A stretch of 64,000 nucleotides of DNA from positions 800,001-864,000 of the forward strand of contig CAWBZV010000002.1 in the NCBI GenBank assembly GCA_963793305.1, in the 5' to 3' direction. The translations under genes were made by a program, and so were the position numbers. The notes under the pieces are model-generated. The model did not search any database. It was not told the origin of the DNA and saw nothing but the letters and a program-made list of their open reading frames with translations. Below are positions 1 through 64,000 of the stretch, piece by piece; position 1 is the stretch's first letter, and the number at the start of each line of letters is the position of its first letter. The DNA comes from an uncultured Gemmatimonadales bacterium. GTDB taxonomy: Bacteria; Gemmatimonadota; Gemmatimonadetes; Gemmatimonadales; Gemmatimonadaceae.

Positions 1-363
1 GACGAACAGCAGCACGAGGCGCGCGACGTGGCGCACCGTCCAGTATCTCCGGTTGTTGGACATGCCATGCTCGACCAACGTCAGGGGCCACGCCGCCACG
101 AACGCCGCGATGGCCGCAAAGATGAACTCCTTGAGCCCCAGGTACACGCCCGCGTAGACCGCGATCGTCGCCAGCAAACCGCCAATCGCGAGAAACGGAT
201 TGTTGCGCACCCCGCGACCAACCACTCAGTTGATCTGCGGGATAACGGGGGCCACGGGCTTCCAAGTATCCGCGTTGGGCTGAGGGCTCCAGTCGGCCTC
301 CTGGCGCGCCCGCTCGGCATCATTCCAGGCGCGGACGCCCCGGCCCGCCTGCCAGGCATTCAT
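1..363 (-). CDS. Hypothetical membrane protein, runs off the left end, with an in-frame TGA at 228-226
   Basis: Hand translation from ATG363 (GAGGGG upstream): MNAWQAGRG...VIPQIN*VVGRGVRNNPFLAIGGLLATIAVYAGVYLGLKEFIFAAIAAFVAAWPLTLVEHGMSNNRRYW..., with hydrophobic TM-like segments. Not in the ORF track. Confidence 0.5.
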
Positions 364-412
364 GTCGCCGCCCCTCGCGCAAAACCGTCATGACTTGACG
401 CGACAAAGATGA

Positions 413-434
413 TTGTATACAAATATGCATACAA
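413..434. promoter_or_regulatory. Tandem GntR-family-like operator (TTGTATACAA palindrome plus ATGCATACAA)
   Basis: Perfect palindrome at 413-422 and a degenerate copy at 425-434, in an AT-rich divergent intergenic region. TTGACG at 395-400. Confidence 0.5.
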
Positions 435-435
435 A

Positions 436-1227
436 ATGACCACCCGACTCGGCACCTTCATCCTCGGCCTGGGCTCCGTCGCGGCCGGCGTCCTGGATCT
501 CATCTGGGGCGAATTCGAGCCCTCACATGAGCCGATCCAGGCATGGGGCGATCACATTCCCGGCCAGACCATCCTGGCGTACCTCACGGCCGCCTGCCTG
601 ATCGTCGGAGGTACGGCGCTTCTCTGGCGCCGGACAGAGCGGGCAGGCGCGGTGGTGCTCGCCATTGTCTACGGCGCGTTCACGGCGTTCTGGCTACCAC
701 GACTGATCACCGCGCCCTCCATACTCGGCTATCACCCGAACGTGTACATTGGCGTGCTCGCCGGGCTGTGTTCGCAGCTTATCGTAGCCGCGGCGCTCGT
801 GGGAATGCCGCGCGTCAATCGCTGGATCTTCGGCCTCGGCGCGATCGCCTTCGGCTTGGCGCACGTGACGAATATTCAAGACAACGCCTCGCTGGTCCCC
901 ACGTGGATGCCTTTGGGCGGCGACTTCTGGGTGCTGCTCACCGGCATCGCCTTCGTGCTCGCGGGCATCGCCATACTCACGCGCGTCAAAGACGTGCTCG
1001 CGAGCCAGCTCCTGGCGATCATGTTCCTGGTCTTCAGCGTGATCGCCCTGGCGCCGCTGCCCATCGCGCACCCACATGACCACGTCGCATGGGGCGCCAA
1101 TGCGTACAACCTTGCCGCCGTTGGCGCGACGTGGATCTTCAGTCGCCAGCTAACGCTCGCGCCTCGGCGTACTGAGGCAGCTCGATCCGAATCCGCGCGC
1201 CGCCGTCTGGCAGGTTCGCGGCCGTAA
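436..1227 (+). CDS. DoxX-like multi-pass membrane protein
   Basis: About 8 TM helices; duplicated 'VPxWMP..G..FW..LTG' DoxX-type architecture. ATG436 preferred over 409. Confidence 0.7.
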   Translation: MTTRLGTFILGLGSVAAGVLDLIWGEFEPSHEPIQAWGDHIPGQTILAYLTAACLIVGGTALLWRRTERAGAVVLAIVYGAFTAFWLPRLITAPSILGYHPNVYIGVLAGLCSQLIVAAALVGMPRVNRWIFGLGAIAFGLAHVTNIQDNASLVPTWMPLGGDFWVLLTGIAFVLAGIAILTRVKDVLASQLLAIMFLVFSVIALAPLPIAHPHDHVAWGANAYNLAAVGATWIFSRQLTLAPRRTEAARSESARRRLAGSRP

Positions 1228-2563
1228 CCGCGCCGCCCAGAGTGGAGACCGTCTGTCGGACGATCCAGAGCCCGAGGCCCGTGCCCTTGCCGGCGGGCTT
1301 CGTGGTGACGAAGCGATCAAAGGCGCGCGTGGAGAGGTCACCCGGGAACCCTGGGCCCGTGTCCTCGACATCGATGACCAGGCCAGCGCGAACGCGGATC
1401 CGAATGAGCCTCGGACCAGTCTGGCTCTCCATCGCGTGGATCGCGTTGACCAGCAGGTTCACCAAGGCGCGCTCGAGACGAACCGCCGAGCCAGGGAGTG
1501 TCTCGGCGTTGGCGACGTTGTCGACCGTGATCTCGACGGGGATGCGGTGCGCATTCAAGAGCGGACGCACCGCGGCGACGGCTTCGTCGATCCGCTCGCC
1601 GATCGAGAGGGGGCGGGCGTCGTCGTCCTTGCTCGCCGTGCGGGCGAACGTCAACAAATCGGACAGAAACGATTGCGCGCGACGGGCCTCGTCGCGGATG
1701 AGACGCAGATCCTCGTGCGGTCCATCGCCGAGCGGCATCTGCAACATCATCTCGGACTGGAGGCCGATCGACGTCAGCGGGTTGCGCACGTCGTGCACGG
1801 TCGCGGCGGCCAGCGTCCCGATCGCCGCGAGCGTCTCGGCCTCCCGCAACCGCTCGACCATCGCCCGCTCCTCGGCGTCGCGACGCACCTGCGCGGCAAG
1901 GGCGCGGTGCAGCGTCCGCTCACTCCACGCCGTCGCGTAGGTCGCGATCGCGCCGACCGTGCCCAAGAGCGCGACCTTGGCGCCCTCGTCGAGCCACGAG
2001 GCCTGATCGGTGCGAGTCAGCGCGAGCGGACCGGCGACGAGTTGCACACGCCCCGAGAGAATGACCGTGAGCGCGACCGTGGCGGAGGCAATGACCGCGG
2101 CGATCGTAACGGCGCCGGCGTGACGCGCGGAGCCGCTGAACGGGCTCGCGGCGAGAACGGCGAAGTACGCGAGAAATATCGGTGCGTGCAGCGCGAGACC
2201 CGGGGCGCCGGCGAGGCCGTAGCCGATCTCGAGTGCGGTGATCGCTCCGAGGTCCGTCGCCGCGTTGACCGTCGCCAGCCAGGCGGGTGCGCGATGCCGG
2301 CGGTGATAGCGCCAGTGTTGAAAGACCGTCCACGCGAGCATTGGAACGAACACGCTCGCGTTGACACGGACCAGGGATGGCGTCAGCGCCGGGGCATAAA
2401 GGAGCGCGGTGACCCCGAGGACGAGCAGGACCAGGACTCGGGCGCGATTGAGGCGATCCTCAGCCCGCGCGTGCTCGGCCGCGAGCAGCGCCTCGACCGT
2501 GTCGGCCGTCGCGCTCTCGTCTCGTTTCCATTTCCACTCGACTGATCGAGGCTCCCCGCGCAC
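1139..2563 (-). CDS. Membrane sensor histidine kinase (orphan)
   Basis: H-box HDVRNPL, N-box NLLVNAIHA, G1 DTGPG, F-box, G2 GTGLGL; N-terminal TM sensor. Confidence 0.9.
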   Translation of the reverse strand: MRGEPRSVEWKWKRDESATADTVEALLAAEHARAEDRLNRARVLVLLVLGVTALLYAPALTPSLVRVNASVFVPMLAWTVFQHWRYHRRHRAPAWLATVNAATDLGAITALEIGYGLAGAPGLALHAPIFLAYFAVLAASPFSGSARHAGAVTIAAVIASATVALTVILSGRVQLVAGPLALTRTDQASWLDEGAKVALLGTVGAIATYATAWSERTLHRALAAQVRRDAEERAMVERLREAETLAAIGTLAAATVHDVRNPLTSIGLQSEMMLQMPLGDGPHEDLRLIRDEARRAQSFLSDLLTFARTASKDDDARPLSIGERIDEAVAAVRPLLNAHRIPVEITVDNVANAETLPGSAVRLERALVNLLVNAIHAMESQTGPRLIRIRVRAGLVIDVEDTGPGFPGDLSTRAFDRFVTTKPAGKGTGLGLWIVRQTVSTLGGAVTAANLPDGGARIRIELPQYAEARALAGD

Positions 2564-2587
2564 GTTGGTCGACGCGCCACGGAGCGT

Positions 2588-5500
2588 TCAGTCACCCGTC
2601 ACGGGAACGGCCGCAGGGGACTCTGTCCAAGGCAAACGAGCGAACAGCCGGCCGAGCCAGCCTTGGAAGTCGTCGAGGTACGTGTAGAACACGGGCGTGA
2701 CGTACAGCGTGACGACCTGAGAGAACGCGAGGCCGCCGACCACGACGATCCCGAGCGGGCGGCGCGAGGCGGCGCTCGAACCGACACCGATCGCGATCGG
2801 CAGCGTGCTGGCCAGCGCCGCGAAGGTCGTCATCATGATCGGACGGAATCGAACCGAGCAGGCTTTCAAGATCGATTGCTCCGGCGTCAGGTGCTCGTTG
2901 CGCTCGGCCTCGACCGCGAAGTCGATCATCATGATCGCGTTCTTCTTGACGAGTCCGATCAGCATGATGAGCCCCACGTAGCCGTACACATCGAGCTCGA
3001 CGCCGGTGATCCACAGCGCGAACAGCGCGCCGCACGTCGCGAAGGGCAGTGCCGTGAGGATCGTGATCGGGTGGATGAAGCTCTCGTACAGAATGCCCAG
3101 AATGATGTAGATCACGAACACCGTGATCAGCAGGAGCACGGGAAGGTTTTGCACAGAGGCCTGAAACGCCTGAGCCTGACCCGAGAATCCCGTCGTGATG
3201 TCGGGCGGCACGGTCCCGTGCGCGACACGGTCGACGGCCGCCGTCGCCGCCCCGAGATCACCGTTCGGCGGGATGTTGAATGAAATCGTCACCGACGGCA
3301 ACTGCCCCGAGTGATTGATCGCCGCCGGTCCAAATGTCGGCTCGAGCTCCGCCACATCCGCCAGTGGGACGACCTCGCCGTGCGACCCGTTGATGTACAG
3401 CTTGTTCAAGTCGAGCGGAGACGATTGGTCTTGCGGCAGCACCTCGAGCACGACCCAATACTCGTTCACCGCCGTGTAAATCGTCGACACTTGCTCGGCG
3501 TTGTACGCCTCGGCGAGCGCATTCTCGATCGCCGCTGGCGTGAGACCAAACGGCGCGGCCTTGGCGCGGTCGATGTGAACCGTGACCTCGGGATTGCGAT
3601 TGAGCAGATCGCTCGTGACGTCCGTCAGCAGCGGGACCTTCTGAAGCGTGTCCAACAGCCGGAGCGAGTTGCTGTAGAGCAATGCAATGTCGGGACCCTG
3701 CAGCGTGTACTGATACAGCGCCTTTGAGTTGCGCCCGCCGATACGAATCGAGGGCGGGTTCTGGAGAAAGAGCTCCATGCCCGGAATGCCGGACGCGCGA
3801 CGCGTGATCTCGTCGACACACACGTCCGCCGACGGACGCTCGGTCGGCGGCTTGAGCGTGAGCCAGAGGTTCCCCTGGTTCGTCGCGCCCGCGGTCCCGC
3901 CGCCACCCAACGCCGACGTGAACGACGCGATGCACGTGTCCTTCGTGAGGATGGTCGCCAGACGACGTTGCAGGCGCGACATCTCGTCGAACGACGTGCC
4001 CTGCGCGGCCTCGGTCGTCGCGTCCAACTCTCCGCTGTCCTCGGGTGGGAAGAGACCCTTGGACACGCGGTGGTACAGCACCGCGGTCACGCCCAGCACC
4101 GCCAACGAGAATACGATCGTCAACGGCCGGTGGCGCATCACCACGCCCAGACTGCGCTCATAGGCGCCAAGCGCGGCATTGAAGACCCGCTCGCTGGCGA
4201 GGAACAGCCGTCCGTGCGTGACCTCGGGTTGCGGTCTGAGAAACCGGCTGCAGAGCATCGGGGTGAGCGTCAGCGATACGAACCCCGACACGAGAATCGC
4301 GAACGTGATCGTGAGCGCGAACTCGCTGAACAGTCGCCCAATGACCCCACCCATGAACACGATGGGAATAAAGACCGCCGCCAGCGACAACGTCATCGAC
4401 AGAATCGTGAACCCGACCTCGGCGGAGCCGTGGAACGCCGCCTGCATCGGCTGCTCGCCGGCTTCGATATGCCGCACAATGTTTTCCAACATGACGATCG
4501 CGTCGTCGACGACGAACCCGACCGCCAGCGTCAGCGCCATCAACGACAGGTTGTCGAGGCTGAAGTTCAGCAAATACATCACCGAGAACGTGCCGACGAT
4601 GGCCATCGGGAGCGCAAGACTCGGGATGACCGTGGCGACGAGACTTCGCAAGAACAGGAAGATCACGAGCACGACGAGCATCAGCGCCAGCAAGAGCGAG
4701 AACTTCACGTCGTGCACCGCGCCCTGGATCGACACCGAACGGTCGTAGTCCAGATTCACCTTGACCGATCGCGGGAGTCCCACCTCGATCTCGGCCATCT
4801 TGGCTTTGACGGCGTTGATCACGTCGACGGTGTTCGTGCCGGGCTGCCGCCGGATGGAGAGGAAAATCGTCCGCTCCATATCGTGGCCATTGTAGAACCA
4901 GGCGGCCGCCTTGTTGTTCTGCACATCGTCGAGGACCGTCGCCACGTCCATGAGTCGAACCGGTGCGCCATCCTTGTAGGTCACGATGAGCCGCCGGAAC
5001 TGGGCGGCGTTGTAGAGCTGTCCGGTGGCGTAGAGGGTGGTGGTTTGGCTCGGGCCGTACAGGACGCCCGTCGGGATGAAGACGTTTTCGTTCGAGATCG
5101 CCTTGGCGACGGTGTTGGGGCTGATGTTGCGCGCGGCGAGCTTGGCGGGGTCGAGTTGGACGCGTACCGCGTATTTCTGCGATCCATACACGATGACCTG
5201 GGACACGCCACTGACCATCGAGATGGTCTGCGCGATCGTCGTCTCGCCGTACTCGTCGAGCGTTTGGAGCGGCAGCACCGCCAATGTCAGCGAGTAGAAC
5301 AAGATCGACTGTCCGGCCGGATTCTGCTTGTAGTACGCCGGCGGGATGATGTTCGGCGGCAGGTTCGGCAGCGCGGCCGAAATGGCCGAGTTTACGTCCT
5401 GGGCGGCAGCGTTGATGTTGCGGTCGAGCGAGAACTGGACCGTGATGCCCGTCGTGCCCAGCGCGCTCGTCGACGTGATGTTGTCAATGCCGGCGATCCC

Positions 5501-5749
5501 CGAGAATTGCTTTTCCAGGGGCGTGGCAACGGTGGCCGCCATGGTCTCGGGGCTGGCACCCGGCAGAGATGCGCGGACGAAAATCGTCGGGAAGTCGACC
5601 GGCGGCAGGTCGCTCACGGGCAACTGCCGGTAGGCGATCACCCCAAAGATCACGATGCCGATCATGATCAGGGTGGTCATGACCGGGCGCTTGATGAACA
5701 GCGCGGTCATTCCCGCCGCGCGGGATGTATGCGCTACTTCGTCGGTCAC
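2588..5749 (-). CDS. RND efflux permease (MdtB/MdtC-like, AcrB family)
   Basis: FIKRPVMT start, ASLPGASPETMA, VDDAIV and KKNAI proton-relay motifs, RFRPIMMT. Confidence 0.95.
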   Translation of the reverse strand: MTDEVAHTSRAAGMTALFIKRPVMTTLIMIGIVIFGVIAYRQLPVSDLPPVDFPTIFVRASLPGASPETMAATVATPLEKQFSGIAGIDNITSTSALGTTGITVQFSLDRNINAAAQDVNSAISAALPNLPPNIIPPAYYKQNPAGQSILFYSLTLAVLPLQTLDEYGETTIAQTISMVSGVSQVIVYGSQKYAVRVQLDPAKLAARNISPNTVAKAISNENVFIPTGVLYGPSQTTTLYATGQLYNAAQFRRLIVTYKDGAPVRLMDVATVLDDVQNNKAAAWFYNGHDMERTIFLSIRRQPGTNTVDVINAVKAKMAEIEVGLPRSVKVNLDYDRSVSIQGAVHDVKFSLLLALMLVVLVIFLFLRSLVATVIPSLALPMAIVGTFSVMYLLNFSLDNLSLMALTLAVGFVVDDAIVMLENIVRHIEAGEQPMQAAFHGSAEVGFTILSMTLSLAAVFIPIVFMGGVIGRLFSEFALTITFAILVSGFVSLTLTPMLCSRFLRPQPEVTHGRLFLASERVFNAALGAYERSLGVVMRHRPLTIVFSLAVLGVTAVLYHRVSKGLFPPEDSGELDATTEAAQGTSFDEMSRLQRRLATILTKDTCIASFTSALGGGGTAGATNQGNLWLTLKPPTERPSADVCVDEITRRASGIPGMELFLQNPPSIRIGGRNSKALYQYTLQGPDIALLYSNSLRLLDTLQKVPLLTDVTSDLLNRNPEVTVHIDRAKAAPFGLTPAAIENALAEAYNAEQVSTIYTAVNEYWVVLEVLPQDQSSPLDLNKLYINGSHGEVVPLADVAELEPTFGPAAINHSGQLPSVTISFNIPPNGDLGAATAAVDRVAHGTVPPDITTGFSGQAQAFQASVQNLPVLLLITVFVIYIILGILYESFIHPITILTALPFATCGALFALWITGVELDVYGYVGLIMLIGLVKKNAIMMIDFAVEAERNEHLTPEQSILKACSVRFRPIMMTTFAALASTLPIAIGVGSSAASRRPLGIVVVGGLAFSQVVTLYVTPVFYTYLDDFQGWLGRLFARLPWTESPAAVPVTGD

Positions 5750-5782
5750 AATGAGAGCTTACGCGCCAGATCGTGGTTTCGT

Positions 5783-6097
5783 TTACGACGTGATCCGTTG
5801 ACGCCGCCTGAACGCAACGAAGGCGACGCAGGCTGTCCAGGTCGGCGCGGCGTCGAGGCCAGGGACCAGCTCGATCGCGAATGTCGGCAGCAGCGCCCAG
5901 TGGAATCCGAGTAATCGGTTGATCAGCAGGGCTGCTACTACATCTATCGCAGTGTCGAGTGCCTCCAGCGGTATCTCGCCGCCGATGGTGGCGAGGCCGA
6001 CGGAGAAGAACGAGAGATTGACGGGAAGTTGAAGAATGTCGGCCAGAATGCCGACGGCGAACGCGAGTTTGACCTGCCGGGGTGTCACGGTCCGCAT
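5783..6097 (-). CDS. Small hypothetical membrane protein (104 aa)
   Basis: ATG6097 MRTVTPRQVKLAFAVGILAD...; 'LLPTFAIELVPGLDAAPTWT' conserved-looking motif; lies between tetR and the RND gene. Confidence 0.7.
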   Translation of the reverse strand: MRTVTPRQVKLAFAVGILADILQLPVNLSFFSVGLATIGGEIPLEALDTAIDVVAALLINRLLGFHWALLPTFAIELVPGLDAAPTWTACVAFVAFRRRQRITS

Positions 6098-6105
6098 GCC
6101 GTAAT

Positions 6106-6666
6106 TTACCGCGCGCGGTCGATAAACGAGCGTGTCGCCTCGAGGACGGCGTCTGATTTCTCGGGCGCCACCATGCGGGCGAGCAGCACGCCGCCGAGCA
6201 TGGTCGCGACAATGGCCGTCGCATTCTCCTCGGTGGCTTCGCCTTCCGGCAAGAGCCGCCGTACCCACTCGATCCGCTGGGCGACGCGCGTGGCAACGCC
6301 GTCTCGTATGCGATCGCTGCCCCGAACGAGCTCAGAGCCGAGGGCGGCGAGCGGGCACCCGAATTCGGGATGGGCGGCGTGTGCCGCACTCAAGTACCTG
6401 TCGAGCACCGCGTCCATGCGCTGATCGTTTGGAACTCGAGTATCGGACAGGCGCTCGATCGTTTGACGGCTCGCGCGGCCGAGCGCGGCGTCCACCAGCT
6501 CGTCTTTCGACTCGAAGTGAGCGTAGAACCCGCCGTGAGTGAGCCCGGCCTCGGCCATGATCTCAGCGATGCTCACTCCGTCGAGCCCCTTCGCGCGGAG
6601 CGCGGTGGCGGCCGACTCGACGATACGGTCACGGGTCTGACGCTTGTGCTCTTCCGGCCAAGCCAC
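6106..6666 (-). CDS. TetR/AcrR family transcriptional regulator
   Basis: HTH signature VSIAEIMAEAGLTHGGFYAHFESKDEL. Confidence 0.95.
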   Translation of the reverse strand: MAWPEEHKRQTRDRIVESAATALRAKGLDGVSIAEIMAEAGLTHGGFYAHFESKDELVDAALGRASRQTIERLSDTRVPNDQRMDAVLDRYLSAAHAAHPEFGCPLAALGSELVRGSDRIRDGVATRVAQRIEWVRRLLPEGEATEENATAIVATMLGGVLLARMVAPEKSDAVLEATRSFIDRAR

Positions 6667-6684
6667 GGGAACTCCTTTTGTGAA

Positions 6685-6702
6685 ATATGATACCTATCAT
6701 AT
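6685..6702. promoter_or_regulatory. TetR operator palindrome ATATGATA-CC-TATCATAT
   Basis: Perfect 8-bp inverted repeat between the divergent tetR and membrane-protein genes. Confidence 0.8.
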
Positions 6703-6723
6703 ATTAACTGCCACGGAGGTTTT

Positions 6724-7413
6724 ATGCTCGATGCGATTGACACCATTCTCATTTTCGCCTCGGCCGCCGTCATCCTGGTCGCCATGACGAGACGCCTGCT
6801 CGTTGCGGGCATCGCGGGTGCCTGGTTCGGCCTCGCCATCGTTGCCTCGGCCTCGGGCGCGTTCGATGGCCAGAGGACAGGTCCGCTCGCGCTCTTGTTC
6901 TTCTTCGGTCTCCCCCTGATCCTCGCGGCGCTCGTATGGCAGCGGCCCGCGATTCGAGCGGCGTGGCTCGCGATTCCAATGCCGTTGCTCATTGGGCTCA
7001 ACGTGATTCGCTCGATCGGCTTCATGTTTCTCTTGCTCGCGGCCGACGGGCGGCTCTCTGGCCCGTTCCCGTATAGCGCGGGTGTGGGCGACATCATCAC
7101 TGGTGTCTTCGCGCTCCCCGTCGCGTTCGCCGTCGCACGCGGGACGGCGTCGAGAGCTCGCGTCACGGCGTGGAATGCGTTCGGAATGCTCGACCTCGTT
7201 GCCGCCGTCTCACTCGGCGTCGTGACGCGGCCCGGTTCTGCCGTGCAATTGCTCCACGTCGGTGTCGGCAGTACCGGCATAACGCAACTGCCCTGGTCAC
7301 TCATCCCGACCGCGCTCGTGCCGTTCTTCATCGTGACGCACGCGATCATCTTCGCCCAGCTCCGCGCGCTGGCTCCGCGGCGCGTGCCCACCGCCGCGGC
7401 AGTGCGCGCCTAG
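6724..7413 (+). CDS. Hypothetical multi-pass membrane protein
   Basis: GGAGG RBS; about 7 TM; motifs 'AGVGDIITG', 'WNAFGMLDL', 'PWSLIPT'. Confidence 0.8.
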   Translation: MLDAIDTILIFASAAVILVAMTRRLLVAGIAGAWFGLAIVASASGAFDGQRTGPLALLFFFGLPLILAALVWQRPAIRAAWLAIPMPLLIGLNVIRSIGFMFLLLAADGRLSGPFPYSAGVGDIITGVFALPVAFAVARGTASRARVTAWNAFGMLDLVAAVSLGVVTRPGSAVQLLHVGVGSTGITQLPWSLIPTALVPFFIVTHAIIFAQLRALAPRRVPTAAAVRA

Positions 7414-7467
7414 CACTCCGGCCTTGCGGGCGGCGAGCCCGGTGGTTTTCTTTGGCCTAAACGGTTT

Positions 7468-7809
7468 ATGCCAAAGCCAAAGAACCGACCACCGGAGCTC
7501 GTGCAGGGCACGCTCGACATGCTCGTGCTCAAAGCGCTCACGCGCGAGAGCCTGCACGGCTACGCGGTCGCCGAATGGATTCGCGCGACGTCGCGCGACG
7601 TGCTCCGCGTGCAGGAGGGAGCGCTCTATCCCGCGCTGCATCGGCTCGAGCTCGCGGGGATGCTCACGTCAGAGTGGGCGGTGAGCGACAAAGGACGTCG
7701 CGCCAAGTACTACTCGCTCACCGCCGCGGGGCGGAAGCATCTCGCTGCCGAAGCGCAGTCGTGGCACCAGCTGTCCGGGGCCATCGCGCTCGTGATGCGG
7801 ACGGCGTAA
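7468..7809 (+). CDS. PadR family transcriptional regulator (Acidobacteria-type)
   Basis: GTLDMLVLKAL...HGYAV...GALYPALHRLE...RRAKYYSLT; translationally coupled to the permease. Confidence 0.95.
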   Translation: MPKPKNRPPELVQGTLDMLVLKALTRESLHGYAVAEWIRATSRDVLRVQEGALYPALHRLELAGMLTSEWAVSDKGRRAKYYSLTAAGRKHLAAEAQSWHQLSGAIALVMRTA

Positions 7810-10497
7810 TGCTGACCCAACTGACCCAGCGACTCCGTGCGCTCTTCCGTCGGCGGCGCCTCGATCGGGATCTCGAAGACGAGCTCGCGTTTCATCTCGA
7901 CATGCGCGCCGGACAAATCGAACAGACGGGCGTGCCGCACGCCGAGGCTGCGCAAGCGGCCCGGCGTCAATTCGGGAACGTATCTGGGATTCGGGAGCAC
8001 ATGAGAGACCTCTGGAGCTTTCCGTCGGCCGAGGCACTCTGGCGCGACATTCGCTACGGCGCACGGGTGCTCGCCCGCGCGCCGACATTTACGATTGTCG
8101 CCGTACTGACGATCGCACTCGGCGTTGGCGCGAATACCGCGGTATTCAGCGTCGCCGATGCCGTGCTGTTGCGGCCGCTGCCGTTCACGCACGCCGACCG
8201 TCTCGTGCGCTTGTACTCGATCGTCGGCGGCAGTCCGATCGGCCCGTCGATTGGCGATGCGCACGACTTCGCGACCGAGTCGCACACGCTCCAGTCGCTC
8301 GTGGTCTACGACGTTCTGGCGCAAAAACGTCAGCGGGAACGCACCGGGCGAGCGGCCAGAGCAACTGCGCGTCGGTCTCGTGCCCGGCGAGTTCTTCACG
8401 GCCCTCGGCGTGACACCCCGCCTGGGCCGCGTCTTCACCCCGGAGGAAGTGCGCCCGGGGAACGACAAGGTCGTCGTGCTCACCGAGCGCTATTGGCGAT
8501 CGCATTTCGGCGCCTCGCCGTCGGTCCTCAGCCAGACCGTTCGCATCAACGACGAGCCGTACACGGTGATCGGAGTCATGCCCAACGTCATCCCCGACTG
8601 GCTCGACGGCGCGGAGTTCGGTCCCACCCTGATGTGGACGCCTTACGTTCTGTCTCCCGAAGATTTCGACGCCATGCACCATAGCGACCGCGGGAATGGC
8701 ACGATCGGCGTGTTGAGACCCGGTATGACGGCGGCCATGGCGACCGCGGAAATGCAACGCATCGCTGGCGAGTTGGCCGAGCGATATCCCGTGAATCGTG
8801 GGGTCTCGGCGCGCGTCGTACCGCTGGCCGACACGCGCGCGGGCAGCTTGCGTCCAACCCTGGTGCTCTTGCTCGCGTCGGTGGCGATGATTTTGGCCAT
8901 CGCATGCACGAACGTGGCCGGCCTCGTGATGGCGCGGCACACGGCCCGGCATCACGAGATAGTCATTCGCGCGTCGCTCGGCGCCGGGCGATGGAGCCTC
9001 GTCCGGCAGCTCGTGTCCGAGTATCTCATGTTGACGCTGCTGGGCGGAGCGATTGGGCTCGTAGCGGCGTGGCTAGGTGGCATCGCCGTGGTCAGGCTGC
9101 ATCCCGCGAATCTGCCGCAACTCGCCGAGGTCCGCATCGATGCGCGAGTGCTGTTGTACACGCTCGCCCTGTCGGTGGGCACCGGCGTCATATTCGGCAT
9201 CATCCCGGCGTTGCCCGCGACTCGTGGGAACCTCGGCACCGCGATCCGAGAGGGTGGGCGCTCAGGCACGGGGGGCAAACGGCGTCAGGCCGAGCAACAG
9301 GCGCTCGTCGTCGCGCAGATCGCGTGCTGCGTCATCCTGGTGCTCTGGACAAGCCTACTCGTGAAGAGCCTACTGCGACTCGAGCATCAAGACAGCGGAT
9401 TTCAGACCGAGCGGTTGTTGACGGCGCACGTGACGTTGCCGCCGGTGCGATATCCAGATCGCCCCGACGCGGGTCCGATCGAGCGGTTCAACCATCAGTT
9501 CGCCGAGCGCCTGCGGGCGATCCCCGGTGTGCGAGACGCGACCGTGACGACGTTCTTCCCGCCCGTCAATCAGTATTCTCGATCATTTACGCTGGACGGT
9601 CAGGCTGCGTCACGCCTCGACGACATGCCTCGGGCCAGCTTCGGCGTGGTCGACGACCAGTATCGCACCACGCTCGGCATACCCATGATCGAAGGGCGCG
9701 ATTTCGCCGGATCGGATCTCGCGACGAACCCGCCGGTTATTCTGATCAACCAAGCGCTCGCCAGAAAGTACTTCGCCGATCGCGATCCGATCGGCCAGCG
9801 TCTCGTGCTGCGTCAGCTCTCGCAGGGGCGTCCAGACACGATATCGACAACCGCTGCGATCGTCGGCGTCATCGGCAACACGAAGAATCACGGGTTGGCG
9901 GTCGAGCCCGAGCCGGAGATCATTGGCCTGGCGCGCCAGATGCCCGACATGAACGCCGGGTTCAAATACATCGTCGTACGCACAACGTCCGACCCATCGC
10001 TCGCCATCGAATCCGTTCGTGATGCGCTACGGTCGATCGACCCGGAGCTGCCGCTGTCCCAGGTGGCCACGATCGACGCGGTGATGGCGGAGCAGACGAC
10101 GGATCGGAGACTCAGTACGACGTTGCTCGGCCTGTTCACCGTCGGCGGCGTCCTGCTCGCCATCATCGGCATCTACGGCGTCATCTCATACTTCGTCGCC
10201 CAGCGCACGAAGGAGATCGGGCTCCGCGTCACTCTTGGCGCCAAGCGCGCGGATATCCTGTGGCTCGTGCTCGGCACCGGGCTTCGCCTCGCGGTGATCG
10301 GCATCGCGATCGGTCTCGTGGGTGGGTTTGCGCTGGAACGGGTGCTGTCCAAGTTCCTCTTCCTGGTGACGGCGACCGACCCGACGATCGTGATTGGGGT
10401 TCCGATTGTGATCGCCGGCATCGCGATCCTCGCGTGCTACCTTCCGGCGAGACGCGCCACCAACCTCGACCCGGTGCTCGCGCTGCGCGAGTCCTAA
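7809..10497 (+). CDS. ADOP-type duplicated ABC permease (MacB/FtsX), +1 frameshift at ~8313
   Basis: MLTQLTQRLRALFRRRRLDRDLEDELAFHL starts at ATG7809. Frame changes at TAC GAC [G] TTC TGG. C-terminus YLPARRATNLDPVLALRE. Confidence 0.9.
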
Positions 10498-11370
10498 CGC
10501 CAACGCGTCACGGAAGCAACGAATTGGCGCGGCAAGCCGACCCGGATAGGTCGAGTGGATGAGCCAGACGGTGAATACGGGTCGAAAGTCCTCGACTTCG
10601 ACGATCCGCACCGCATCCCCGAACGCGCTGCGATCGAGCATTCGAGGGAGCACCATTCCAACGCCATGTCCGCGCGCGATGAGCGACAGTTGCAGTTCGG
10701 CGCCGCCGACTTCGATGCCTGGCACGAGCGCGCGCCCGGTGGCGGCGAATGCGTCACGCAGCACGCGCCGGAACGAACAGCCATCGTGATCGAGCACCCA
10801 TGGGAGCTGCGCCAAATTCTCGAAGCGCACTCGCCCAGGGAGCGCGAGATCCTTGCTAGCGACGATCGCCGCGGGATCAGTGGTGAGCGCCTCGCCCCCG
10901 CGCCCCGCGAGAGGCTGGCGTCCGTCGAGCGTGAGCACGGCCGCGGCGTCGAGCGTGCCGCCGCGCACCGACTGAATCAGCGCTTCGGACCATCCGGTCA
11001 ACGCTCTCAAGTGCAACTGAGGGTAGGTCGCTCGCACGCGATCGACCGGTTCGGCCAGCGCGAGATCGCCGAGTGCGGCGGTGACGCCGACGCGAAGATC
11101 GCCCTGAGGCTCGCCGTCGGGTTCGAGGGCAAGAGTCATGTCGCGCACGGCTTGCACGACGCGGCGTGCCTGATCGTAGGCAGCCCGGCCGGCGGTGGTC
11201 AGCCGCGGCGGCTTCGACCGGCGGTCGAGCAGGGGAGAGCCGAGCGACTGCTCGAGGGACTGGACCCGACGCGTCACGCCCGGTTGCGTGAGGTGCAGCC
11301 GGAGCGCCGCGCCGCCGATTGAGCCGGTCTCGACGACCGCGATGAATGCTTCGAGATCAGGTATGTTCAT
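10186..11370 (-). CDS. LysR family transcriptional regulator (last ~100 codons antisense to the permease, probably a non-conserved extension)
   Basis: N-terminal HTH LEAFIAVVETGSIGGAALRLHLTQPGVTRRVQSLE; substrate-binding domain ends near 10500. Confidence 0.9.
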   Translation of the reverse strand: MNIPDLEAFIAVVETGSIGGAALRLHLTQPGVTRRVQSLEQSLGSPLLDRRSKPPRLTTAGRAAYDQARRVVQAVRDMTLALEPDGEPQGDLRVGVTAALGDLALAEPVDRVRATYPQLHLRALTGWSEALIQSVRGGTLDAAAVLTLDGRQPLAGRGGEALTTDPAAIVASKDLALPGRVRFENLAQLPWVLDHDGCSFRRVLRDAFAATGRALVPGIEVGGAELQLSLIARGHGVGMVLPRMLDRSAFGDAVRIVEVEDFRPVFTVWLIHSTYPGRLAAPIRCFRDALALGLAQREHRVEVGGASRRKVAREDRDAGDHNRNPNHDRRVGRRHQEEELGQHPFQRKPTHETDRDADHREAKPGAEHEPQDIRALGAKSDAEPDLLRALGDEV

Positions 11371-11417
11371 GCGCGCAAAGCATGATTATCGTGACAATAA
11401 TTGATTTGTAGTATAAT
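11369..11417. promoter_or_regulatory. LTTR box (ATGC-N7-GCAT, T-N11-A) and TATAAT -10 for the MFS gene
   Basis: ATGCGCGCAAAGCAT at 11369-11383 overlaps the lysR start; TATAAT at 11412-11417. Confidence 0.65.
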
Positions 11418-11440
11418 GCTACGCCCAGTAGCCTTCGTCC

Positions 11441-12781
11441 ATGAGGTCTAAAGTCATCCTCGTGACGATGGCGACCGTGACCGCCCTCGTCACGCTCGAT
11501 GCGACGATCGTCGCGGTGGCATTGCCGTCGATTGCCCGTGGGCTCCACGCCTCGTTCGCCGACGTTGAGTGGGTGATCGGCAGCTACGTGCTGGCCTTCG
11601 CGTCGCTCATGACGCCCTTCGGCGCACTCGGCGACCATCGGGGCCGAAAGGGCGCGGTGCTCGCCGGTGTGTCCCTCTTCGCCATCGCGTCGCTCCTCTG
11701 TGGCGTGGCGCAGAATGCATCGCTCCTCATCAGCGCACGCGTACTCCAAGGCATCGGCGCGGCGTTCTTGCCGCCCGCGGCGCTCGGCATCATCGGGCAC
11801 ACGTTCCAGGGCGAGGAACGGAACCGCGCGTTCGGCGTGTGGGGCTCGGTCATCGGCCTCGCCGTCGTCGCCGGCCCGGTGATCGGTGGCATCGTCACGT
11901 CGCTCATGGGCTGGCGTTGGACGTTCTTGATCAACCTGCCACTCTGCGTGGTGCTGTGCGTCGCGATCGTGCGATGGGTGCCCGACTCGCGCAACCCGCA
12001 CGCGCGGCGCTACGACATCGGAGGGAGTGTCACATTTTGTGGCGCGCTCTTCTTTCTCACCTGGGCGCTGATCGATCCGCACGATATGGCCGCGCGCATC
12101 GCCGGATCGCTGGTCATGCTCATCGCGTTCGTCGCGATCGAGCGCCGACAGCGCGAGCCGATGCTCGACTTAGGTCTGTTCCGCCGGTCAGACTTCCTCG
12201 GCGCGGTCGCCGCGATGGCCGGATACTCGGCGAGCGCGCAGGTGCTGGTCTATTTCTTTCCGCTCTTTCTCCAGAATGGCATCGGATACTCGCCGCTGAC
12301 GTCCGGCATCGCCATGCTACCGTACGCCATTCCACTCTTCCTCATGCCGCGCGTGGCCGCGCGACTGACCATCCAGCGCGGGAATCGCATGGTCCTGGCG
12401 TCGGGCCTGGCGATCGTGGCGGTCGGTGATCTCCTCATGGCGCTCGCTGCGCCGCGGCTCAGCTATCCGCTCTTCGCGGGCGCGATGTTCGTCTCGGGGC
12501 TAGGCGCCGGTCTCCTGAATGGGGAGACCGCGCAGACCCTGCAGGCCACGATCCCCACGGCGCAAGGCGGAATGGCCGGGGGATTGAGCGCGACGGTTCG
12601 CTTCGCCTCGATCCTCCTGGCGGTGGCGATCCTCGGCGTCTTTTACTCGCACAAGGGCATTCCGTGGGTGATGGCGGCGGCCAGCATCGTCGCCGTTTTG
12701 TCCGCGACGTTCGTTTGGCGGTTGCTGCCGGTTCGCGAGATCTCCGACCGAGCCCAGCTCGAACCCCTCGCCGTGGACTGA
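11441..12781 (+). CDS. MFS drug efflux transporter (DHA2-like)
   Basis: LDATIVAVALPSI, GALGDHRGRK motif A, GPVIGG, WRWTFLINLP. Confidence 0.92.
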   Translation: MRSKVILVTMATVTALVTLDATIVAVALPSIARGLHASFADVEWVIGSYVLAFASLMTPFGALGDHRGRKGAVLAGVSLFAIASLLCGVAQNASLLISARVLQGIGAAFLPPAALGIIGHTFQGEERNRAFGVWGSVIGLAVVAGPVIGGIVTSLMGWRWTFLINLPLCVVLCVAIVRWVPDSRNPHARRYDIGGSVTFCGALFFLTWALIDPHDMAARIAGSLVMLIAFVAIERRQREPMLDLGLFRRSDFLGAVAAMAGYSASAQVLVYFFPLFLQNGIGYSPLTSGIAMLPYAIPLFLMPRVAARLTIQRGNRMVLASGLAIVAVGDLLMALAAPRLSYPLFAGAMFVSGLGAGLLNGETAQTLQATIPTAQGGMAGGLSATVRFASILLAVAILGVFYSHKGIPWVMAAASIVAVLSATFVWRLLPVREISDRAQLEPLAVD

Positions 12782-12804
12782 CGCGGTCGTAGATTTGGCC
12801 CGCT

Positions 12805-13551
12805 ATGAGTGGAGATTTCGCCGGGCGGGTCGCGATTATCACGGGAGCGGCGCGTGGTCTCGGGAGAGCCGTCGCCGTGCGCCTCATCGAGCGTGGCGCT
12901 CGCGTGGCGGTCAATGTGCGGGACGCCGAGCGCGCCGAGGCGGTGGCGAGAGACCTGGGTCCACAGGCGCTTGGCGTTCCGGGTGACATCGCTGCACCCG
13001 GTATACCAGACGCCATCGCCCGTCAGACGCTGGACCACTTCGGCCGGATCGATATTCTCGTCAACAACGCGGCGTTGGCCACGTCCACGCGTTTCGGCGA
13101 CCTGTCCGCCGATGAGTGGCGATTGGCGCTCGAGGTCAACGTGACCGCGCCTTTTCTGCTCACAAAGGCCGTGTTGCCCGCCATGAAGGCGCAGCAGTAC
13201 GGCCGCATTGTGAATATCTCGTCGACCGCGGGAAAGACGGTGAGCACACTCGGGGGAGCGCACTATACCACGTCGAAGGCGGCGCTCCAGGGACTCACGA
13301 GGGCCGCGGCCAAGGAGCTCGGGACGTTCGGGATTACCGTGAACGCCGTGTGCCCCGGGATGATCGACACGGAGCTGACACACGAGTACGCGTCGGACGA
13401 TCTGTTGCAACGTCTGGCGGCGAGTTACCCGGTGCCCCGTCTCGGGACGTCGCGAGAAGTGGCGGACCTGGTATGTTTCGCGGCTTCCGAGGCCGCGGGG
13501 TACATCACGGGTGCCTCGCTCGACATCAACGGCGGCGATCTGATGCTATGA
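12805..13551 (+). CDS. SDR family oxidoreductase (FabG-like)
   Basis: TGAARGLG, NNA, YTTSK catalytic motif. Confidence 0.95.
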   Translation: MSGDFAGRVAIITGAARGLGRAVAVRLIERGARVAVNVRDAERAEAVARDLGPQALGVPGDIAAPGIPDAIARQTLDHFGRIDILVNNAALATSTRFGDLSADEWRLALEVNVTAPFLLTKAVLPAMKAQQYGRIVNISSTAGKTVSTLGGAHYTTSKAALQGLTRAAAKELGTFGITVNAVCPGMIDTELTHEYASDDLLQRLAASYPVPRLGTSREVADLVCFAASEAAGYITGASLDINGGDLML

Positions 13552-14774
13552 AAGTTTTGATCGCGCTCATCGCGGCGCTCGTCATCGGGGCCGCGATCGC
13601 CGCCTCGGGCAATCCGACGCTCCTCGGATTCGCCGACGCGCTCGTGCCGATCGGCACCCTCTGGATCAATGCGATCCGCATGACGGTGATTCCACTCGTC
13701 ATCGCGCTCTTGATCACCGGCGTGGCATTGACATTGGACGTGAAGGCCATTGGCCGCATCGGCAGTCGAACGCTCGTCGTGTTCATCTCGCTACTCGTTG
13801 GCGTGGCCATCGTCTCGGGGATCGTGGCTCCCCTCGTCTTCAGACTCCTCCCGCCCAACCTGGGGAGTCACCCGTCGCTGCCGCCCGGCGCGGCGGAGGC
13901 CGCCGAGCAGCTCGGTGCGGCCGGTGCCACGCCGACGTTCGGCGCGTGGGTCGTCTCCCTCATCCCGCCAAATCCGATCGCCGCGGCGGCGAATGGCGCG
14001 ATCGTGCCGCTCATCATCTTCACGGTGTTGCTCGGACTGGCGATCGCCCACAGTCCGCCCGTTGCGCGCGATCGGCTCGTCGAGTTTTTCGCGGCATTCC
14101 GCAATGCGATGCTGACGCTCGTGCAATGGGTGATCGCGGTCGCTCCGATCGGCGTGTTCGCGCTGCTGCTGCCGCTGGCCGCGAAGAGCGGCGCCGCGCT
14201 GGTCGGCGGCGTTGGGTTCTACATTGTGGTCTACTCCCTCGGGCAGATTCTGGCGACGCTCGTGCTCTATCCCGTCGTGGCCATGTTCGCCCACGTGCCG
14301 ATGCGGCAGTTCGCGCGAGCCGCGTTGCCCGCCCAGCTCATCGCGTTCAGCTCCAGCTCGTCCATCGCCGCGCTCCCCGCGCTCGTCGAGGGCGCCGAGC
14401 GCGACCTCGATCTCCCGGATCGGGTCGCGGGGTTCGTGGTGCCGCTCGCGGTCTCCATGTATAAGATCGCGGCGCCGCTCTCGTGGACCATCGGCGCGCT
14501 GTTTATCGCCTGGTTCTATGGTATCACGTTGCACGTGCGAGAGCTGGGGCTCATCGCGGTGGCGGGTGTGTTCCTCACGTTCGCCGCGCCGGGCGTCCCA
14601 CGGGGCGCGTTTCTCATGCTCACGCCGCTCTTCTTGGCAGTCGGCTTGCCGGCCGAAGGGATCGGGATATTGATCGCGGTAGACACGATCCCCGACTTGT
14701 TCTCGACGGTGTTCAATACAACCGGCAATCTCGCGGCTACCGCCCTTGTGGGAGCTAAAGCCCCAGTTCGCTGA
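13548..14774 (+). CDS. Dicarboxylate/amino acid:cation symporter (DAACS)
   Basis: ATG13548 overlaps the SDR stop; [11 protein letters not shown] serine-rich motif; [12 protein letters not shown]. Confidence 0.9.
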
Positions 14775-15231
14775 GGCCAGGGTGGTTGTCCGGCCGACGG
14801 CCTAACGGCCAGTGGTATTTCCGGTCGGCCTCCTGAATTGGGAGATCGTTGATCGACGCCAGCCGTCGTTGCATGAGGCCATTCTCGTCGAACTCCCAGT
14901 TCTCATTGCCGTACGACCGGAACCAGTGCCCGGAGTCGTCGTGCCACTCGTACGCGAATCGTACGGCGATGCGATTGCCCTCGAAGGCCCAGAGCTCCTT
15001 GATCAGCCGATAGTCCAGCTCCTTGGCCCACTTACGCGCGAGGAACGCGACGATCTCGGCGCGACCATTCAGGAACTCGGCGCGATTTCGCCAGCGCGAG
15101 TCGGAGGTGTAGGCGAGCGATACCTTCTCGGGGTCGCGTGAGTTCCACCCGTCTTCGGCCATACGGACCTTTTGGGTCGCGGTCTCGCGGGTGAACGGCG
15201 GCACGGGTGGCCGCGCTGTTATGGCACTCAT
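14755..15231 (-). CDS. DUF1348 / NTF2-like (SnoaL-fold) protein
   Basis: [28 protein letters not shown]...[13 protein letters not shown]...RRLASIND. Confidence 0.9.
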
Positions 15232-15251
15232 GATCAGTCCGTCTACCAGAT

Positions 15252-15653
15252 ATGAGAAAGCAACGACCGATGCTCGCCGTTCTCGCAATATGCGCTTTCG
15301 TATGGGGAGTGTACATGCTACTCGCGGCGTGGTCGTTTGGCCGAACGGCCCACCGCGTACAGGGACTGATCGTCGATCGTGACAACGCGAATTTCACGGT
15401 GCAGTACATGGTCAACGGTCAGATGCTGCAGTTGACCGAGGCATTGCCAAGCACGAAGGGCATGTCGGGCATGACGAGACAGCAATTGCGGCCCGGTAAC
15501 AGCGTGCCGGTCCTCTACGACCCGGCCCTACCGACGCGAGCGAAATGGGACAGCAATCGCGTGTGGGCCATGCCGGTCGCGATCATGGCGGTCGCTATGA
15601 TCGCTTTCGGCGTCGCAATGTTCCCAAACTTGATGGCGCGTCCCCTACGCTGA
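15252..15653 (+). CDS. DUF3592-like membrane-anchored protein
   Basis: TM, then a beta region with '[10 protein letters not shown]', then a second TM. Confidence 0.6.
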
Positions 15654-15681
15654 CATGTGGGACGCTATAAATTAGTCCGGC

Positions 15682-16353
15682 ATGGGCCGGCTCGCGATCT
15701 ACATGCAGATGCTCTTCCGTTACAAGCCGCAGCGATACTGGAACGACATCCTCTCGGAGTCGTTCGACCTGCGCGGCGTCGGCCACTTCGGCCGGAGCGA
15801 GGCCGAGAATGCGGCGATGTACGCGGAGAAGCGCGCGATCATCGAGCGCGAGCTCGCGCGCTGCAACGTGGCGCTCGGCCCCGACACCCGCGTGCTCGAG
15901 ATCGGGAGCGGCGTCGGATACTGGACGGAGTTCTTGCGGTCGAAGGGTGTGCGTCATTACACGGGAAACGACATCGCCCCGGTGTCGATCGAGACGCTCG
16001 GCGCCCGCTATCCTGATTTCACGTTCGTGCTCGGCGACGCCGGCCAGATAGCGTTGCCGGCCGCGTCGTTCGATCTCGGTTGGATGATCGACGTGACGCA
16101 GCACATCACCGATGACGCCGCGTTCGATCGCGCGATCACGAACGTCTGGCAGGCGCTCCGCCCCGGCGCGACTTTCGTGGTCACATTCTGGGATCCGGCC
16201 ACGAACAAGTACCTGGCGAACAAGTTACGGTTGAACCGCATCGAGAAGCCGCGCGGGCTCGCGGCCTATCGCGCCGTGTTCGGCGCCGGCGCGCAGATTT
16301 CCGACCCGGCGCCATTCAACGACAAGCACCTAGTCGTCGTTCGCAAACCCTAA
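15682..16353 (+). CDS. Class I SAM-dependent methyltransferase
   Basis: VLEIGSGVG motif I, FDLG, LRPGA. Confidence 0.9.
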   Translation: MGRLAIYMQMLFRYKPQRYWNDILSESFDLRGVGHFGRSEAENAAMYAEKRAIIERELARCNVALGPDTRVLEIGSGVGYWTEFLRSKGVRHYTGNDIAPVSIETLGARYPDFTFVLGDAGQIALPAASFDLGWMIDVTQHITDDAAFDRAITNVWQALRPGATFVVTFWDPATNKYLANKLRLNRIEKPRGLAAYRAVFGAGAQISDPAPFNDKHLVVVRKP

Positions 16354-16763
16354 TGGATATTCGCGTCCAGGCGCTGAACTCATCGGATTGGATGGAGCTG
16401 CGCGATGCGCGTCCGGCCGATGAAGTCTCGCTCTACCGCGCGCTCTTTCGCGTCCAGGTCGACGGCCAGGTGCACAACCGTCCGTTCTGGTTCGACCGCT
16501 CTGACCTCGACGAGTTCGCCCACGATCTCGCGTGGCTGGACAAGGCGGTCGGCGGCCGCGCGACCCTCAACCACGCGGGTCGTCCCGAGTACTTGACGGT
16601 CGTGATCGAAGCCTCAGGAACAGCCTACGTCACCGGCGAGCTCTTCGACTTCGACGACCCTGACCAACACGTGCGCTTTCGCCTCCAACAGAGCCGCGCT
16701 TCGCTCCGCACGCTATTGCGCGACGTGCGGACGCTGCTCGATATGCGCGTACCGCCGGGCTGA
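16353..16763 (+). CDS. Hypothetical protein (possible WapI/immunity-like fold)
   Basis: Coupled to the upstream stop (TAATG); 'FWFDRSDLDEFAHDL..L....GRATL' pattern. Family call tentative. Confidence 0.6.
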   Translation: MDIRVQALNSSDWMELRDARPADEVSLYRALFRVQVDGQVHNRPFWFDRSDLDEFAHDLAWLDKAVGGRATLNHAGRPEYLTVVIEASGTAYVTGELFDFDDPDQHVRFRLQQSRASLRTLLRDVRTLLDMRVPPG

Positions 16764-16773
16764 CCTGCTTATA

Positions 16774-16858
16774 CGGAGGGCGAGGGACTCGAACCCCCAA
16801 GCGGCTTTCGCCGCGCCAGTTTTCAAGACTGGTGCAATAGCCATTCTGCCAGCCCTCC
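16774..16858 (-). tRNA. tRNA-Ser (anticodon TGA), CCA not encoded
   Basis: GGAGGGC acceptor stem, CCAGT-CTTGAAA-ACTGG anticodon arm, long variable arm GCGGC-GAAA-GCCGC, TTCGAGT T-loop, G73. Confidence 0.97.
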
Positions 16859-17018
16859 TGACAACGTCACAAGCTATTGGCGCTGTGACGCTTGAGCAAC
16901 TTACTAGCGCGGCACCGCGCGCCGCGTCTTCGGCGAAGTATGACTCGGGCGCGTGCTCAGCGAGAAAGCTGGGGATAAGCAAGCTGGCCTACACTGCGGA
17001 ATGCTATGGGCGCGGGTT

Positions 17019-17151
17019 AACGCTTGGCGTTTCGGCGCGTGGCCACTTGCTCGTGGTAGTGCATACCGATGTCGAGGACGAAATTCGACTCATTTCGGCT
17101 CGACAGGCAACCCCGCGCGAGCGACGCCAATACGAAGAACACGGCCCGTAA
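17019..17151 (+). pseudogene. brnT: BrnT family toxin, 5'-truncated remnant
   Basis: Only the C-terminal half is present: LGVSARGHLLVVVHTDVEDEIRLISARQATPRERRQYEE. The N-terminal FEWD..K...N..KHG motif is absent. Confidence 0.75.
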
Positions 17152-17168
17152 AGTGGCCGTCTGTCGCA

Positions 17169-17345
17169 ATGGCTGACGACGAAATGCGAGACGAGTACGA
17201 TTTCAGCGGCGGCGTACGTGGGAAGTACGCGGCGCGCTACGCGCAGGGCACGAACATAGTCGTGCTCGATCGCGACGTAGCCGAGATCTTTCCGACATCG
17301 CGTCGTTTGGACTATCAGTTGCCGCACTCGTTGTCTCGCTGGTAA
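17169..17345 (+). pseudogene. BrnA-like antitoxin, 3'-truncated
   Basis: MADDEMRDEYDFSGGVRGKYAARYAQGTNIVVLDRDVAEIFPTS, then unrelated sequence; the expected 'AVNxALR' end is missing. Confidence 0.7.
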
Positions 17346-17807
17346 CCGCATGGGCCACCATGTGGCGTCGTGGTCGCGTCTGCATGACGCAGCCGACGCT
17401 CATTCACTTTGGGTTCGATCGAAGCGTGACGAGCGACGGTGTCAATCTGAAGGCGAGGATCTATCTACGCACCTTGCTGTTCAGCAGTGGAAAGCACGGG
17501 AACATTGTTGAGAACATGTACATGCGGGTCCGTCGCGGAGATACGGTCCAGACATTCAATGTCTGGGTTGCCACCGGATGGGACGGAATTCGTCTTTAGA
17601 GAGGGGGAGTATACCCTCGAGATGTGCGCGACACTGTTCCGGGTAAGGCAGCCGATCAAACTACACGAGTCCAAGCTCTCGCTTCGAGTTACGGATGCGA
17701 ACATCATGTCAGACACTCGCGCGGGTTGCTATTTCGATTGGAGTCCAGAGTCGGCACGCTATCATAATCACGTCGAGTCTGCGCCGCGGCCAGCCTTGAG
17801 AGAGTAG
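17291..17807 (+). pseudogene. Hypothetical N-terminal-TM protein, start lost and internally frameshifted (~17566)
   Basis: One frame reads SDIASFGLSVAALVVSLVTAWATMWRRGRVCMTQPT...FNVWV, then continues in another frame as LPPDGTEFVFREGEY...YFDWSPES. Confidence 0.6.
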
Positions 17808-17957
17808 CCGCTGGCAAATTTGGTGGTACTCCGGCCAACCACCCGGAAATGAGTGATATCACTCGACGAGAATCACCCGCGTCTTGCTTGTCGCTATGGC
17901 TGGCACTTGTGTTCGGCGGCTGCCGACGGCGACCGGTCGTCGCACTCCGGTAACCCG

Positions 17958-18581
17958 TCAGACGCGCCGCGGCAGGAGCACCAAGTCGGCCGCTTCCTCA
18001 GCATCTTTGAGGAGCGTCTTGCGCGGCGTGCCTATCCGCGCTCGCATGGTCAAGCCACGAGCAAAATCCGTGACTTGGATCGCGCGCACGACTACCGGAA
18101 AGTCAGGCGGGATGTCTCCCGCACAGATCCCGTCCCGGAAACGGCGCTCCACCAGCGCCGCGGCGCCCGCGACCGCGCTCTGCAGGAACCGCCGAACCTC
18201 AGCGTCGTTCACGAGCGGCGCGACGCATTCCAGAAGGCACCCCCGGGCGGACCCTTTCTCGGTCGCACTTTCGACGGCGTACCTCAGAAAGCCCGCGATC
18301 GAGTCGCGAAGACCCTGTGGCGAGAGGAGCGCCTTCGCGGCTGATGCGCCCTTCCGTTCTGCGTACGCCCTAAGAACGCGCAAGAATATCGCCCGCTTGT
18401 CCCCAAAGACGGCATACAGGCTCGGCCGTCCCACACCCATTCCGGCGACGAGATCGTCAATCGTCACTCCGTCGTAGCCCTTCGACCAGAACACCTGAGT
18501 CGCCTTTTCCAGCGCCCCCGTCTCGTCGAAGCTGCGCGGTCGACCCCGCGGCCTAGCGTTATTTTGAATCATTTGGTTCAA
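17958..18581 (-). CDS. TetR/AcrR family regulator (ComR-like)
   Basis: RGRPRSFDE...FWSKGYDGVTIDDLVAGMGVGRPSLYAVFGDK. Confidence 0.95.
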   Translation of the reverse strand: MNQMIQNNARPRGRPRSFDETGALEKATQVFWSKGYDGVTIDDLVAGMGVGRPSLYAVFGDKRAIFLRVLRAYAERKGASAAKALLSPQGLRDSIAGFLRYAVESATEKGSARGCLLECVAPLVNDAEVRRFLQSAVAGAAALVERRFRDGICAGDIPPDFPVVVRAIQVTDFARGLTMRARIGTPRKTLLKDAEEAADLVLLPRRV

Positions 18582-18632
18582 AACTCATTGACAATGGCCA
18601 TCGCACCAATAATATATAACTGAATAGTTCGA
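18562..18632. promoter_or_regulatory. TetR operator TTTTGAA-N8-TTCAAAA and sigma70-like promoter (TTGACA at 18588, TAATAT at 18610)
   Basis: Inverted repeat at 18562-18583; second AACT-N4-AGTT half-palindrome near 18618-18629. Confidence 0.7.
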
Positions 18633-18699
18633 AATTAGCATGGCACTGGCCTCGCGCGGCCTCACGACTCGACCTTCACCCTTCACCACGGAGACGCCC

Positions 18700-19674
18700 A
18701 TGAAACATTCGATCGCACTCGTCACCGGCACCACCTCCGGGCTCGGTTATGCGGCAGCCAGCATGCTCGCCGCCGAGGGCTGCCGCCAGGTCATCGTCAC
18801 CGGGCGCAGCCTGGCCCGGGTCCAGGAAACGGCCGCTCAGCTCGCGGCTGAGACCAAGACCCAGGTCTTCACGCCGCTGGAGCTGAATCTGAACGCACGG
18901 ACCAGCGTCCAGTCCGCCCTCGCCGAGCTGGTCAAGCGAGGTCGGCCGATCGATTTCCTACTGCTCAATGCAGGGATGGTCGGAGGTAAGAAGCGCGTGC
19001 TCACTGCGGCGGGTATCGAGGAGGATCAGGCCCCGCTCATCGGCCATCATCAACTGACTGTCGGGTTGCTCCGCGCCAACCTGTTGAGCCCCAACGCGCG
19101 GATTGTTATCGCCGGCTCGGAAGCTGCCCGAGGGGACGTCCCTATGTTCAGCTACACCGACGTGGCGGCCTTCGCGGCCAAACACCACCAGGGTGACCGA
19201 ACCGCTGCTGTTGAAGCCCTGGTGCGCAACGGGCCGAACGTGAAGTACGAGCCCAACCGGGCGTATACCGACGCGAAGCTCATTATCGCTTGGTGGGTCG
19301 CGGCGCTGGCGCGCCGGCTACCCTCCGGCATGGCCGTGTACGCTGTCTCGCCCGGTGCGGCGACCGACACCAAGGCGGTGCGAAACGCTGGCCCGGCGTT
19401 GAAGTATCTGTTTATCCCAATCGTGAACCTCATTCCCGGCATGAATCAGACGCCGGAGACCGCGGCCCGTCGGTACCTCCAGGCGTCGGAGTTCGGAACC
19501 GACGTCTCAGGCCAATTCTTCGCCTCGGCGCCGAAGAAGCTCACAGGCCCAATTGAGGCGATGCGCCACCCACACTTTCACGATCGCGCCAACCAGGAAG
19601 CCGCGTGGCAGGCCGTCGTTGAGGTCTCCGGCGTCGACTTGTCTTACCCAGCATCCTTGAGCGCGGTGTCCTGA
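18700..19674 (+). CDS. SDR family oxidoreductase (retinol dehydrogenase/WWOX-like)
   Basis: GGAG RBS before ATG18700; TGTTSGLG, LLNAG, YTDAK. Confidence 0.9.
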   Translation: MKHSIALVTGTTSGLGYAAASMLAAEGCRQVIVTGRSLARVQETAAQLAAETKTQVFTPLELNLNARTSVQSALAELVKRGRPIDFLLLNAGMVGGKKRVLTAAGIEEDQAPLIGHHQLTVGLLRANLLSPNARIVIAGSEAARGDVPMFSYTDVAAFAAKHHQGDRTAAVEALVRNGPNVKYEPNRAYTDAKLIIAWWVAALARRLPSGMAVYAVSPGAATDTKAVRNAGPALKYLFIPIVNLIPGMNQTPETAARRYLQASEFGTDVSGQFFASAPKKLTGPIEAMRHPHFHDRANQEAAWQAVVEVSGVDLSYPASLSAVS

Positions 19675-20361
19675 AGGAGCGCCGGTCGCGGCGAAATGGT
19701 CGCGGTGACCAGAATAAGCATGCGATTGCGGAGCTACGTGGTCGTCCACGGTGTGACCGACCTGGGACCGCCGGTATTCTCTGCGTATGGCACGGCGAGC
19801 GGAAGACGTGCGTTGCTGTGCGTGCTGGTCTGAACCATGATGGCCGAGCATCCTCGGAAACGCCAGAGGCATTCCGAGTCGTGTTCGACAGTCTTCGCCT
19901 GATGCAGATTCGCTGACGCGGCGAGTTCATGTGCTCTCATGATGGGGCTCGCGTGCTGTAAGTGGCGATACGGAACCGCGAGAAGGCGACAGGATAGACG
20001 CTCGGTCCAACCGGTCTATCGAGTAGTCCGCACGCGCGGCGCATGAACGCCGAGGACATCGCGTCAGCACAAGGTCAGCGTCGGACTATCGGTCTCCAGA
20101 TATCCGATTATGCGCCGGCAAGGAGCTTGAGCAGTTGGATGACCGCTGGCATGTACGCCGACCGATAGTGGAAGCTGCGCTTATCCAGCTTGTCAACGAG
20201 GCGACACACCACTTTCTCGATCTTCACCCGAGCGTAATCGGTGACACCGGAGGGGCACAATCTCGCCCACCGCGCGATCGCCGGCGACGAGTCGCCTGCT
20301 CGCGACCCTAGATTGACCACTTCAGGCTTGCCTTCCGATCTCGCATGACGATCTTGCTTGC

Positions 20362-21114
20362 GTGAGACGCTGGATCTATTTGCCGGCCGGCGGCCGAATG
20401 GTCGCGGTTGCGTGGGGGCTCGGGCTGCTCATCTTTCCCATCCTGAGCGCACTGGCGGCGCCGCATATCGAGCGATTGGACCTCCCGGAGCATCCCGGAG
20501 GCGTCGTCCAGTCACTTGTCCTCCTGATGATCGGCCTCGTGGCCAATGGCGCGCTGTTCTTCATTCACATTAACGGCGCGTTCCTGACGTGGCGAACTGC
20601 CGCGCGGCCATTCCTGGTCACCCTGTTCATGCTGCAACTGTGGTGCGGCATCGTCGTTGGCATCTGGCTAATGTGGAACGGCACTGTTGCGCTCGCCGCG
20701 CTCAACGGCCGACCCATTGATGGTCCACTGACCGCCGCGTGCGCGGTCGCTGCGGTTGGCGCGCTCTTGGCGCTTCTCTTGGTATCCGAGTTCTGGAAAG
20801 ATCAGGATGACGATGTCGTCAAGGTGCGCGAAGCTCGGACGAAGGCGCTTGCACTCTATCCCGCCGTTTCGGCGGGAAAGAGCAGCGCCGAAGAGCGGGA
20901 CCGGTTTGTCCAGTTGCTGAAGACATTGAACGAAGAAGCCAAGGCGCTCGAGGCCAGGTTGACGGAGCCGGATCGAACGCTGGCTGGCAAGTGGCGTAAG
21001 GCGGCCAAGCGCTTGTACGACGCGGCATATGGGTATGAAGCGAGCAAGCCATTCACGGAGACGAGCGCAACGGTGGCCGAGGACGAACGACTATTGAAGC
21101 TCGACTACCCCTAG
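20362..21114 (+). CDS. Hypothetical 4-TM membrane protein with a charged C-terminal helical domain
   Basis: Four hydrophobic segments in aa ~13-146, then ~105 charged helical residues; first gene of the operon with the GroEL paralog. Start uncertain. Confidence 0.75.
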   Translation: MRRWIYLPAGGRMVAVAWGLGLLIFPILSALAAPHIERLDLPEHPGGVVQSLVLLMIGLVANGALFFIHINGAFLTWRTAARPFLVTLFMLQLWCGIVVGIWLMWNGTVALAALNGRPIDGPLTAACAVAAVGALLALLLVSEFWKDQDDDVVKVREARTKALALYPAVSAGKSSAEERDRFVQLLKTLNEEAKALEARLTEPDRTLAGKWRKAAKRLYDAAYGYEASKPFTETSATVAEDERLLKLDYP

Positions 21115-21125
21115 CTGGATATCGC

Positions 21126-21704
21126 ATGCCTACGCCGGGACAGGAAATCGCACTCCTCGTAGCGGTGCTCGATGATGACAACCCCGCGATATGGGTGCCG
21201 TGGACGAAAGCATTCGACGTGGTCAAGAAGGAGGTTAGCGCCCAATCGCCGCGATACTCCGAGATCCAGCGCGAGGACGTGTTGCTCCGCATGCACCTGG
21301 AGCTCGACGATCCGAACAAGTTGATGGGGCTTCGGGCGGAGGACATGGTCCATCACGTCGGCGTGGTCGTCGATGGCATCAGCGTCGGGTCGAATAAGCA
21401 TCATGCCCAACAGATCACGGACCGATTGGCTCAGTTGTGCGCGCGACTGAAGACCTGCGCAGACGCGTTCTTCCGATCCACCGGGTTTTATCTCTTCGTT
21501 GCCGGTGTGGAGGAAGGTCACCGGGCGTTTGATAACTCTCAGAAGGCGTTTCGCGAGCAACTCGTCGATCGAGCGGGACAACGGCTCGGCATCGAGCCCA
21601 AGGGTTTATTCGCATTGGAGGTCCTCAATGAGGTGGACCTCGTGCACACCATACGGCACGCGACGGAGCTGGCCATGAGGAACTATTCCTTTAGGGCCCG
21701 CTAA
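21126..21704 (+). CDS. Hypothetical soluble alpha/beta protein (192 aa)
   Basis: 11 nt after the upstream stop; its stop overlaps the groL-like ATG (TAATG). No family recognised. Confidence 0.8.
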
Positions 21705-23584
21705 TGGCGGCGAAAGAGATTCTTTTCAGCGGCGATGCCCGGGAGGCGCTCGTCGCGGGCGCCGAGCGTCTCGCGCAGGCGGTATCCGTGACGCTGGGGC
21801 CGAGAGGAGGCTCGGTTGTCATCCAGCAGGCAGGCGGGGCGCAGCCCTTGGTGTCGAGGGATGGCTACACGGTCGCCCGGAATATTACCCTGAATCGCGA
21901 ATCTGATACGGGGGCGGCCATGCTGCGCGACGTGGCGGAGCACACGGCCAAACAAGTCGGCAATGGAACATCGACCGCCATCGTGCTCGCGCGGGCGATC
22001 TATCGCGAGGGCATCAAGCGTGTGGCCGCCGGTATCGATCCCATGGCCCTCAAGCGTGGTATCGATCGTGCCATTGCCACGATCGTTGACCAGCTCAGAA
22101 AGGCGAGCGTGAAGGTCACCATCTATTCATCGGCGCAGGCCGCGCTGGCGGAAGTCGAGCACGAGACCGGCCGCACGACGCTCGCCAACGTCGCGCGGAC
22201 GTGCGTGGGCTCTGACGTTGCCGACCGGTTGCCGCCAGCGTGGTCGAATCACGACGTGCGCGCGCGCACATTCCTGCCGGTCGACTACTGGCGTCAGGGA
22301 CGCGCGGCCAGTCTGTCGGTCGATACGCTCGCGCAGATCGCCGACCGCGTCGATGATGAGGGACGGCGCCGGGCCGACGAAGCCCACTCGCGATATTCGA
22401 GGCTCTCCGATGTCGCCACGGTGGCCGCGAGTGGTGACGCGGGCGTGGGCGCGATCATCGCCCAGGCGTTCGCGGCGGTCGGGCGAGATGGGGTCATCAC
22501 TATCGTCGACGGACGGGGAGCCGATACCTCAGTGGAAATCGTTCCCGGCATGAGCTTCGACCGGGGCTATCTGTCGCCGTACTTCGTGACCGACACCGCG
22601 AAAGCGGAAGCGGTTCTCGAGGACAGTTACATTCTCCTCTACGACAAGAAAATCTCGTCGATGAAGGATCTGCTCCCGATCCTCGAGAAAATCGCGCAGG
22701 CCGGCAAGCCGCTGCTCATCATCGCCGAGGATGTCGAGGGTGAGGCGCTGGCGACGCTCGTCGTCAATACGATTCGCGGCATCCTGCGTGTGACCGCGGT
22801 CAAAGCGCCGGGGTTCGGCGATCGCCGCACGGCGATGCTGCAGGATATCGCAGTGCTCACGAACGGACGGGTCATCTCCGAGGAAGTCGGCCTCAAGCTC
22901 GAGAACGCGGCCTTGGACGATCTCGGCAAGGCCAAGCGTATCGTCGTCGGCACGGAGAGCACGACAATCATCGAAGATGGACACGAGCGCGGCGATCTCG
23001 TGTCCGGCCGCATCAAGGAGATCCGTTCGGCAATCGACAAGTCGACCTCCGATTACGACAAGGAGAAGCTCCAGGAGCGGCTGGCGAAGCTCGCCGGCGG
23101 CGTGGCGGTGATTAATGTCGGCGCCACGACCGAGTCGGAGATGAAGGAGAAGAAGGCCCGGGTCGAGGACGCGTTGCATGCAACGCGCGCCGCGGTCGAA
23201 GAGGGTATCGTTCCCGGTGGTGGCGTCGCGTTGATTCGCGTGCAGCCGATGCTCACCACGTTCCGGTCGGGCGATGCCGACGAGCAGGCAGGCGTCGAGA
23301 TCGTGCGTGACGCGATCGAGGAGCCCATCCGCGTCATTATGCGAAATGCGGGCGGTGAGGGCTCGATCGTCGTCCAGAAGGTGCGCGAGTCGGACGATGA
23401 CGCGTTCGGTTACAACGCCCTGACCGATACGTACGAGAACCTGATCAGGGCCGGTGTCGTCGATGCGACCAAGGTAACGCGGACGGCATTGCAGAACGCC
23501 GCGTCGCTGTCGGGGCTGCTGTTGACCACGAACGCGCTGGTGGTCGACCTGGCGTACCAGCCCGCCGATGTCGGAGCGACCTGA
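21704..23584 (+). CDS. groL: Divergent GroEL/Cpn60 paralog with a ~90-aa insertion and an altered ATP-binding motif
   Basis: [92 protein letters not shown] replaces GDGTTT. Confidence 0.93.
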
Positions 23585-23586
23585 CA

Positions 23587-25080
23587 ATGCGCTCCAAGAT
23601 ATTCCTACTGATGGTGGCGGTCATCGGGTGCGCTGGCGGCGGCACGGCCCCGAAGTCCCCCTCGATTGCGCTGTCCCTCGTCGGCAGCAATCAGACGGAC
23701 ACGGTCAACACGACGCTGCTGCAAGCGCTGGTGGCGCGTACGCTCCCCCACGAGCTCGTGCAGTTTCAGTCCCTGCCCGATAGCGGCAATCTGTATGGGG
23801 CATTCGTCGAGTCGCTCGCGATACCCGACGCGACGACCCTCATCGCCGACTCGACGGACGCCAACGGGCAAGCGGCTGTCGTCGTCTACCTCGGCCAGAT
23901 AGCCGGACGGGCGCGCATCATCGTCACCGTGCCCAAATATGGTATTGCCGATACGGCCACGTTCACTGTCCAAGCCGGACACCTGGTCGCCATCACGGGC
24001 ATCCCGGCCGATACCACGGTGTACTCCGGGGGTAAGTTTGTGCTGCAGGGCACTCCGGTCGATCGCTTCGGGAATCGACGGACGGATCCCATCTCGTTCC
24101 ACGTCTTGTCCGGTCCGGCCACGCTCTCGGCGGATACCGTGACGGCCACCGCGCTGGGGTTTGCGTACGTCGCGACGACGTCAGGGTCGGTGGCCGATAC
24201 GACATTCATCTCGGTCGTCCCCACCGGGCGCATCGCGGTGTCGCGCAGCCCGTACATTCACATTTTCAATCTCGATGGCACGGACTCGGTGTCCATCCTG
24301 CCGAACATTGGTGGGGTCGGCAACGTGCGTTGGGCTCCGGATGGGAAGTCGCTCGTGTACGATGGGATGTCCGGATGCTCGATCACGGCGATCGGCAACA
24401 ACGCGCCGATCGCCGTCGCGAATCTCAGTGGTGGCGCGGCCGCGCTCCAACTCCCGACATTCTATTACGCGTACTATCCGCAATACGCGCGCGACGGCTC
24501 ACGCATCTACTTCACGATGCTCAATCCCAACGGCCAATTCTGGGAAGGCGATCCCAAGACGCTCGCCATCGATTCGCTCGGTCTCGCGCCGGACCAGGAC
24601 TACGCACCTTCGCCCTCGCCCGACGGATCACAGCTCGCGTATTTCCACGCGACATTGAACGTTACGGGCGTCCTCCGCGTCCTCACCCTGAGCACCAGTG
24701 CGGTGACCGATCTGGGTGTCCCCGCCAATCAACCCGTGTGGTCGCCCGTGTCGAATCAGATCGCGTACGTGGCGGCGGGCACCTGCCAAGGCCAAATCCA
24801 TATCATCAATTCCGACGGCTCCGGCGATCGCCGGCTCTCGCCGAACACGTACAACAGCGGCTTCGACTGGTCGCCCGACGGCGCGTGGATCGTCGCGCTC
24901 AATTCGGTGACGGGAAAGATCGACGTGATAAACGTCGCCTCGGGGCAGGCCCTGCCGCTGACGTTCACGTCGGGATTCAGCTCGCCGGCTTGGTTACCGA
25001 CTACTCCAGCCCCGAGACAAGATACAGCTCCGAAAGAAACCGGGCATAGCCGTACACGTACGATCGGCCATCGGCGCTGA
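23587..25080 (+). CDS. Lipoprotein with Ig-like domains and a TolB-like (PD40/WD40) beta-propeller
   Basis: Lipobox VIG-C15; TDANGQA (Big_1-like); repeated WAPDG/SPDG/WSPDG. Confidence 0.85.
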   Translation: MRSKIFLLMVAVIGCAGGGTAPKSPSIALSLVGSNQTDTVNTTLLQALVARTLPHELVQFQSLPDSGNLYGAFVESLAIPDATTLIADSTDANGQAAVVVYLGQIAGRARIIVTVPKYGIADTATFTVQAGHLVAITGIPADTTVYSGGKFVLQGTPVDRFGNRRTDPISFHVLSGPATLSADTVTATALGFAYVATTSGSVADTTFISVVPTGRIAVSRSPYIHIFNLDGTDSVSILPNIGGVGNVRWAPDGKSLVYDGMSGCSITAIGNNAPIAVANLSGGAAALQLPTFYYAYYPQYARDGSRIYFTMLNPNGQFWEGDPKTLAIDSLGLAPDQDYAPSPSPDGSQLAYFHATLNVTGVLRVLTLSTSAVTDLGVPANQPVWSPVSNQIAYVAAGTCQGQIHIINSDGSGDRRLSPNTYNSGFDWSPDGAWIVALNSVTGKIDVINVASGQALPLTFTSGFSSPAWLPTTPAPRQDTAPKETGHSRTRTIGHRR

Positions 25081-26999
25081 ACAAAATATGCGAGATGGGC
25101 CCGAGACCGGTCATGTCGGTCGGGCTCACCGCGCGGAACGGTTCGCGTTGCCCCGTGAGCACGTTGACACGGTACACCATGACCGGTGCTTGCTTCGCCT
25201 GATACGCGTAGATGAAGCGTGGGTCGGCGGTCCACTCGATTGTCTCGCCGGGCAGGAGACCGGGGATCGCGCGTGGCGCACTGCCGTCGAGTGGGTAGAT
25301 CGAGCCTGCGCCCGCAATGGATTTGCCGTCGGGCGATGGCTCGCACGATGACACGCCGTCCGGCGTCACGGGACGCGGCGCGCCGGCGTCGATGCTTTGA
25401 ATGAAGCAGCGGATCGCATGTCCAGGCTGAGTGGCGGGGAAGACGATCTGCTTGCCGTCAGGAAGCCAGTGGGCGCCGTGCCAATATTGTTGGACGTCGC
25501 CGCGCGGGAGGCGCTTGGCGGCGCCAGCGCCGGTGGGCAGCACCATGAGTTGAGTCGATGCGACGACCGTGGTCGCCCATTTCCCATCGGGTGAGAGGTC
25601 GCCAGCCAGCCCGTCTCCCAGTGGAATCGGGGACGCGGCGCGAAGGTCGCGCATGCCGACAATGTAGTTCGGCCCACTTTGCTCGCTCTGTTCGCTGAAC
25701 AAGACGGTGTTGCCGTCGGCGGAGAGACCGACGGGGAGCGACCAGTCGAGCCACGAGAACGTCGCGTTCGCTGGTCGCGCCAGGCGCCAGGGCCAGCATC
25801 CCCACGCGACAGTCATCGCGCGTGAGCAAGACGCGGCCGTCGGCGGCAACGTCCTGCAAGGTCACGCCACCAGGTGCGCGGTAGAGGAGACGCAGGTGGC
25901 CACGAAGGTCGACCGCGTAGAGATGGCGTTCGACACCGGACTCCGTGGCGGTGAACCACACGTTGGATCCGTCCGGAGACCACGCGAGCCCCTGGGCGCT
26001 TCCCCAGCCGCGAGAGAGGACGGTTCGATGCCCCGAGAGATCGACGACGGCGACGACGCCGTGATCGTCCGGCGCGGCCTCGTGGTCGAGGAAGGCGATC
26101 CGGTCGCCTCTCGGTGATACGCGCGGATGGCTGATCCAGCCCAACGTCTCGTACAGCGCGTGGCCGACGGGGAACTCGAGGCGCTGTTTGCCGGCGACGC
26201 TGTGAACGATCGCCAGCGTCTTCGCGTCAGGCGCATAGTCGGCCCATTCGACATCCTCGGCGATCTGTCGAGGCGACCCGCCGCCCAGCGACACTTGGCC
26301 GAGGGTGCCGCGGAGCGTCAACAAGAAGCGGGGGGCGGCTGATTGGAGGACAGCGACCGCACCGGAGGGGGCCACGGCGAGTAGGTCCGTGCCGTGCAAC
26401 CCCAAGCTGCGAGCGCCCGGGATCTTGGTGTCGGTCGAGTAGATCTCGATCGGACCGCCATCCCAGGCCGCGGAGTAGAGCACGTTGCGGCCGTCCGGGG
26501 CGAAGCGGGCCGAGTAGATCGTGCCGCGCTGGACAGTCAGGCGCTGGAAGTTTGGCGGCTCTTTCCGGGTCGCTCGGTATCCCAAGAATGCGCCGAGTCC
26601 GAGACAGCATGCGGCGACCGCTACTAAGACCGGGATCCGATTCGGGATCGGGGATCTGGAAGGCGGCGCCGTCGGGCTGTCGAGTTTCGCGACAAATCGG
26701 TAGCCCCGGCGCGGCACCGTCTCGATGTAGGACGGATTCTCGGCCGAGTCGCCAAGGGCCGACCGCAGCTTACCGACCGCGACGTTCACGGCGTGGTCGA
26801 AGTCGCCGAAGCTCTCGCGCGGCCAGATCCGGGTCTGAAGCTCCTCGCGCGTGACCAGGTCGCCAGGGCGCTCCAACAGGACCTGGAGGACCTTGAACGG
26901 CTGATCCTGGAGCTTGATGCGCTCGCCGGCTTTCCGGACCTCTCCGGCGTGGAGATCGGCCTCGAATGGGCCGAATCGGATGCTCCCGTTCTGTGTCAT
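25001..26999 (-). CDS. CadC-like winged-helix + TM + PD40 beta-propeller protein, +1 frameshift at ~25760
   Basis: KLQDQPFKVLQVLLERPG...IETVPRRGYRF OmpR/PhoB-type wHTH; TM; SPDG repeats. Frame changes at CGC GAC [G] TTC TCG TGG. Confidence 0.88.
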
Positions 27000-27114
27000 C
27001 CCTTGGCAAATCTACAGGAGATCTCCCTCTCCCGCGGGTCTACACAGCGGCTAGGTCCCGTGAATTGAGACCGCGGGCTCTCCGAGGCAAAGGTAAGAAA
27101 AAAAGGAGAAACCT

Positions 27115-28119
27115 GTGTTGAGATGGCTTCTGCTCACCCTGTTGGTTTTGCCCGTACGCGACGGGCAGCACGATTTCGACTTCGGCGACGGCACCTGGCA
27201 TTCACAGATTCGGCGGTTGCAGCATCCGCTGACGGGCTCCACCAAATGGCTGGACTACGATGGCAAGGTGGCCTCTCGCAAAGTGTGGGGCGGAAAGGCC
27301 CATCTGGAGGAGCTCGAGGTCGACGGTCCGACCGGGCACCTCGAAGGGCTGACCCTGCGCTTGTACGACCCAAAGGCCCACCAGTGGAGCCTGAGTTTCG
27401 CCAATAGCGCCGATGGCACGATCGGAGCGCCGCTGATCGGCGCGTTTCAGGATGGTCAAGGGGAGTTCATCGACCAGGAGTCGTTCGACGATCGGGCGAT
27501 CCTGGTGCGGCACCGGTTCTTCGAGATCACGCCAGGCTCGCACCACTTCGAGCAGGCGTTCTCGCTCGATCGTGGGAAGACGTGGGAGCCGAACTGGATC
27601 GCGACGCTGACGCCGATGAGCGGCCCGATCTCGACCGACACCGCGCACCAGCACGATTTCGATTTCAACATCGGGACGTGGAAGACCCACATCAAGCGCC
27701 TCATGCACCCGCTGACCGGTTCCACGACGTGGGCCGAGTATGGAGGAACCCATACTGTGCACACAGTCTGGAATGGGCGAGCGAACATCGGCGAAATGGA
27801 AGTCGATGGCCCGAATGGGCATATCGAGGGGCTGCAACTGCGGCTTTACAACCCGCAGTCGCACCAGTGGAGTCTGGCCTTCGCCAGCAGCGGCGAGGGC
27901 AAATTGGGCCAGCCGGCGATCGGAGAATTCGCCAATGGCCGCGGGGAGTTTTACAGCCAGGACACCTTCAATGGCCGCGCCATCTTGGTTCGGAGCGTGT
28001 ATTCCGACATCACCCCCACATCGTGTCGCACCGAGCAGGCGTTCTCCGTTGACGGAGGGAAGACCTGGGAGGTGAACTGGATGTCCGCCGATACGCTGGT
28101 ACAAGCCGATGCGCGGTAA
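27115..28119 (+). CDS. Secreted tandem DUF1579-like beta-barrel protein (two repeats)
   Basis: GGAG RBS, signal peptide, two ~161-aa repeats each running QHDFDF..GTW...QAFS.DxGKTWE.NW. Confidence 0.8.
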   Translation: MLRWLLLTLLVLPVRDGQHDFDFGDGTWHSQIRRLQHPLTGSTKWLDYDGKVASRKVWGGKAHLEELEVDGPTGHLEGLTLRLYDPKAHQWSLSFANSADGTIGAPLIGAFQDGQGEFIDQESFDDRAILVRHRFFEITPGSHHFEQAFSLDRGKTWEPNWIATLTPMSGPISTDTAHQHDFDFNIGTWKTHIKRLMHPLTGSTTWAEYGGTHTVHTVWNGRANIGEMEVDGPNGHIEGLQLRLYNPQSHQWSLAFASSGEGKLGQPAIGEFANGRGEFYSQDTFNGRAILVRSVYSDITPTSCRTEQAFSVDGGKTWEVNWMSADTLVQADAR

Positions 28120-29161
28120 GTGCCTGATCCTCGCGGTCATGCCGGTCGTCTGCGCGGCGCAATCGCAAGTGCTCTCGATCCCGCTCAAGAGTCAGCGCGC
28201 CGCGGTCTCGCAGACCATCGGGCTCACGGACATCACGATCATCTACCACCGGCCACTCGTGGGCGGCCGTGTGATCTGGGACAGTCTCGTGCCCTACGGG
28301 AAGGTGTGGCGCACGGGAGCGAACATGAATACGACGATCACGTTCACCGATCCCGTGCGCATCGACGGGAATCCGCTTGACCGCGGGACGTATGGGCTGC
28401 ACATGATTCCAGCGGCAGATGAGTGGACGGTGATATTCTCGAAGAACTCGACCTTGTGGGGGTCATTTACGTACGACCAAACCGAGGACGCGTTGCGCAT
28501 TCGCGTAAGACCAAAAAGGAGCGACATGCACGAGGCGTTGACGTACGAGTTCGATGATCTCGCGCCAAGTTCGACCATCGTCGAACTGTTATGGGCGAAG
28601 GTCGCAGTACCTTTCACGGTGTCGGTCGATGTGCATGCGGTCGCGCTGGCGAGTCTCCGAAACCAGCTGCGCATGTTGGCGCGCTACACGTGGCTGAGTT
28701 GGAACGATGCGGCGAACTATTTGCTCAACGAGAAGATCGCGCTCGATACGGCACTGGCGTATGCGGACACGTCCATCACGAACGAAGATCGGTACGAGAA
28801 TGAGATGACCCGATCGAAGATCTTGACGGCCCTCAATCGACAGGCCGACGCCGAGGTCGCGCAGCGGAAGGCGCTCGATCTCGGCACGCCGAGCGAGGTC
28901 GACGAAGTCGCGCGCGAGCTGTTGGCACGGAAGCGCACCGTGGAAGCGCTGGCGGTCTTTCGGCTGAACGCTGCCAAGCATCCGAACGACTGGTTCGTGC
29001 ACGACGGTCTCTCACGCGTGTACAGCGCGCAGGGCAAGTTCGACGACGCGACGAAAGAGATGCGCGCGGCCCTCGCCGAGGCGCCCCCCGATCAGCGACA
29101 TCGCTTGGAGCCTCTCCTCACCGCGCTCGGCGCGAAACAGGACATCAGCACATCGCAATGA
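28109..29161 (+). CDS. DUF2911 domain protein with C-terminal TPRs
   Basis: SQRAAVSQTIGLTDITIIYHRP...LVPYGKVWRTGAN; TPR-like C-terminus. Confidence 0.88.
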   Translation: MRGKCLILAVMPVVCAAQSQVLSIPLKSQRAAVSQTIGLTDITIIYHRPLVGGRVIWDSLVPYGKVWRTGANMNTTITFTDPVRIDGNPLDRGTYGLHMIPAADEWTVIFSKNSTLWGSFTYDQTEDALRIRVRPKRSDMHEALTYEFDDLAPSSTIVELLWAKVAVPFTVSVDVHAVALASLRNQLRMLARYTWLSWNDAANYLLNEKIALDTALAYADTSITNEDRYENEMTRSKILTALNRQADAEVAQRKALDLGTPSEVDEVARELLARKRTVEALAVFRLNAAKHPNDWFVHDGLSRVYSAQGKFDDATKEMRAALAEAPPDQRHRLEPLLTALGAKQDISTSQ

Positions 29162-30039
29162 ATTGTCGCCTGCTTCTGTGCAGCGTCCTGTTCACGGCGC
29201 CAGTGCTCGCGCAGCCGGCGCACGAACCGCTTGGAGACGCCTGGTGGACCGGCCCGATGCTCGCGCCCTCCGCGGGCACGCTGCCACCTGGCCATTGGCT
29301 CGTCGAGCCGTACGTCTATGACATCAAGACCGCCCACGCGGACAACTACGGCTCGCGAGCCTACGTCATCTACGGGCTCCTCGACCGATTCTCGGTCGGG
29401 GTGATTCCCATTCTGGGTTTGAACGACGGGATTGGGCTCGGCGATCTCACGGCGCAAGCGCAGTATCGGCTCACGCAATTCCAGCCGGGCAGTTGGGTGC
29501 CGACGATGTCCATCGTCGTGCAGGAGACATTTCCGACTGGCACCTACGATCGACTCGGCACGAACACGAGCAATGCGCTGGGTGCCGGCGCGTATGCGAC
29601 GACCTTGGGATTCTACTCACAGACGTACTTCTGGATGCCGAACGGGCGCATTCTCCGCGCCCGCCTGGACCTGTCCCAAGTCGTCTACTCGACCAAGGTC
29701 CACGTCGACGACGTCAGCGTGTACGGCACGGGCCCGGGTTTCCTCGGGCACGCCCTACCCGGTCTGTCGTCCTCAGCCGATCTCGCGGCCGAGTATAGCG
29801 CCACCCAGCGCTGGGTGCTGGCACTCGATGCCGCGTACGGTTGGAATGGCGACACGCGCGTGGATGGCGACAACGTCCAGTTGCACAGCGGCTGGAGCGA
29901 GTCGCTCGCCCTCGCGCCGGCGGTCGAGTACAACATGAGCTCGAGGATCGGCGTGCTGCTCGGCGTCCGGTTTATCGACATCGGGCGTAACACGACCCAC
30001 TCGGTGTCGCCGGCGCTGGCCGTGAATATGGTCTACTAG
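29158..30039 (+). CDS. Outer-membrane beta-barrel, MetA-pathway/phenol-degradation 'transporter' family
   Basis: Signal peptide, DAWWTGPMLAPSA, GLGDL, FPTGTYD, aromatic C-terminal residue. Confidence 0.75.
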   Translation: MNCRLLLCSVLFTAPVLAQPAHEPLGDAWWTGPMLAPSAGTLPPGHWLVEPYVYDIKTAHADNYGSRAYVIYGLLDRFSVGVIPILGLNDGIGLGDLTAQAQYRLTQFQPGSWVPTMSIVVQETFPTGTYDRLGTNTSNALGAGAYATTLGFYSQTYFWMPNGRILRARLDLSQVVYSTKVHVDDVSVYGTGPGFLGHALPGLSSSADLAAEYSATQRWVLALDAAYGWNGDTRVDGDNVQLHSGWSESLALAPAVEYNMSSRIGVLLGVRFIDIGRNTTHSVSPALAVNMVY

Positions 30040-30714
30040 CTAGATCGGGTACGGCGCCCACCGCCGTCGCCGGCCTCTGTACTCCTCCGCTGCGTACCAA
30101 CGCAGGTCGCTCACTCCAGGCATCGACCGGAGTGCGTCGTCCACTAAATCACCAGTGTGCGCCATCGTCGGGTGGTAGCGCCGTGAAACCATCGCCAGCC
30201 AGCGGCCTGCGCCGTCTTCTGACCGTCGAACCGTTACGTCGACATCGGTCTTGGCGCCATACGCATACGTGATACGGGTGGCGGCGCTCCGTGTGACCGT
30301 GATGTACGATGTGCTAGCAGCGAGCGCCGCGGCAATGGATTCAAGGACGCTCTGCGCATCGCGTCCGTCCAGTTGGAATGTGACGTGCGTGCGCGGAACG
30401 ACATTTTGGGCGCGAACCGGATGGTCGCACTGGCCGGCTGCACTGACGGCTGCCGCGCGCTGCAAAATGACGGGATCGGTTCCGGCATAGCGCACCGCGC
30501 CGACGCAGCAGACGGCCATCGCCCGAAGGGCGTGGTACGTGTCATTGGCGTTCTCTGGTTGCCGATAGAAGTAGCAACTGCCGTGCTCCTCGTCGTGTCG
30601 GATCAACGATGGCGCCTCGGCCTCAGGGGCGCCGCAGGTGATGCATTCGTCCTTCGCGACATAGAAGGGACCGGGCACGTTGCTGGGTGTACGTGGATGT
30701 TCGGTCACAGACAT
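30040..30714 (-). CDS. Single-cluster ferredoxin domain fused to an unknown C-terminal domain
   Basis: NVPGPFYV..CITCGAP..AP...RQP...CCVGAV (Fer4_13-like); ATG30714. Confidence 0.75.
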   Translation of the reverse strand: MSVTEHPRTPSNVPGPFYVAKDECITCGAPEAEAPSLIRHDEEHGSCYFYRQPENANDTYHALRAMAVCCVGAVRYAGTDPVILQRAAAVSAAGQCDHPVRAQNVVPRTHVTFQLDGRDAQSVLESIAAALAASTSYITVTRSAATRITYAYGAKTDVDVTVRRSEDGAGRWLAMVSRRYHPTMAHTGDLVDDALRSMPGVSDLRWYAAEEYRGRRRRWAPYPI

Positions 30715-30759
30715 ATATCGCAATTTGACAGCGGGTGAGCACAGCGCGATAGTCATCGT

Positions 30760-31521
30760 ATGACCTCCACGATGCCCCGCCGCGGCCTCCCGCTGATCGT
30801 CGCCGTCGGCCTGTTCATTACGCTGCTCGGCGTGATCGCCGAGATGGTGTCCGGATTCGGATACCGCTTCCACCTGTGGGACCTCGGCGTCGCCTTCCGG
30901 ATCTTCGTCTACGGATCATGGGTCGCGGCGGCCGGCGGCGTGCTGTGCCTCCTGGCCGCGCTCGCCACGCGGCCCGGTACGGGGCGGCGCGGGTTCGGCA
31001 TGTCGGTGCTCGGCGTGCTCATCGCGATCGCCGGATTTGGCACGGTCATGCAATGGAAGGCGAGAGCCGAGAAAGTGCCGCCGATTCACGACATCTCCAC
31101 GGATCTCGCGAACCCACCAGCGTTCGTCGCCGTCCTTCCGCTCCGCGCCGCGGCGCCAAACAAGGCGGTGTACGATACCGCGGCCGCCGACTCGGTCGCC
31201 GAGAAGCAACGGCGTGGCTATCCCGACCTCGGGCCGGTGATGCTCCCGGTGCCTCCGGGCGCGGCGTTCCATGTCGCCCTGGCGGCGGCGCGCGACATGG
31301 GTTGGGCGATCGTCGCGGCCGACTCGGCGTCCGGCCGCATTGAGGCGACGGCCACCACGACGTGGTTCGGATTCAAGGACGACGTCGTCGTGCGCATTGG
31401 TCCCGATCCAAAGGGCAGCCGTGTGGACGTGCGGTCGGAGTCCCGCGTTGGCGGGAGCGACGTTGGAACGAATGCGGCTCGGATCAAGAAGTACGAGCAG
31501 CGCCTTACGGCGCGAGTGTAG
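30760..31521 (+). CDS. DUF1499 domain membrane protein
   Basis: PPIHDISTD, QRRGYPDL, IEATATTTWFGFKDDVVVRI, RSESRVGGSDVGTNAARI. Confidence 0.92.
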   Translation: MTSTMPRRGLPLIVAVGLFITLLGVIAEMVSGFGYRFHLWDLGVAFRIFVYGSWVAAAGGVLCLLAALATRPGTGRRGFGMSVLGVLIAIAGFGTVMQWKARAEKVPPIHDISTDLANPPAFVAVLPLRAAAPNKAVYDTAAADSVAEKQRRGYPDLGPVMLPVPPGAAFHVALAAARDMGWAIVAADSASGRIEATATTTWFGFKDDVVVRIGPDPKGSRVDVRSESRVGGSDVGTNAARIKKYEQRLTARV

Positions 31522-32341
31522 CCTCGACAAATCGTACGACTTCGTTCGTCAGTCGCTGGGCGAACCGTCCCAAGTCCGCCGAATGTACGACGCCAATGAC
31601 GGGATAGCCGCCAACGGTGGGCCCATCCGCCATCAGCACGATCGGATGCCCCTCGGCCGTAATCTGAATCGCGCCTGGACACACGGGCTCCGACAAGCGC
31701 GTGCCCCACTCGCCGCCCGTGAGGGGATCTCCATCGAGCCGGTATCCCATGCGGTCGGACGCCTGGGCGACCTTGTACTCCGTCGCCAGCAATTGCTCGC
31801 GGTGCGCATCGGTGAATGCCGCCCGGTTCGGGCCGAATATCACGCGGATCGCGTCGCTCTCGAACGCCGGCGGTGTCCACGCCGTCGGCGCCGAGGCGCT
31901 GCTCGGGCCCACCGGGATCTCGTCGCCCGCGCGAAGGATGCGCCCTTTGTAGCCGCCGAATGCGCCGGGGAGATACGTCGACCGACTCCCGAGGACCAAC
32001 GGCACATCAATGCCACCTTCGATCGCAACATAAATGAAGCGTCCAAAGAAGTGGATCGGTGGCGCAAGCGCGACCGAGTCGCCGACTCGCGCCGTCATGG
32101 GCCGCGGCGCGCGGACGGCGCCCGTGACGACGTATTGGAGTGTGCGCCGGAAGATCAACGATCCGCCGCCGAGCGCCCACTCGATCACCGCCGCGTCGGG
32201 AGGGTTGCCGACGAGGAAGTTGGCGAGGCGCATCGAGTCCGGGTCCATTGCGCCGGAGACTGGTACCCCAGAGGCACGATGGCCGAACCGACCTAGGTCC
32301 TGCACCGTGGCAAACGGTGGCGCGGTCAAGATCTCGATCAT
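31505..32341 (-). CDS. pxpC: 5-oxoprolinase subunit C (allophanate hydrolase subunit 2)
   Basis: TVQDLGRFG, GSRSTY, SDRMGYRL, GAIQI, TVGGYP. Confidence 0.92.
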   Translation of the reverse strand: MIEILTAPPFATVQDLGRFGHRASGVPVSGAMDPDSMRLANFLVGNPPDAAVIEWALGGGSLIFRRTLQYVVTGAVRAPRPMTARVGDSVALAPPIHFFGRFIYVAIEGGIDVPLVLGSRSTYLPGAFGGYKGRILRAGDEIPVGPSSASAPTAWTPPAFESDAIRVIFGPNRAAFTDAHREQLLATEYKVAQASDRMGYRLDGDPLTGGEWGTRLSEPVCPGAIQITAEGHPIVLMADGPTVGGYPVIGVVHSADLGRFAQRLTNEVVRFVEATLAP

Positions 32342-32962
32342 TCGGATGATGGGACGAAGCGAACGCGATCGCCGGCCGCGAGCGTGGCCGGCGGATTGGC
32401 CTGCGGGTCGAACATCGGCATGCTGGTCTGGCCGATCAAGTGCCAGCCGCCGGCCGTCTGGAGGGGATAGACCCCGGTCTGACGTCCGGCAATGGCGACC
32501 GAGCCGGCCGGCACGCGCGTGCGCGGCTGATCGCGCCGCGGAAGCTCGAGCGCGGGATCGAGCTCGCCCAGGTAGGCGAAACCTGGCACGAAGCCAATGA
32601 GATAGACCGTGTACACGCGCGAGTGATGAAGCTCAATCACCCGCGCCACGGTCATCCCGGTCCTGTCGGCGACGTCCTGCAGGTCCGCGCCGTCATAGCG
32701 CACCGGTATGACGTGCTCCGGACCGGCGGCTGGCTCCGCGTTCGCCGTCGCTATCACTGGCTCGACCGCCGAACGCATTGAATGCGTAGTCGGCCTCATA
32801 GAAAACAGTCACCGTGGCGTATGCCGGCACGGCCTCGCGCACGCCTGATATCCCGCGGAGGCGGGCGGCGAGTCCGCGCGCCAGCGCGGCGAGTCCGGCG
32901 TCCATCCGATCGCCGAGGCGAATCGTCAGCGCGCGATCACCCAGTGGCTCGATATCAGGCAT
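32338..32962 (-). CDS. pxpB: 5-oxoprolinase subunit B, +1 frameshift at ~32782
   Basis: MPDIEPLGDRAL...VPAYATVTVFY in one frame; GFVPGFAYLG...GVYP..TAGGWHLIG in the other. Confidence 0.9.
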
Positions 32963-33710
32963 TGGCAAATGGACGCAGTGTGAGGCCATGTTCGGTGAGC
33001 GCGCGGCGCACGGCGCGGACGATCTCCAGCGCTCCCGGCGTATCCCCATGGACGCAGAGCGAATCGGCGTGCAATCGAATCGTCGAGCCATCGAGTGTTT
33101 CGACGTCGCCCACCGTCATCATGCGTACCGCCCGCGAGGCGACGACCGCGGGGTCGGTCAGGACCGAACCGGGGATGGAGCGAGAGACGAGGGAGCCGTC
33201 GGCCGCGTAGGCGCGGTCCGCGAACGCCTCTCGAGCCGCGACCAAGCCGGCGTCTCGCGCGACGTCGAGCATGAGGCTCCCCGCGAGGCAGAGCAGCACA
33301 AGCAATGGATCGGCGAGCCGGACGGCCTCGGCGATCGCCTTGGCAGCCGCCACGTCCTTGGCCGCGCGATTGTACAGCGCGCCATGCGCCTTCACGTACC
33401 GAACGCGCGTGCCGGCAGCATGACAGACCGCCTGCAGGGCGCCGATTTGATAGAGCACGTCGGCCGTGATCTCGGCCGGCGACGCCGCCAGATCGCGCCG
33501 CCCAAATCCGCGAGGGTCGGGGTAGCCGGGATGGGCGCCGACGACGATGCCGGCGCGGACGGCCGCATCGACCGTGGCCCGCATGGTCATGGGGTCGCCG
33601 GCGTGAAAGCCGCAGGCGACATTCGCCGAGGTCACGAGACCGGCGAGTGTCGCGTCGTTCCCTTGAACCTCACCCATGTCCGCGTTGAGGTCGACGGTGC
33701 GCCTGGGCAT
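32955..33710 (-). CDS. pxpA: 5-oxoprolinase subunit A (LamB/YcsF)
   Basis: DLNADMGE, SANVACGFHAGD, GAHPGYPD, VKAHGALYN, CVHGDTP. Confidence 0.95.
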   Translation of the reverse strand: MPRRTVDLNADMGEVQGNDATLAGLVTSANVACGFHAGDPMTMRATVDAAVRAGIVVGAHPGYPDPRGFGRRDLAASPAEITADVLYQIGALQAVCHAAGTRVRYVKAHGALYNRAAKDVAAAKAIAEAVRLADPLLVLLCLAGSLMLDVARDAGLVAAREAFADRAYAADGSLVSRSIPGSVLTDPAVVASRAVRMMTVGDVETLDGSTIRLHADSLCVHGDTPGALEIVRAVRRALTEHGLTLRPFANA

Positions 33711-33730
33711 GGTGAAGCATATCATAGGGC

Positions 33731-34987
33731 ATGCGATATCTCACAGTCGGTTGCTTGCTCGCCCTATCCGGCGCACTGCGGGCACAGGATACCACGACCT
33801 ACGTGCTCCGCCCGACCGCGGTGTTCGACGGCGTGGCCATGCATCCCGGTTGGTCCGTGCGCGTGCACGGGAACACCATCGTCGCCGCGGGCCCCACGGT
33901 CGACGCGGCTGGCGCGACCGTCATCACGCTGAGCGGCGCGACGGTCCTGCCAGGGCTCATCGACGCGCACTCGCATGTGTTCTTGCATCCGTACAATGAG
34001 ACCTTGTGGAATGACCAAGTGCTCAAGGAGCCATTGGTCCTTCGTGCTGCCCGGGCCGTCATGCACGCTCAGCGGACGCTCATGGCCGGGTTCACGACGC
34101 TACGGGATCTCGGGACCGAGGGCGCCCTCGACGGCGACGTCGCCATCAAGCAGGCGATCGAGCAAGGCATCATCCCAGGGCCACGTATGATCGTCGTCAC
34201 ACGCGCGATCGTCGCGACCGGTGCGTACGGACCGCCACGGTGGGCCTACTCGTTCGATCCGCCGCAGGGAGCGCAAGAGGCCGATCTCGCCACCATTCAG
34301 CACGTCGTGCGCGAGCAGATCGGGCACGGCGCCGATTGGGTCAAGCTGTACGCCGACTATCGCGTCGGCATGCATGGCGAGGAGGTCGCGACGTTTACGC
34401 AGGAGGAAATGACGCTGGCGACGAAAACGGCGCACGAGTACGGGCGACCCGTCGCGGTGCACGCGCAGACGGCCAATGGGATGCGACACGCCATCAACGC
34501 CGGCGTCGAGACCATCGAGCACGGCGACGGCGGTACACCCGACGTATTCCGCGAGATGGCCGCGAAGCACATTCCGTTGTGCCCGACGCTCGCGGCCGGC
34601 GAGGCCTACGCGCAGTACTTCCAGCACTGGCACAAAGGGGTCGATCCGGAGCCCGCGTCGGTCAAAGCCAAGCGGCAGAGCTTCAAGGCGGCGCTCGATG
34701 CCGGCGTGACGATTTGCAACGGCAGCGACGTGGGCGTCTTCGCGCACGGCGAGAATGCGCGCGAGGTCGAGCTGCTCGTCGATTACGGCATGACGCCCAT
34801 CGACGCCCTGCGCTCGGCAACGTCGATCGACGCGGACATTCTCAAGATGGGCGACAAGATCGGCAAGGTCACGCCGGGGCTCAAGGCCGATCTCATCGCC
34901 GTGAGCGGCGATCCCACGAAGGAGATCGCCGCTATCCGGCGGGTCGTGCTCGTGATGAAAGACGGCGTGATCTACAAGAAGCCGTAG
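33731..34987 (+). CDS. Secreted amidohydrolase (Xaa-Pro dipeptidase/prolidase-like)
   Basis: Signal peptide; PGLIDAHSH, VKLY, VAVHA, IEHG, NGSD. Confidence 0.92.
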   Translation: MRYLTVGCLLALSGALRAQDTTTYVLRPTAVFDGVAMHPGWSVRVHGNTIVAAGPTVDAAGATVITLSGATVLPGLIDAHSHVFLHPYNETLWNDQVLKEPLVLRAARAVMHAQRTLMAGFTTLRDLGTEGALDGDVAIKQAIEQGIIPGPRMIVVTRAIVATGAYGPPRWAYSFDPPQGAQEADLATIQHVVREQIGHGADWVKLYADYRVGMHGEEVATFTQEEMTLATKTAHEYGRPVAVHAQTANGMRHAINAGVETIEHGDGGTPDVFREMAAKHIPLCPTLAAGEAYAQYFQHWHKGVDPEPASVKAKRQSFKAALDAGVTICNGSDVGVFAHGENAREVELLVDYGMTPIDALRSATSIDADILKMGDKIGKVTPGLKADLIAVSGDPTKEIAAIRRVVLVMKDGVIYKKP

Positions 34988-34988
34988 C

Positions 34989-36467
34989 CTACCTGAGCCC
35001 CATTGCCAGCACGATGTAGAAGCCGGCGGCGAACGTCGCGGCGCCGAGGAAGACGCAGACCGGCAAGGTGAGCACCCAGGCGAGCAGCAGGTTCCGCAGG
35101 GTGTCCATCTGCAGACCCGATCGATTCGCGGCCATCGTTCCGGCGACTCCGGACGACAGCACGTGGGTCGTCGAGACGGGGAGGCCGAAGTAGTCGGCGG
35201 CGCCGATCGTGCACATCGCGACCAGCTCGGCCGACGCGCCTTGCGCATACGTCAGGTGGCTCTTGCCGATCTTCTCGCCGACGGTGACGACGATGCGCTT
35301 CCACCCGATCATCGTGCCGAGACCGAGCGCGACCGCGACCGCGACTTTCACCCAGTTGGGGATGAACTTCGTCGCGTGCTCCATCCCTTTCTTGAGATCG
35401 ACGAGCTGCTTCTTCTCGGTGGAGTCCGGCAGCTTCTTCTGCTTGACGAGCTTGTCGATCGAGCTCTGCACGAGATACATCTCGGTGCGCACCGTCTTGC
35501 GATCGTCGCGCGAGAGATCGGCGAACTTCGTCTTGCCCTGCAGCTGACCGACGAGGATGTTGTTCTCCTCGGCGAGCGCGGCGAACGTCGTATCGCTCGC
35601 CTTCCCGCTCGTCTTGAGGAACGCCGAGAGCGCCTCGGCCGCCGCTTGCGGAGTAATCGGATCGCCGGGAGCGTGCTTCTGGAGCACCGGCTGAGACGCC
35701 TGAGCGTTCGCGACGATAGCGGAAATGTCCTTCTGGTTGTCGGCGGAGTTGAGCGCGTACGTGGCGGGGAGGATGCCGATCAAGATCAGCATGATGAGTC
35801 CCATGCCCTTCTGCCCGTCGTTCGAGCCGTGGGCGAAGCTCACACCCGTGCACGTCAGAATCAGCAAGCCACGAATCCAGTGCGGCGGGCCCTTTTCCGG
35901 ATCAGGCGGAGCATACAGCTCGGGACGTTTGATCAACGCCTTCGCGAGTAAGAGCAAGAGACCAGCGCAGCAGAATCCGACGACCGGCGAGATGAGCAGC
36001 GAGCTCCCGACCTCTTCCGCCTTCGCCCAGTTCACGCCTTCGCCGAAGACGTGCGACGACAGCATCGAGTTCGCGATGCCCACGCCCATGATCGAGCCGA
36101 TCAGCGTGTGCGAGCTCGACGCCGGCAGACCGAGGTACCAGGTGCCGAGGTTCCACAGAATCGCGGATATCAGCAGGGCGAATACCATTGCCCAACCCGC
36201 GCCCGAGCCGACGTTGATCACCAGCTCCACCGGCAACAACGCCACCACGGCAAATGCCACCGCGCCTGTCGACACGAGCACGCCGGTGAGGTTCCACAGT
36301 CCCGACCAGATGACCGCGATCCACGGCTTGAGCGAGTGCGTGTAGATGACCGTCGCGACCGCGTTCGCGGTGTCGTGAAAGCCGTTCACAAATTCGAAGC
36401 TCAGGGCCAACCCCAGCGCGAGCATCAGGAACAGCCCAGTCACCATCGAAATCGGTTCGCCAAACAC
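34989..36467 (-). CDS. pitA: Inorganic phosphate transporter (PiT family)
   Basis: NGFHDTANAVAT, PASSSH, HGSNDGQK, PVSTTH. Confidence 0.95.
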   Translation of the reverse strand: MFGEPISMVTGLFLMLALGLALSFEFVNGFHDTANAVATVIYTHSLKPWIAVIWSGLWNLTGVLVSTGAVAFAVVALLPVELVINVGSGAGWAMVFALLISAILWNLGTWYLGLPASSSHTLIGSIMGVGIANSMLSSHVFGEGVNWAKAEEVGSSLLISPVVGFCCAGLLLLLAKALIKRPELYAPPDPEKGPPHWIRGLLILTCTGVSFAHGSNDGQKGMGLIMLILIGILPATYALNSADNQKDISAIVANAQASQPVLQKHAPGDPITPQAAAEALSAFLKTSGKASDTTFAALAEENNILVGQLQGKTKFADLSRDDRKTVRTEMYLVQSSIDKLVKQKKLPDSTEKKQLVDLKKGMEHATKFIPNWVKVAVAVALGLGTMIGWKRIVVTVGEKIGKSHLTYAQGASAELVAMCTIGAADYFGLPVSTTHVLSSGVAGTMAANRSGLQMDTLRNLLLAWVLTLPVCVFLGAATFAAGFYIVLAMGLR

Positions 36468-36527
36468 GAAACCCCCTGTCAGTTATGCGTAGCGCTGCGT
36501 TCTCTAGCGGAGCACTAGGTTCGGCGT

Positions 36528-36559
36528 AGAAAGGCCGCGCCACCAGCAGTGGCGCGGCC
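36528..36559 (-). terminator. Putative intrinsic terminator after the DUF2723 gene
   Basis: 11-bp perfect stem GGCCGCGCCAC/GTGGCGCGGCC (36533-36559), followed by TTTCT on the minus strand. Confidence 0.6.
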
Positions 36560-36587
36560 CGTTACAAAACTGAAACGCCGATCTGAC

Positions 36588-38970
36588 CTAGCGCCGAGCC
36601 GGGGGTGCCGGTGTGGGCGTGCGGCGTGGACCCGGGAGCGTGATGCCAGTATCGCCAAATGGAGTTGGCGGTGGCGGCGCGGCTGGCGCAGGTCCAAGGA
36701 GCTCATTCAAGTGCGAGGCCTTGGCGACGTTCTGCGCGGTCTCGAACACCGTATGTGCGTCCTTGGTGTCGCCCGTTTGCGTCAATGCCTCAGCAAGGAA
36801 ATATCCGTTCATGACGTACAGCGCGGGAATGTTTACCGACGGCTTGTCGATCCAGTCGCCGCGCTTGATCAGCGACTTCGGCGCCTCGAAATCCTGTTGC
36901 CAGAGCGCAAGCGACCGGTTGACGTCGAACCAGCCCTCGCCGGGCACGTTGATCGTGTCCTTGGTCGTCTTTGGTACGGTTGGCAGGATCTTCCGGGCAA
37001 GACCCTGGCTCAGCAGGTAGTCTTGCAGTCCCAGCTGCCGGCCGTAGTTGCCCGACGTGCTGCTCAAGTAGACCGTTCGGGTGTCATTGTCGAGGATGAG
37101 ACGCAACACAAACACGTCGGCGCGCTCGAGCAACCCGTGCTGGAGGTTGCGCGGGTCGATCGTCGCGACGATGTCGGTGCCGGCTTTCTTGAAGATCTGC
37201 GGGCCCGGCAGCTCGACCGCGAGCGGGACGGCGTCGGCGTCGGCGATAGACATCTTGAGCACGGAACCCGTCGGCTTGGGCCATGCATGCCCGCGATAGA
37301 CCGCTGGGCCCTTGAGCGAGTCGTACGTGTACACGGGCCGGCGGATCATCTGGCGGGTGAACCAGTCGGTATTGAGGAGCGAGGTATTCGCGATGATGAC
37401 GTCCTTGCGAATCCCCTCGACCTCCTGGGCATACCACAAGGGGAACGTGTCGTTGTCACCGACCGTCACCAATACACCGTAGGGTTCAACGGAGTCGAGC
37501 AAATCGTGCGCGAAGTCGCGCGTGTCCGTCTGATGCGCGCGTGATGCCGCGTGCCAGTTCGTGAACAGCGGGATACACGCGATCGCGAAGACTGGCGTCG
37601 TCACGAGCCAGCTGAACTTCTTGGGCACGGCGCCCGCGCCGCGCGGGCCGGGTTCCGTGCCGACGATGGTGGCGACGGATTCCCACAAGAACACGAGGCC
37701 GAGGGCGGCCCACACGCTCCACGCCGAGTAGCTCCACAAGTAGAAGTAGTCTCGGTCACGCACCTCTCGTGCGACCGAGTCCCCGAGCTCCGGCGACTCC
37801 GAGTACCCGTACTTGAAGTTCAGGTACACGATGAGCGCGATCGTCACCGTGAAGATGAGTGGCCCGAAGAACCAGAAACTTCGTCGGTCATACTTCCAAT
37901 GGGTGTAGGCCCCCAACAGACCGAGGAAGAAGAACGTCACCGCCAGCGCGGCTTGCCATCCCTGATTCTGGTCGTGCGGATCACGGATCCACTGCCACTT
38001 GAAGTAGAGCCACCACATGTTGACCTGGGCCGGGAACGGCGCCTGCCGGTCGCTCACGTCGGGCTTGCCGTACTGCACGCGGTTGACGTTGTCCATCAAC
38101 CGTTGATAGGTGACTTTGTCGAACGTGCACTTCGCCGTGATGGTGGTCGTGCAGGCCGTGGGCTCGCCTTCGTTGATCGCCGGGAAGTGCGCGGCGCGGA
38201 GCGGCTCGAAGATGAACGGCGTGAGCCCGATCCCGGCCGCCACGACGCACGAGAGGATCAGCTGCCAGCGGATCAGCGTTTTCGGCCGGCGCACGAGCAC
38301 GGCCACGACAACCGCCGGCGCGACGAGGAACCCGGCCGGGTGGTTCGCGTATCCGAGCCCGCAGAGATACGCGCAGAGCACGAGCAGCCGGTCAGCCTTG
38401 GGACCGTCCGGGTCATCGCACCAACGGACCGTGAGCCACGCGACGATGGCGAAGAACAACAGCGCGACCGTGTACACCTTCTCGTTCACGACCGATTGGT
38501 TCCAGACCGTGAATGCCGTCGCGCCAATGAGCACCGCGGCGGACGCGCCGAGGATGCGCTGCCAACGGTAGGGCAGCCAACTGGCGAGCACGCGCTCCGT
38601 GATGAGGAACCACATGCCGGCCGAGGCGGCGCTGCAGGCGGCTGCCAGGAGGTTGATGCGGGAGGCGAAGTTCGGCCCGATCGGGAGGATGCCGATCGTG
38701 TGGCCGAGGATCACGAAGAACGGGTTGCCCGGCGGGTGGGGAATGCCGAGGACGTACGCGGCCGCAATGTACTCGCTCGTGTCCCACATCGCCGTCGACG
38801 GCGCGAGCGTGAGGATATAGAGACCGAACACGAGGACAGCGGCGATCGCCGCCGCGCCGTACGACGGTCGCTCATCTATCTCAGCCGCGGCTGGGGCCCG
38901 CCGTGTGCTGGCGGAGGGACGGTAGTCGAACGTCCCGGGCCTTGCCGCTCTTGACGGTCGAAGATGCCAT
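36588..38970 (-). CDS. DUF2723 (TMEM260-like, GT-C fold) glycosyltransferase, +1 frameshift at ~38931
   Basis: WDTSEYIAAA..LGIPHPPGNP, REVRDRDYF, GDNDTFPLWY. ATG38970 (MASSTVKSGKARD) joins the main frame at GAC [G] TTC. Confidence 0.9.
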
Positions 38971-38992
38971 AGCCCAATAATTTGACACTCGG

Positions 38993-40526
38993 CTAGTGCC
39001 TGAACAACCGTCGCCCGGTCAGGATCATGGCGATCCCGTGCTCGTCGGCCGCCGCAATGACCTCGGCGTCCCGGACAGAGCCCCCGGGCTGGATCACGGC
39101 GCTGACGCCCGCCTGGGCTGCCTGGTCGACCCCGTCGCGGAACGGAAAGTAGGCGTCCGACCCCAACACCGCCCCGGCGGTCTCGAGGCCTGCCGCCCGG
39201 GCTTTGTGCACCGCCAGGAACGACGCGTCGACCCGCGACATCTGCCCGGCGCCGATGCCGATCGTGGCGCCGTCGCGGGCCAGGACAATGGCGTTGCTCT
39301 TCACGCTCGCCACGGTGCGCCAGGCGAACTCGAGATCCCTCCGCTCGGCCTCCGTGGGCGAGCGCTTGGTCACGACCTTCCACTCGTCGGAGACGGCCGG
39401 AGGCGCGACGCGATCCTGGACGAGGATGCCGCCGCGCACGCGCTTGATGTCGAGGCCCTTGGCGCCCCACGCCGCGCGGCCGGCGAGGATCCGCAGATTT
39501 TTCTTGCGGCCCAGCACCTCGATCGCGCCGTCGCTGAACGCCGGCGCCACGATGCACTCGACGAACAGTGAGGCGATCGCGTTCGCGGCCTCATCGTCGA
39601 CGATCGTCGTGAAGGCGATCACCGAGCCGAACGCCGAGACTGGGTCGGTGGCGAGCGCTTTCTTGTAGGCTTGCACCGCCGTCGCGCCGGTCGCCAGCCC
39701 GCTCGGCGTCGTGTGCTTGATGATCGCGCAGCACGTCTCACCCAAGAACGGCTCGATGGCCATGAGCGCGCCATCCAAGTCGAGCAGGTTGTTGAACGAC
39801 AGCTCCTTGCCGCCGAGCTGCTGCAGAGCGGCGAGGCCAGCGCCCGCGTGTTCGACGTAGTATGCCGCGTGCTGATCCGGGTTTTCGCCGTACCGAAGCG
39901 TCTGGGCTCGCTCGAATGCCAACGTCAGTCGCTCGGGGAACGCATCGCCGCGTCTGTTCCGCAAACCATTTCGCGACCGCCGCGTCATAGGCAGATGTGT
40001 GCTCGAACACTTTCTCGGCCAACCGCCTCCGCAGCGCGCCGTCCACTTGGTTGGCGCGAAGCGCGGCCAGGATGGCTCGATAGTCACCGGGGTCGACCAC
40101 GGGCAACACGTGCGCGAAATTCTTGGCGGCCGAGCGGAGCAGGGCAGGGCCACCGATGTCGATGCGCTCGATGACCTCATCGGGCGAGATCCCGGCCGTC
40201 GCTGCCGCGGCGGCGAATGCGTAGAGATTCACGACCACGAGATCGATCAGTCGAAACCCGGCGCGTGATACCTGTTCCATATGAGCGGGATCGTCCCGGC
40301 GCGCGAGAATGCCGCCATGGATCGCGGGATGCAGCGTCTTCACGCGACCATCGAGCATTTCCGCCAAGCCAGTCTCCTGGCTTACTTCGCGAACCGTGAG
40401 GCCGGCATCGCGCAGGAGCGAGGCCGTACCACCGGTGGAGATCAATTCCCATCCGAGATCGGCCAACCCGCGGGCGAAGTCGACGAGTCCGGTTTTGTCA
40501 GTGACCGACAGGAGCGCAATCGGCAT
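38993..40526 (-). CDS. purH: Bifunctional AICAR transformylase/IMP cyclohydrolase, +1 frameshift at ~39953
   Basis: [24 protein letters not shown]; then [28 protein letters not shown]. Confidence 0.95.
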
Positions 40527-40527
40527 G

Positions 40528-42552
40528 TTACTTGGCCGGTGCGACGGCAACCGCCGCGATCAAGAGTCCCAGTGCGTGCAGATCCGACAGGTCGATGACC
40601 TCGGCCGGCGAGTGGCTGTACCGGAGCGGCCATGCCAGCGGTACGTCGATCGCGCCGTAGCGCACGAACTCGGAGCCGTCGTTCCCACCGTTCGTTGTCC
40701 CGATCTGCAACGGGATGTGCGAAGCCTCGGCGATCCGCCGCACACGCTCGACCTCGGCCGCCGGGGTGACGCTGGAGTTGTCGTGCGCGCGTTCGACGGC
40801 GCCCGCGCCTATCGGTGCGTAGGCGAAGCGCTGCGACTCGAGTGGGGAGTCTGATGACACGAACGTGTCGACCGCGTGAACCCGTTTGACGCTCGTGCCG
40901 AACTCCGCCGCCAATGCCGCCGCACCATTGAGTCCGACCTCTTCTCGGGTGGAGAACGCAAAGATGACCGTGTGATCCAGCTTCGTCGGATCGATTTGCT
41001 GCATGGCGAGCAGGAGCGAGGTCACACCTGTCCGGTCATCCAGCGCTCGCACGGTGTAGCGCGTCGGCCCGAGGCGGGTCGGGTGCTTGGTTGATGTCAC
41101 ACCCTGCCCGACGTGCACACCACACGCCACCAGCGCCGCGGAGTCGACGCCAAACCAGGCCGAGAGCGTGTCGGGCTGCTTCACGGTCGCCTTGTCTCGC
41201 GGGATAAAGACGCCGCGCATGGGCGTGTCGCACTTCGTCACTTCATGCAGAAGCGCGCGCTGGCCTTCCCACAAGGACGGGTAAAATCCGCCCAGTGGTT
41301 TGAGCACCACGCGGCCGTCGTGCTCGATGCGGACGATGTCGAATCCGAGCTCGTCGAGATGCGCGACGAAGACGACGGTGTCCTTTGGAGGGCCAGCGAC
41401 GACGAACAGGTTGCCGGCGGTATCGACAGCGGGGCCGAGTACGTTCCAGGCGCGCGGAATCAGGCCACGAACGGTGCGGCGGACGTCGGCTTCATGACCG
41501 GACGGCCCGTAGACGGTGCTGACCTGCGTCAGAAGATCGGCGACAGGAGTGAGGCTGTCAGCGGTCGCGGGAGCAGCCGGTGGCACCGTCGGCACCCCGT
41601 GCAGCGCCGCGGGGGCCGCCGACGCGACACCGGCAGACTGCGCCACGGCGCCCGCGAGCGAGGTGATGTCGCTCGCTCGTAAGGACTCGACGAGCGTGCC
41701 GGGATAACGCGCGCGGACGCCGATAGCGATCGTAGTGCCGACGCGAGGCGTGGCCGGTGCGTCGGCGCGCATCACAGCAAACGTCGTGTCGGCCGGCGTG
41801 AGTCCTGGCTCGACGAGGACGAGCGTGTCGACTCGGCCCAACCGGGCGAGCACGGACTGGAGGCCGGTTCTGGCATAACTGTGCTGGACGGCCAGCACGA
41901 AGATGGTCTCGCCACCCCGGGTGGGCTTTGCGCTCGCAGCGCCGGCGACGACCGCGCAGCTCGCCCGCGCGGCGGCCTCGGGTCCTGCGACGTACTCACC
42001 GTACCGCCAAGGTGCCCACTGCTTCGCGACCGGGTCGAGGATCACGATCCCCATCTGCGCGACCTCGGCGCGCGACCGTGCGCCGACGTCGAGCCAGAGG
42101 TCATCGATGGTGACCGGCGCTTCCGGCGTGCTCCGACGGCGCCAGAGGTGTGTGCTCTTGACCGCGATCACGCCCGGGAGCGCGCCGTTCTTGGTCAGCA
42201 CGCGGACGCGCTGGCCCTCGTGGAACTGGTCCCACAATGGCGAGTGGCGAGACCGCTCGGGTGCCGCCAGTCGCAGATAGCCCGCATCCGTGATCTCGGA
42301 GACGATGTAGCCGCCATCGTCCAGCCCGCAGGCGACGACACGGCGAGGCGAGCCGCTACCCACGCGCTTGACCAGGTTGCCGAGCGCGTCGGTCGTCCAG
42401 CCTGGGAGGCTGGCCGAGATGATCTGCGTCGCGCTGCCTTCCTGGCCTGGCGGCGCATCGAGCGCGATCCAATCAGAGATCGTCTCCGTCACCTGAGCCG
42501 TCGCGGATGTCGCGACGACGCACAAGGCGGCCAGCGCGGCTAGTGTGCGAAT
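40528..42552 (-). CDS. Secreted tandem-domain M42 (M20/M28 clan) metallopeptidase
   Basis: Signal peptide IRTLAALAALCVVATSATAQ after a GGGAG RBS (apparent ATT start). The C-terminal domain has AHLDE, LDDR, REEVG, VDT, YSHS. Confidence 0.85.
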   Translation of the reverse strand: MRTLAALAALCVVATSATAQVTETISDWIALDAPPGQEGSATQIISASLPGWTTDALGNLVKRVGSGSPRRVVACGLDDGGYIVSEITDAGYLRLAAPERSRHSPLWDQFHEGQRVRVLTKNGALPGVIAVKSTHLWRRRSTPEAPVTIDDLWLDVGARSRAEVAQMGIVILDPVAKQWAPWRYGEYVAGPEAAARASCAVVAGAASAKPTRGGETIFVLAVQHSYARTGLQSVLARLGRVDTLVLVEPGLTPADTTFAVMRADAPATPRVGTTIAIGVRARYPGTLVESLRASDITSLAGAVAQSAGVASAAPAALHGVPTVPPAAPATADSLTPVADLLTQVSTVYGPSGHEADVRRTVRGLIPRAWNVLGPAVDTAGNLFVVAGPPKDTVVFVAHLDELGFDIVRIEHDGRVVLKPLGGFYPSLWEGQRALLHEVTKCDTPMRGVFIPRDKATVKQPDTLSAWFGVDSAALVACGVHVGQGVTSTKHPTRLGPTRYTVRALDDRTGVTSLLLAMQQIDPTKLDHTVIFAFSTREEVGLNGAAALAAEFGTSVKRVHAVDTFVSSDSPLESQRFAYAPIGAGAVERAHDNSSVTPAAEVERVRRIAEASHIPLQIGTTNGGNDGSEFVRYGAIDVPLAWPLRYSHSPAEVIDLSDLHALGLLIAAVAVAPAK

Positions 42553-43168
42553 GGGTCGTTCTCCCTCAGATGGTGAAGGTCGCCTATGACTCGTCCGTCC
42601 GCCCCAAGTGTAATGCGTCCGGCCGCGACCGCGGCGACGGAGTGGGGATAGATCTTGTGCTCGACTTCTAACGTGCGAGCCGCCAACGTCGCTGGCGTGT
42701 CGTTGGGCTGCACCCAGACTGGCGCTTGGGCGATGATCGGGCCACGGTCGTAGTCGGCGTCGACGAAATGCACGGTCGCGCCAGTGATTTTCACGCCGGC
42801 TGCCAGGACCGCCGCGTGCACGCGCTCGCCGTACATGCCCGCGCCGCCGAATGCGGGCAGAAGCGACGGATGAATATTGACTATGCGCCCGCGAAACGCG
42901 CGGGTGACGGCGTCGGGCACATGCTTGAGGTATCCCGCCAACGCGATGAGCTCGATGTGATGGCGCCGGAGCATCGCCAACATCGCCTCGGCATTGGACG
43001 GCTGCTCTATCAACCCGGTCGGGATGCCGCGAGCTCTGGCCTTCGCGAGCGCGCCGGCATCGGCTCGATTCGACGCCACAAGGGCTAAGGGCATTCTGCT
43101 CGGCGATTGCTTGCATGTTGCTGCCGCCGCCCGAAGCAAATACCGCGATGCGTGCCTGAAGCGCCATG
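42540..43168 (-). CDS. purN: Phosphoribosylglycinamide formyltransferase, +1 frameshift at ~43095; N-terminus in frame with gmhB
   Basis: RIAVFASGGGSN; LAGYLK, NIHPSLLPAFGG, GATVHFVD..YDRGPII. Confidence 0.92.
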
Positions 43169-43668
43169 GTGGCCGCTGCGTCGAGCGTGGCTGCTTGGAC
43201 CGTCGCCCGTTCGCGGTCCTCTGCCGGTGTCTCCGCCGACGGTACGAGGATTCCGTAGCCGCCGAGTGCGTCGGCCGCGGCGATGTCCGACCACTTGTCA
43301 CCGATCAGCACGACCCGAGCACCTTCGAGTCCCAGATCGCGGATGGCCCTCTGGTAGAGTTCCAGCCCGGGCTTACGGCACTCGCACGGCCCGCCGATAT
43401 CGGGGTGATGCGGACACACGTACGTCGCATCGACTTCCACGAACGAATCGAGACGAGCACGGACCGCTTCATACTGTGCGGGCGTGATCATGCCGCGCGC
43501 GATGCCGGATTGGTTCGTGACGACGACAACCGCCAGGCCCGCTTCGCGAAGGCGGCCGATCGCGTACGCGGCGCCTTCCAGGAGCGCCACGCGATCGGGG
43601 TCGGCGAGGTAATGCTCGTCGCGAATGATCGTCCCGTCGCGATCGAGGAATACCACGGCCTTCATCAT
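43169..43668 (-). CDS. gmhB: HAD-IIIA phosphatase (D-glycero-D-manno-heptose 1,7-bisphosphate phosphatase-like); no stop before purN
   Basis: FLDRDGT, VTNQSGIARG, CPHHP..C.CRKP, IGDK.SD. Confidence 0.88.
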
Positions 43669-45014
43669 GCGAATCCGAGCGCGCGGGTCACGGTCTCGAT
43701 GAGCGCTGCATCGTCTGACTCGGGCACCGAACGGAGGTCGAGGATGCAGCGGCCGTCGGCGATGCGACCGATAACGGCGGGATCACTCGCTCGGAGTCGA
43801 CGCTCCGCCGTTTCGGCGTCACCCTTGATCGCCAGAGCCGCCGAGGGGATCCTTGCGGTCGGGAAGGCGCCGCCGCCGACGGTGGCCTCCGACTCAATGA
43901 CCTCCGCGGCGATGCGCCGCGCGGCCAGGTGCGCGCGCTCGCGAATGCGCGCGACGGGTGCGGTCAGCATCGCCAACGCGGGGATGGTGCGCACGGCGGT
44001 CGCCGGATCCCTGTACAGCGTCAGCGTTGCCTCCAGGGCGGCCAGCGTCAGCTTGTCGACGCGGAGCGCTCGGGCAAGAGGATTGCGACGGGCAGCCGCG
44101 ATAGCGGCGGCCGTGCCGAGTATGATGCCAGCCTGGGGTCCACCGAGCAGCTTGTCGCCGCTCATCATGGTCAGCGTCGCTCCGGCGCGTACCGAGTCTG
44201 ACGCCGTGGGTTCGCCGGTCAGGCCGTAGGCGTCGAGCGAGATCATGAGCCCACTGCCGAAGTCATGCAGCAGCGGCAGCTCGTGCTCCTCGGCCAGAGG
44301 CGCGAGATCAGCGAGGGTCGCTTCGCTCACGAATCCATCGATGGCGAAGTTGCTCCGGTGCACTTTGAGCAGCGCGCCGGTGTCGGGCCCGATTGCCGCG
44401 GCATAGTCGCCGCGATGCGTCCGGTTCGTGGTGCCGACTTCGACGAGCCGGGACCCGCTCTTGGCCATGATGTCCGGCACGCGGAAGCTGCCACCGATCT
44501 CAATCAGCTCGCCGCGCGAAACGATGGTCGTCTTGCCCTCGGCCAGCGTGTTGAGCGCGAGCACCAGCGCCGACGCGCAATTGTTGACGACGATCGCGTC
44601 CTCGGCGCCGGTCAGCTCCGTGAGCAGTGATACGCAGTGCGTATATCGCGATCCACGCGCACCGCGCTCGATATCATACTCGAGATTCGTATAACCAGCG
44701 GCGGTCGCGGCGATCGCGTCGATGGCGGCGCGGGCCAATGGTGCGCGACCGAGATTCGTGTGGAGGACGACGCCGGTCGCATTGAACACCGGCCGGAGCG
44801 ACGGTCGTGATCTGGCCGCGAGGGCGTCGCCGATCGCTTCCGCCCACTCGTCTTCGCCGTGCGGCGCGGCGCCCGGGTTCGTCCGTGCGCGCGCAACGGC
44901 ATCGCGAACGGCGTCGACCACCACCGCGCGTGGGGCGAGCGCCATGAGCCGGCCGACGGCCGCGCTCTCTAAGAGCGTGCTGACCGATGGCAGGTCGCGG
45001 CGAGGGTCACTCAT
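43665..45014 (-). CDS. selA: L-seryl-tRNA(Sec) selenium transferase
   Basis: NATGVVLHTNLGRAPL, SRGELIEIGGSFR, SGDKLLGGPQAG (PLP lysine), RALRVDK. Confidence 0.97.
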   Translation of the reverse strand: MSDPRRDLPSVSTLLESAAVGRLMALAPRAVVVDAVRDAVARARTNPGAAPHGEDEWAEAIGDALAARSRPSLRPVFNATGVVLHTNLGRAPLARAAIDAIAATAAGYTNLEYDIERGARGSRYTHCVSLLTELTGAEDAIVVNNCASALVLALNTLAEGKTTIVSRGELIEIGGSFRVPDIMAKSGSRLVEVGTTNRTHRGDYAAAIGPDTGALLKVHRSNFAIDGFVSEATLADLAPLAEEHELPLLHDFGSGLMISLDAYGLTGEPTASDSVRAGATLTMMSGDKLLGGPQAGIILGTAAAIAAARRNPLARALRVDKLTLAALEATLTLYRDPATAVRTIPALAMLTAPVARIRERAHLAARRIAAEVIESEATVGGGAFPTARIPSAALAIKGDAETAERRLRASDPAVIGRIADGRCILDLRSVPESDDAALIETVTRALGFA

Positions 45015-45068
45015 GGGACTGAATCTCGCTGCGGGATGGAATCTCGCCGCGGGACTGAATCTCGCTGC
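45015..45068. repeat. 3 x 18-bp tandem repeat encoding the (Q/R)RDS(V/I)P C-terminal tail
   Basis: GGGACTGAATCTCGCTGC / GGGATGGAATCTCGCCGC / GGGACTGAATCTCGCTGC. Confidence 0.9.
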
Positions 45069-46320
45069 GCCGGTAGGCGACCGCGAAGGCCGCGTCGGCC
45101 GTGCGTGCTATCAGCCTTGGTCGTGTCGCGTTTGGGAATGGTGAAGACCAAAAACGAAGTCCGCGGATGCCCAAGGAGATTACGCAGACCGATCGACGAT
45201 GCACGGTAGAACGCACCCGGCGTCAGCGGCAATCCGAGCGAGAGCACGGCGTCCGTGACCGGGCTCGACTTGCTCGGCTTGATCAGCCGGGCTTCGCGGG
45301 CCGAGTCGCGCCGCGACTGACGCTGGATGTTGCGGGCGCGCTGGGCAGCGGTGTCTCGTGCGCCGACGCCGCCGGCCGCGGCGCGTTTCGCCGAGTCGGC
45401 GCGCAGCAGCGAGTCGTCCCGCGCCCGGTTGCGGGTGGTGAGGACGGAGTCGTAGGTGCGGCCAGAGACGGCGGTCGTGATGGGGATCGCGGTCGAATCC
45501 TTCGCTTTCAGCGTGAAGAGCGCCGGCGTGATCGACTGGTTGACGTCGACGCCCTTATCGAATGTGAGCCGCAGCGTGACGCTGTCGACGATGCGCGTCT
45601 CGGCGATGCGCGGGCCGATCGTGTCATGGATGAAGGTCAGGAGCTCGACGTTCGCGCTATCCGTCAGCTTGACTCCGACCGAGTCCCACAGCTCGCGCTG
45701 ATCCAATCGGCGGTTGTTGTTCTGATCGATGTAGCCCCGGACCGTGTACGGTCCGCCCGGCAAGTGGGGCAGGACAAACCGGCCGTTGCTGTCGGAGACC
45801 GCGACCCAGATCGTGTTCGTGTCGGACGGGACCCATGCTTCGATCAAGGCTTTCGGCGCGATGCTGCCTTTCACCCAGTCGAAGATCACACCGCGAATGG
45901 CGGTCGGGGGGATCGTCGAGCCGGTCGAGAACGTGAGTGTCGTGTCGCGCTTGATCGAGTTGCCGCGCAGGTCGGTCATCCCCGGCAGCATCGTGATCGT
46001 GTAGACCGTGTTCGGACGGAATCCGTGGCGCGGGCTCAGCGAGATATGCGTACGGTGCCAGGCGGCGGAGACGGGCGCCTTGCGCTCGTTCGGCGAGACG
46101 AGAAAGAGCTTGTCGAGGCTCTCAACACCTGACGGCAGCTCACTCACGACTTCGTCGAACCGGAACACCGCGCGGTTGGTGGTCACGTTGACGGCGTTTG
46201 TTTCAGGGATCAGCTCGATCAGCCTCGGCGGAGCGTGACGCTCCGGGCCACCCGGCGGGAACTGCTCCGAAGCGCACGCGGCCAGGGCTGCCATCGCGAC
46301 GAGCGCGGCAGCCCATCGCG

Positions 46321-49056
<2,736 letters not shown>

Positions 49057-49081
49057 CGGGTCAAGATAACGATGGCGGCGG

Positions 49082-49687
49082 TCATGCGGATGGCGGGCCT
49101 TCCGTGCGCAAATCCTGCGCCGTATGCGTGTCTACCGGCCTTGGCGGCAGCGGATCGGCCACGTCCTCTTCGCCCCAATCGCTCTCGGCGTACTGTGCAT
49201 TTTCTTCCGCGTCATCCTCCGCGTCATCGTCGACGAGTTCATCCGTCTCCTCAGCCTGCTCATCCTGACGCACGCTCAGGCGGTTGACGACCGTCTCGAC
49301 GCCTGGCACGCCGCGGGCGATGACGCTGGCGTGGTCAGACTCGCGAACGGTGAACACGTGGCCGGTGAGCTCGATCGTATGCTCGGCCACGGCGCCGATG
49401 TCGACCGCGCGCTCGCGAAGGGTGGGATCGTTCGTGAAGGCCGAGAGGACGCGTTCCTCGAGCTCCTCATTGGCGCTCTCGAACGCCTCTTCGTCGAGCT
49501 CCTCGTGGTCCTCCTCGTCGTACTCTTCCTTTTGCTGCTTGGCCTGGGCGCCGAATCGCACGCCACCGAACCGTTGTGATAGATACACCCCGGCCGCAAG
49601 CCCGGCGAGCGCCCCAGCGGCCAGCAGGAGCAGGCCGTTAGGCGAGCTCTCGTCGTCGTCGTTGACGCGGATCCGATACCGAGACAT
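49082..49687 (-). CDS. BON domain protein with an N-terminal TM and acidic tails
   Basis: LEERVLSAF..DP.L....IELTG.V...ARGVPGVETVVNRL. Confidence 0.88.
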   Translation of the reverse strand: MSRYRIRVNDDDESSPNGLLLLAAGALAGLAAGVYLSQRFGGVRFGAQAKQQKEEYDEEDHEELDEEAFESANEELEERVLSAFTNDPTLRERAVDIGAVAEHTIELTGHVFTVRESDHASVIARGVPGVETVVNRLSVRQDEQAEETDELVDDDAEDDAEENAQYAESDWGEEDVADPLPPRPVDTHTAQDLRTEGPPSA

Positions 49688-49773
49688 AGGGAGACTCCCG
49701 TGGCGAGGCGTGGATCGGAACGATTAGCTTCCAAGTCCGTGGCGGGCAAGAACAAGGCCACTTTTTCGGACCC

Positions 49774-49917
49774 GTGAACGAGCCGAATCCTACCCCGCCG
49801 CGACCACGACTACGGTACGTAATATGGCTGACTGTCGCTATCGTGACGGTCGCCGGCGTGGTGTTCTATTTCCGCTATCAAACCGCACTCGCGCCGATGC
49901 TCGGCGGGGGTAAGTAG
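49774..49917 (+). CDS. Small single-TM protein (47 aa) upstream of thrS
   Basis: GTG49774: MNEPNPTPPRPRLRYVIWLTVAIVTVAGVVFYFRYQTALAPMLGGGK*; its stop ends 1 nt before the thrS GTG. Confidence 0.65.
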   Translation: MNEPNPTPPRPRLRYVIWLTVAIVTVAGVVFYFRYQTALAPMLGGGK

Positions 49918-49918
49918 T

Positions 49919-51880
49919 GTGACCACAAGCGCTCCGCCCCGAATGCTGCGATTGACTCTGCCAGACGGCTCCTTGCGTGAAGTACCCGAAGGGACCCTTC
50001 CCCTCCCGGTAGTCGAGTCCATCGGACCGCGCCTGGCGAAGGCCGCTATTGCGGTTGTCGTAAACGGACAAGTGCAAGATCTCGTTACACCTCTCCGGGA
50101 GGACGGCGAGTTCCTGGTCTTGACCGAAAAGGACCCGCGTTCCCTCGGTGTGCTCCGCCACTCGGCGGCCCATATCCTGGCGACCGCGGTCCGCCGCTTG
50201 CGACCATCGGCCGAGATCGGGTTCGGCCCTGCCATCGAGGACGGCTTCTACTACGACTTCGGGGTCGCCGAGCCATTTACGCCCGAGGACGTAGCAACCT
50301 TCGAGGCGGAGATGCAGCGGGTCGTGGCCGAGGGCTACCCGTTCGTGCGCAGAGAGGTGTCGCGCGAACAGGCGTTGGACGAGTTCGCCGATGACCCGCT
50401 CAAGCTCGAGCGCATCGCCGATCTGGGGCCTGATGAGGTGATCTCGACCTATACCGACGGGCCGTTCACCGATCTCTGTCGTGGGCCGCACGTGCCCGAC
50501 ACCGGGTACCTCAAGCACTTCAAGCTGTTGCACACCGCGGGTGCGTACTGGCGGGGTGATGAGAAGCGGCCGATGCTCCAGCGCATTTACGGGACCGCGT
50601 TCTGGTCGAAGCCGGCGCTCGATGAGCATCTGCATCGGCTCGAGGAGGCCAAGCGGCGCGACCATCGCGTGCTCGGTGCGCAGCTCGACTTGTTCTCCAC
50701 CGACCAGCGGGTGGGACCCGGCCTGATCCTCTGGCACCCGAAAGGTGCGATCATCCGGAACGAGATCGAGAACTTCGAGCGACAGTTGGTCTTGGATCAC
50801 GGTTACGATCTCGTGTACACACCGCACATCGCCAGCGAGCGTCTGTTCGAGATCTCTGGTCACTTGCAGACGTTCCGCGAGAACATGTTCGGCGCCATGG
50901 ACGTTGAAGGCGCCTTGTATCGGCCCAAGCCGATGAACTGCCCGGGCCACATCGCGATCTTCCAGTCCAAGCCGCGCTCGTATCGTGATCTCCCGATTCG
51001 CTACGCGGAGTTCGGCACCTGCTACCGTTACGAGCGGAGCGGCGTGCTGCACGGGATGCTCCGCGTGCGCGGATTCACACAAGACGACGCGCACGTGTTC
51101 TGTACCCCGGAGCAAGTGCGCGTAGAAATCGGCCGCCTCCTGGATCTGGTAGACGAAATTCTCGGCGTATTTGGCTATGAATACTTGATCGAGCTGTCGA
51201 CCCGCCCCGAGAAGTCGCTCGGCAGCGCCGAGGTGTGGGCTGAGGCTGAGAAGACCTTGGCCGACGTGCTCGAAGCGCGTGGCCAGAAGTACAAGATCGA
51301 CGCGGGTGGTGGCGCGTTCTATGGTCCGAAGCTCGACTTCAAGCTCGTGGATGCGATCGGGCGATACTGGCAAGGTCCGACGGTCCAGCTCGACTTCAAC
51401 TTGCCGGAGCGATTCCAGCTCGAGTACACCGGCGCGGACAATCAGCCGCACCGACCGATCATGTTGCACCGGGTGCTGGTGGGCTCGATGGAGCGGTTCG
51501 TCGGTGGCTTGATCGAGCACTATGCCGGCGCATTCCCAGTGTGGCTCGCGCCCGAGCAGGTGCGCGTACTCCCGCTGACCGACGACGTCGCATCGGTTGC
51601 GTCGGCAGTCCATGATCGACTGCGGGCCGCTGGTATTCGCTCGCATCTCGACGCGCGCGCCGAGACCTTGCAGTACCGCGTGCGAGAGGGGAACCTCATG
51701 AAGGTGCCGTATCTCGCGGTCATCGGTCCGCGCGAGGCGCAGGCCGATAGTGTCGCCGTGAGCGTTCGCGGGGCAGGCGAGAAGCAGCGTCCGACGCCGG
51801 TCCCAGTCGCCGATTTTATCGCGCGCGTCAAACACGAGATCGAGACCCGGTCTCTCACTCTTTCGTCATCCAATGCCTGA
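49919..51880 (+). CDS. thrS: Threonine--tRNA ligase
   Basis: TGS domain, RHSAAH, DLCRGPH, KPMNCP, RYERSG, RVRGFTQDDAH, FYGPKLD. Confidence 0.98.
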   Translation: MTTSAPPRMLRLTLPDGSLREVPEGTLPLPVVESIGPRLAKAAIAVVVNGQVQDLVTPLREDGEFLVLTEKDPRSLGVLRHSAAHILATAVRRLRPSAEIGFGPAIEDGFYYDFGVAEPFTPEDVATFEAEMQRVVAEGYPFVRREVSREQALDEFADDPLKLERIADLGPDEVISTYTDGPFTDLCRGPHVPDTGYLKHFKLLHTAGAYWRGDEKRPMLQRIYGTAFWSKPALDEHLHRLEEAKRRDHRVLGAQLDLFSTDQRVGPGLILWHPKGAIIRNEIENFERQLVLDHGYDLVYTPHIASERLFEISGHLQTFRENMFGAMDVEGALYRPKPMNCPGHIAIFQSKPRSYRDLPIRYAEFGTCYRYERSGVLHGMLRVRGFTQDDAHVFCTPEQVRVEIGRLLDLVDEILGVFGYEYLIELSTRPEKSLGSAEVWAEAEKTLADVLEARGQKYKIDAGGGAFYGPKLDFKLVDAIGRYWQGPTVQLDFNLPERFQLEYTGADNQPHRPIMLHRVLVGSMERFVGGLIEHYAGAFPVWLAPEQVRVLPLTDDVASVASAVHDRLRAAGIRSHLDARAETLQYRVREGNLMKVPYLAVIGPREAQADSVAVSVRGAGEKQRPTPVPVADFIARVKHEIETRSLTLSSSNA

Positions 51881-53075
51881 CGCAGTCATTCTCTCCGCGG
51901 CCCGCACGCCGATCGGCCGCTTCTTAGGTGGACTGTCACCGTTGACCGCTCCACAACTGGGCGCGGTCGCGATTCGTGCCGCGGTTGAACGTTCTGGTAT
52001 CGATGCGAGCGACATCTCCGACGTGATTTTCGGGAACGTCGTTCAGGGTGGCGTCGGCCAGGCGCCCGCACGGCAGGCCGCCATTCACGCTGGTCTTCCC
52101 GCCGGCGTCTCGGCGCTCACGATCAACAAAGTCTGCGGCTCGGGTCTGGCCGCGGTCATGCTCGCGGCGCAGGCCATCAAGGCCGGCGATGCCGAGGTGA
52201 TCGTGGCCGGCGGTCAGGAGTCGATGTCGAATGCGCCGTACTACAACTACGGTATGCGCAATGGCGTCAAACTCGGCAATCAGACGCTGACTGATGGCGT
52301 GATCAAAGACGGCCTGTGGTGCTCCTTCTGCGACGTGCACATGGGTGGCCACGCCGAGTACACCGCCAAGAAGGCCCACGTAACCCGCGCGGCCCAGGAC
52401 GAATTCGCGGTCGAATCACACCGTCGCGCGGTCGCGGCGATGGAGGCGGGCAAGTTCAACGACGAAATTATCCCCGTCGAAGTACCAGGCAAGAAGGCCG
52501 CGACCACGATTGCAGTTGACGAAGGCCCGAGAAAGGACGCGTCGATTGAGTCGCTGGCCAAGCTTCGACCGGCGTTTGCCTCGGACGCTCGCGGCATATC
52601 GGCCGCTGAGTTGACGGTGACCGCGGGCAATGCCTCGACGCTGAACGATGGCGCCTCGGCGCTCGTCGTGGCGTCAGCCGAGTATGCGAAGGCCCATGGC
52701 TTGCCGATCATGGCGAGGATCACGGGCTATGGGACGGGCGCCGTCGAGCCGCAAGAGCTGTTCTTTGCGCCGGTCATTGCGGTGCGCGCCCTCATGAAAA
52801 AGGCCGGCACAAAGATCAGCGACTACGACCTGATCGAAGCCAACGAGGCGTTCGCCTCGCAAGCGCTGGCGGATGGCCAGGAGCTCGGTTGGGACTGGGC
52901 GCGGGTGAACGTCAACGGTGGCGCGATCGCCATCGGCCACCCGATCGGCGCGAGCGGCGCGCGCGTGCTCACGACGCTGCTCTACGCGCTCCGCGATCGC
53001 AACAAGCGCACCGGCTTGGCCACGCTCTGCCTCGGTGGCGGTGACGCGGTGGCCCTCTCGGTCGAGCGCGTGTAA
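51873..53075 (+). CDS. Acetyl-CoA C-acetyltransferase (thiolase)
   Basis: [26 protein letters not shown]. Confidence 0.96.
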
Positions 53076-53923
53076 TGATCGAACGCGCGGTCGTGATCGG
53101 CGCTGGACAGATGGGCAACGGGATCGCACACACGCTGGCGCTCGCCTCGATCCCCGTCACGATGGTCGATGTGTCCGAGGACGCGCTCGCGCGCGGCCAG
53201 ACGACGATCGGGGCGAATCTGGACCGCCAAGTGAAGAAGGGCACGATCCCTCAGGACGTTCGTGACGCCACGTTCGCCCGCATCGGCGCCTCCACGGACC
53301 TCTCCGCTGCCGGAAACGCCGACATCGTGATCGAGGCCGCGTCGGAGAACGCGGGACTGAAGTTCGAACTGTTCAAGCGCATCGACGACATCGCCCCGCC
53401 ATCGGCGATCCTCGCGTCCAACACGAGCTCGATCTCCATCACCGAGATCGCGGCCAAGACGCGCCGGCCCGCGCAAGTGATCGGGATGCACTTCATGAAC
53501 CCTGTGCCGGTGATGAAGCTGGTGGAAGTCATCCGAGGTCTCGCAACGTCCGACGGCACCACCGCCACGGTCATTGCTCTGGCGAAGCATCTCGGCAAGA
53601 CGCCGGTGGAAGTCCGGGATTACCCGGGCTTCGTGTCGAACCGGGTGCTCATGCCGATGATCAATGAGGCGGTCTATTGCCTCATGGAGGGCGTCGGGAC
53701 GCCGGAAGCGATCGACACCGTCATGACCCTCGGCATGAATCACCCCATGGGTCCCTTGGCGCTCGCCGATCTCATCGGCCTCGACACCTGTGTGTCGATA
53801 CTCAATGTACTGAGAGATGGCCTGGGCGATCCCAAGTATCGCGCCTGTCCGCTCCTCAGAAAGTACGTCGCCGCGGGCTGGCTCGGACGAAAGTCCAAGC
53901 GCGGCTTCTATCAATACGATTGA
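53075..53923 (+). CDS. hbd: 3-hydroxybutyryl-CoA dehydrogenase
   Basis: GAGQMGNGIA, SNTSSISIT, GMHFMNPVP, HPMGPL. Confidence 0.95.
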   Translation: MIERAVVIGAGQMGNGIAHTLALASIPVTMVDVSEDALARGQTTIGANLDRQVKKGTIPQDVRDATFARIGASTDLSAAGNADIVIEAASENAGLKFELFKRIDDIAPPSAILASNTSSISITEIAAKTRRPAQVIGMHFMNPVPVMKLVEVIRGLATSDGTTATVIALAKHLGKTPVEVRDYPGFVSNRVLMPMINEAVYCLMEGVGTPEAIDTVMTLGMNHPMGPLALADLIGLDTCVSILNVLRDGLGDPKYRACPLLRKYVAAGWLGRKSKRGFYQYD

Positions 53924-55080
53924 TGCAAGAGTTCTTGTCTCTCAGCGAGGAGCAGCGCGAGGTGCAGCGTCTCGCGCGCGAGTTCGCGGCCGAATCCCTG
54001 GCGCCGTTCTCCGCCAAGTGGGATCAGGAGGGAGAGCCCGATCCCAACGTCATTCCCCGCCTGGCTGAGTTGGGTTTCTTGGGGATGTTGATCCCGCCGG
54101 AGTACGACGGGCTGGGGGTCGACACGGTGACGTACTTGCTGGCGCTGGAGGAGATCGCGGCCGCCGACGCGTCGACGGCCGTGTTGCTCTCGGTGCACAA
54201 CTCGCTGCCGGTGCAGATGCTCCTGGAGCACGGGACCGAGGCGCAGAGGGAGCGCTTCCTCAAGCCAATGGCGCGCGGCGAGCTCCTCGGCGCCTTCGCG
54301 TTGTCGGAGCCCGACGCCGGGTCGGATGCCGCGGCGCTTCGGACGCAGGCGGTGCGCGATGGCGACTGCTGGGTCCTGAATGGGACGAAAGCCTGGGTCA
54401 CAAACGGGAATCGCGCCGGCGTGATTCTGGCGATGGCAAGGACGGACCAGGGCGAGAATCGGCAGGGCGCGCGGGGGATCTCGGCGTTCGTTATCACGCC
54501 GGACCTGCCGGGATTCCACGTCGGGAAGCTGGAGGACAAGATGGGCCTCCGCGCCTCGCCGACGGTGCAGCTCACGTTCGACAATCTCCGCGTCCCCACG
54601 GATCGGCTGCTTGGAACCGAGGGGGAGGGTCTCGTCTATGCATTAGGGTCGCTGGAGCACGGGCGGCTCGGTATCGCGGCTCAGGCGCTGGGCATCGCCC
54701 GTGCGGCGCTCGAGCACTCGATTCGTTACGCGGGCGAGCGGCGCACTTTTGGGCAGCCGATCCGGGCCCATGGTGCGATTCAGTTCAAGCTGGCGGACAT
54801 GGCGACCCGTTACACAGGCGCGCGGGCGCTCCTGTTCGCCGCGGCCGCGGCCAAGGACCGGGGCGAGCGGGTGACGCAGCTGGGTTCCATGGCCAAGCTG
54901 ACGGCGAGCGAGATGGCGATGTGGCTCACGACACAGGCCGTCCAGGTGTTCGGAGGCTACGGGTACGTGAAAGAGTTTCCGGTCGAGCGGCTATTTCGTG
55001 ATGCGAAGGTGACCGAGATCTACGAGGGGACGTCCGAGATCCAGCGGATCGTGATCGGCCGATCCCTCTATGAAGATTAA
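53923..55080 (+). CDS. Acyl-CoA dehydrogenase (short-chain type)
   Basis: ATG53923 overlaps the hbd stop; [28 protein letters not shown]. Confidence 0.95.
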
Positions 55081-55109
55081 GAGTGGCGTTGTATGATGGG
55101 GCTATCGTG

Positions 55110-56396
55110 ATGAAATGGTGGAATTGGGACCGCTGCCCGCCGGGCACGGCACTGAATGAGACGGACCCCGAGATCGCGCGGCTCATCGAGCGCGAGATCG
55201 AGCGGCAGTCTGATGGCTTGGAGCTCGTCGCCAGCGAGAATTTCGTCTCGCCGGCGGTGATGGAAGCCATGGGCACGCCGCTGACGAACAAGTACGCCGA
55301 GGGCCTGCCGGGCAAGCGCTACTATGGCGGCTGCGAGTTCGTCGACCAGGTCGAGCAGCTCGCGATCGACCGGGCAAAGTCGCTCTTCCACGCCGAGCAT
55401 GCCAACGTCCAGCCCCATTCCGGCGCGCAAGCCAACCAAGCGGTCTTCTTTGCCCTGTTGAAACCCGGCAATGTGTTCCTGGGCCTGGACCTGTCGCAGG
55501 GTGGCCATCTGACGCATGGCTCCGCGGTGAACTTCTCCGGCATTCTGTACAAGGCCGTGCACTACGGAGTGACGGACGAAGGCTGGATCGACATGGACGC
55601 GGTGCGCGCGCTCGCGCGTGCCAATAATCCACGCATGATCATCGCGGGTGCGAGTGCCTACGGGCGCACGCTCGATTTTCCGGCGTTCGCCGAGATCGCG
55701 AAAGAAGTCGGCGCCTATTTCATGGTGGATATGGCGCACATCGCCGGTCTCGTCGCCGCGGGTGTCCACCCGTCTCCGGTCCCATACGCCAACGTCGTCA
55801 CGACCACGACACACAAGACGCTCCGTGGTCCGCGTGGGGGCCTCATCCTGTCGAGAGAGACCCACGCCAAGGCCATCGACAAAGCGGTCTTCCCGGGTCT
55901 TCAAGGCGGCCCACTGGAGCACGTCATAGCCGCGAAGGCCGTGTCATTGAAAGAAGCGGCAGATCCGGCCTTCGTCGTCTACGCCCGTCAGATTGTCGCC
56001 AACGCGAAAGCGCTCGCGGCCGCATTGGTCGAACACGGGTATCAGATCGTGTCCGGCGGCACTGACACGCACCTGATGCTGGTTGACTTGCGCAACAAGG
56101 GCCTGACGGGGAAGGCGGCTGAGAAGGCGCTCGATCTCGCGGGAATTACCGTCAACAAGAACACGGTCCCGAAGGAGACGCAGTCGCCGTTCGTCACGAG
56201 CGGCATTCGCATCGGCACGCCCGCAGTCACGACGCGGGGATTCAAAGAGCCGGAGATGCGCCGCGTAGCGGGCTTTATCGATCGAGTATTGTTGGCGCCG
56301 ACAGACGAGACCGTGGCGCGCTCGGTGCGCGAGGATGTGCGCGAGCTGACGACCACGTTCCCGCTGTATCCTGTGCCAGAAGGTGTGAGGCAGTAG
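55110..56396 (+). CDS. glyA: Serine hydroxymethyltransferase
   Basis: [33 protein letters not shown]. Confidence 0.98.
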
Positions 56397-56397
56397 C

Positions 56398-56784
56398 GTG
56401 GCCGAGCTCGCGTTTCGTGACGGGATCATGGACCAGATCCGGCTACGAGAGCGCCGCTTTCATGAGTGCGCCTATCTCTTTGTTCTCTCCGCGCTCGAGT
56501 TCTGTCAGGCGCGGTTGACTGAGCGGCGCCACATCACCGGTCGCGAGCTGGCGATCGCATGCCGCGATCTCGCGCTCGACCGCTACGGTGTGTTGGCGCG
56601 GCTCGTGCTGAACTACTGGGGTGTCCGTTCGACGGGCGACCTGGGCGACATTGTGTTCACGCTCGTCGAGCTGAACTTGCTGATCAGTCAGCCCACGGAC
56701 ACGCGCGATGATTTTCTCGCCGTCTTCGATTTCGACGAGGCGTTCGAGCAGAACTATCCGTGGAACGCCGCCCAGCGGGCGTAG
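56398..56784 (+). CDS. Minf_1886 family protein
   Basis: AYLFV..AL...RHITGREL...YG.LA..VL..WGV..T.D.G.IVF.LV. Confidence 0.8.
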   Translation: MAELAFRDGIMDQIRLRERRFHECAYLFVLSALEFCQARLTERRHITGRELAIACRDLALDRYGVLARLVLNYWGVRSTGDLGDIVFTLVELNLLISQPTDTRDDFLAVFDFDEAFEQNYPWNAAQRA

Positions 56785-58313
56785 CCGTCACGACGGCTGC
56801 TGAGAGCGCCGAACACGATTCCAAGGCAATCGCGGGCGGCATACCGTCCCGTGCGCTCATGCGAGCCGCCGGTCTCGCGGCCGCGGCTGAGATCATCCGC
56901 CGCTATCCCGTTCGCGCGTCGCGCGGTGTGTCCGTCTTCGCCGGCCCGGGGAACAACGGCGGCGATGCGTGGGTGGTGGCGGGGGCTCTCGCGCGCGCGG
57001 GTATTTCCGTTCGTGTCACCGAAGTCATGCCGCCGCGCACGCCGGACGCCGAGGCGGAGCGTGCCGCTGCCGTGTCGTTGGTATCGGTCGGCCGACCGTT
57101 GGGCTTTGAGCGTCTCATCGTCGATGGCCTGCTCGGGACCAGCAGCACGGGAGCGCCACGCTCGCCTATCGCCGAGGCAATCGACTCGATCGCCGCGCGC
57201 CGCGCAGCGGGCGCGCTCGTTGTCGCCCTCGACATCCCGAGCGGTGTCGACGCCACGACTGGTGCTGCGGAGCACGCGGTAGGAGCGGATCTCACGCTGA
57301 CATTCGGCACGATGAAGACGGGCTTACTTGTCGCACGCGGATCCGCTGGCCGCGTAGCGGTGCTCGACATCGCCTTGCCGCTGCGCGACGGCGGTCCGAC
57401 GCTCGTCGATGCCCCATGGGTCCGCCTGCATACGCCGGCGATCGCGGCTGACGCGAACAAGGGTACGCGCCGTCGACTCGCGATCGTCGCCGGTGGGCCA
57501 TCGATGATGGGCGCTGCCGTACTTGCCGCGCGCGCCGCGCATGCGAGCGGAGTTGGGCTCGTGCGTCTTTTCGTGGCGCCGGAGAACGTGTCGGTCGCGC
57601 AGACGATCGCGCCGGAGTCGCTGGCGTTTCCGTGGCCCACGGACGACGCGACAGTGGACCGCGAGATTACCGGGTACGCCCACGCGGTCCTCATCGGTCC
57701 TGGGCTGGGCACCACCGACGCCGCGCGCGCAGTGCTGGCACGCGTGCTTTCGCGTTGGCATGGTCCGACGGTTGTCGATGCCGATGCGCTGAATATTTAC
57801 GCCGGTCGGGTAAGCGAGCTGGCTACCGCACTCGGAGGCCGCCCGGCGTTGCTCACGCCACACCCGGCCGAGTTCGGCCGCCTGGTCGGACGTACGGTCG
57901 ATCAGGTGCTCGCCGAGCGCTTTCAGACAGGCGCTACTCTGGCGCGTAACCTCGGCGCAGGGACGACGGTGCTGCTCAAGGGCGTGCCGACGGTCATCTC
58001 GTCGGCCTCGGGCGATCGCATCGTGAGCGCCGCCGGCACGCCAGCGCTTGCGACGGGTGGCAGCGGCGACCTCCTCGCCGGGATAGCGGGCACGTTGCTC
58101 GCCCAGACGGAAGATCCATTCACGAGCGCCGGCATCGCTGCCTGGATCCACGGGACGGCGGCCGAGATCGCCAACGCCGATCGCACCACGCGCGCGGTCA
58201 CACTCGACGACGTTGCGGCATCCCTCAGCGGTGCGTGGGAGCGAGCGTTCTCGCCGCAGGTGCCGAGCTACCCGGTTCTCGCCGAGCTTCCGTCGGTCGG
58301 CGATCACTTGTGA
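56760..58313 (+). CDS. nnr: Bifunctional NAD(P)H-hydrate epimerase/dehydratase
   Basis: GPGNNGGD, DGLLGT, DIPSG; GPGLG, DADAL, TPHPAEF, GGSGDLLAG. Confidence 0.95.
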   Translation: MERRPAGVAVTTAAESAEHDSKAIAGGIPSRALMRAAGLAAAAEIIRRYPVRASRGVSVFAGPGNNGGDAWVVAGALARAGISVRVTEVMPPRTPDAEAERAAAVSLVSVGRPLGFERLIVDGLLGTSSTGAPRSPIAEAIDSIAARRAAGALVVALDIPSGVDATTGAAEHAVGADLTLTFGTMKTGLLVARGSAGRVAVLDIALPLRDGGPTLVDAPWVRLHTPAIAADANKGTRRRLAIVAGGPSMMGAAVLAARAAHASGVGLVRLFVAPENVSVAQTIAPESLAFPWPTDDATVDREITGYAHAVLIGPGLGTTDAARAVLARVLSRWHGPTVVDADALNIYAGRVSELATALGGRPALLTPHPAEFGRLVGRTVDQVLAERFQTGATLARNLGAGTTVLLKGVPTVISSASGDRIVSAAGTPALATGGSGDLLAGIAGTLLAQTEDPFTSAGIAAWIHGTAAEIANADRTTRAVTLDDVAASLSGAWERAFSPQVPSYPVLAELPSVGDHL

Positions 58314-59233
58314 GTGAGTTTGATGTAATCCGTACCATGCTGGCCCGTTGGGGGCAGTCGGCGGTGGGGATCGGCGGCGATGCCGCGGAGCTCGTGGTGC
58401 CGGACGGCCAACGACTGCTGGTGAGCACAGACACGAGCGTCGAAGGCGTCCACTTTCGTCGCGACTGGCTGTCGCCGACCGAGATAGGTTATCGCGCGAC
58501 GGCCGCCGCCTTGAGCGATCTCGCAGCCGTCGCTGCCACACCGCTCGCTCTCCTCTTGGCGCTCACGCTGCCCGATTCGTGGCTCGCGGCCGTGCCCGAC
58601 ATTGCGAGTGGCGTTGGCGAAGCCGCGCGCGCAGCGCGCGCTCATATAGTAGGCGGCGATGTCGTTCGCGGAGACGCACTGTCGCTCACGATCACAGTGC
58701 TCGGCGTCGCCGCTCACCCCTGGTCGCGCGCCGCTGCCCGTCCCGGCGGCCGAGTCTACGTCACCGGCGTGCTCGGCGGCCCCTCGGTCGCACTGCGTTC
58801 GCTGTCCGCGGGTCGTACCCCGGACCCAACATTGCGCATGCGTTTCGCGCACCCGGAGGCGCGCCTATTGGAGTCGCGCTGGCTCGCGAATCACGGCGTC
58901 GTTGCCGCGATCGACATCTCCGATGGGTTGGTCGCAGACGCTCGCCACATTGCCGCCGCCAGCCATGTCCAACTCACGCTCGACTTGTCTCACCTGCCGC
59001 ACGTCGATGGCATTGAGCCACTCGACGCCGCAGCGTCGGGCGAGGAATACGAACTCCTGGTTGTCACTCGCCCGGATGCCGAGCTCGACGCAGCGGCATT
59101 CACTCGCGCTTTCGGCCTTCCACTGACCGAGATCGGCACGGTCGACGCCGACGAGGCGGAGGGCCGCGTCGAGGTAACGCTCGGCAGTACCCGCGTTGAC
59201 CCGCCTGGTGGCTACGATCACTTTTCAAGTTGA
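58310..59233 (+). CDS. thiL: Thiamine-monophosphate kinase
   Basis: GTG58310 SEFDVI, VSTD..VEGVHF, LSDLAA, GGD, IDISDGL, GEEYEL. Confidence 0.93.
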   Translation: MSEFDVIRTMLARWGQSAVGIGGDAAELVVPDGQRLLVSTDTSVEGVHFRRDWLSPTEIGYRATAAALSDLAAVAATPLALLLALTLPDSWLAAVPDIASGVGEAARAARAHIVGGDVVRGDALSLTITVLGVAAHPWSRAAARPGGRVYVTGVLGGPSVALRSLSAGRTPDPTLRMRFAHPEARLLESRWLANHGVVAAIDISDGLVADARHIAAASHVQLTLDLSHLPHVDGIEPLDAAASGEEYELLVVTRPDAELDAAAFTRAFGLPLTEIGTVDADEAEGRVEVTLGSTRVDPPGGYDHFSS

Positions 59234-60012
59234 TGGCCTGGATCCGAACGCTGTGCGTCGCCGCCGTTATAGTCGTTCTGACGCCGCCCTACGCGGCGTT
59301 AGCCGTCATTGCCGCGGCCTTGGGCGTCAAGGACCGCCCTGGCGGGGTCTACGACTGGATCGCGCATACGTGGACACTCGCGATCGTCTCCGCCGCCGGG
59401 ATCCGCGTTCGCGTGCATGGCGCCGAGCGCCTCGCCGAGTCGAGGACGGCCCCGCGGATTTTCGCGTCGAACCATGTGAGCTGGTTCGACGTGTTTGTGT
59501 TGGGGTCGATCCTCCCGCGTTTCGCGTTCGTGGCGAAGGCGGAGATCCTCAAAATTCCGATCTTCGGCCCCGGCGCGCGCGCGATCGGCACGGTGCCGAT
59601 CGACCGCAACAATCGGAAGTCCGCGTTTGCATCGTACGAAGAAGCGGCCACCCGGATCGCCCGGGGGCGCTCGGTGATCGTGTTTCCCGAGGGGACGCGC
59701 GGCACCGCGTATCCGCTTCGTCCGTTCAAAAAGGGGCCGTTCGTACTGGCCATCGCGGCGCAGGCGTCGGTCGTGCCGACGGTTGTGTACGGGACCCTGC
59801 CGATCTTTCCGCGTGACGCGTACCGCATGCAGACGGGTGGCGGGGTCGTCGACGTCGAATTTCTCGAGCCGGTGCCGACTGAGGGGCTGGATTACGAGGC
59901 GCGTGACGCGTTGAGCCAAACGGTCTACGACCGTATGGCGGAAGCGCTCGCCAGGCATGGTGTCGAGCCCCTGTCGGTCACCGCGCCTCGGGTCATGACG
60001 CCCGACGATTGA
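59233..60012 (+). CDS. plsC: 1-acyl-sn-glycerol-3-phosphate acyltransferase
   Basis: NHVSWFD, FVAK, IDR, FPEGTR, PFKKG. Confidence 0.92.
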   Translation: MAWIRTLCVAAVIVVLTPPYAALAVIAAALGVKDRPGGVYDWIAHTWTLAIVSAAGIRVRVHGAERLAESRTAPRIFASNHVSWFDVFVLGSILPRFAFVAKAEILKIPIFGPGARAIGTVPIDRNNRKSAFASYEEAATRIARGRSVIVFPEGTRGTAYPLRPFKKGPFVLAIAAQASVVPTVVYGTLPIFPRDAYRMQTGGGVVDVEFLEPVPTEGLDYEARDALSQTVYDRMAEALARHGVEPLSVTAPRVMTPDD

Positions 60013-60020
60013 CCGGCTAG

Positions 60021-61319
<1,299 letters not shown>

Positions 61320-61322
61320 CTG

Positions 61323-61634
61323 ATGCTCGCGCGCGTGGGCTGGGGATTCGCGGCGCTGGTCGTGCTGCTCTACGCGATCGAGGGTGGCGAGTACGGCACC
61401 TCGGACCTCATTCACCTGCATTCGCGCCACCGCGCCCTCGTGGCGCGGATCGACTCGCTGCAGCATCGCATCGACTCCTTGTCCACGCTCGCGCACGCCA
61501 TCGAGACCGATCCCGCGGTGCAGGAGCGTATCGCGCGAGAAGAGTTCGGCATGGTACGCGGTGCAAAGGAGTTGCTCTACCGGTTCGCGCCGCCCTCAGT
61601 GCACGAGATGCCGCACGACCACGAACTCCGGTAG
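61323..61634 (+). CDS. ftsB: Septum formation initiator (FtsB/DivIC)
   Basis: TM plus coiled coil, ERIAREEFGMV; typical position after eno. Confidence 0.88.
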   Translation: MLARVGWGFAALVVLLYAIEGGEYGTSDLIHLHSRHRALVARIDSLQHRIDSLSTLAHAIETDPAVQERIAREEFGMVRGAKELLYRFAPPSVHEMPHDHELR

Positions 61635-62057
61635 ATAGAAGGGCGGCAACTCGTCATCGGGCAGATCCTTGATGCGCCGGATGAATTCCCGGAAGCCGCG
61701 CGCGTACATGTTCCCGTCGGTCGTGATGATATCGTATTCGTTCATCGCGGCGTGCTCGAACACGGCGCGGTCGGCGCGTGGGACGAGGTGTGGTTGCCAC
61801 GCCAACTTGCGCGGGCCGGCGGCGAACGAGTTGAGATATTTGTCGAACCCGATGACGCGCTTGGTGACGTCTTTCCGGATATGGAATCGCCCGAGCACGG
61901 CGTCCGGTGCGGGATTGCACTCGTCGAGGACTTCCTGGATCGTGAACAGCGATCCGGGGTGGGCGCGAAGCGCCATATGCATGGAGCCGTCGCGTGCCGC
62001 GAGCTCCTTGCCGAGTCCCTGCAGGACTCCGGCGTCGATCATGTATTGCGTGCCCAT
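61596..62057 (-). CDS. Probable PIN-domain (VapC-like fold) protein
   Basis: GAGGG RBS; four spaced acidic motifs: YMID, QEVLDE, ADRAVFEHA, IITTD. Confidence 0.6.
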   Translation of the reverse strand: MGTQYMIDAGVLQGLGKELAARDGSMHMALRAHPGSLFTIQEVLDECNPAPDAVLGRFHIRKDVTKRVIGFDKYLNSFAAGPRKLAWQPHLVPRADRAVFEHAAMNEYDIITTDGNMYARGFREFIRRIKDLPDDELPPFYLPEFVVVRHLVH

Positions 62058-62132
62058 GTGCCCTCGCACTCGGTGACTGGGCCAATGTATATGGCAGGGC
62101 TCAACTTGAACGCTCTGGCACGTTGAGTTCCC

Positions 62133-62160
62133 TTGACTTCATGTAACACCCCAGTACCTT
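62133..62160 (+). promoter_or_regulatory. Putative sigma70 promoter of tRNA-fMet
   Basis: TTGACT-16 nt-TACCTT, 12 nt upstream of the tRNA. Confidence 0.5.
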
Positions 62161-62172
62161 TGACCACACTGA

Positions 62173-62246
<74 letters not shown>

Positions 62247-62260
62247 TGGTCCTTGAATAC

Positions 62261-62302
62261 GAATCCGCGCGGCTAACTCACTTGAGTTGGTCGCGCGGAT
62301 TT
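62261..62302. repeat. Long hairpin 3' of tRNA-fMet (terminator or att-associated)
   Basis: GAATCCGCGCGGCTAACTC-ACTT-GAGTTGGTCGCGCGGATTT, a 19-bp stem with G-U pairs. Confidence 0.75.
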
Positions 62303-62669
62303 GCATTGGGTGTCAGCAGGTACGGTCGGGGTTGCGCTTTGTACCGCAAAGGAAGGCGAATGCCGCGCGATCCCTCGTCGTCCGGGGCACGTAACGCGAC
62401 GATTGCCGCCTGGGTGTCGGAGACGCGGATAGGTGGATCGTCATTGGTACCGTTCCGCATATCAGCCGCTGCGTTCTTGGACGTTGCGGCTTTGTTCACC
62501 GCAAGCCGCCGCCGCCACGGCATTGGCGGTGCTCGCGGACGGGCGGCCATTCGTGCCTTCGCCGCGAGTGCATTAGCATTGGCAGTGTCATGGTATGTGG
62601 AGGTGACTAGCCGTCCAACTGACTGCGTCAGGTGGCACGTGCTCCGGTACCAAGAGCGCGCCCCGCCCT

Positions 62670-62930
62670 CTACGTGCGCTTACGACGTTGTTTCGTCGAA
62701 GGGGTTGGCTTCTTCTTCTCTGGTCCTGACGCGACCGGGGTCACATCAAATGGTCCGAGCCGCCCGCGCTCTGCCAGCCATGCATACTCGACCGGATGCC
62801 GATTGCGACGCATGCCCCCGAGGTCGATCCGACTGGCGGCTTTCTGGACCGCATCACGGACGCTCGCCCAACGAGCCTCGAGCTCCCGAAGGTCCCACGT
62901 CTTATAGTCGGTTGGATTGATCTTGGTCAT
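62670..62930 (-). CDS. Small basic hypothetical protein coupled to the nucleotidyltransferase
   Basis: ATGA overlap with the upstream stop; 86 aa, Lys/Arg-rich tail. Confidence 0.6.
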   Translation of the reverse strand: MTKINPTDYKTWDLRELEARWASVRDAVQKAASRIDLGGMRRNRHPVEYAWLAERGRLGPFDVTPVASGPEKKKPTPSTKQRRKRT

Positions 62931-63673
62931 TGGGGCGGCCCACGCCGGCGAGTTGGTTTCTTCTGTAGGGTCGCATCGGTGCCCTGATGTCGCAACTCCG
63001 GCGGTCGTCTACGCAACTGCTCACGGGCCTCGATGAGCGCCTCGTCGGTGACAGTCGCCTCGGGCCTGTCAGCGAATGCGCGGAGCACTTCGTACGCCGC
63101 CGCCGCCCGCTCGCGGCGCAGCAGATCTGCCAGTAGGGCCTGATCGATCCGATCTCCAAGGGCCTGGAGCAGGAGAATCGCCTGCTTGGCATGAGGCAGG
63201 TTGCCTGTCTGATCGTACTCGACGATGCGTCCGACGATGACGGCTTCCTTCACCACGACCCGCAGTCGATACGGTCCGACCTGAGTCTCTTCCACTGGAT
63301 CTTCCAGCAGACTACCAGGCACCTCGACGAATATATCCTCGCGAGCCCAGTGTCGCGCGGGCAGTTTCTTGAACCCCAACGCCCCAAACACAGGATCGAG
63401 CACGAGGCGCGGGGACGACTTCACCAGGGGCTCGACGACGAGGTCGATGTCCTCCGTCTCGTAGGCGCCGGGCGCGTAGAACTCGATCGCACCGCCACCC
63501 ACCAACGTGGCACGACACTCATATCGGCGGAACGCCTCCGACAGCAAGGCTGTGATCAGCACGAGACGCCTGGCGTGCTGAGTGTCGTCCTGGAGCTTCG
63601 GATCCGCGGCAATGGCGTCCAGGGTCTGCCGCAGGTCTGACAGGTCGATATCGGTCATCGCGCAGCGCAGCAA
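62927..63673 (-). CDS. Pol-beta superfamily nucleotidyltransferase (DUF6036/AbiEii-like)
   Basis: TLVGGGAIEFY...ETEDIDLVV (GG..A + DxD); helical C-terminus. Start is probably ATG63658. Confidence 0.8.
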   Translation of the reverse strand: MLRCAMTDIDLSDLRQTLDAIAADPKLQDDTQHARRLVLITALLSEAFRRYECRATLVGGGAIEFYAPGAYETEDIDLVVEPLVKSSPRLVLDPVFGALGFKKLPARHWAREDIFVEVPGSLLEDPVEETQVGPYRLRVVVKEAVIVGRIVEYDQTGNLPHAKQAILLLQALGDRIDQALLADLLRRERAAAAYEVLRAFADRPEATVTDEALIEAREQLRRRPPELRHQGTDATLQKKPTRRRGPPQ

Positions 63674-63903
63674 CGTCCGGGCATAGGCAAACAGTACCAG
63701 CCCGCGTCAGTCGAGTCTAGTCGCGCTGCGGGTTTCTCGGGATGCGCTGGCGAAATCCCGATCGGCAACCCGAGCGAGAAGATCCGTCGGCCTTATGCCC
63801 AATTCTATATCTGGTCCTTTGTTCTTCGAGCGCCCTCAATACAGCGCCACACCGCTCTCGGGCGTGTCGACCCGAGAGCACCCCAACGTCATTCGGACGG
63901 TCC

Positions 63904-64000
63904 CTACGGAGCAGGTCGCCACCATTGCAGCACGCGCAGGGCATTCCCAAAGCATATCTGATCGGCCGGACCCTGATGATAGTGCGCGATGAGTCGCTTG
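63904..64000 (-). CDS. C-terminal end of a probable membrane dipeptidase/amidohydrolase (partial, enters from the right edge)
   Basis: KRLIAHYHQGPADQICFGNALRVLQWWRPAP*; GNALRVL is typical of M19/amidohydrolase C-termini. Confidence 0.45.
   Translation of the reverse strand, partial: KRLIAHYHQGPADQICFGNALRVLQWWRPAP

Follow-up and report, generated by a model that had tools for sequence, protein, structure and literature searches.

GroEL is among the best-studied proteins, and many phages need this chaperonin for head assembly. In abortive infection by lambda RexA/RexB, a sensor is paired with a four-transmembrane (4-TM) effector, and in toxin-antitoxin-chaperone (TAC) systems the chaperone gene stands last. 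According to published accounts, the chaperone of a TAC system stabilises the middle protein, and phage structural proteins draw the chaperone off and thereby free the effector. Stand-alone GroEL paralogs that lack a groES gene and serve special clients are described in several other sources (PMC3578752, PMC5406781, PMC13673040, PMC5904260). In one of them, a groEL gene without a neighbouring groES is counted in 770 of 4,861 genomes (PMC5406781), and a review links GroEL tails of the non-GGM type to novel functions (PMC5904260). A full-text literature search returned no description of a GroEL insertion or a gene cassette such as those reported here.

The window, a stretch of 64,000 nucleotides, contains at positions 20398-23584 a copy of a conserved cassette of three tightly coupled genes, A-B-C, which is followed by a fourth gene, D (Table 1). 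That these four genes are co-oriented and closely spaced had been claimed in a preliminary description, and was borne out when the open reading frames and junctions were read directly: A and B are joined by TAG, 11 nt and ATG, B and C overlap in TAATG, and C and D are joined by TGA, 2 nt and ATG. D is probably co-transcribed with the cassette at this locus. The N-terminus of its product, MRSKIFLLMVAVIGC, is lipobox-like, and the protein has Ig-like repeats and a beta-propeller of the PD40/TolB type, the latter shown by matches to PD40/TolB propeller repeats. D is not a conserved member of the cassette, since no counterpart lies 3' of C in the other cassette loci L010, L013 and L060; the earlier suspicion that the lipoprotein is incidental was therefore well placed.

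Table 1. Positions of the cassette and associated features in the window
Feature	Position	Strand	Description
tRNA-Ser(tga)	16774..16858	-	ARAGORN; left edge of the region differing from congeneric G436
Variable island	16866..24998	.	~8.1 kb: BrnT remnant, TetR regulator, SDR, then A, B, C, D
BrnT toxin remnant	16885-17151		Basis: Pfam
Gene A	20398..21114	+	238 aa from Met13, the start used by the P0003/P0004 gene callers; 250 aa from GTG 20362
Gene B	21126..21704	+	192 aa ORF
Gene C	21704..23584	+	626-aa GroEL paralog
Codon 87 of C	21962..21964	+	AAC (Asn); GroELs have Asp (GDGTTT motif)
Insertion in C	22112..22399	+	Residues 137-232; replaces ~6 residues between GroEL positions ~136 and ~141
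Gene D	23587..25080	+	497-aa lipoprotein

C had been called a divergent GroEL, a term that goes too far: its product passes the NCBIfam GroEL equivalog model TIGR02348 with 695.9 bits (cut-off 582.1), in two pieces (1-139 and 140-523) that flank the insertion described below. It shares 65% identity with the GroEL of its own genome, and 81% with the copy on contig C21 over the C-terminal 336 aligned residues. Judged from its sequence, C is not very divergent, and its distinguishing mark is an insertion of ~90 residues. In phmmer alignments with GroELs of the PDB, residues 3-136 and 233-625 are aligned, the latter with 142-533 of 1aon_A; the insertion lies beside helix F, at the crossing from the equatorial to the intermediate domain. 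This segment was absent from the preliminary description. Among the cassette GroELs, the insert is ~90-120 residues long, shares the motif LP-x(~12)-LP-x2-[FY]W, and is similar between loci (L010 and L013, E 6e-5; window and L010, E 0.02). It is predicted with low confidence to be helical, the monomer model of C being poor (pLDDT 41.4).

Outside the insertion, C looks like a working chaperonin, not a decayed decoy. It keeps Y199, S201, Y203, F204, L234, L237, L259, V263 and V264, which we take to be the apical GroES- and substrate-binding residues; these columns vary little or not at all among 28 GroELs, and the apical region of C contains EALATLVVN. With these residues intact, host GroES should still fit. 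No groES lies beside C, as the genome's Cpn10 matches fall only on contigs C5 and C21; each of these carries a canonical groES-groEL operon, the separate copies that the preliminary description had proposed to look for, and two host groES genes are thus available for C. The reported lack of a CIRCE element at the locus extends to the entire window (none with three or fewer mismatches), while one with a single mismatch lies upstream of groES on C21. C has no GGM tail; the cassette GroELs of L010 and G507 keep a GGM-like one. The motif GDGTTT with Asp87, presumably the nucleotide site of GroEL, reads GNGTST in the window, GDGTST in P0005 and P0022, and GDGTTT in L010, L013 and G507. The single X1 contig that covers 19686-22186 has four differences, one of which (A>G at 21962) gives Asp87. 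Asn87 is, on this comparison of sequences, a variant peculiar to the present assembly, with Asp in the near-identical contig and in all relatives.

A, B and C occur in the same order, with overlaps or gaps of at most ~20 nt, in each of the five loci where the surroundings of B are readable (the window, L009, L010, L013 and L060, the contig ends of L009 cutting A and C), so the GroEL relatives were found together with both upstream genes wherever the earlier proposal to look for such co-occurrence could be followed up. Given also the two separate groES-groEL operons, neither of the conditions named in the preliminary description as refuting its idea applies. The three genes are translationally coupled, with the chaperone gene last, in the window, L010, L013 and L060. 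Homology between loci holds separately for A, for B and for the insert; in distant lineages, B is 18-31% and A 26-31% identical, and the insert is found at the same spot. The chaperonin body, on the other hand, is in every lineage similar to the GroEL of the host, and a tree places the C-terminal two thirds of C together with this genome's second GroEL (SH-aLRT 98). The cassette thus shows mosaic evolution, in which the body follows the host GroEL and the insert and partner genes are specific to the cassette. The nesting is also what a recent duplicate would show, and together with Asn87 and an elevated dN/dS (0.17-0.27), which suggest relaxed constraint, it could mean that C is a spare, drifting GroEL and that A, B and D are unrelated neighbours with no joint function. 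Such an explanation is hardly credible, as it is contradicted by the recurrence of the same three genes, and of an insert at the same spot, in distant lineages; moreover, none of the reading frames is broken, and dN/dS stays under 1.

The product of A has four hydrophobic segments by Kyte-Doolittle analysis, as the preliminary description had it, followed by a helical tail of ~110 residues, which is predicted to be cytoplasmic because the loop between TM2 and TM3 is rich in Arg. Homologues of A lie immediately 5' of B in L009 (77% identity), L010 (E 7e-6), L013 (E 4e-6) and L060 (31%, E 1e-24). Neither A nor B has a match in Pfam, NCBIfam, PADLOC or PHROG.

B is a new family of ~190-aa proteins, with 8 relatives among 1.84 billion representatives and none in collections of phages, plasmids and viral contigs. 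Alignments show conservation of D16, P20, W23, W26, G79, D83, C105 and R190. Its AF2 model (pLDDT 89.7, pTM 0.87) is a three-layer alpha/beta sandwich of alternating strands and helices, compact through residue 191. Foldseek gave Rab7/Arf as best matches (E 3e-4), and structure comparison (VIA) scored the model at Z 10.5 with a Lokiarchaeal Rag-like GTPase, with an rmsd of 3.5 to 8yl2_A. Over 154-160 of its 192 residues, the model shares its strand order and three-layer sandwich with small Ras/Arf/Rag-type GTPases, as well as a hydrophobic strand ending in Asp (VGVVVDG) at the Walker B place. However, where those GTPases have the P-loop GxxxxGK[ST], B has VLDGxxPxxWxPW; the P-loop and NKxD are missing in all 11 aligned B proteins, and sequence searches with B found no GTPase. 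Only the generic fold class is established, because the scores of SGNH esterases and type II dehydroquinases are almost as high (Z 8-9). B is fast-evolving, as judged from one sequence pair, the window against L009 (dN/dS 0.72, as compared with 0.27 for A and 0.17-0.27 for C).

The usual groES slot before groEL had been said to hold an unrelated protein, and this is indeed so: GroES/Cpn10 was considered for B and rejected, there being no PF00166 match and no GroES-like beta-barrel fold with a mobile loop in the model. B might still replace GroES in another manner, as a new co-chaperonin or nucleotide-independent regulator acting on the insertion or the apical domains, with A as an anchor only. 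B occupies that slot, is translationally coupled to C through TAATG and accompanies an insertion-bearing GroEL in all five loci, and in the model its conserved D16, P20, W23, W26 and D83 cluster at the nucleotide-binding place of GTPases. Nevertheless, a three-layer alpha/beta domain, the intact apical GroES-binding residues of C and an evolutionary rate unlike that of a core co-chaperone make a co-chaperonin role very unlikely.

Among Gemmatimonadota, the cassette belongs to the accessory genome and is rare, a mobile unit of the soil members of this phylum. A GroEL split by the insert was found in one of 101 genomes of the family (only G000). Around G401, B turned up in 2 of 71 genomes and in 2 of 151. 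A tRNA-Ser gene and a decayed toxin-antitoxin pair had been noted nearby, and the tRNA does lie at the left edge of a variable island, which includes a BrnT toxin remnant. Contig C45 of congeneric G436 matches the window at 6000-16865 and 24999-27100 with 92-94% identity, the final ~27 codons of D falling within the conserved flank (island edge at ~24999). Between these blocks G436 matches only through the GroEL body, to its own groEL genes; at the syntenic site it has ~4.7 kb of other DNA and no cassette. Neither an integrase nor a flanking direct repeat was found in the island. The cassette neighbours include, in G507, an N-terminal Avs2 fragment (E 9e-45), NOV_C and nSTAND1, and in G401, a Cas4-like nuclease, IS5, a trio of vWA, kinase and PP2C genes, and a low-GC island. 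The proposed search for a defence context found defence-type genes beside the cassette in two of four readable contexts; those of the window and L010 hold no defence genes except the decayed BrnT. PADLOC-DB 2.0.0 (E <=0.01) gave no family for A, B, C or D of the window or for A and C of G507, and PHROG gave no match for any of the four. No cassette gene matched a known defence family, a phage or a plasmid.

By analogy with TAC systems, we tentatively favour reading A-B-C as a chaperone-guarded membrane-effector module. C would be an active chaperonin that takes the GroES of the cell as its cap, and the insertion a private docking surface tying C to B and, directly or via B, to the cytoplasmic tail of A. 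A would then be the effector, and B a labile neutraliser or adaptor whose shape C maintains. If foreign clients such as phage structural proteins flooded the cell, they would divert C and thereby set A free; D would be a local passenger. A role in defence is favoured because of the island location, the rarity, the defence-type neighbours in two of four contexts and the fast evolution of B, and disfavoured by the lack of PADLOC, PHROG, phage and plasmid matches and by the resemblance of C to a working chaperonin. The interpretation offered in the preliminary description is partly supported. Some observations sit uneasily with the guarded-effector module: the compact and confidently modelled domain of B is unlike the disordered tail of a chaperone-addicted protein, a 14-mer foldase is a costly sensor, and the canonical features of C suit an ordinary folding role equally well. 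A more specific version, an abortive infection of a new, chaperonin-based kind, is unlikely. There, an insertion-tagged GroEL ring would hold labile B, which restrains A; GroEL-dependent phage proteins would compete for the ring, B would be lost and A would collapse the membrane potential. The phage's dependence on GroEL would thereby become the trigger of immunity, and repeated gene conversion with the host groEL could keep the client-binding surface faithful to the host chaperonin.

The main rival reading, itself doubtful but rated only slightly lower, is a private membrane foldase with no role in conflict. Its insertion would bind both B and the A tail and place the GroEL ring at the inner membrane. 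There, C would help to fold or assemble A or nearby envelope proteins, among them D in the window and, in L013 and L010, the exported or membrane products encoded beside the cassette. GroEL paralogs that stand alone and serve special clients are widespread, and the review PMC5904260 cited above ties non-GGM tails to novel functions. C appears to keep the canonical foldase features, the cassette GroELs are close to those of their own hosts, as expected if they work with host GroES, and three loci have, directly next to the cassette and in the same orientation, a gene for an exported or membrane protein (D in the window, Big_1/Big_2 in L013, and a 198-aa single-TM protein in L010). Yet the abutting genes are not homologous to one another (E 0.086), the cassette encodes no enzyme or transporter from which a physiological purpose would follow, and its extreme rarity, its absence in a congener and the near-neutral dN/dS of B fit a housekeeping-like role poorly.

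A GroEL lineage with an extra domain beside helix F and two constant partners is a natural experiment on how a chaperonin comes by a function of its own. Should the cassette serve in defence, the principle of the chaperone as phage sensor would extend from SecB-like holdases to a chaperonin; should it be a membrane-tethered foldase, protein folding would be localised in a new way.

Among the described systems, HigBAC and CmdTAC are likewise tightly coupled gene trios that end with the chaperone. Their chaperone is SecB-like whereas C is a GroEL, their toxins are the enzymes HigB or CmdT whereas A is a 4-TM protein, and their antitoxin belongs to a known toxin-antitoxin family and carries an addiction tail, whereas neither an antitoxin domain nor a disordered tail of this kind can be recognised in B. 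The lambda RexA/RexB pair, too, places a small four-helix membrane protein beside cytoplasmic partner genes in an accessory locus, a likeness of layout; the partner in the cassette is a chaperonin. Closest to C itself are the stand-alone paralogs (GroEL2 of Myxococcus xanthus, mycobacterial Cpn60.1 and cyanobacterial GroEL2), which are likewise extra groEL genes beside canonical operons, with no adjacent groES and no CIRCE, and with a non-GGM tail as in the clade of C. Unlike these, C carries an insertion of ~90-120 residues next to helix F, is always preceded by its partner genes A and B, and is rare and island-borne rather than lineage-wide.

The genes for a protein with four transmembrane (4-TM) segments (A), a 192-residue protein of a new family (B) and a GroEL paralog bearing an insertion (C) form a conserved, coupled, rare and island-borne unit, here called the cassette. 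The preliminary description of the window reported four co-oriented open reading frames (ORFs), A to D, with 11 nt between A and B, a TAATG overlap of B with C and 2 nt between C and D, and direct reading returned this same layout. Four hydrophobic segments, as had been claimed for A, are followed by a polar tail of ~110 residues; the protein probably begins at Met13 (position 20398), as in database proteins P0003 and P0004. The upstream genes had been proposed as partners of the divergent GroEL, and homologues of that GroEL do co-occur with them: the order A-B-insert-bearing GroEL is found in all five B loci with readable neighbours (the window, L009, L010, L013 and L060). A grouping by mere coincidence, ranked below the toxin-antitoxin-chaperone (TAC)-like and foldase readings of the cassette, is very improbable. 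D, which has a lipobox and propeller repeats of the PD40/TolB type and was suspected to be incidental, is indeed not conserved among the cassette loci; a response-regulator gene lies 3' of the cassette in L010, and the genes downstream of it in L013 and L060 run on the opposite strand. In L010, the stop codon of a 198-residue single-TM protein (8602-9198) overlaps the start of A, and a 252-residue multi-TM protein (7327-8085) is encoded upstream; neither matches any family, and both may be lineage-specific additions to the cassette.

Genes of the window and cassette loci found elsewhere
Feature	Location	Strand	Basis or content
Gene A	20362-21114	+	ORF reading
Gene B	21126-21704	+	ORF reading
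Gene C	21704-23584	+	ORF reading
Gene D	23587-25080	+	ORF reading
L009	2.7-kb metagenome contig		A-B-GroEL order
L010	22.6-kb metagenome contig		A-B-GroEL order; GroEL 639 aa
L013	Gemmatimonadales MAG chromosome, G401		A-B-GroEL order; GroEL 645 aa
L060	genome G507		A-B-GroEL order; GroEL 666 aa

Neither A nor B matched anything in Pfam, NCBIfam, PADLOC or PHROGs. For A, a protein search gave only one close relative (77%) and the ESM Atlas two matches at 0.76, under the useful level; the A proteins are nonetheless homologous between loci (E 1e-24 to G507, 4e-6 to L013 and 7e-6 to L010). B had a single close relative (P0002, 63%) in a set of 5.8 billion clustered proteins, eight relatives among 1.84 billion representatives (all 179-204 residues long) and no usable match in the ESM Atlas; plasmids, phages and viral contigs yielded nothing related to it. 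Across a sample of 401 genomes of the phylum, a single-query search found B in the genome of the window (G000) alone. A profile search added one marginal match (in G377), later dropped; it scored the best eight candidates per genome, so that divergent copies could escape it. Around G401, B occurs in 2 of 71 family genomes, once an antisense match (in G503) is excluded; widening to 151 genomes of the order gave the same 2. The rejected matches are those in G377 (E 0.003 over 41 positions, with a TGA inside), in G503 (E 4e-4, antisense to a histidine-kinase gene), and in metagenome loci L011 and L012 (tblastn, 36% over 52 residues, E 3e-4); the last two, found within a low-GC cluster of glycosyltransferase-type genes that lacks GroEL, were dropped as chance. 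In a GroEL-model census of 101 family genomes, including three flagged as unpublished (G419, G157 and G420, GroEL unsplit in each), a GroEL match split at 139/140 in one frame was seen in G000 only.

An AF2 model of B built from 10 sequences (pLDDT 89.7, pTM 0.87) predicts a three-layer alpha/beta sandwich. Its best structural match is a Lokiarchaeal Rag-like protein (VIA Z 10.5, rmsd 3.5 over 154 residues); Foldseek returned Rab7/Arf (E 3e-4, TM about 0.5), and SGNH esterases and dehydroquinases (Z 8-9) followed the small GTPases. Conserved residues D16, P20, W23, W26, G79 and D83 are placed by the model at the position of the GTPase nucleotide site, and the P-loop is absent from every aligned B protein. 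From the predicted fold class and the missing P-loop, B is not a GroES analogue, and it cannot be shown to be a GTPase. The modeled fold differs from that of GroES, in line with the claim that the protein preceding groL is unrelated to groES; a GroES-like B was rejected, and B as a substitute co-chaperonin, ranked below the TAC-like and foldase readings, is improbable. A complex prediction run without controls for C (28-row alignment) and B (10-row alignment) gave "no answer" twice (score 0.00).

Extra groEL genes without groES are common, according to two papers (PMC5406781; PMC5904260). The genome, a MAG of 26 contigs that is 92% complete, has a canonical groES-groEL pair on each of contigs C5 and C21, which answers the suggestion that a separate pair be sought. 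The groEL on C21 (23318-24896; L002, L004 and L006) switches frames near residue 183, either by a frameshift or by a MAG assembly error; its ortholog (L030) in a congeneric genome, G436, is intact. The absence of CIRCE was confirmed for the whole window at up to three mismatches, and a CIRCE with one mismatch precedes groES on C21. Scans of 19600-25500 gave no sigma-70-like promoter and two terminator-like sites, below shuffled sequences; both scans are uninformative.

The profile score of C, 695.9 bits where the cut-off is 582.1, marks it as a genuine GroEL; it is 65% identical to the C5 copy. Solved GroELs can be aligned with its residues 3-136 and with 233-625, the latter matching 1aon_A 142-533, so that about 96 residues substitute for about 6. 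Two apical segments, one of 15 residues and EALATLVVN, are preserved; we take them to hold the GroES- and substrate-binding residues. C has no GGM tail. Its ATP motif in the window reads GNGTST, with Asn87, and Asp87 is found in P0005 (95% identical), in P0022 (80%), and in sequencing run X1, whose single contig across 19686-22186 differs at just four positions (G at 21962). X1 may be the sample of origin. Judged by these sequences, Asn87 is no family trait, and the suggestion that C is a dead, repurposed ATPase is accordingly unsupported. C is a chaperonin that combines canonical functional motifs with an added domain, and is classed as a specialised GroEL paralog. An AF2 model of C (7-row alignment, pLDDT 41.4) was unusable. 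Two members of the same family, G431 (L032) and G450 (L033), carry another, more divergent extra GroEL (540-541 residues, 735-738 bits) with neither a GGM tail nor an insertion, 50-51% identical to C.

The insert of C has two close relatives (95% and 76%), and the inserts share the motif LP-x(~12)-LP-x2-[FY]W (E 6e-5 for L010 vs L013, 0.02 for the window vs L010). An intein was rejected: splice-junction residues were not seen, and the insertion is conserved as protein. It precedes helix F in L013 and the window clade and follows it in L010 and G507, an arrangement that fits an ancestral insert between duplicated copies of helix F, different lineages having kept different copies. In a tree of the C-terminal 377 columns, the window clade falls inside a genus-specific second GroEL lineage, that of the C21 copy and L030 (SH-aLRT 98; 81% identity). 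The N-terminal 135 residues of window-clade C share no more than 44-56% identity with any other GroEL compared, whether a housekeeping copy or a distant cassette GroEL, and their branch is 2.15 changes per site long; those of L010 and L013 are 74-76% identical to ordinary GroELs. By these results each cassette GroEL resembles that of its own host, and we read this as resident groEL genes having recombined with the cassette GroEL around a kept insert. Fourfold-site identity of C to the H2-type copy (C-terminal 57%, 66/116; N-terminal 41%, 19/46; chance 37%) suggests a mosaic origin, in a sample too small for proof. Constraining the five insert-bearing GroELs to one clade was not rejected (AU p 0.64), which is no proof of a clade. 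Recent gene conversion was discarded, no near-identical DNA tract being found; the longest exact match to resident groEL is 48-50 nt, with 80-91% identity per 90-nt window. A, B and C are all intact genes, B changing fastest: comparing the window with L009 gives dN/dS values of 0.72 (B), 0.27 (A) and, within C, 0.19 (N-terminal part), 0.27 (insert) and 0.17 (C-terminal part).

G436 is collinear with window positions 6000-16865 and 24999-27100 at 92-94% identity, with other DNA between the blocks; by this comparison, a variable island spans 16.87-25.0 kb and begins at tRNA-Ser. Besides A-D it contains a BrnT remnant, a TetR regulator and an SDR; its repeats are all short and at chance level, and neither an integrase nor an att-like pair was found. 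A 47-nt copy (94%) of the 5' part of tRNA-Ser with upstream bases (window 16829-16876; G436 C45:155858-155904), lying in G436 ~450 bp from the tRNA, hints at past integration there. The BrnT-type toxin remnant (16885-17350) recurs at G436 C73:302400-303613 with 83-94% identity, as do adjacent pieces of the island (window ~17138-17306, 17860-17933 and 19751-19895), all behaving as dispersed, mobile sequence. The synteny edge (24999-25080) falls within the last ~27 codons of D, whose C-terminus may thus have been remodelled at island formation; these codons overlap the 3' end of a convergent CadC-like regulator gene (Trans_reg_C plus PD40 propeller; 25001-26999, - strand). This gene is split between two frames that overlap (25458-26999 and 25001-25849); the longer ORF looks out of frame at its tail, and the gene is probably frameshifted or a pseudogene.

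The G401 cassette lies in a lower-GC stretch (55-62% vs 63-72%) beside an IS5 transposase, a Cas4-like nuclease (PADLOC Aga_Cas4-like, E 1e-21) and adjoining PP2C phosphatase, kinase-like and vWA genes (L013 12768-16238, - strand), a row that resembles the TerY-type vWA/kinase/phosphatase triad. In G507, the cassette has an nSTAND1 NTPase on one flank; on the other are a NOV_C protein and a fragment from the N-terminus of Avs2 (E 9e-45). This fragment, a 297-residue ORF (L060 6533-7426, + strand) matching only positions 73-310 of the ~1500 in the Avs2 profile, reaches into the cassette GroEL at its 3' end and looks as if truncated by cassette insertion. No neighbours of these kinds surround the cassette in the window or L010. 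Proximity to defence-type genes, raised in the preliminary description, thus holds in two of the four readable contexts, which is suggestive but not a statistic.

C would fold proteins using host GroES, and its insert would serve as a surface reserved for contacts with B and the A tail. A private membrane-associated foldase, somewhat doubtful as a reading, accounts for the foldase features kept by C but leaves the purpose of the module unexplained. Tentatively, we favor a TAC-like guarded effector, which would explain why the cassette is rare and occurs in island and defence contexts, why its middle gene evolves fast and why it includes a small 4-TM protein. A full-text literature search returned no insertion-bearing GroEL with A/B partners and no chaperonin in a defence system, which is not proof of absence from print; if the defence reading is true, the cassette would be a new kind of system. 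A TAC-like cassette would mirror HigBAC and CmdTAC, in which the chaperone is reported to sense phage structural proteins.

Follow-up and report, generated by a model that had tools for sequence, protein, structure and literature searches.

GroEL ranks among the most length- and sequence-conserved of proteins, and the junction between its equatorial and intermediate domains is the pivot of its ATP-driven cycle; to our knowledge, this joint is almost never altered in so conserved a chaperonin. A groEL gene with some ninety extra codons at the joint raises the question of whether the addition is a genuine part of the protein and, if so, what it could do there. We followed up such a gene, flagged in a first-pass annotation, in a 64,000-nucleotide stretch of DNA (the window) from a soil Gemmatimonadaceae bacterium. 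The reading to which we lean, if cautiously, is that it encodes a lineage-specific, neofunctionalised and specialised third GroEL whose lower hinge bears a helical appendage, and that the gene shares a small accessory island with two orphan genes.

Identity, insertion site and genomic setting of the third GroEL

The open reading frame at 21704-23584 (+) encodes 626 residues with no internal stop, and its product is a GroEL (Cpn60) paralog by every measure used: it matches PF00118 (Cpn60_TCP1) at 233.3 bits against a cut-off of 34.3 and the NCBIfam model TIGR02348 at 695.9 bits against 582.1, and HMMER aligns it to E. coli GroEL chains with E = 1e-166 and to the best solved chain, 9rwr, with 9e-185. 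A three-domain GroEL fold is predicted, the top Foldseek matches all being GroEL/Hsp60 chains (E to 4e-58, TMt up to 0.93). It represents the third of three cpn60 loci in the genome. The other two are groES-groEL pairs, one on contig C5 (545 aa, with a Gly-Met tail ending in GGMGGMY) and one on C21 (tail likewise GGMGGMY; a CIRCE-like operator with a single mismatch lies ahead of the pair, and a frameshift interrupts its groEL in this assembly). The insert-bearing GroEL lacks a Gly-Met-rich C-terminal tail, has no groES/Cpn10 gene beside it, the upstream genes being without any family match, and no CIRCE element occurs anywhere in the window. Such a tail and a groES-groEL operon are typical of housekeeping GroEL, without being defining.

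Of TLGP, GDGTTT and GGG, which we take to be the nucleotide-site motifs of GroEL, the first and last are present, and the remaining one reads GNGTST here versus GDGTST in four assembled relatives (P0001, P0002, P0242 and L101, described below) and in a contig from sequencing run X1, which may be the source sample of this genome. The difference resides in the Asn87 codon AAT at 21962-21964 (+), at the position of the nucleotide-site aspartate in the GDGTTT motif; the relatives all have Asp, the X1 contig reads G at 21962, and Asn87 occurs in this genome alone. Because an aspartate at this position is presumably needed for ATP hydrolysis, the Asn87 allele may be impaired; alternatively, the base could simply be wrong.

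The alignment to solved GroELs falls into two stretches, query residues 1-136 matching chain residues 1-134 and query residues 233-614 matching chain residues 141-519, with query residue 234 aligned to residue 144 of the 548-residue E. coli chain 4pkn_G. Between them lie 98 residues where canonical GroEL has 8, and the net gain is therefore 90 residues, in frame, which accounts for the 626-residue length as the first-pass annotation had argued. By the alignment gap, the insertion comprises aa 137-232 (22112-22399, +), between the equivalents of E. coli residues 135 and 144, where the first equatorial segment (E1) gives way to the first intermediate one (I1). The published GroEL domain limits (equatorial Met1-Pro137, intermediate Cys138-Gly192; PMC2664929) place this site exactly at the equatorial/intermediate boundary, so that the location originally proposed is borne out as well. 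The peptides on which that proposal drew are likewise where it had put them: LRKASVKVT at aa 131-139, the 13-residue peptide that had been likened to helix F at aa 159-171 and the 14-residue helix-F equivalent at aa 232-245, with the interval first singled out (22121-22390) corresponding to aa 140-229.

Four open reading frames, closely spaced and all in one direction, stand in a row here, and groEL is the third. It is preceded by a 250-aa orphan protein (20362-21114, +), whose hydrophobic N-terminal half, read as that of a membrane protein, is followed by a charged C-terminal half, and by a 192-aa orphan protein (21126-21704, +), whose stop codon overlaps the groEL start in the sequence TAATG. 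Neither has a family in Pfam, NCBIfam, PADLOC or PHROGs, and the Atlas returned nothing. The C-terminal part of the 250-aa protein is conserved upstream of groEL in L101, the 192-aa protein has P0122 as its sole relative (63% identity) and occupies the same position in L101, and the sole relatives of both proteins adjoin the orthologous groEL; the operon-like cassette, with its overlapping TAATG, is kept in L101. The two orphan genes are slightly poorer in G+C (0.59-0.62). Three nucleotides after the groEL stop begins a 497-aa protein (23587-25080, +) with an N-terminus that we read as lipoprotein-like and TolB/PD40-like beta-propeller repeats, the TolB propeller match being 46.9 bits, far below the cut-off. 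The cassette is held in a variable island of about 8.1 kb (16865-24999) between flanks that are conserved in same-genus genomes: three of these (G062, G221 and G120) match the window from 12000 to 16.9k and from 24999 onward, and not in between. A tRNA-Ser gene (16774-16858, -) abuts the left border, and a BrnT-toxin-like fragment (16885-17148) marks the start of the island.

Reality, coding character and predicted fold of the insert

The insert occupies this very position, at identical length, in four further assembled records from two lineages, the kind of sequence that the first-pass annotation had suggested looking for: P0001 (626 aa, 95% identical overall to the window protein), P0002 (a partial protein with 81% identity, assigned in NCBI to a Gemmatimonadaceae MAG), P0242 (624 aa, encoded on a 46.8-kb contig) and L101 (a metagenome contig with the orthologous groEL and its insert). 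Both insert junctions are spanned in all four. Furthermore, contigs from run X1 bridge both junctions (21700-22186 and 22164-22704), and a contig from run X4, which belongs to a different study, spans 22131-22405 of the insert and carries P0001-type variants. The insert is not an assembly artefact or chimera. The chimera that the first-pass annotation had weighed against its own reading can thus be set aside, and its other concern, absence from homologues, holds outside the two-lineage clade.

The distribution beyond these records is extremely narrow. P0002 is the sole relative of the insert among 1.84 billion representative proteins; no credible relative was found in 400 sampled genomes of the family, five of them from the same genus, where the seven weak matches (E 8e-4 to 7e-3), each interrupted by stop codons, were discarded as noise; and a search of the ESM Atlas gave a best score of 0.87, which falls short of a usable level. 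Among the matches listed in scans of genome and metagenome contigs, most of which were to the conserved MALKRGID pattern, L101 alone carried the insert, and these matches say little on distribution. Judged from these sequence searches, the insert-bearing clade is tiny and consists of two lineages.

An open frame alone is weak evidence of coding, as by our own arithmetic chance alone would leave a fraction of about 0.11 of 96-codon stretches open at 67% GC, and other reading frames over the insert region are open too. The substitution pattern is more informative. The window and L101 genes align over 538 codons without a gap, and within the insert their differences distribute over the three codon positions as 12/12/29, with a GC3 of 0.81. 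In this one pairwise comparison, which rests on 53 differences for the insert, dN/dS is 0.27 for the whole insert and 0.36 for its core (aa 142-217), versus 0.19 and 0.17 for the two flanks, and synonymous and nonsynonymous proportions in the insert differ (Fisher p = 1.2e-5). No indel has accumulated in its 96 residues despite 18% nucleotide divergence between the lineages. These patterns indicate that the insert evolves as coding sequence under purifying selection. RNA run X16 covers only conserved groEL parts, evidently those of other organisms, and not the insert, so that it has no bearing on the transcription of the latter.

Conservation is strongest at aa 191-225 (22274-22378, +), where 32 of 35 positions are invariant in a four-sequence alignment of the two lineages, and in two predicted models the end of this block leads into a long helix, an N-terminal extension of helix F. 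In the full-length AF2 model (mean pLDDT 78.8, pTM 0.72), aa 142-217 fall below pLDDT 50; helices are drawn there with low pLDDT at 144-168, 182-189, 193-197 and 206-215, followed by a helix at 218-241 that continues straight into helix F. A model of the fragment aa 113-262 reaches pLDDT 70-88 over aa 157-227 in one of five models (65.5 versus 36-42), and here too a long helix (206-237) is continuous with helix F. The insert is accordingly predicted, with low confidence, to be mostly helical. The comparison of structures proposed in the first-pass annotation yielded no meaningful fold match: Foldseek with the insert model gave a best E of 1.6, and the best VIA-align score, a Z of 6.8 against designed helical proteins, is within the chance range for helical models. 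The E1/I1 link lies, we assume, on the outer wall of the GroEL cylinder, and the appendage would be exposed at the surface there, facing outward as the first-pass annotation had supposed.

The same data bear on whether the insert is a tolerated passenger, that is, a largely unstructured and functionless loop in a dispensable paralog, retained because loss of frame is harmful or because the paralog is young. Low pLDDT, an orphan sequence, omega values of 0.27-0.36 that exceed those of the flanks, a very narrow distribution on a variable island and the Asn87 allele of this genome are all features that such a loop would show. Its omega is, however, significantly below 1, indels are absent across a sizeable nucleotide divergence, nearly all positions of one block are invariant, and the flanking segments are themselves constrained (omega 0.19), which leaves a passenger rather unlikely in our judgement.

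Mosaic divergence of the paralog

The divergence of the third GroEL from the resident copies is unevenly spread along the protein. The N-terminal equatorial segment (aa 1-136; 21704-22111, +) is strongly remodelled and the N-terminal intermediate segment with helices F and G (aa 233-282; 22400-22549, +) is remodelled too, by both identity and counts of conserved positions, whereas the apical, C-terminal intermediate and C-terminal equatorial segments (aa 283-615; 22550-23548, +) are conserved. Thus aa 1-136 are 53-54% identical to the resident C5 and C21 copies, which are mutually 89% identical over this stretch and 89-94% across the N-terminal part, and aa 233-275 are 44% identical to the C5 copy, while aa 276-615 are 78-85% identical to the C21 copy. 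Counted over highly conserved positions, defined as at least 95% conserved in 62 canonical GroELs, replacements amount to 19/62 in the N-terminal equatorial and 7/22 in the first intermediate segment (31-32%), versus 7/84 in the apical, 0/23 in the second intermediate and 1/29 in the C-terminal equatorial segment. The apical domain, with the positions that presumably contact substrate and GroES, therefore keeps 77 of its 84 highly conserved positions unchanged. Among the changes are K80H, D83K and the loss of the K327-equivalent lysine; K80, D83 and K327 are, according to PMC2664929, salt-bridge partners that switch in the allosteric cycle. The equatorial stem-loop region carries further replacements (R36G, N37S and K42Q).

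The N-terminal part is now constrained between the two lineages (omega 0.19), which argues for a burst of change followed by stabilisation. Intermediates with a divergent N-terminus and without the insert were absent from 5.8 billion proteins, identity falling from 85% to at most 57%. The N-terminal identities correlate weakly with those of the rest of the protein (rho 0.51). Synonymous divergence in the N-terminal part (pS 0.59-0.70) barely exceeds the 0.54-0.60 that separate the two canonical copies, and a foreign 5' part and fast protein evolution would for this reason look alike by this measure.

A remodelled N-terminal half could also mean that the paralog, like some non-canonical GroELs, no longer forms canonical rings and works as a lower oligomer or a holdase, with the insert and the changed N-terminal segment forming a new interface or binding a non-protein ligand. 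The stem-loop substitutions and other replaced N-terminal positions that are normally conserved fit such a protein, as do the missing Gly-Met tail and the missing groES, and a review ascribes the failure of a mycobacterial GroEL1 to oligomerise to its equatorial domain (PMC5904260). Yet the C-terminal equatorial, apical and second intermediate segments are almost unchanged, which argues for retained ring as well as GroES and substrate contacts, and we hold a non-ring protein to be decidedly unlikely.

Origin and possible role of the insert

The first-pass annotation had recognised in aa 159-171 a degenerate second copy of helix F, which would make the insert the product of a tandem duplication of the helix-F coding segment. 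This claim did not survive. Against a profile built from 62 canonical GroELs, the insert obtains a negative bit score; of four helix-F PSSM windows, the best (16 residues) was equalled or beaten by 211 of 5000 shuffles and the others by 1829, 2673 and 2908; the pairwise BLOSUM62 score of 12 between helix F and the insert was reached by 2393 of 5000 shuffles; and six-frame and nucleotide comparisons of the insert with all three groEL genes, like self-comparisons, gave chance-level matches only, with no significant match in any frame. Three weak 17-nt direct repeats at 76% identity, on TLANVA, TLAQIA and RLSDVA, would be the other trace of a duplication, and since the profile, shuffle and six-frame or nucleotide tests all stay at chance level, they are no evidence of one. 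With the repeats and the 211 shuffles in its favour and these tests against it, a helix-F duplication appears very improbable.

The first-pass annotation was right, in turn, that intein features are absent: Pfam reports only Cpn60_TCP1 for the protein, the 90-aa piece is without a match and no C-terminal His-Asn is present. Neither a Hint domain nor any Pfam family falls on the insert, the boundaries KVT/IYSS and HSRYS/RLSD lack intein residues, and known mini-inteins are longer than 96 aa. For an intron or other RNA element, three Rfam matches were obtained (E at least 1.6), all below their gathering scores and none inside the insert, and the substitution pattern is that of coding sequence. 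For a MITE- or RPE-like repeat, the insert is single-copy in the 5.7-Mb genome, with only short chance matches of at most 33 nt elsewhere, and no terminal repeats surround it beyond weak, short matches at chance level. An intervening or mobile element or an assembly chimera, which would leave the insert outside the mature protein, has abrupt boundaries and the lack of homologues on its side and nothing further, and with no intein domain, no Rfam family at threshold, a single copy, protein-coding substitutions and the same junctions in five independent assemblies it is exceedingly improbable.

For the specialised third GroEL that we favour, the following course of events can be proposed. The gene would have arisen by duplication of a resident C21-type groEL, followed by rapid change in the first 282 residues, which comprise the N-terminal equatorial and first intermediate segments around the nucleotide pocket and the lower hinge. 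A mostly helical stretch of 96 residues would have taken the place of the 8-residue domain link there. Purifying selection now acts on the entire gene, the insert among its parts. The apical domain, which binds substrate and GroES, and the C-terminal half are still canonical, and the paralog probably remains an ATP-driven chaperonin, assembling into rings and using GroES proteins encoded elsewhere; two groES genes are present elsewhere in the genome. The insert itself would be translated into an appendage that lengthens helix F by its final helix. It could either retune ATP-driven closure at the lower hinge or dock a dedicated client or partner, for which the co-transcribed orphan proteins are possible candidates.

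A bolder version of this proposal would unite the insert and the 282 remodelled residues into a built-in hinge module that couples the machine to its cassette partners, namely the 192-aa orphan, the membrane protein and, perhaps, the lipoprotein with the propeller repeats. The outcome would be a GroEL dedicated to particular clients or docked at the membrane, which would travel from genome to genome as one unit. We regard this as an unlikely though conceivable extension. A complex prediction for the insert fragment and the 192-aa protein scored 0.00 with an uncertain partner fold, and provides no evidence either way.

Compared with canonical GroEL (1aon, 4pkn, 4aaq), the specialised third GroEL shares homology over its full length, the predicted three-domain fold and the conserved apical and C-terminal parts, but differs in having 96 residues in place of the 8-residue E1/I1 link and in lacking the Gly-Met tail, an adjacent groES and a CIRCE element. 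In being an extra, stand-alone groEL without groES and without a Gly-Met tail, for which a divergent function is expected, it resembles mycobacterial Cpn60.1/GroEL1, Myxococcus GroEL2 and chlamydial GroEL2/3, and stand-alone and duplicate groELs are common (PMC5406781, PMC11978752, PMC5904260). The models for chlamydial GroEL variants score only 218.8 and 168.5 bits here against a cut-off of 600. In the accessible text on non-canonical bacterial GroEL copies, no large equatorial/intermediate insertion is described, and a full-text literature search, within the parts of the articles that it exposed, returned no large conserved insertion at this boundary in any group I chaperonin. Extra stand-alone, tail-less GroELs are well known, and inserts in divergent eukaryotic chaperonin-like proteins are known too. 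The latter are exemplified by the vertebrate, group II-derived BBS10, BBS12 and MKKS, which PMC2846930 presents as divergent three-domain paralogs with lineage-specific insertions. They differ from the present case in being eukaryotic and of group II ancestry, and in having no sequence relation to the insert.

Two further comparisons concern the kind of change rather than the protein. In group II chaperonins, the helical protrusion that serves as a built-in lid adds helical structure to the subunit and alters the workings of the machine, and the insert may be akin to it in this respect. Rickettsia palindromic elements illustrate that extra in-frame residues can be tolerated inside conserved proteins. 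Those elements are multi-copy DNA repeats, in contrast to the insert, which is single-copy and without terminal repeats beyond chance.

If the reading as a specialised paralog is correct, a selected 90-residue addition at the hinge, together with coordinated remodelling on both of its sides, would constitute a natural experiment on the GroEL machine. It could show how much rebuilding the hinge and its allosteric salt-bridge network tolerate, and in what way chaperonin paralogs specialise. Should the cassette partners turn out to be clients or docking factors, the locus would moreover provide an example of a portable, dedicated chaperonin module.

Nucleotide site and divergence break in the groEL paralog

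The groEL paralog of the window, the third cpn60 locus of the genome, carries asparagine (Asn87, codon AAT, plus strand, window 21962-21964) in place of the conserved aspartate of the GDGTTT nucleotide-site motif. Sequence comparison places aspartate at this position in four related assembled records, and a near-identical contig from X1, a sequencing run that may be the source sample of this genome, has G at 21962 and likewise encodes aspartate. Asn87 may be a genuine allele that inactivates the protein, or the base may be wrong. A second G-to-A difference of like kind lies at 22187, where the window encodes N162 and the other sequences D. Divergence within the same gene shifts abruptly where the apical domain begins, with identity to the resident GroELs rising from 44-54% before this point (window 21704-22549) to 78-85% after it (22550-23548), a break that may reflect either recombination or domain-specific acceleration.

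Variable island beside tRNA-Ser

The four-ORF groEL cassette belongs to a variable island of about 8.1 kb adjoining a minus-strand tRNA-Ser(tga) gene (window 16774-16858; tRNA and island together, 16774-25000). Besides the cassette, the island contains a TetR regulator, a short-chain dehydrogenase and a BrnT-toxin-like fragment; between the same flanks, same-genus genomes hold 1.1-6 kb of different DNA. Weak PD40/TolB-like propeller repeats are found in each of two genes that neighbour one another (window 23587-25080 and 25458-26999), one of which has a lipoprotein-like leader; the other lies on the minus strand and features an N-terminal Trans_reg_C DNA-binding domain.

Canonical copies and regulation

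In the present assembly, the second canonical groEL (G000 contig C21, locus L003 939-2577), 3' of a 102-aa groES, breaks near residue 183 and is read in two frames; either the gene is a frameshifted pseudogene or the assembly carries an indel at this point. Upstream of this groES, a CIRCE-like inverted repeat (L003 558-584) shows one mismatch to the consensus. Because no such repeat was found in the 4.5-kb locus of C5, the contig with the other canonical copy, or in the entire 64-kb window, the three groEL copies probably differ in regulation.
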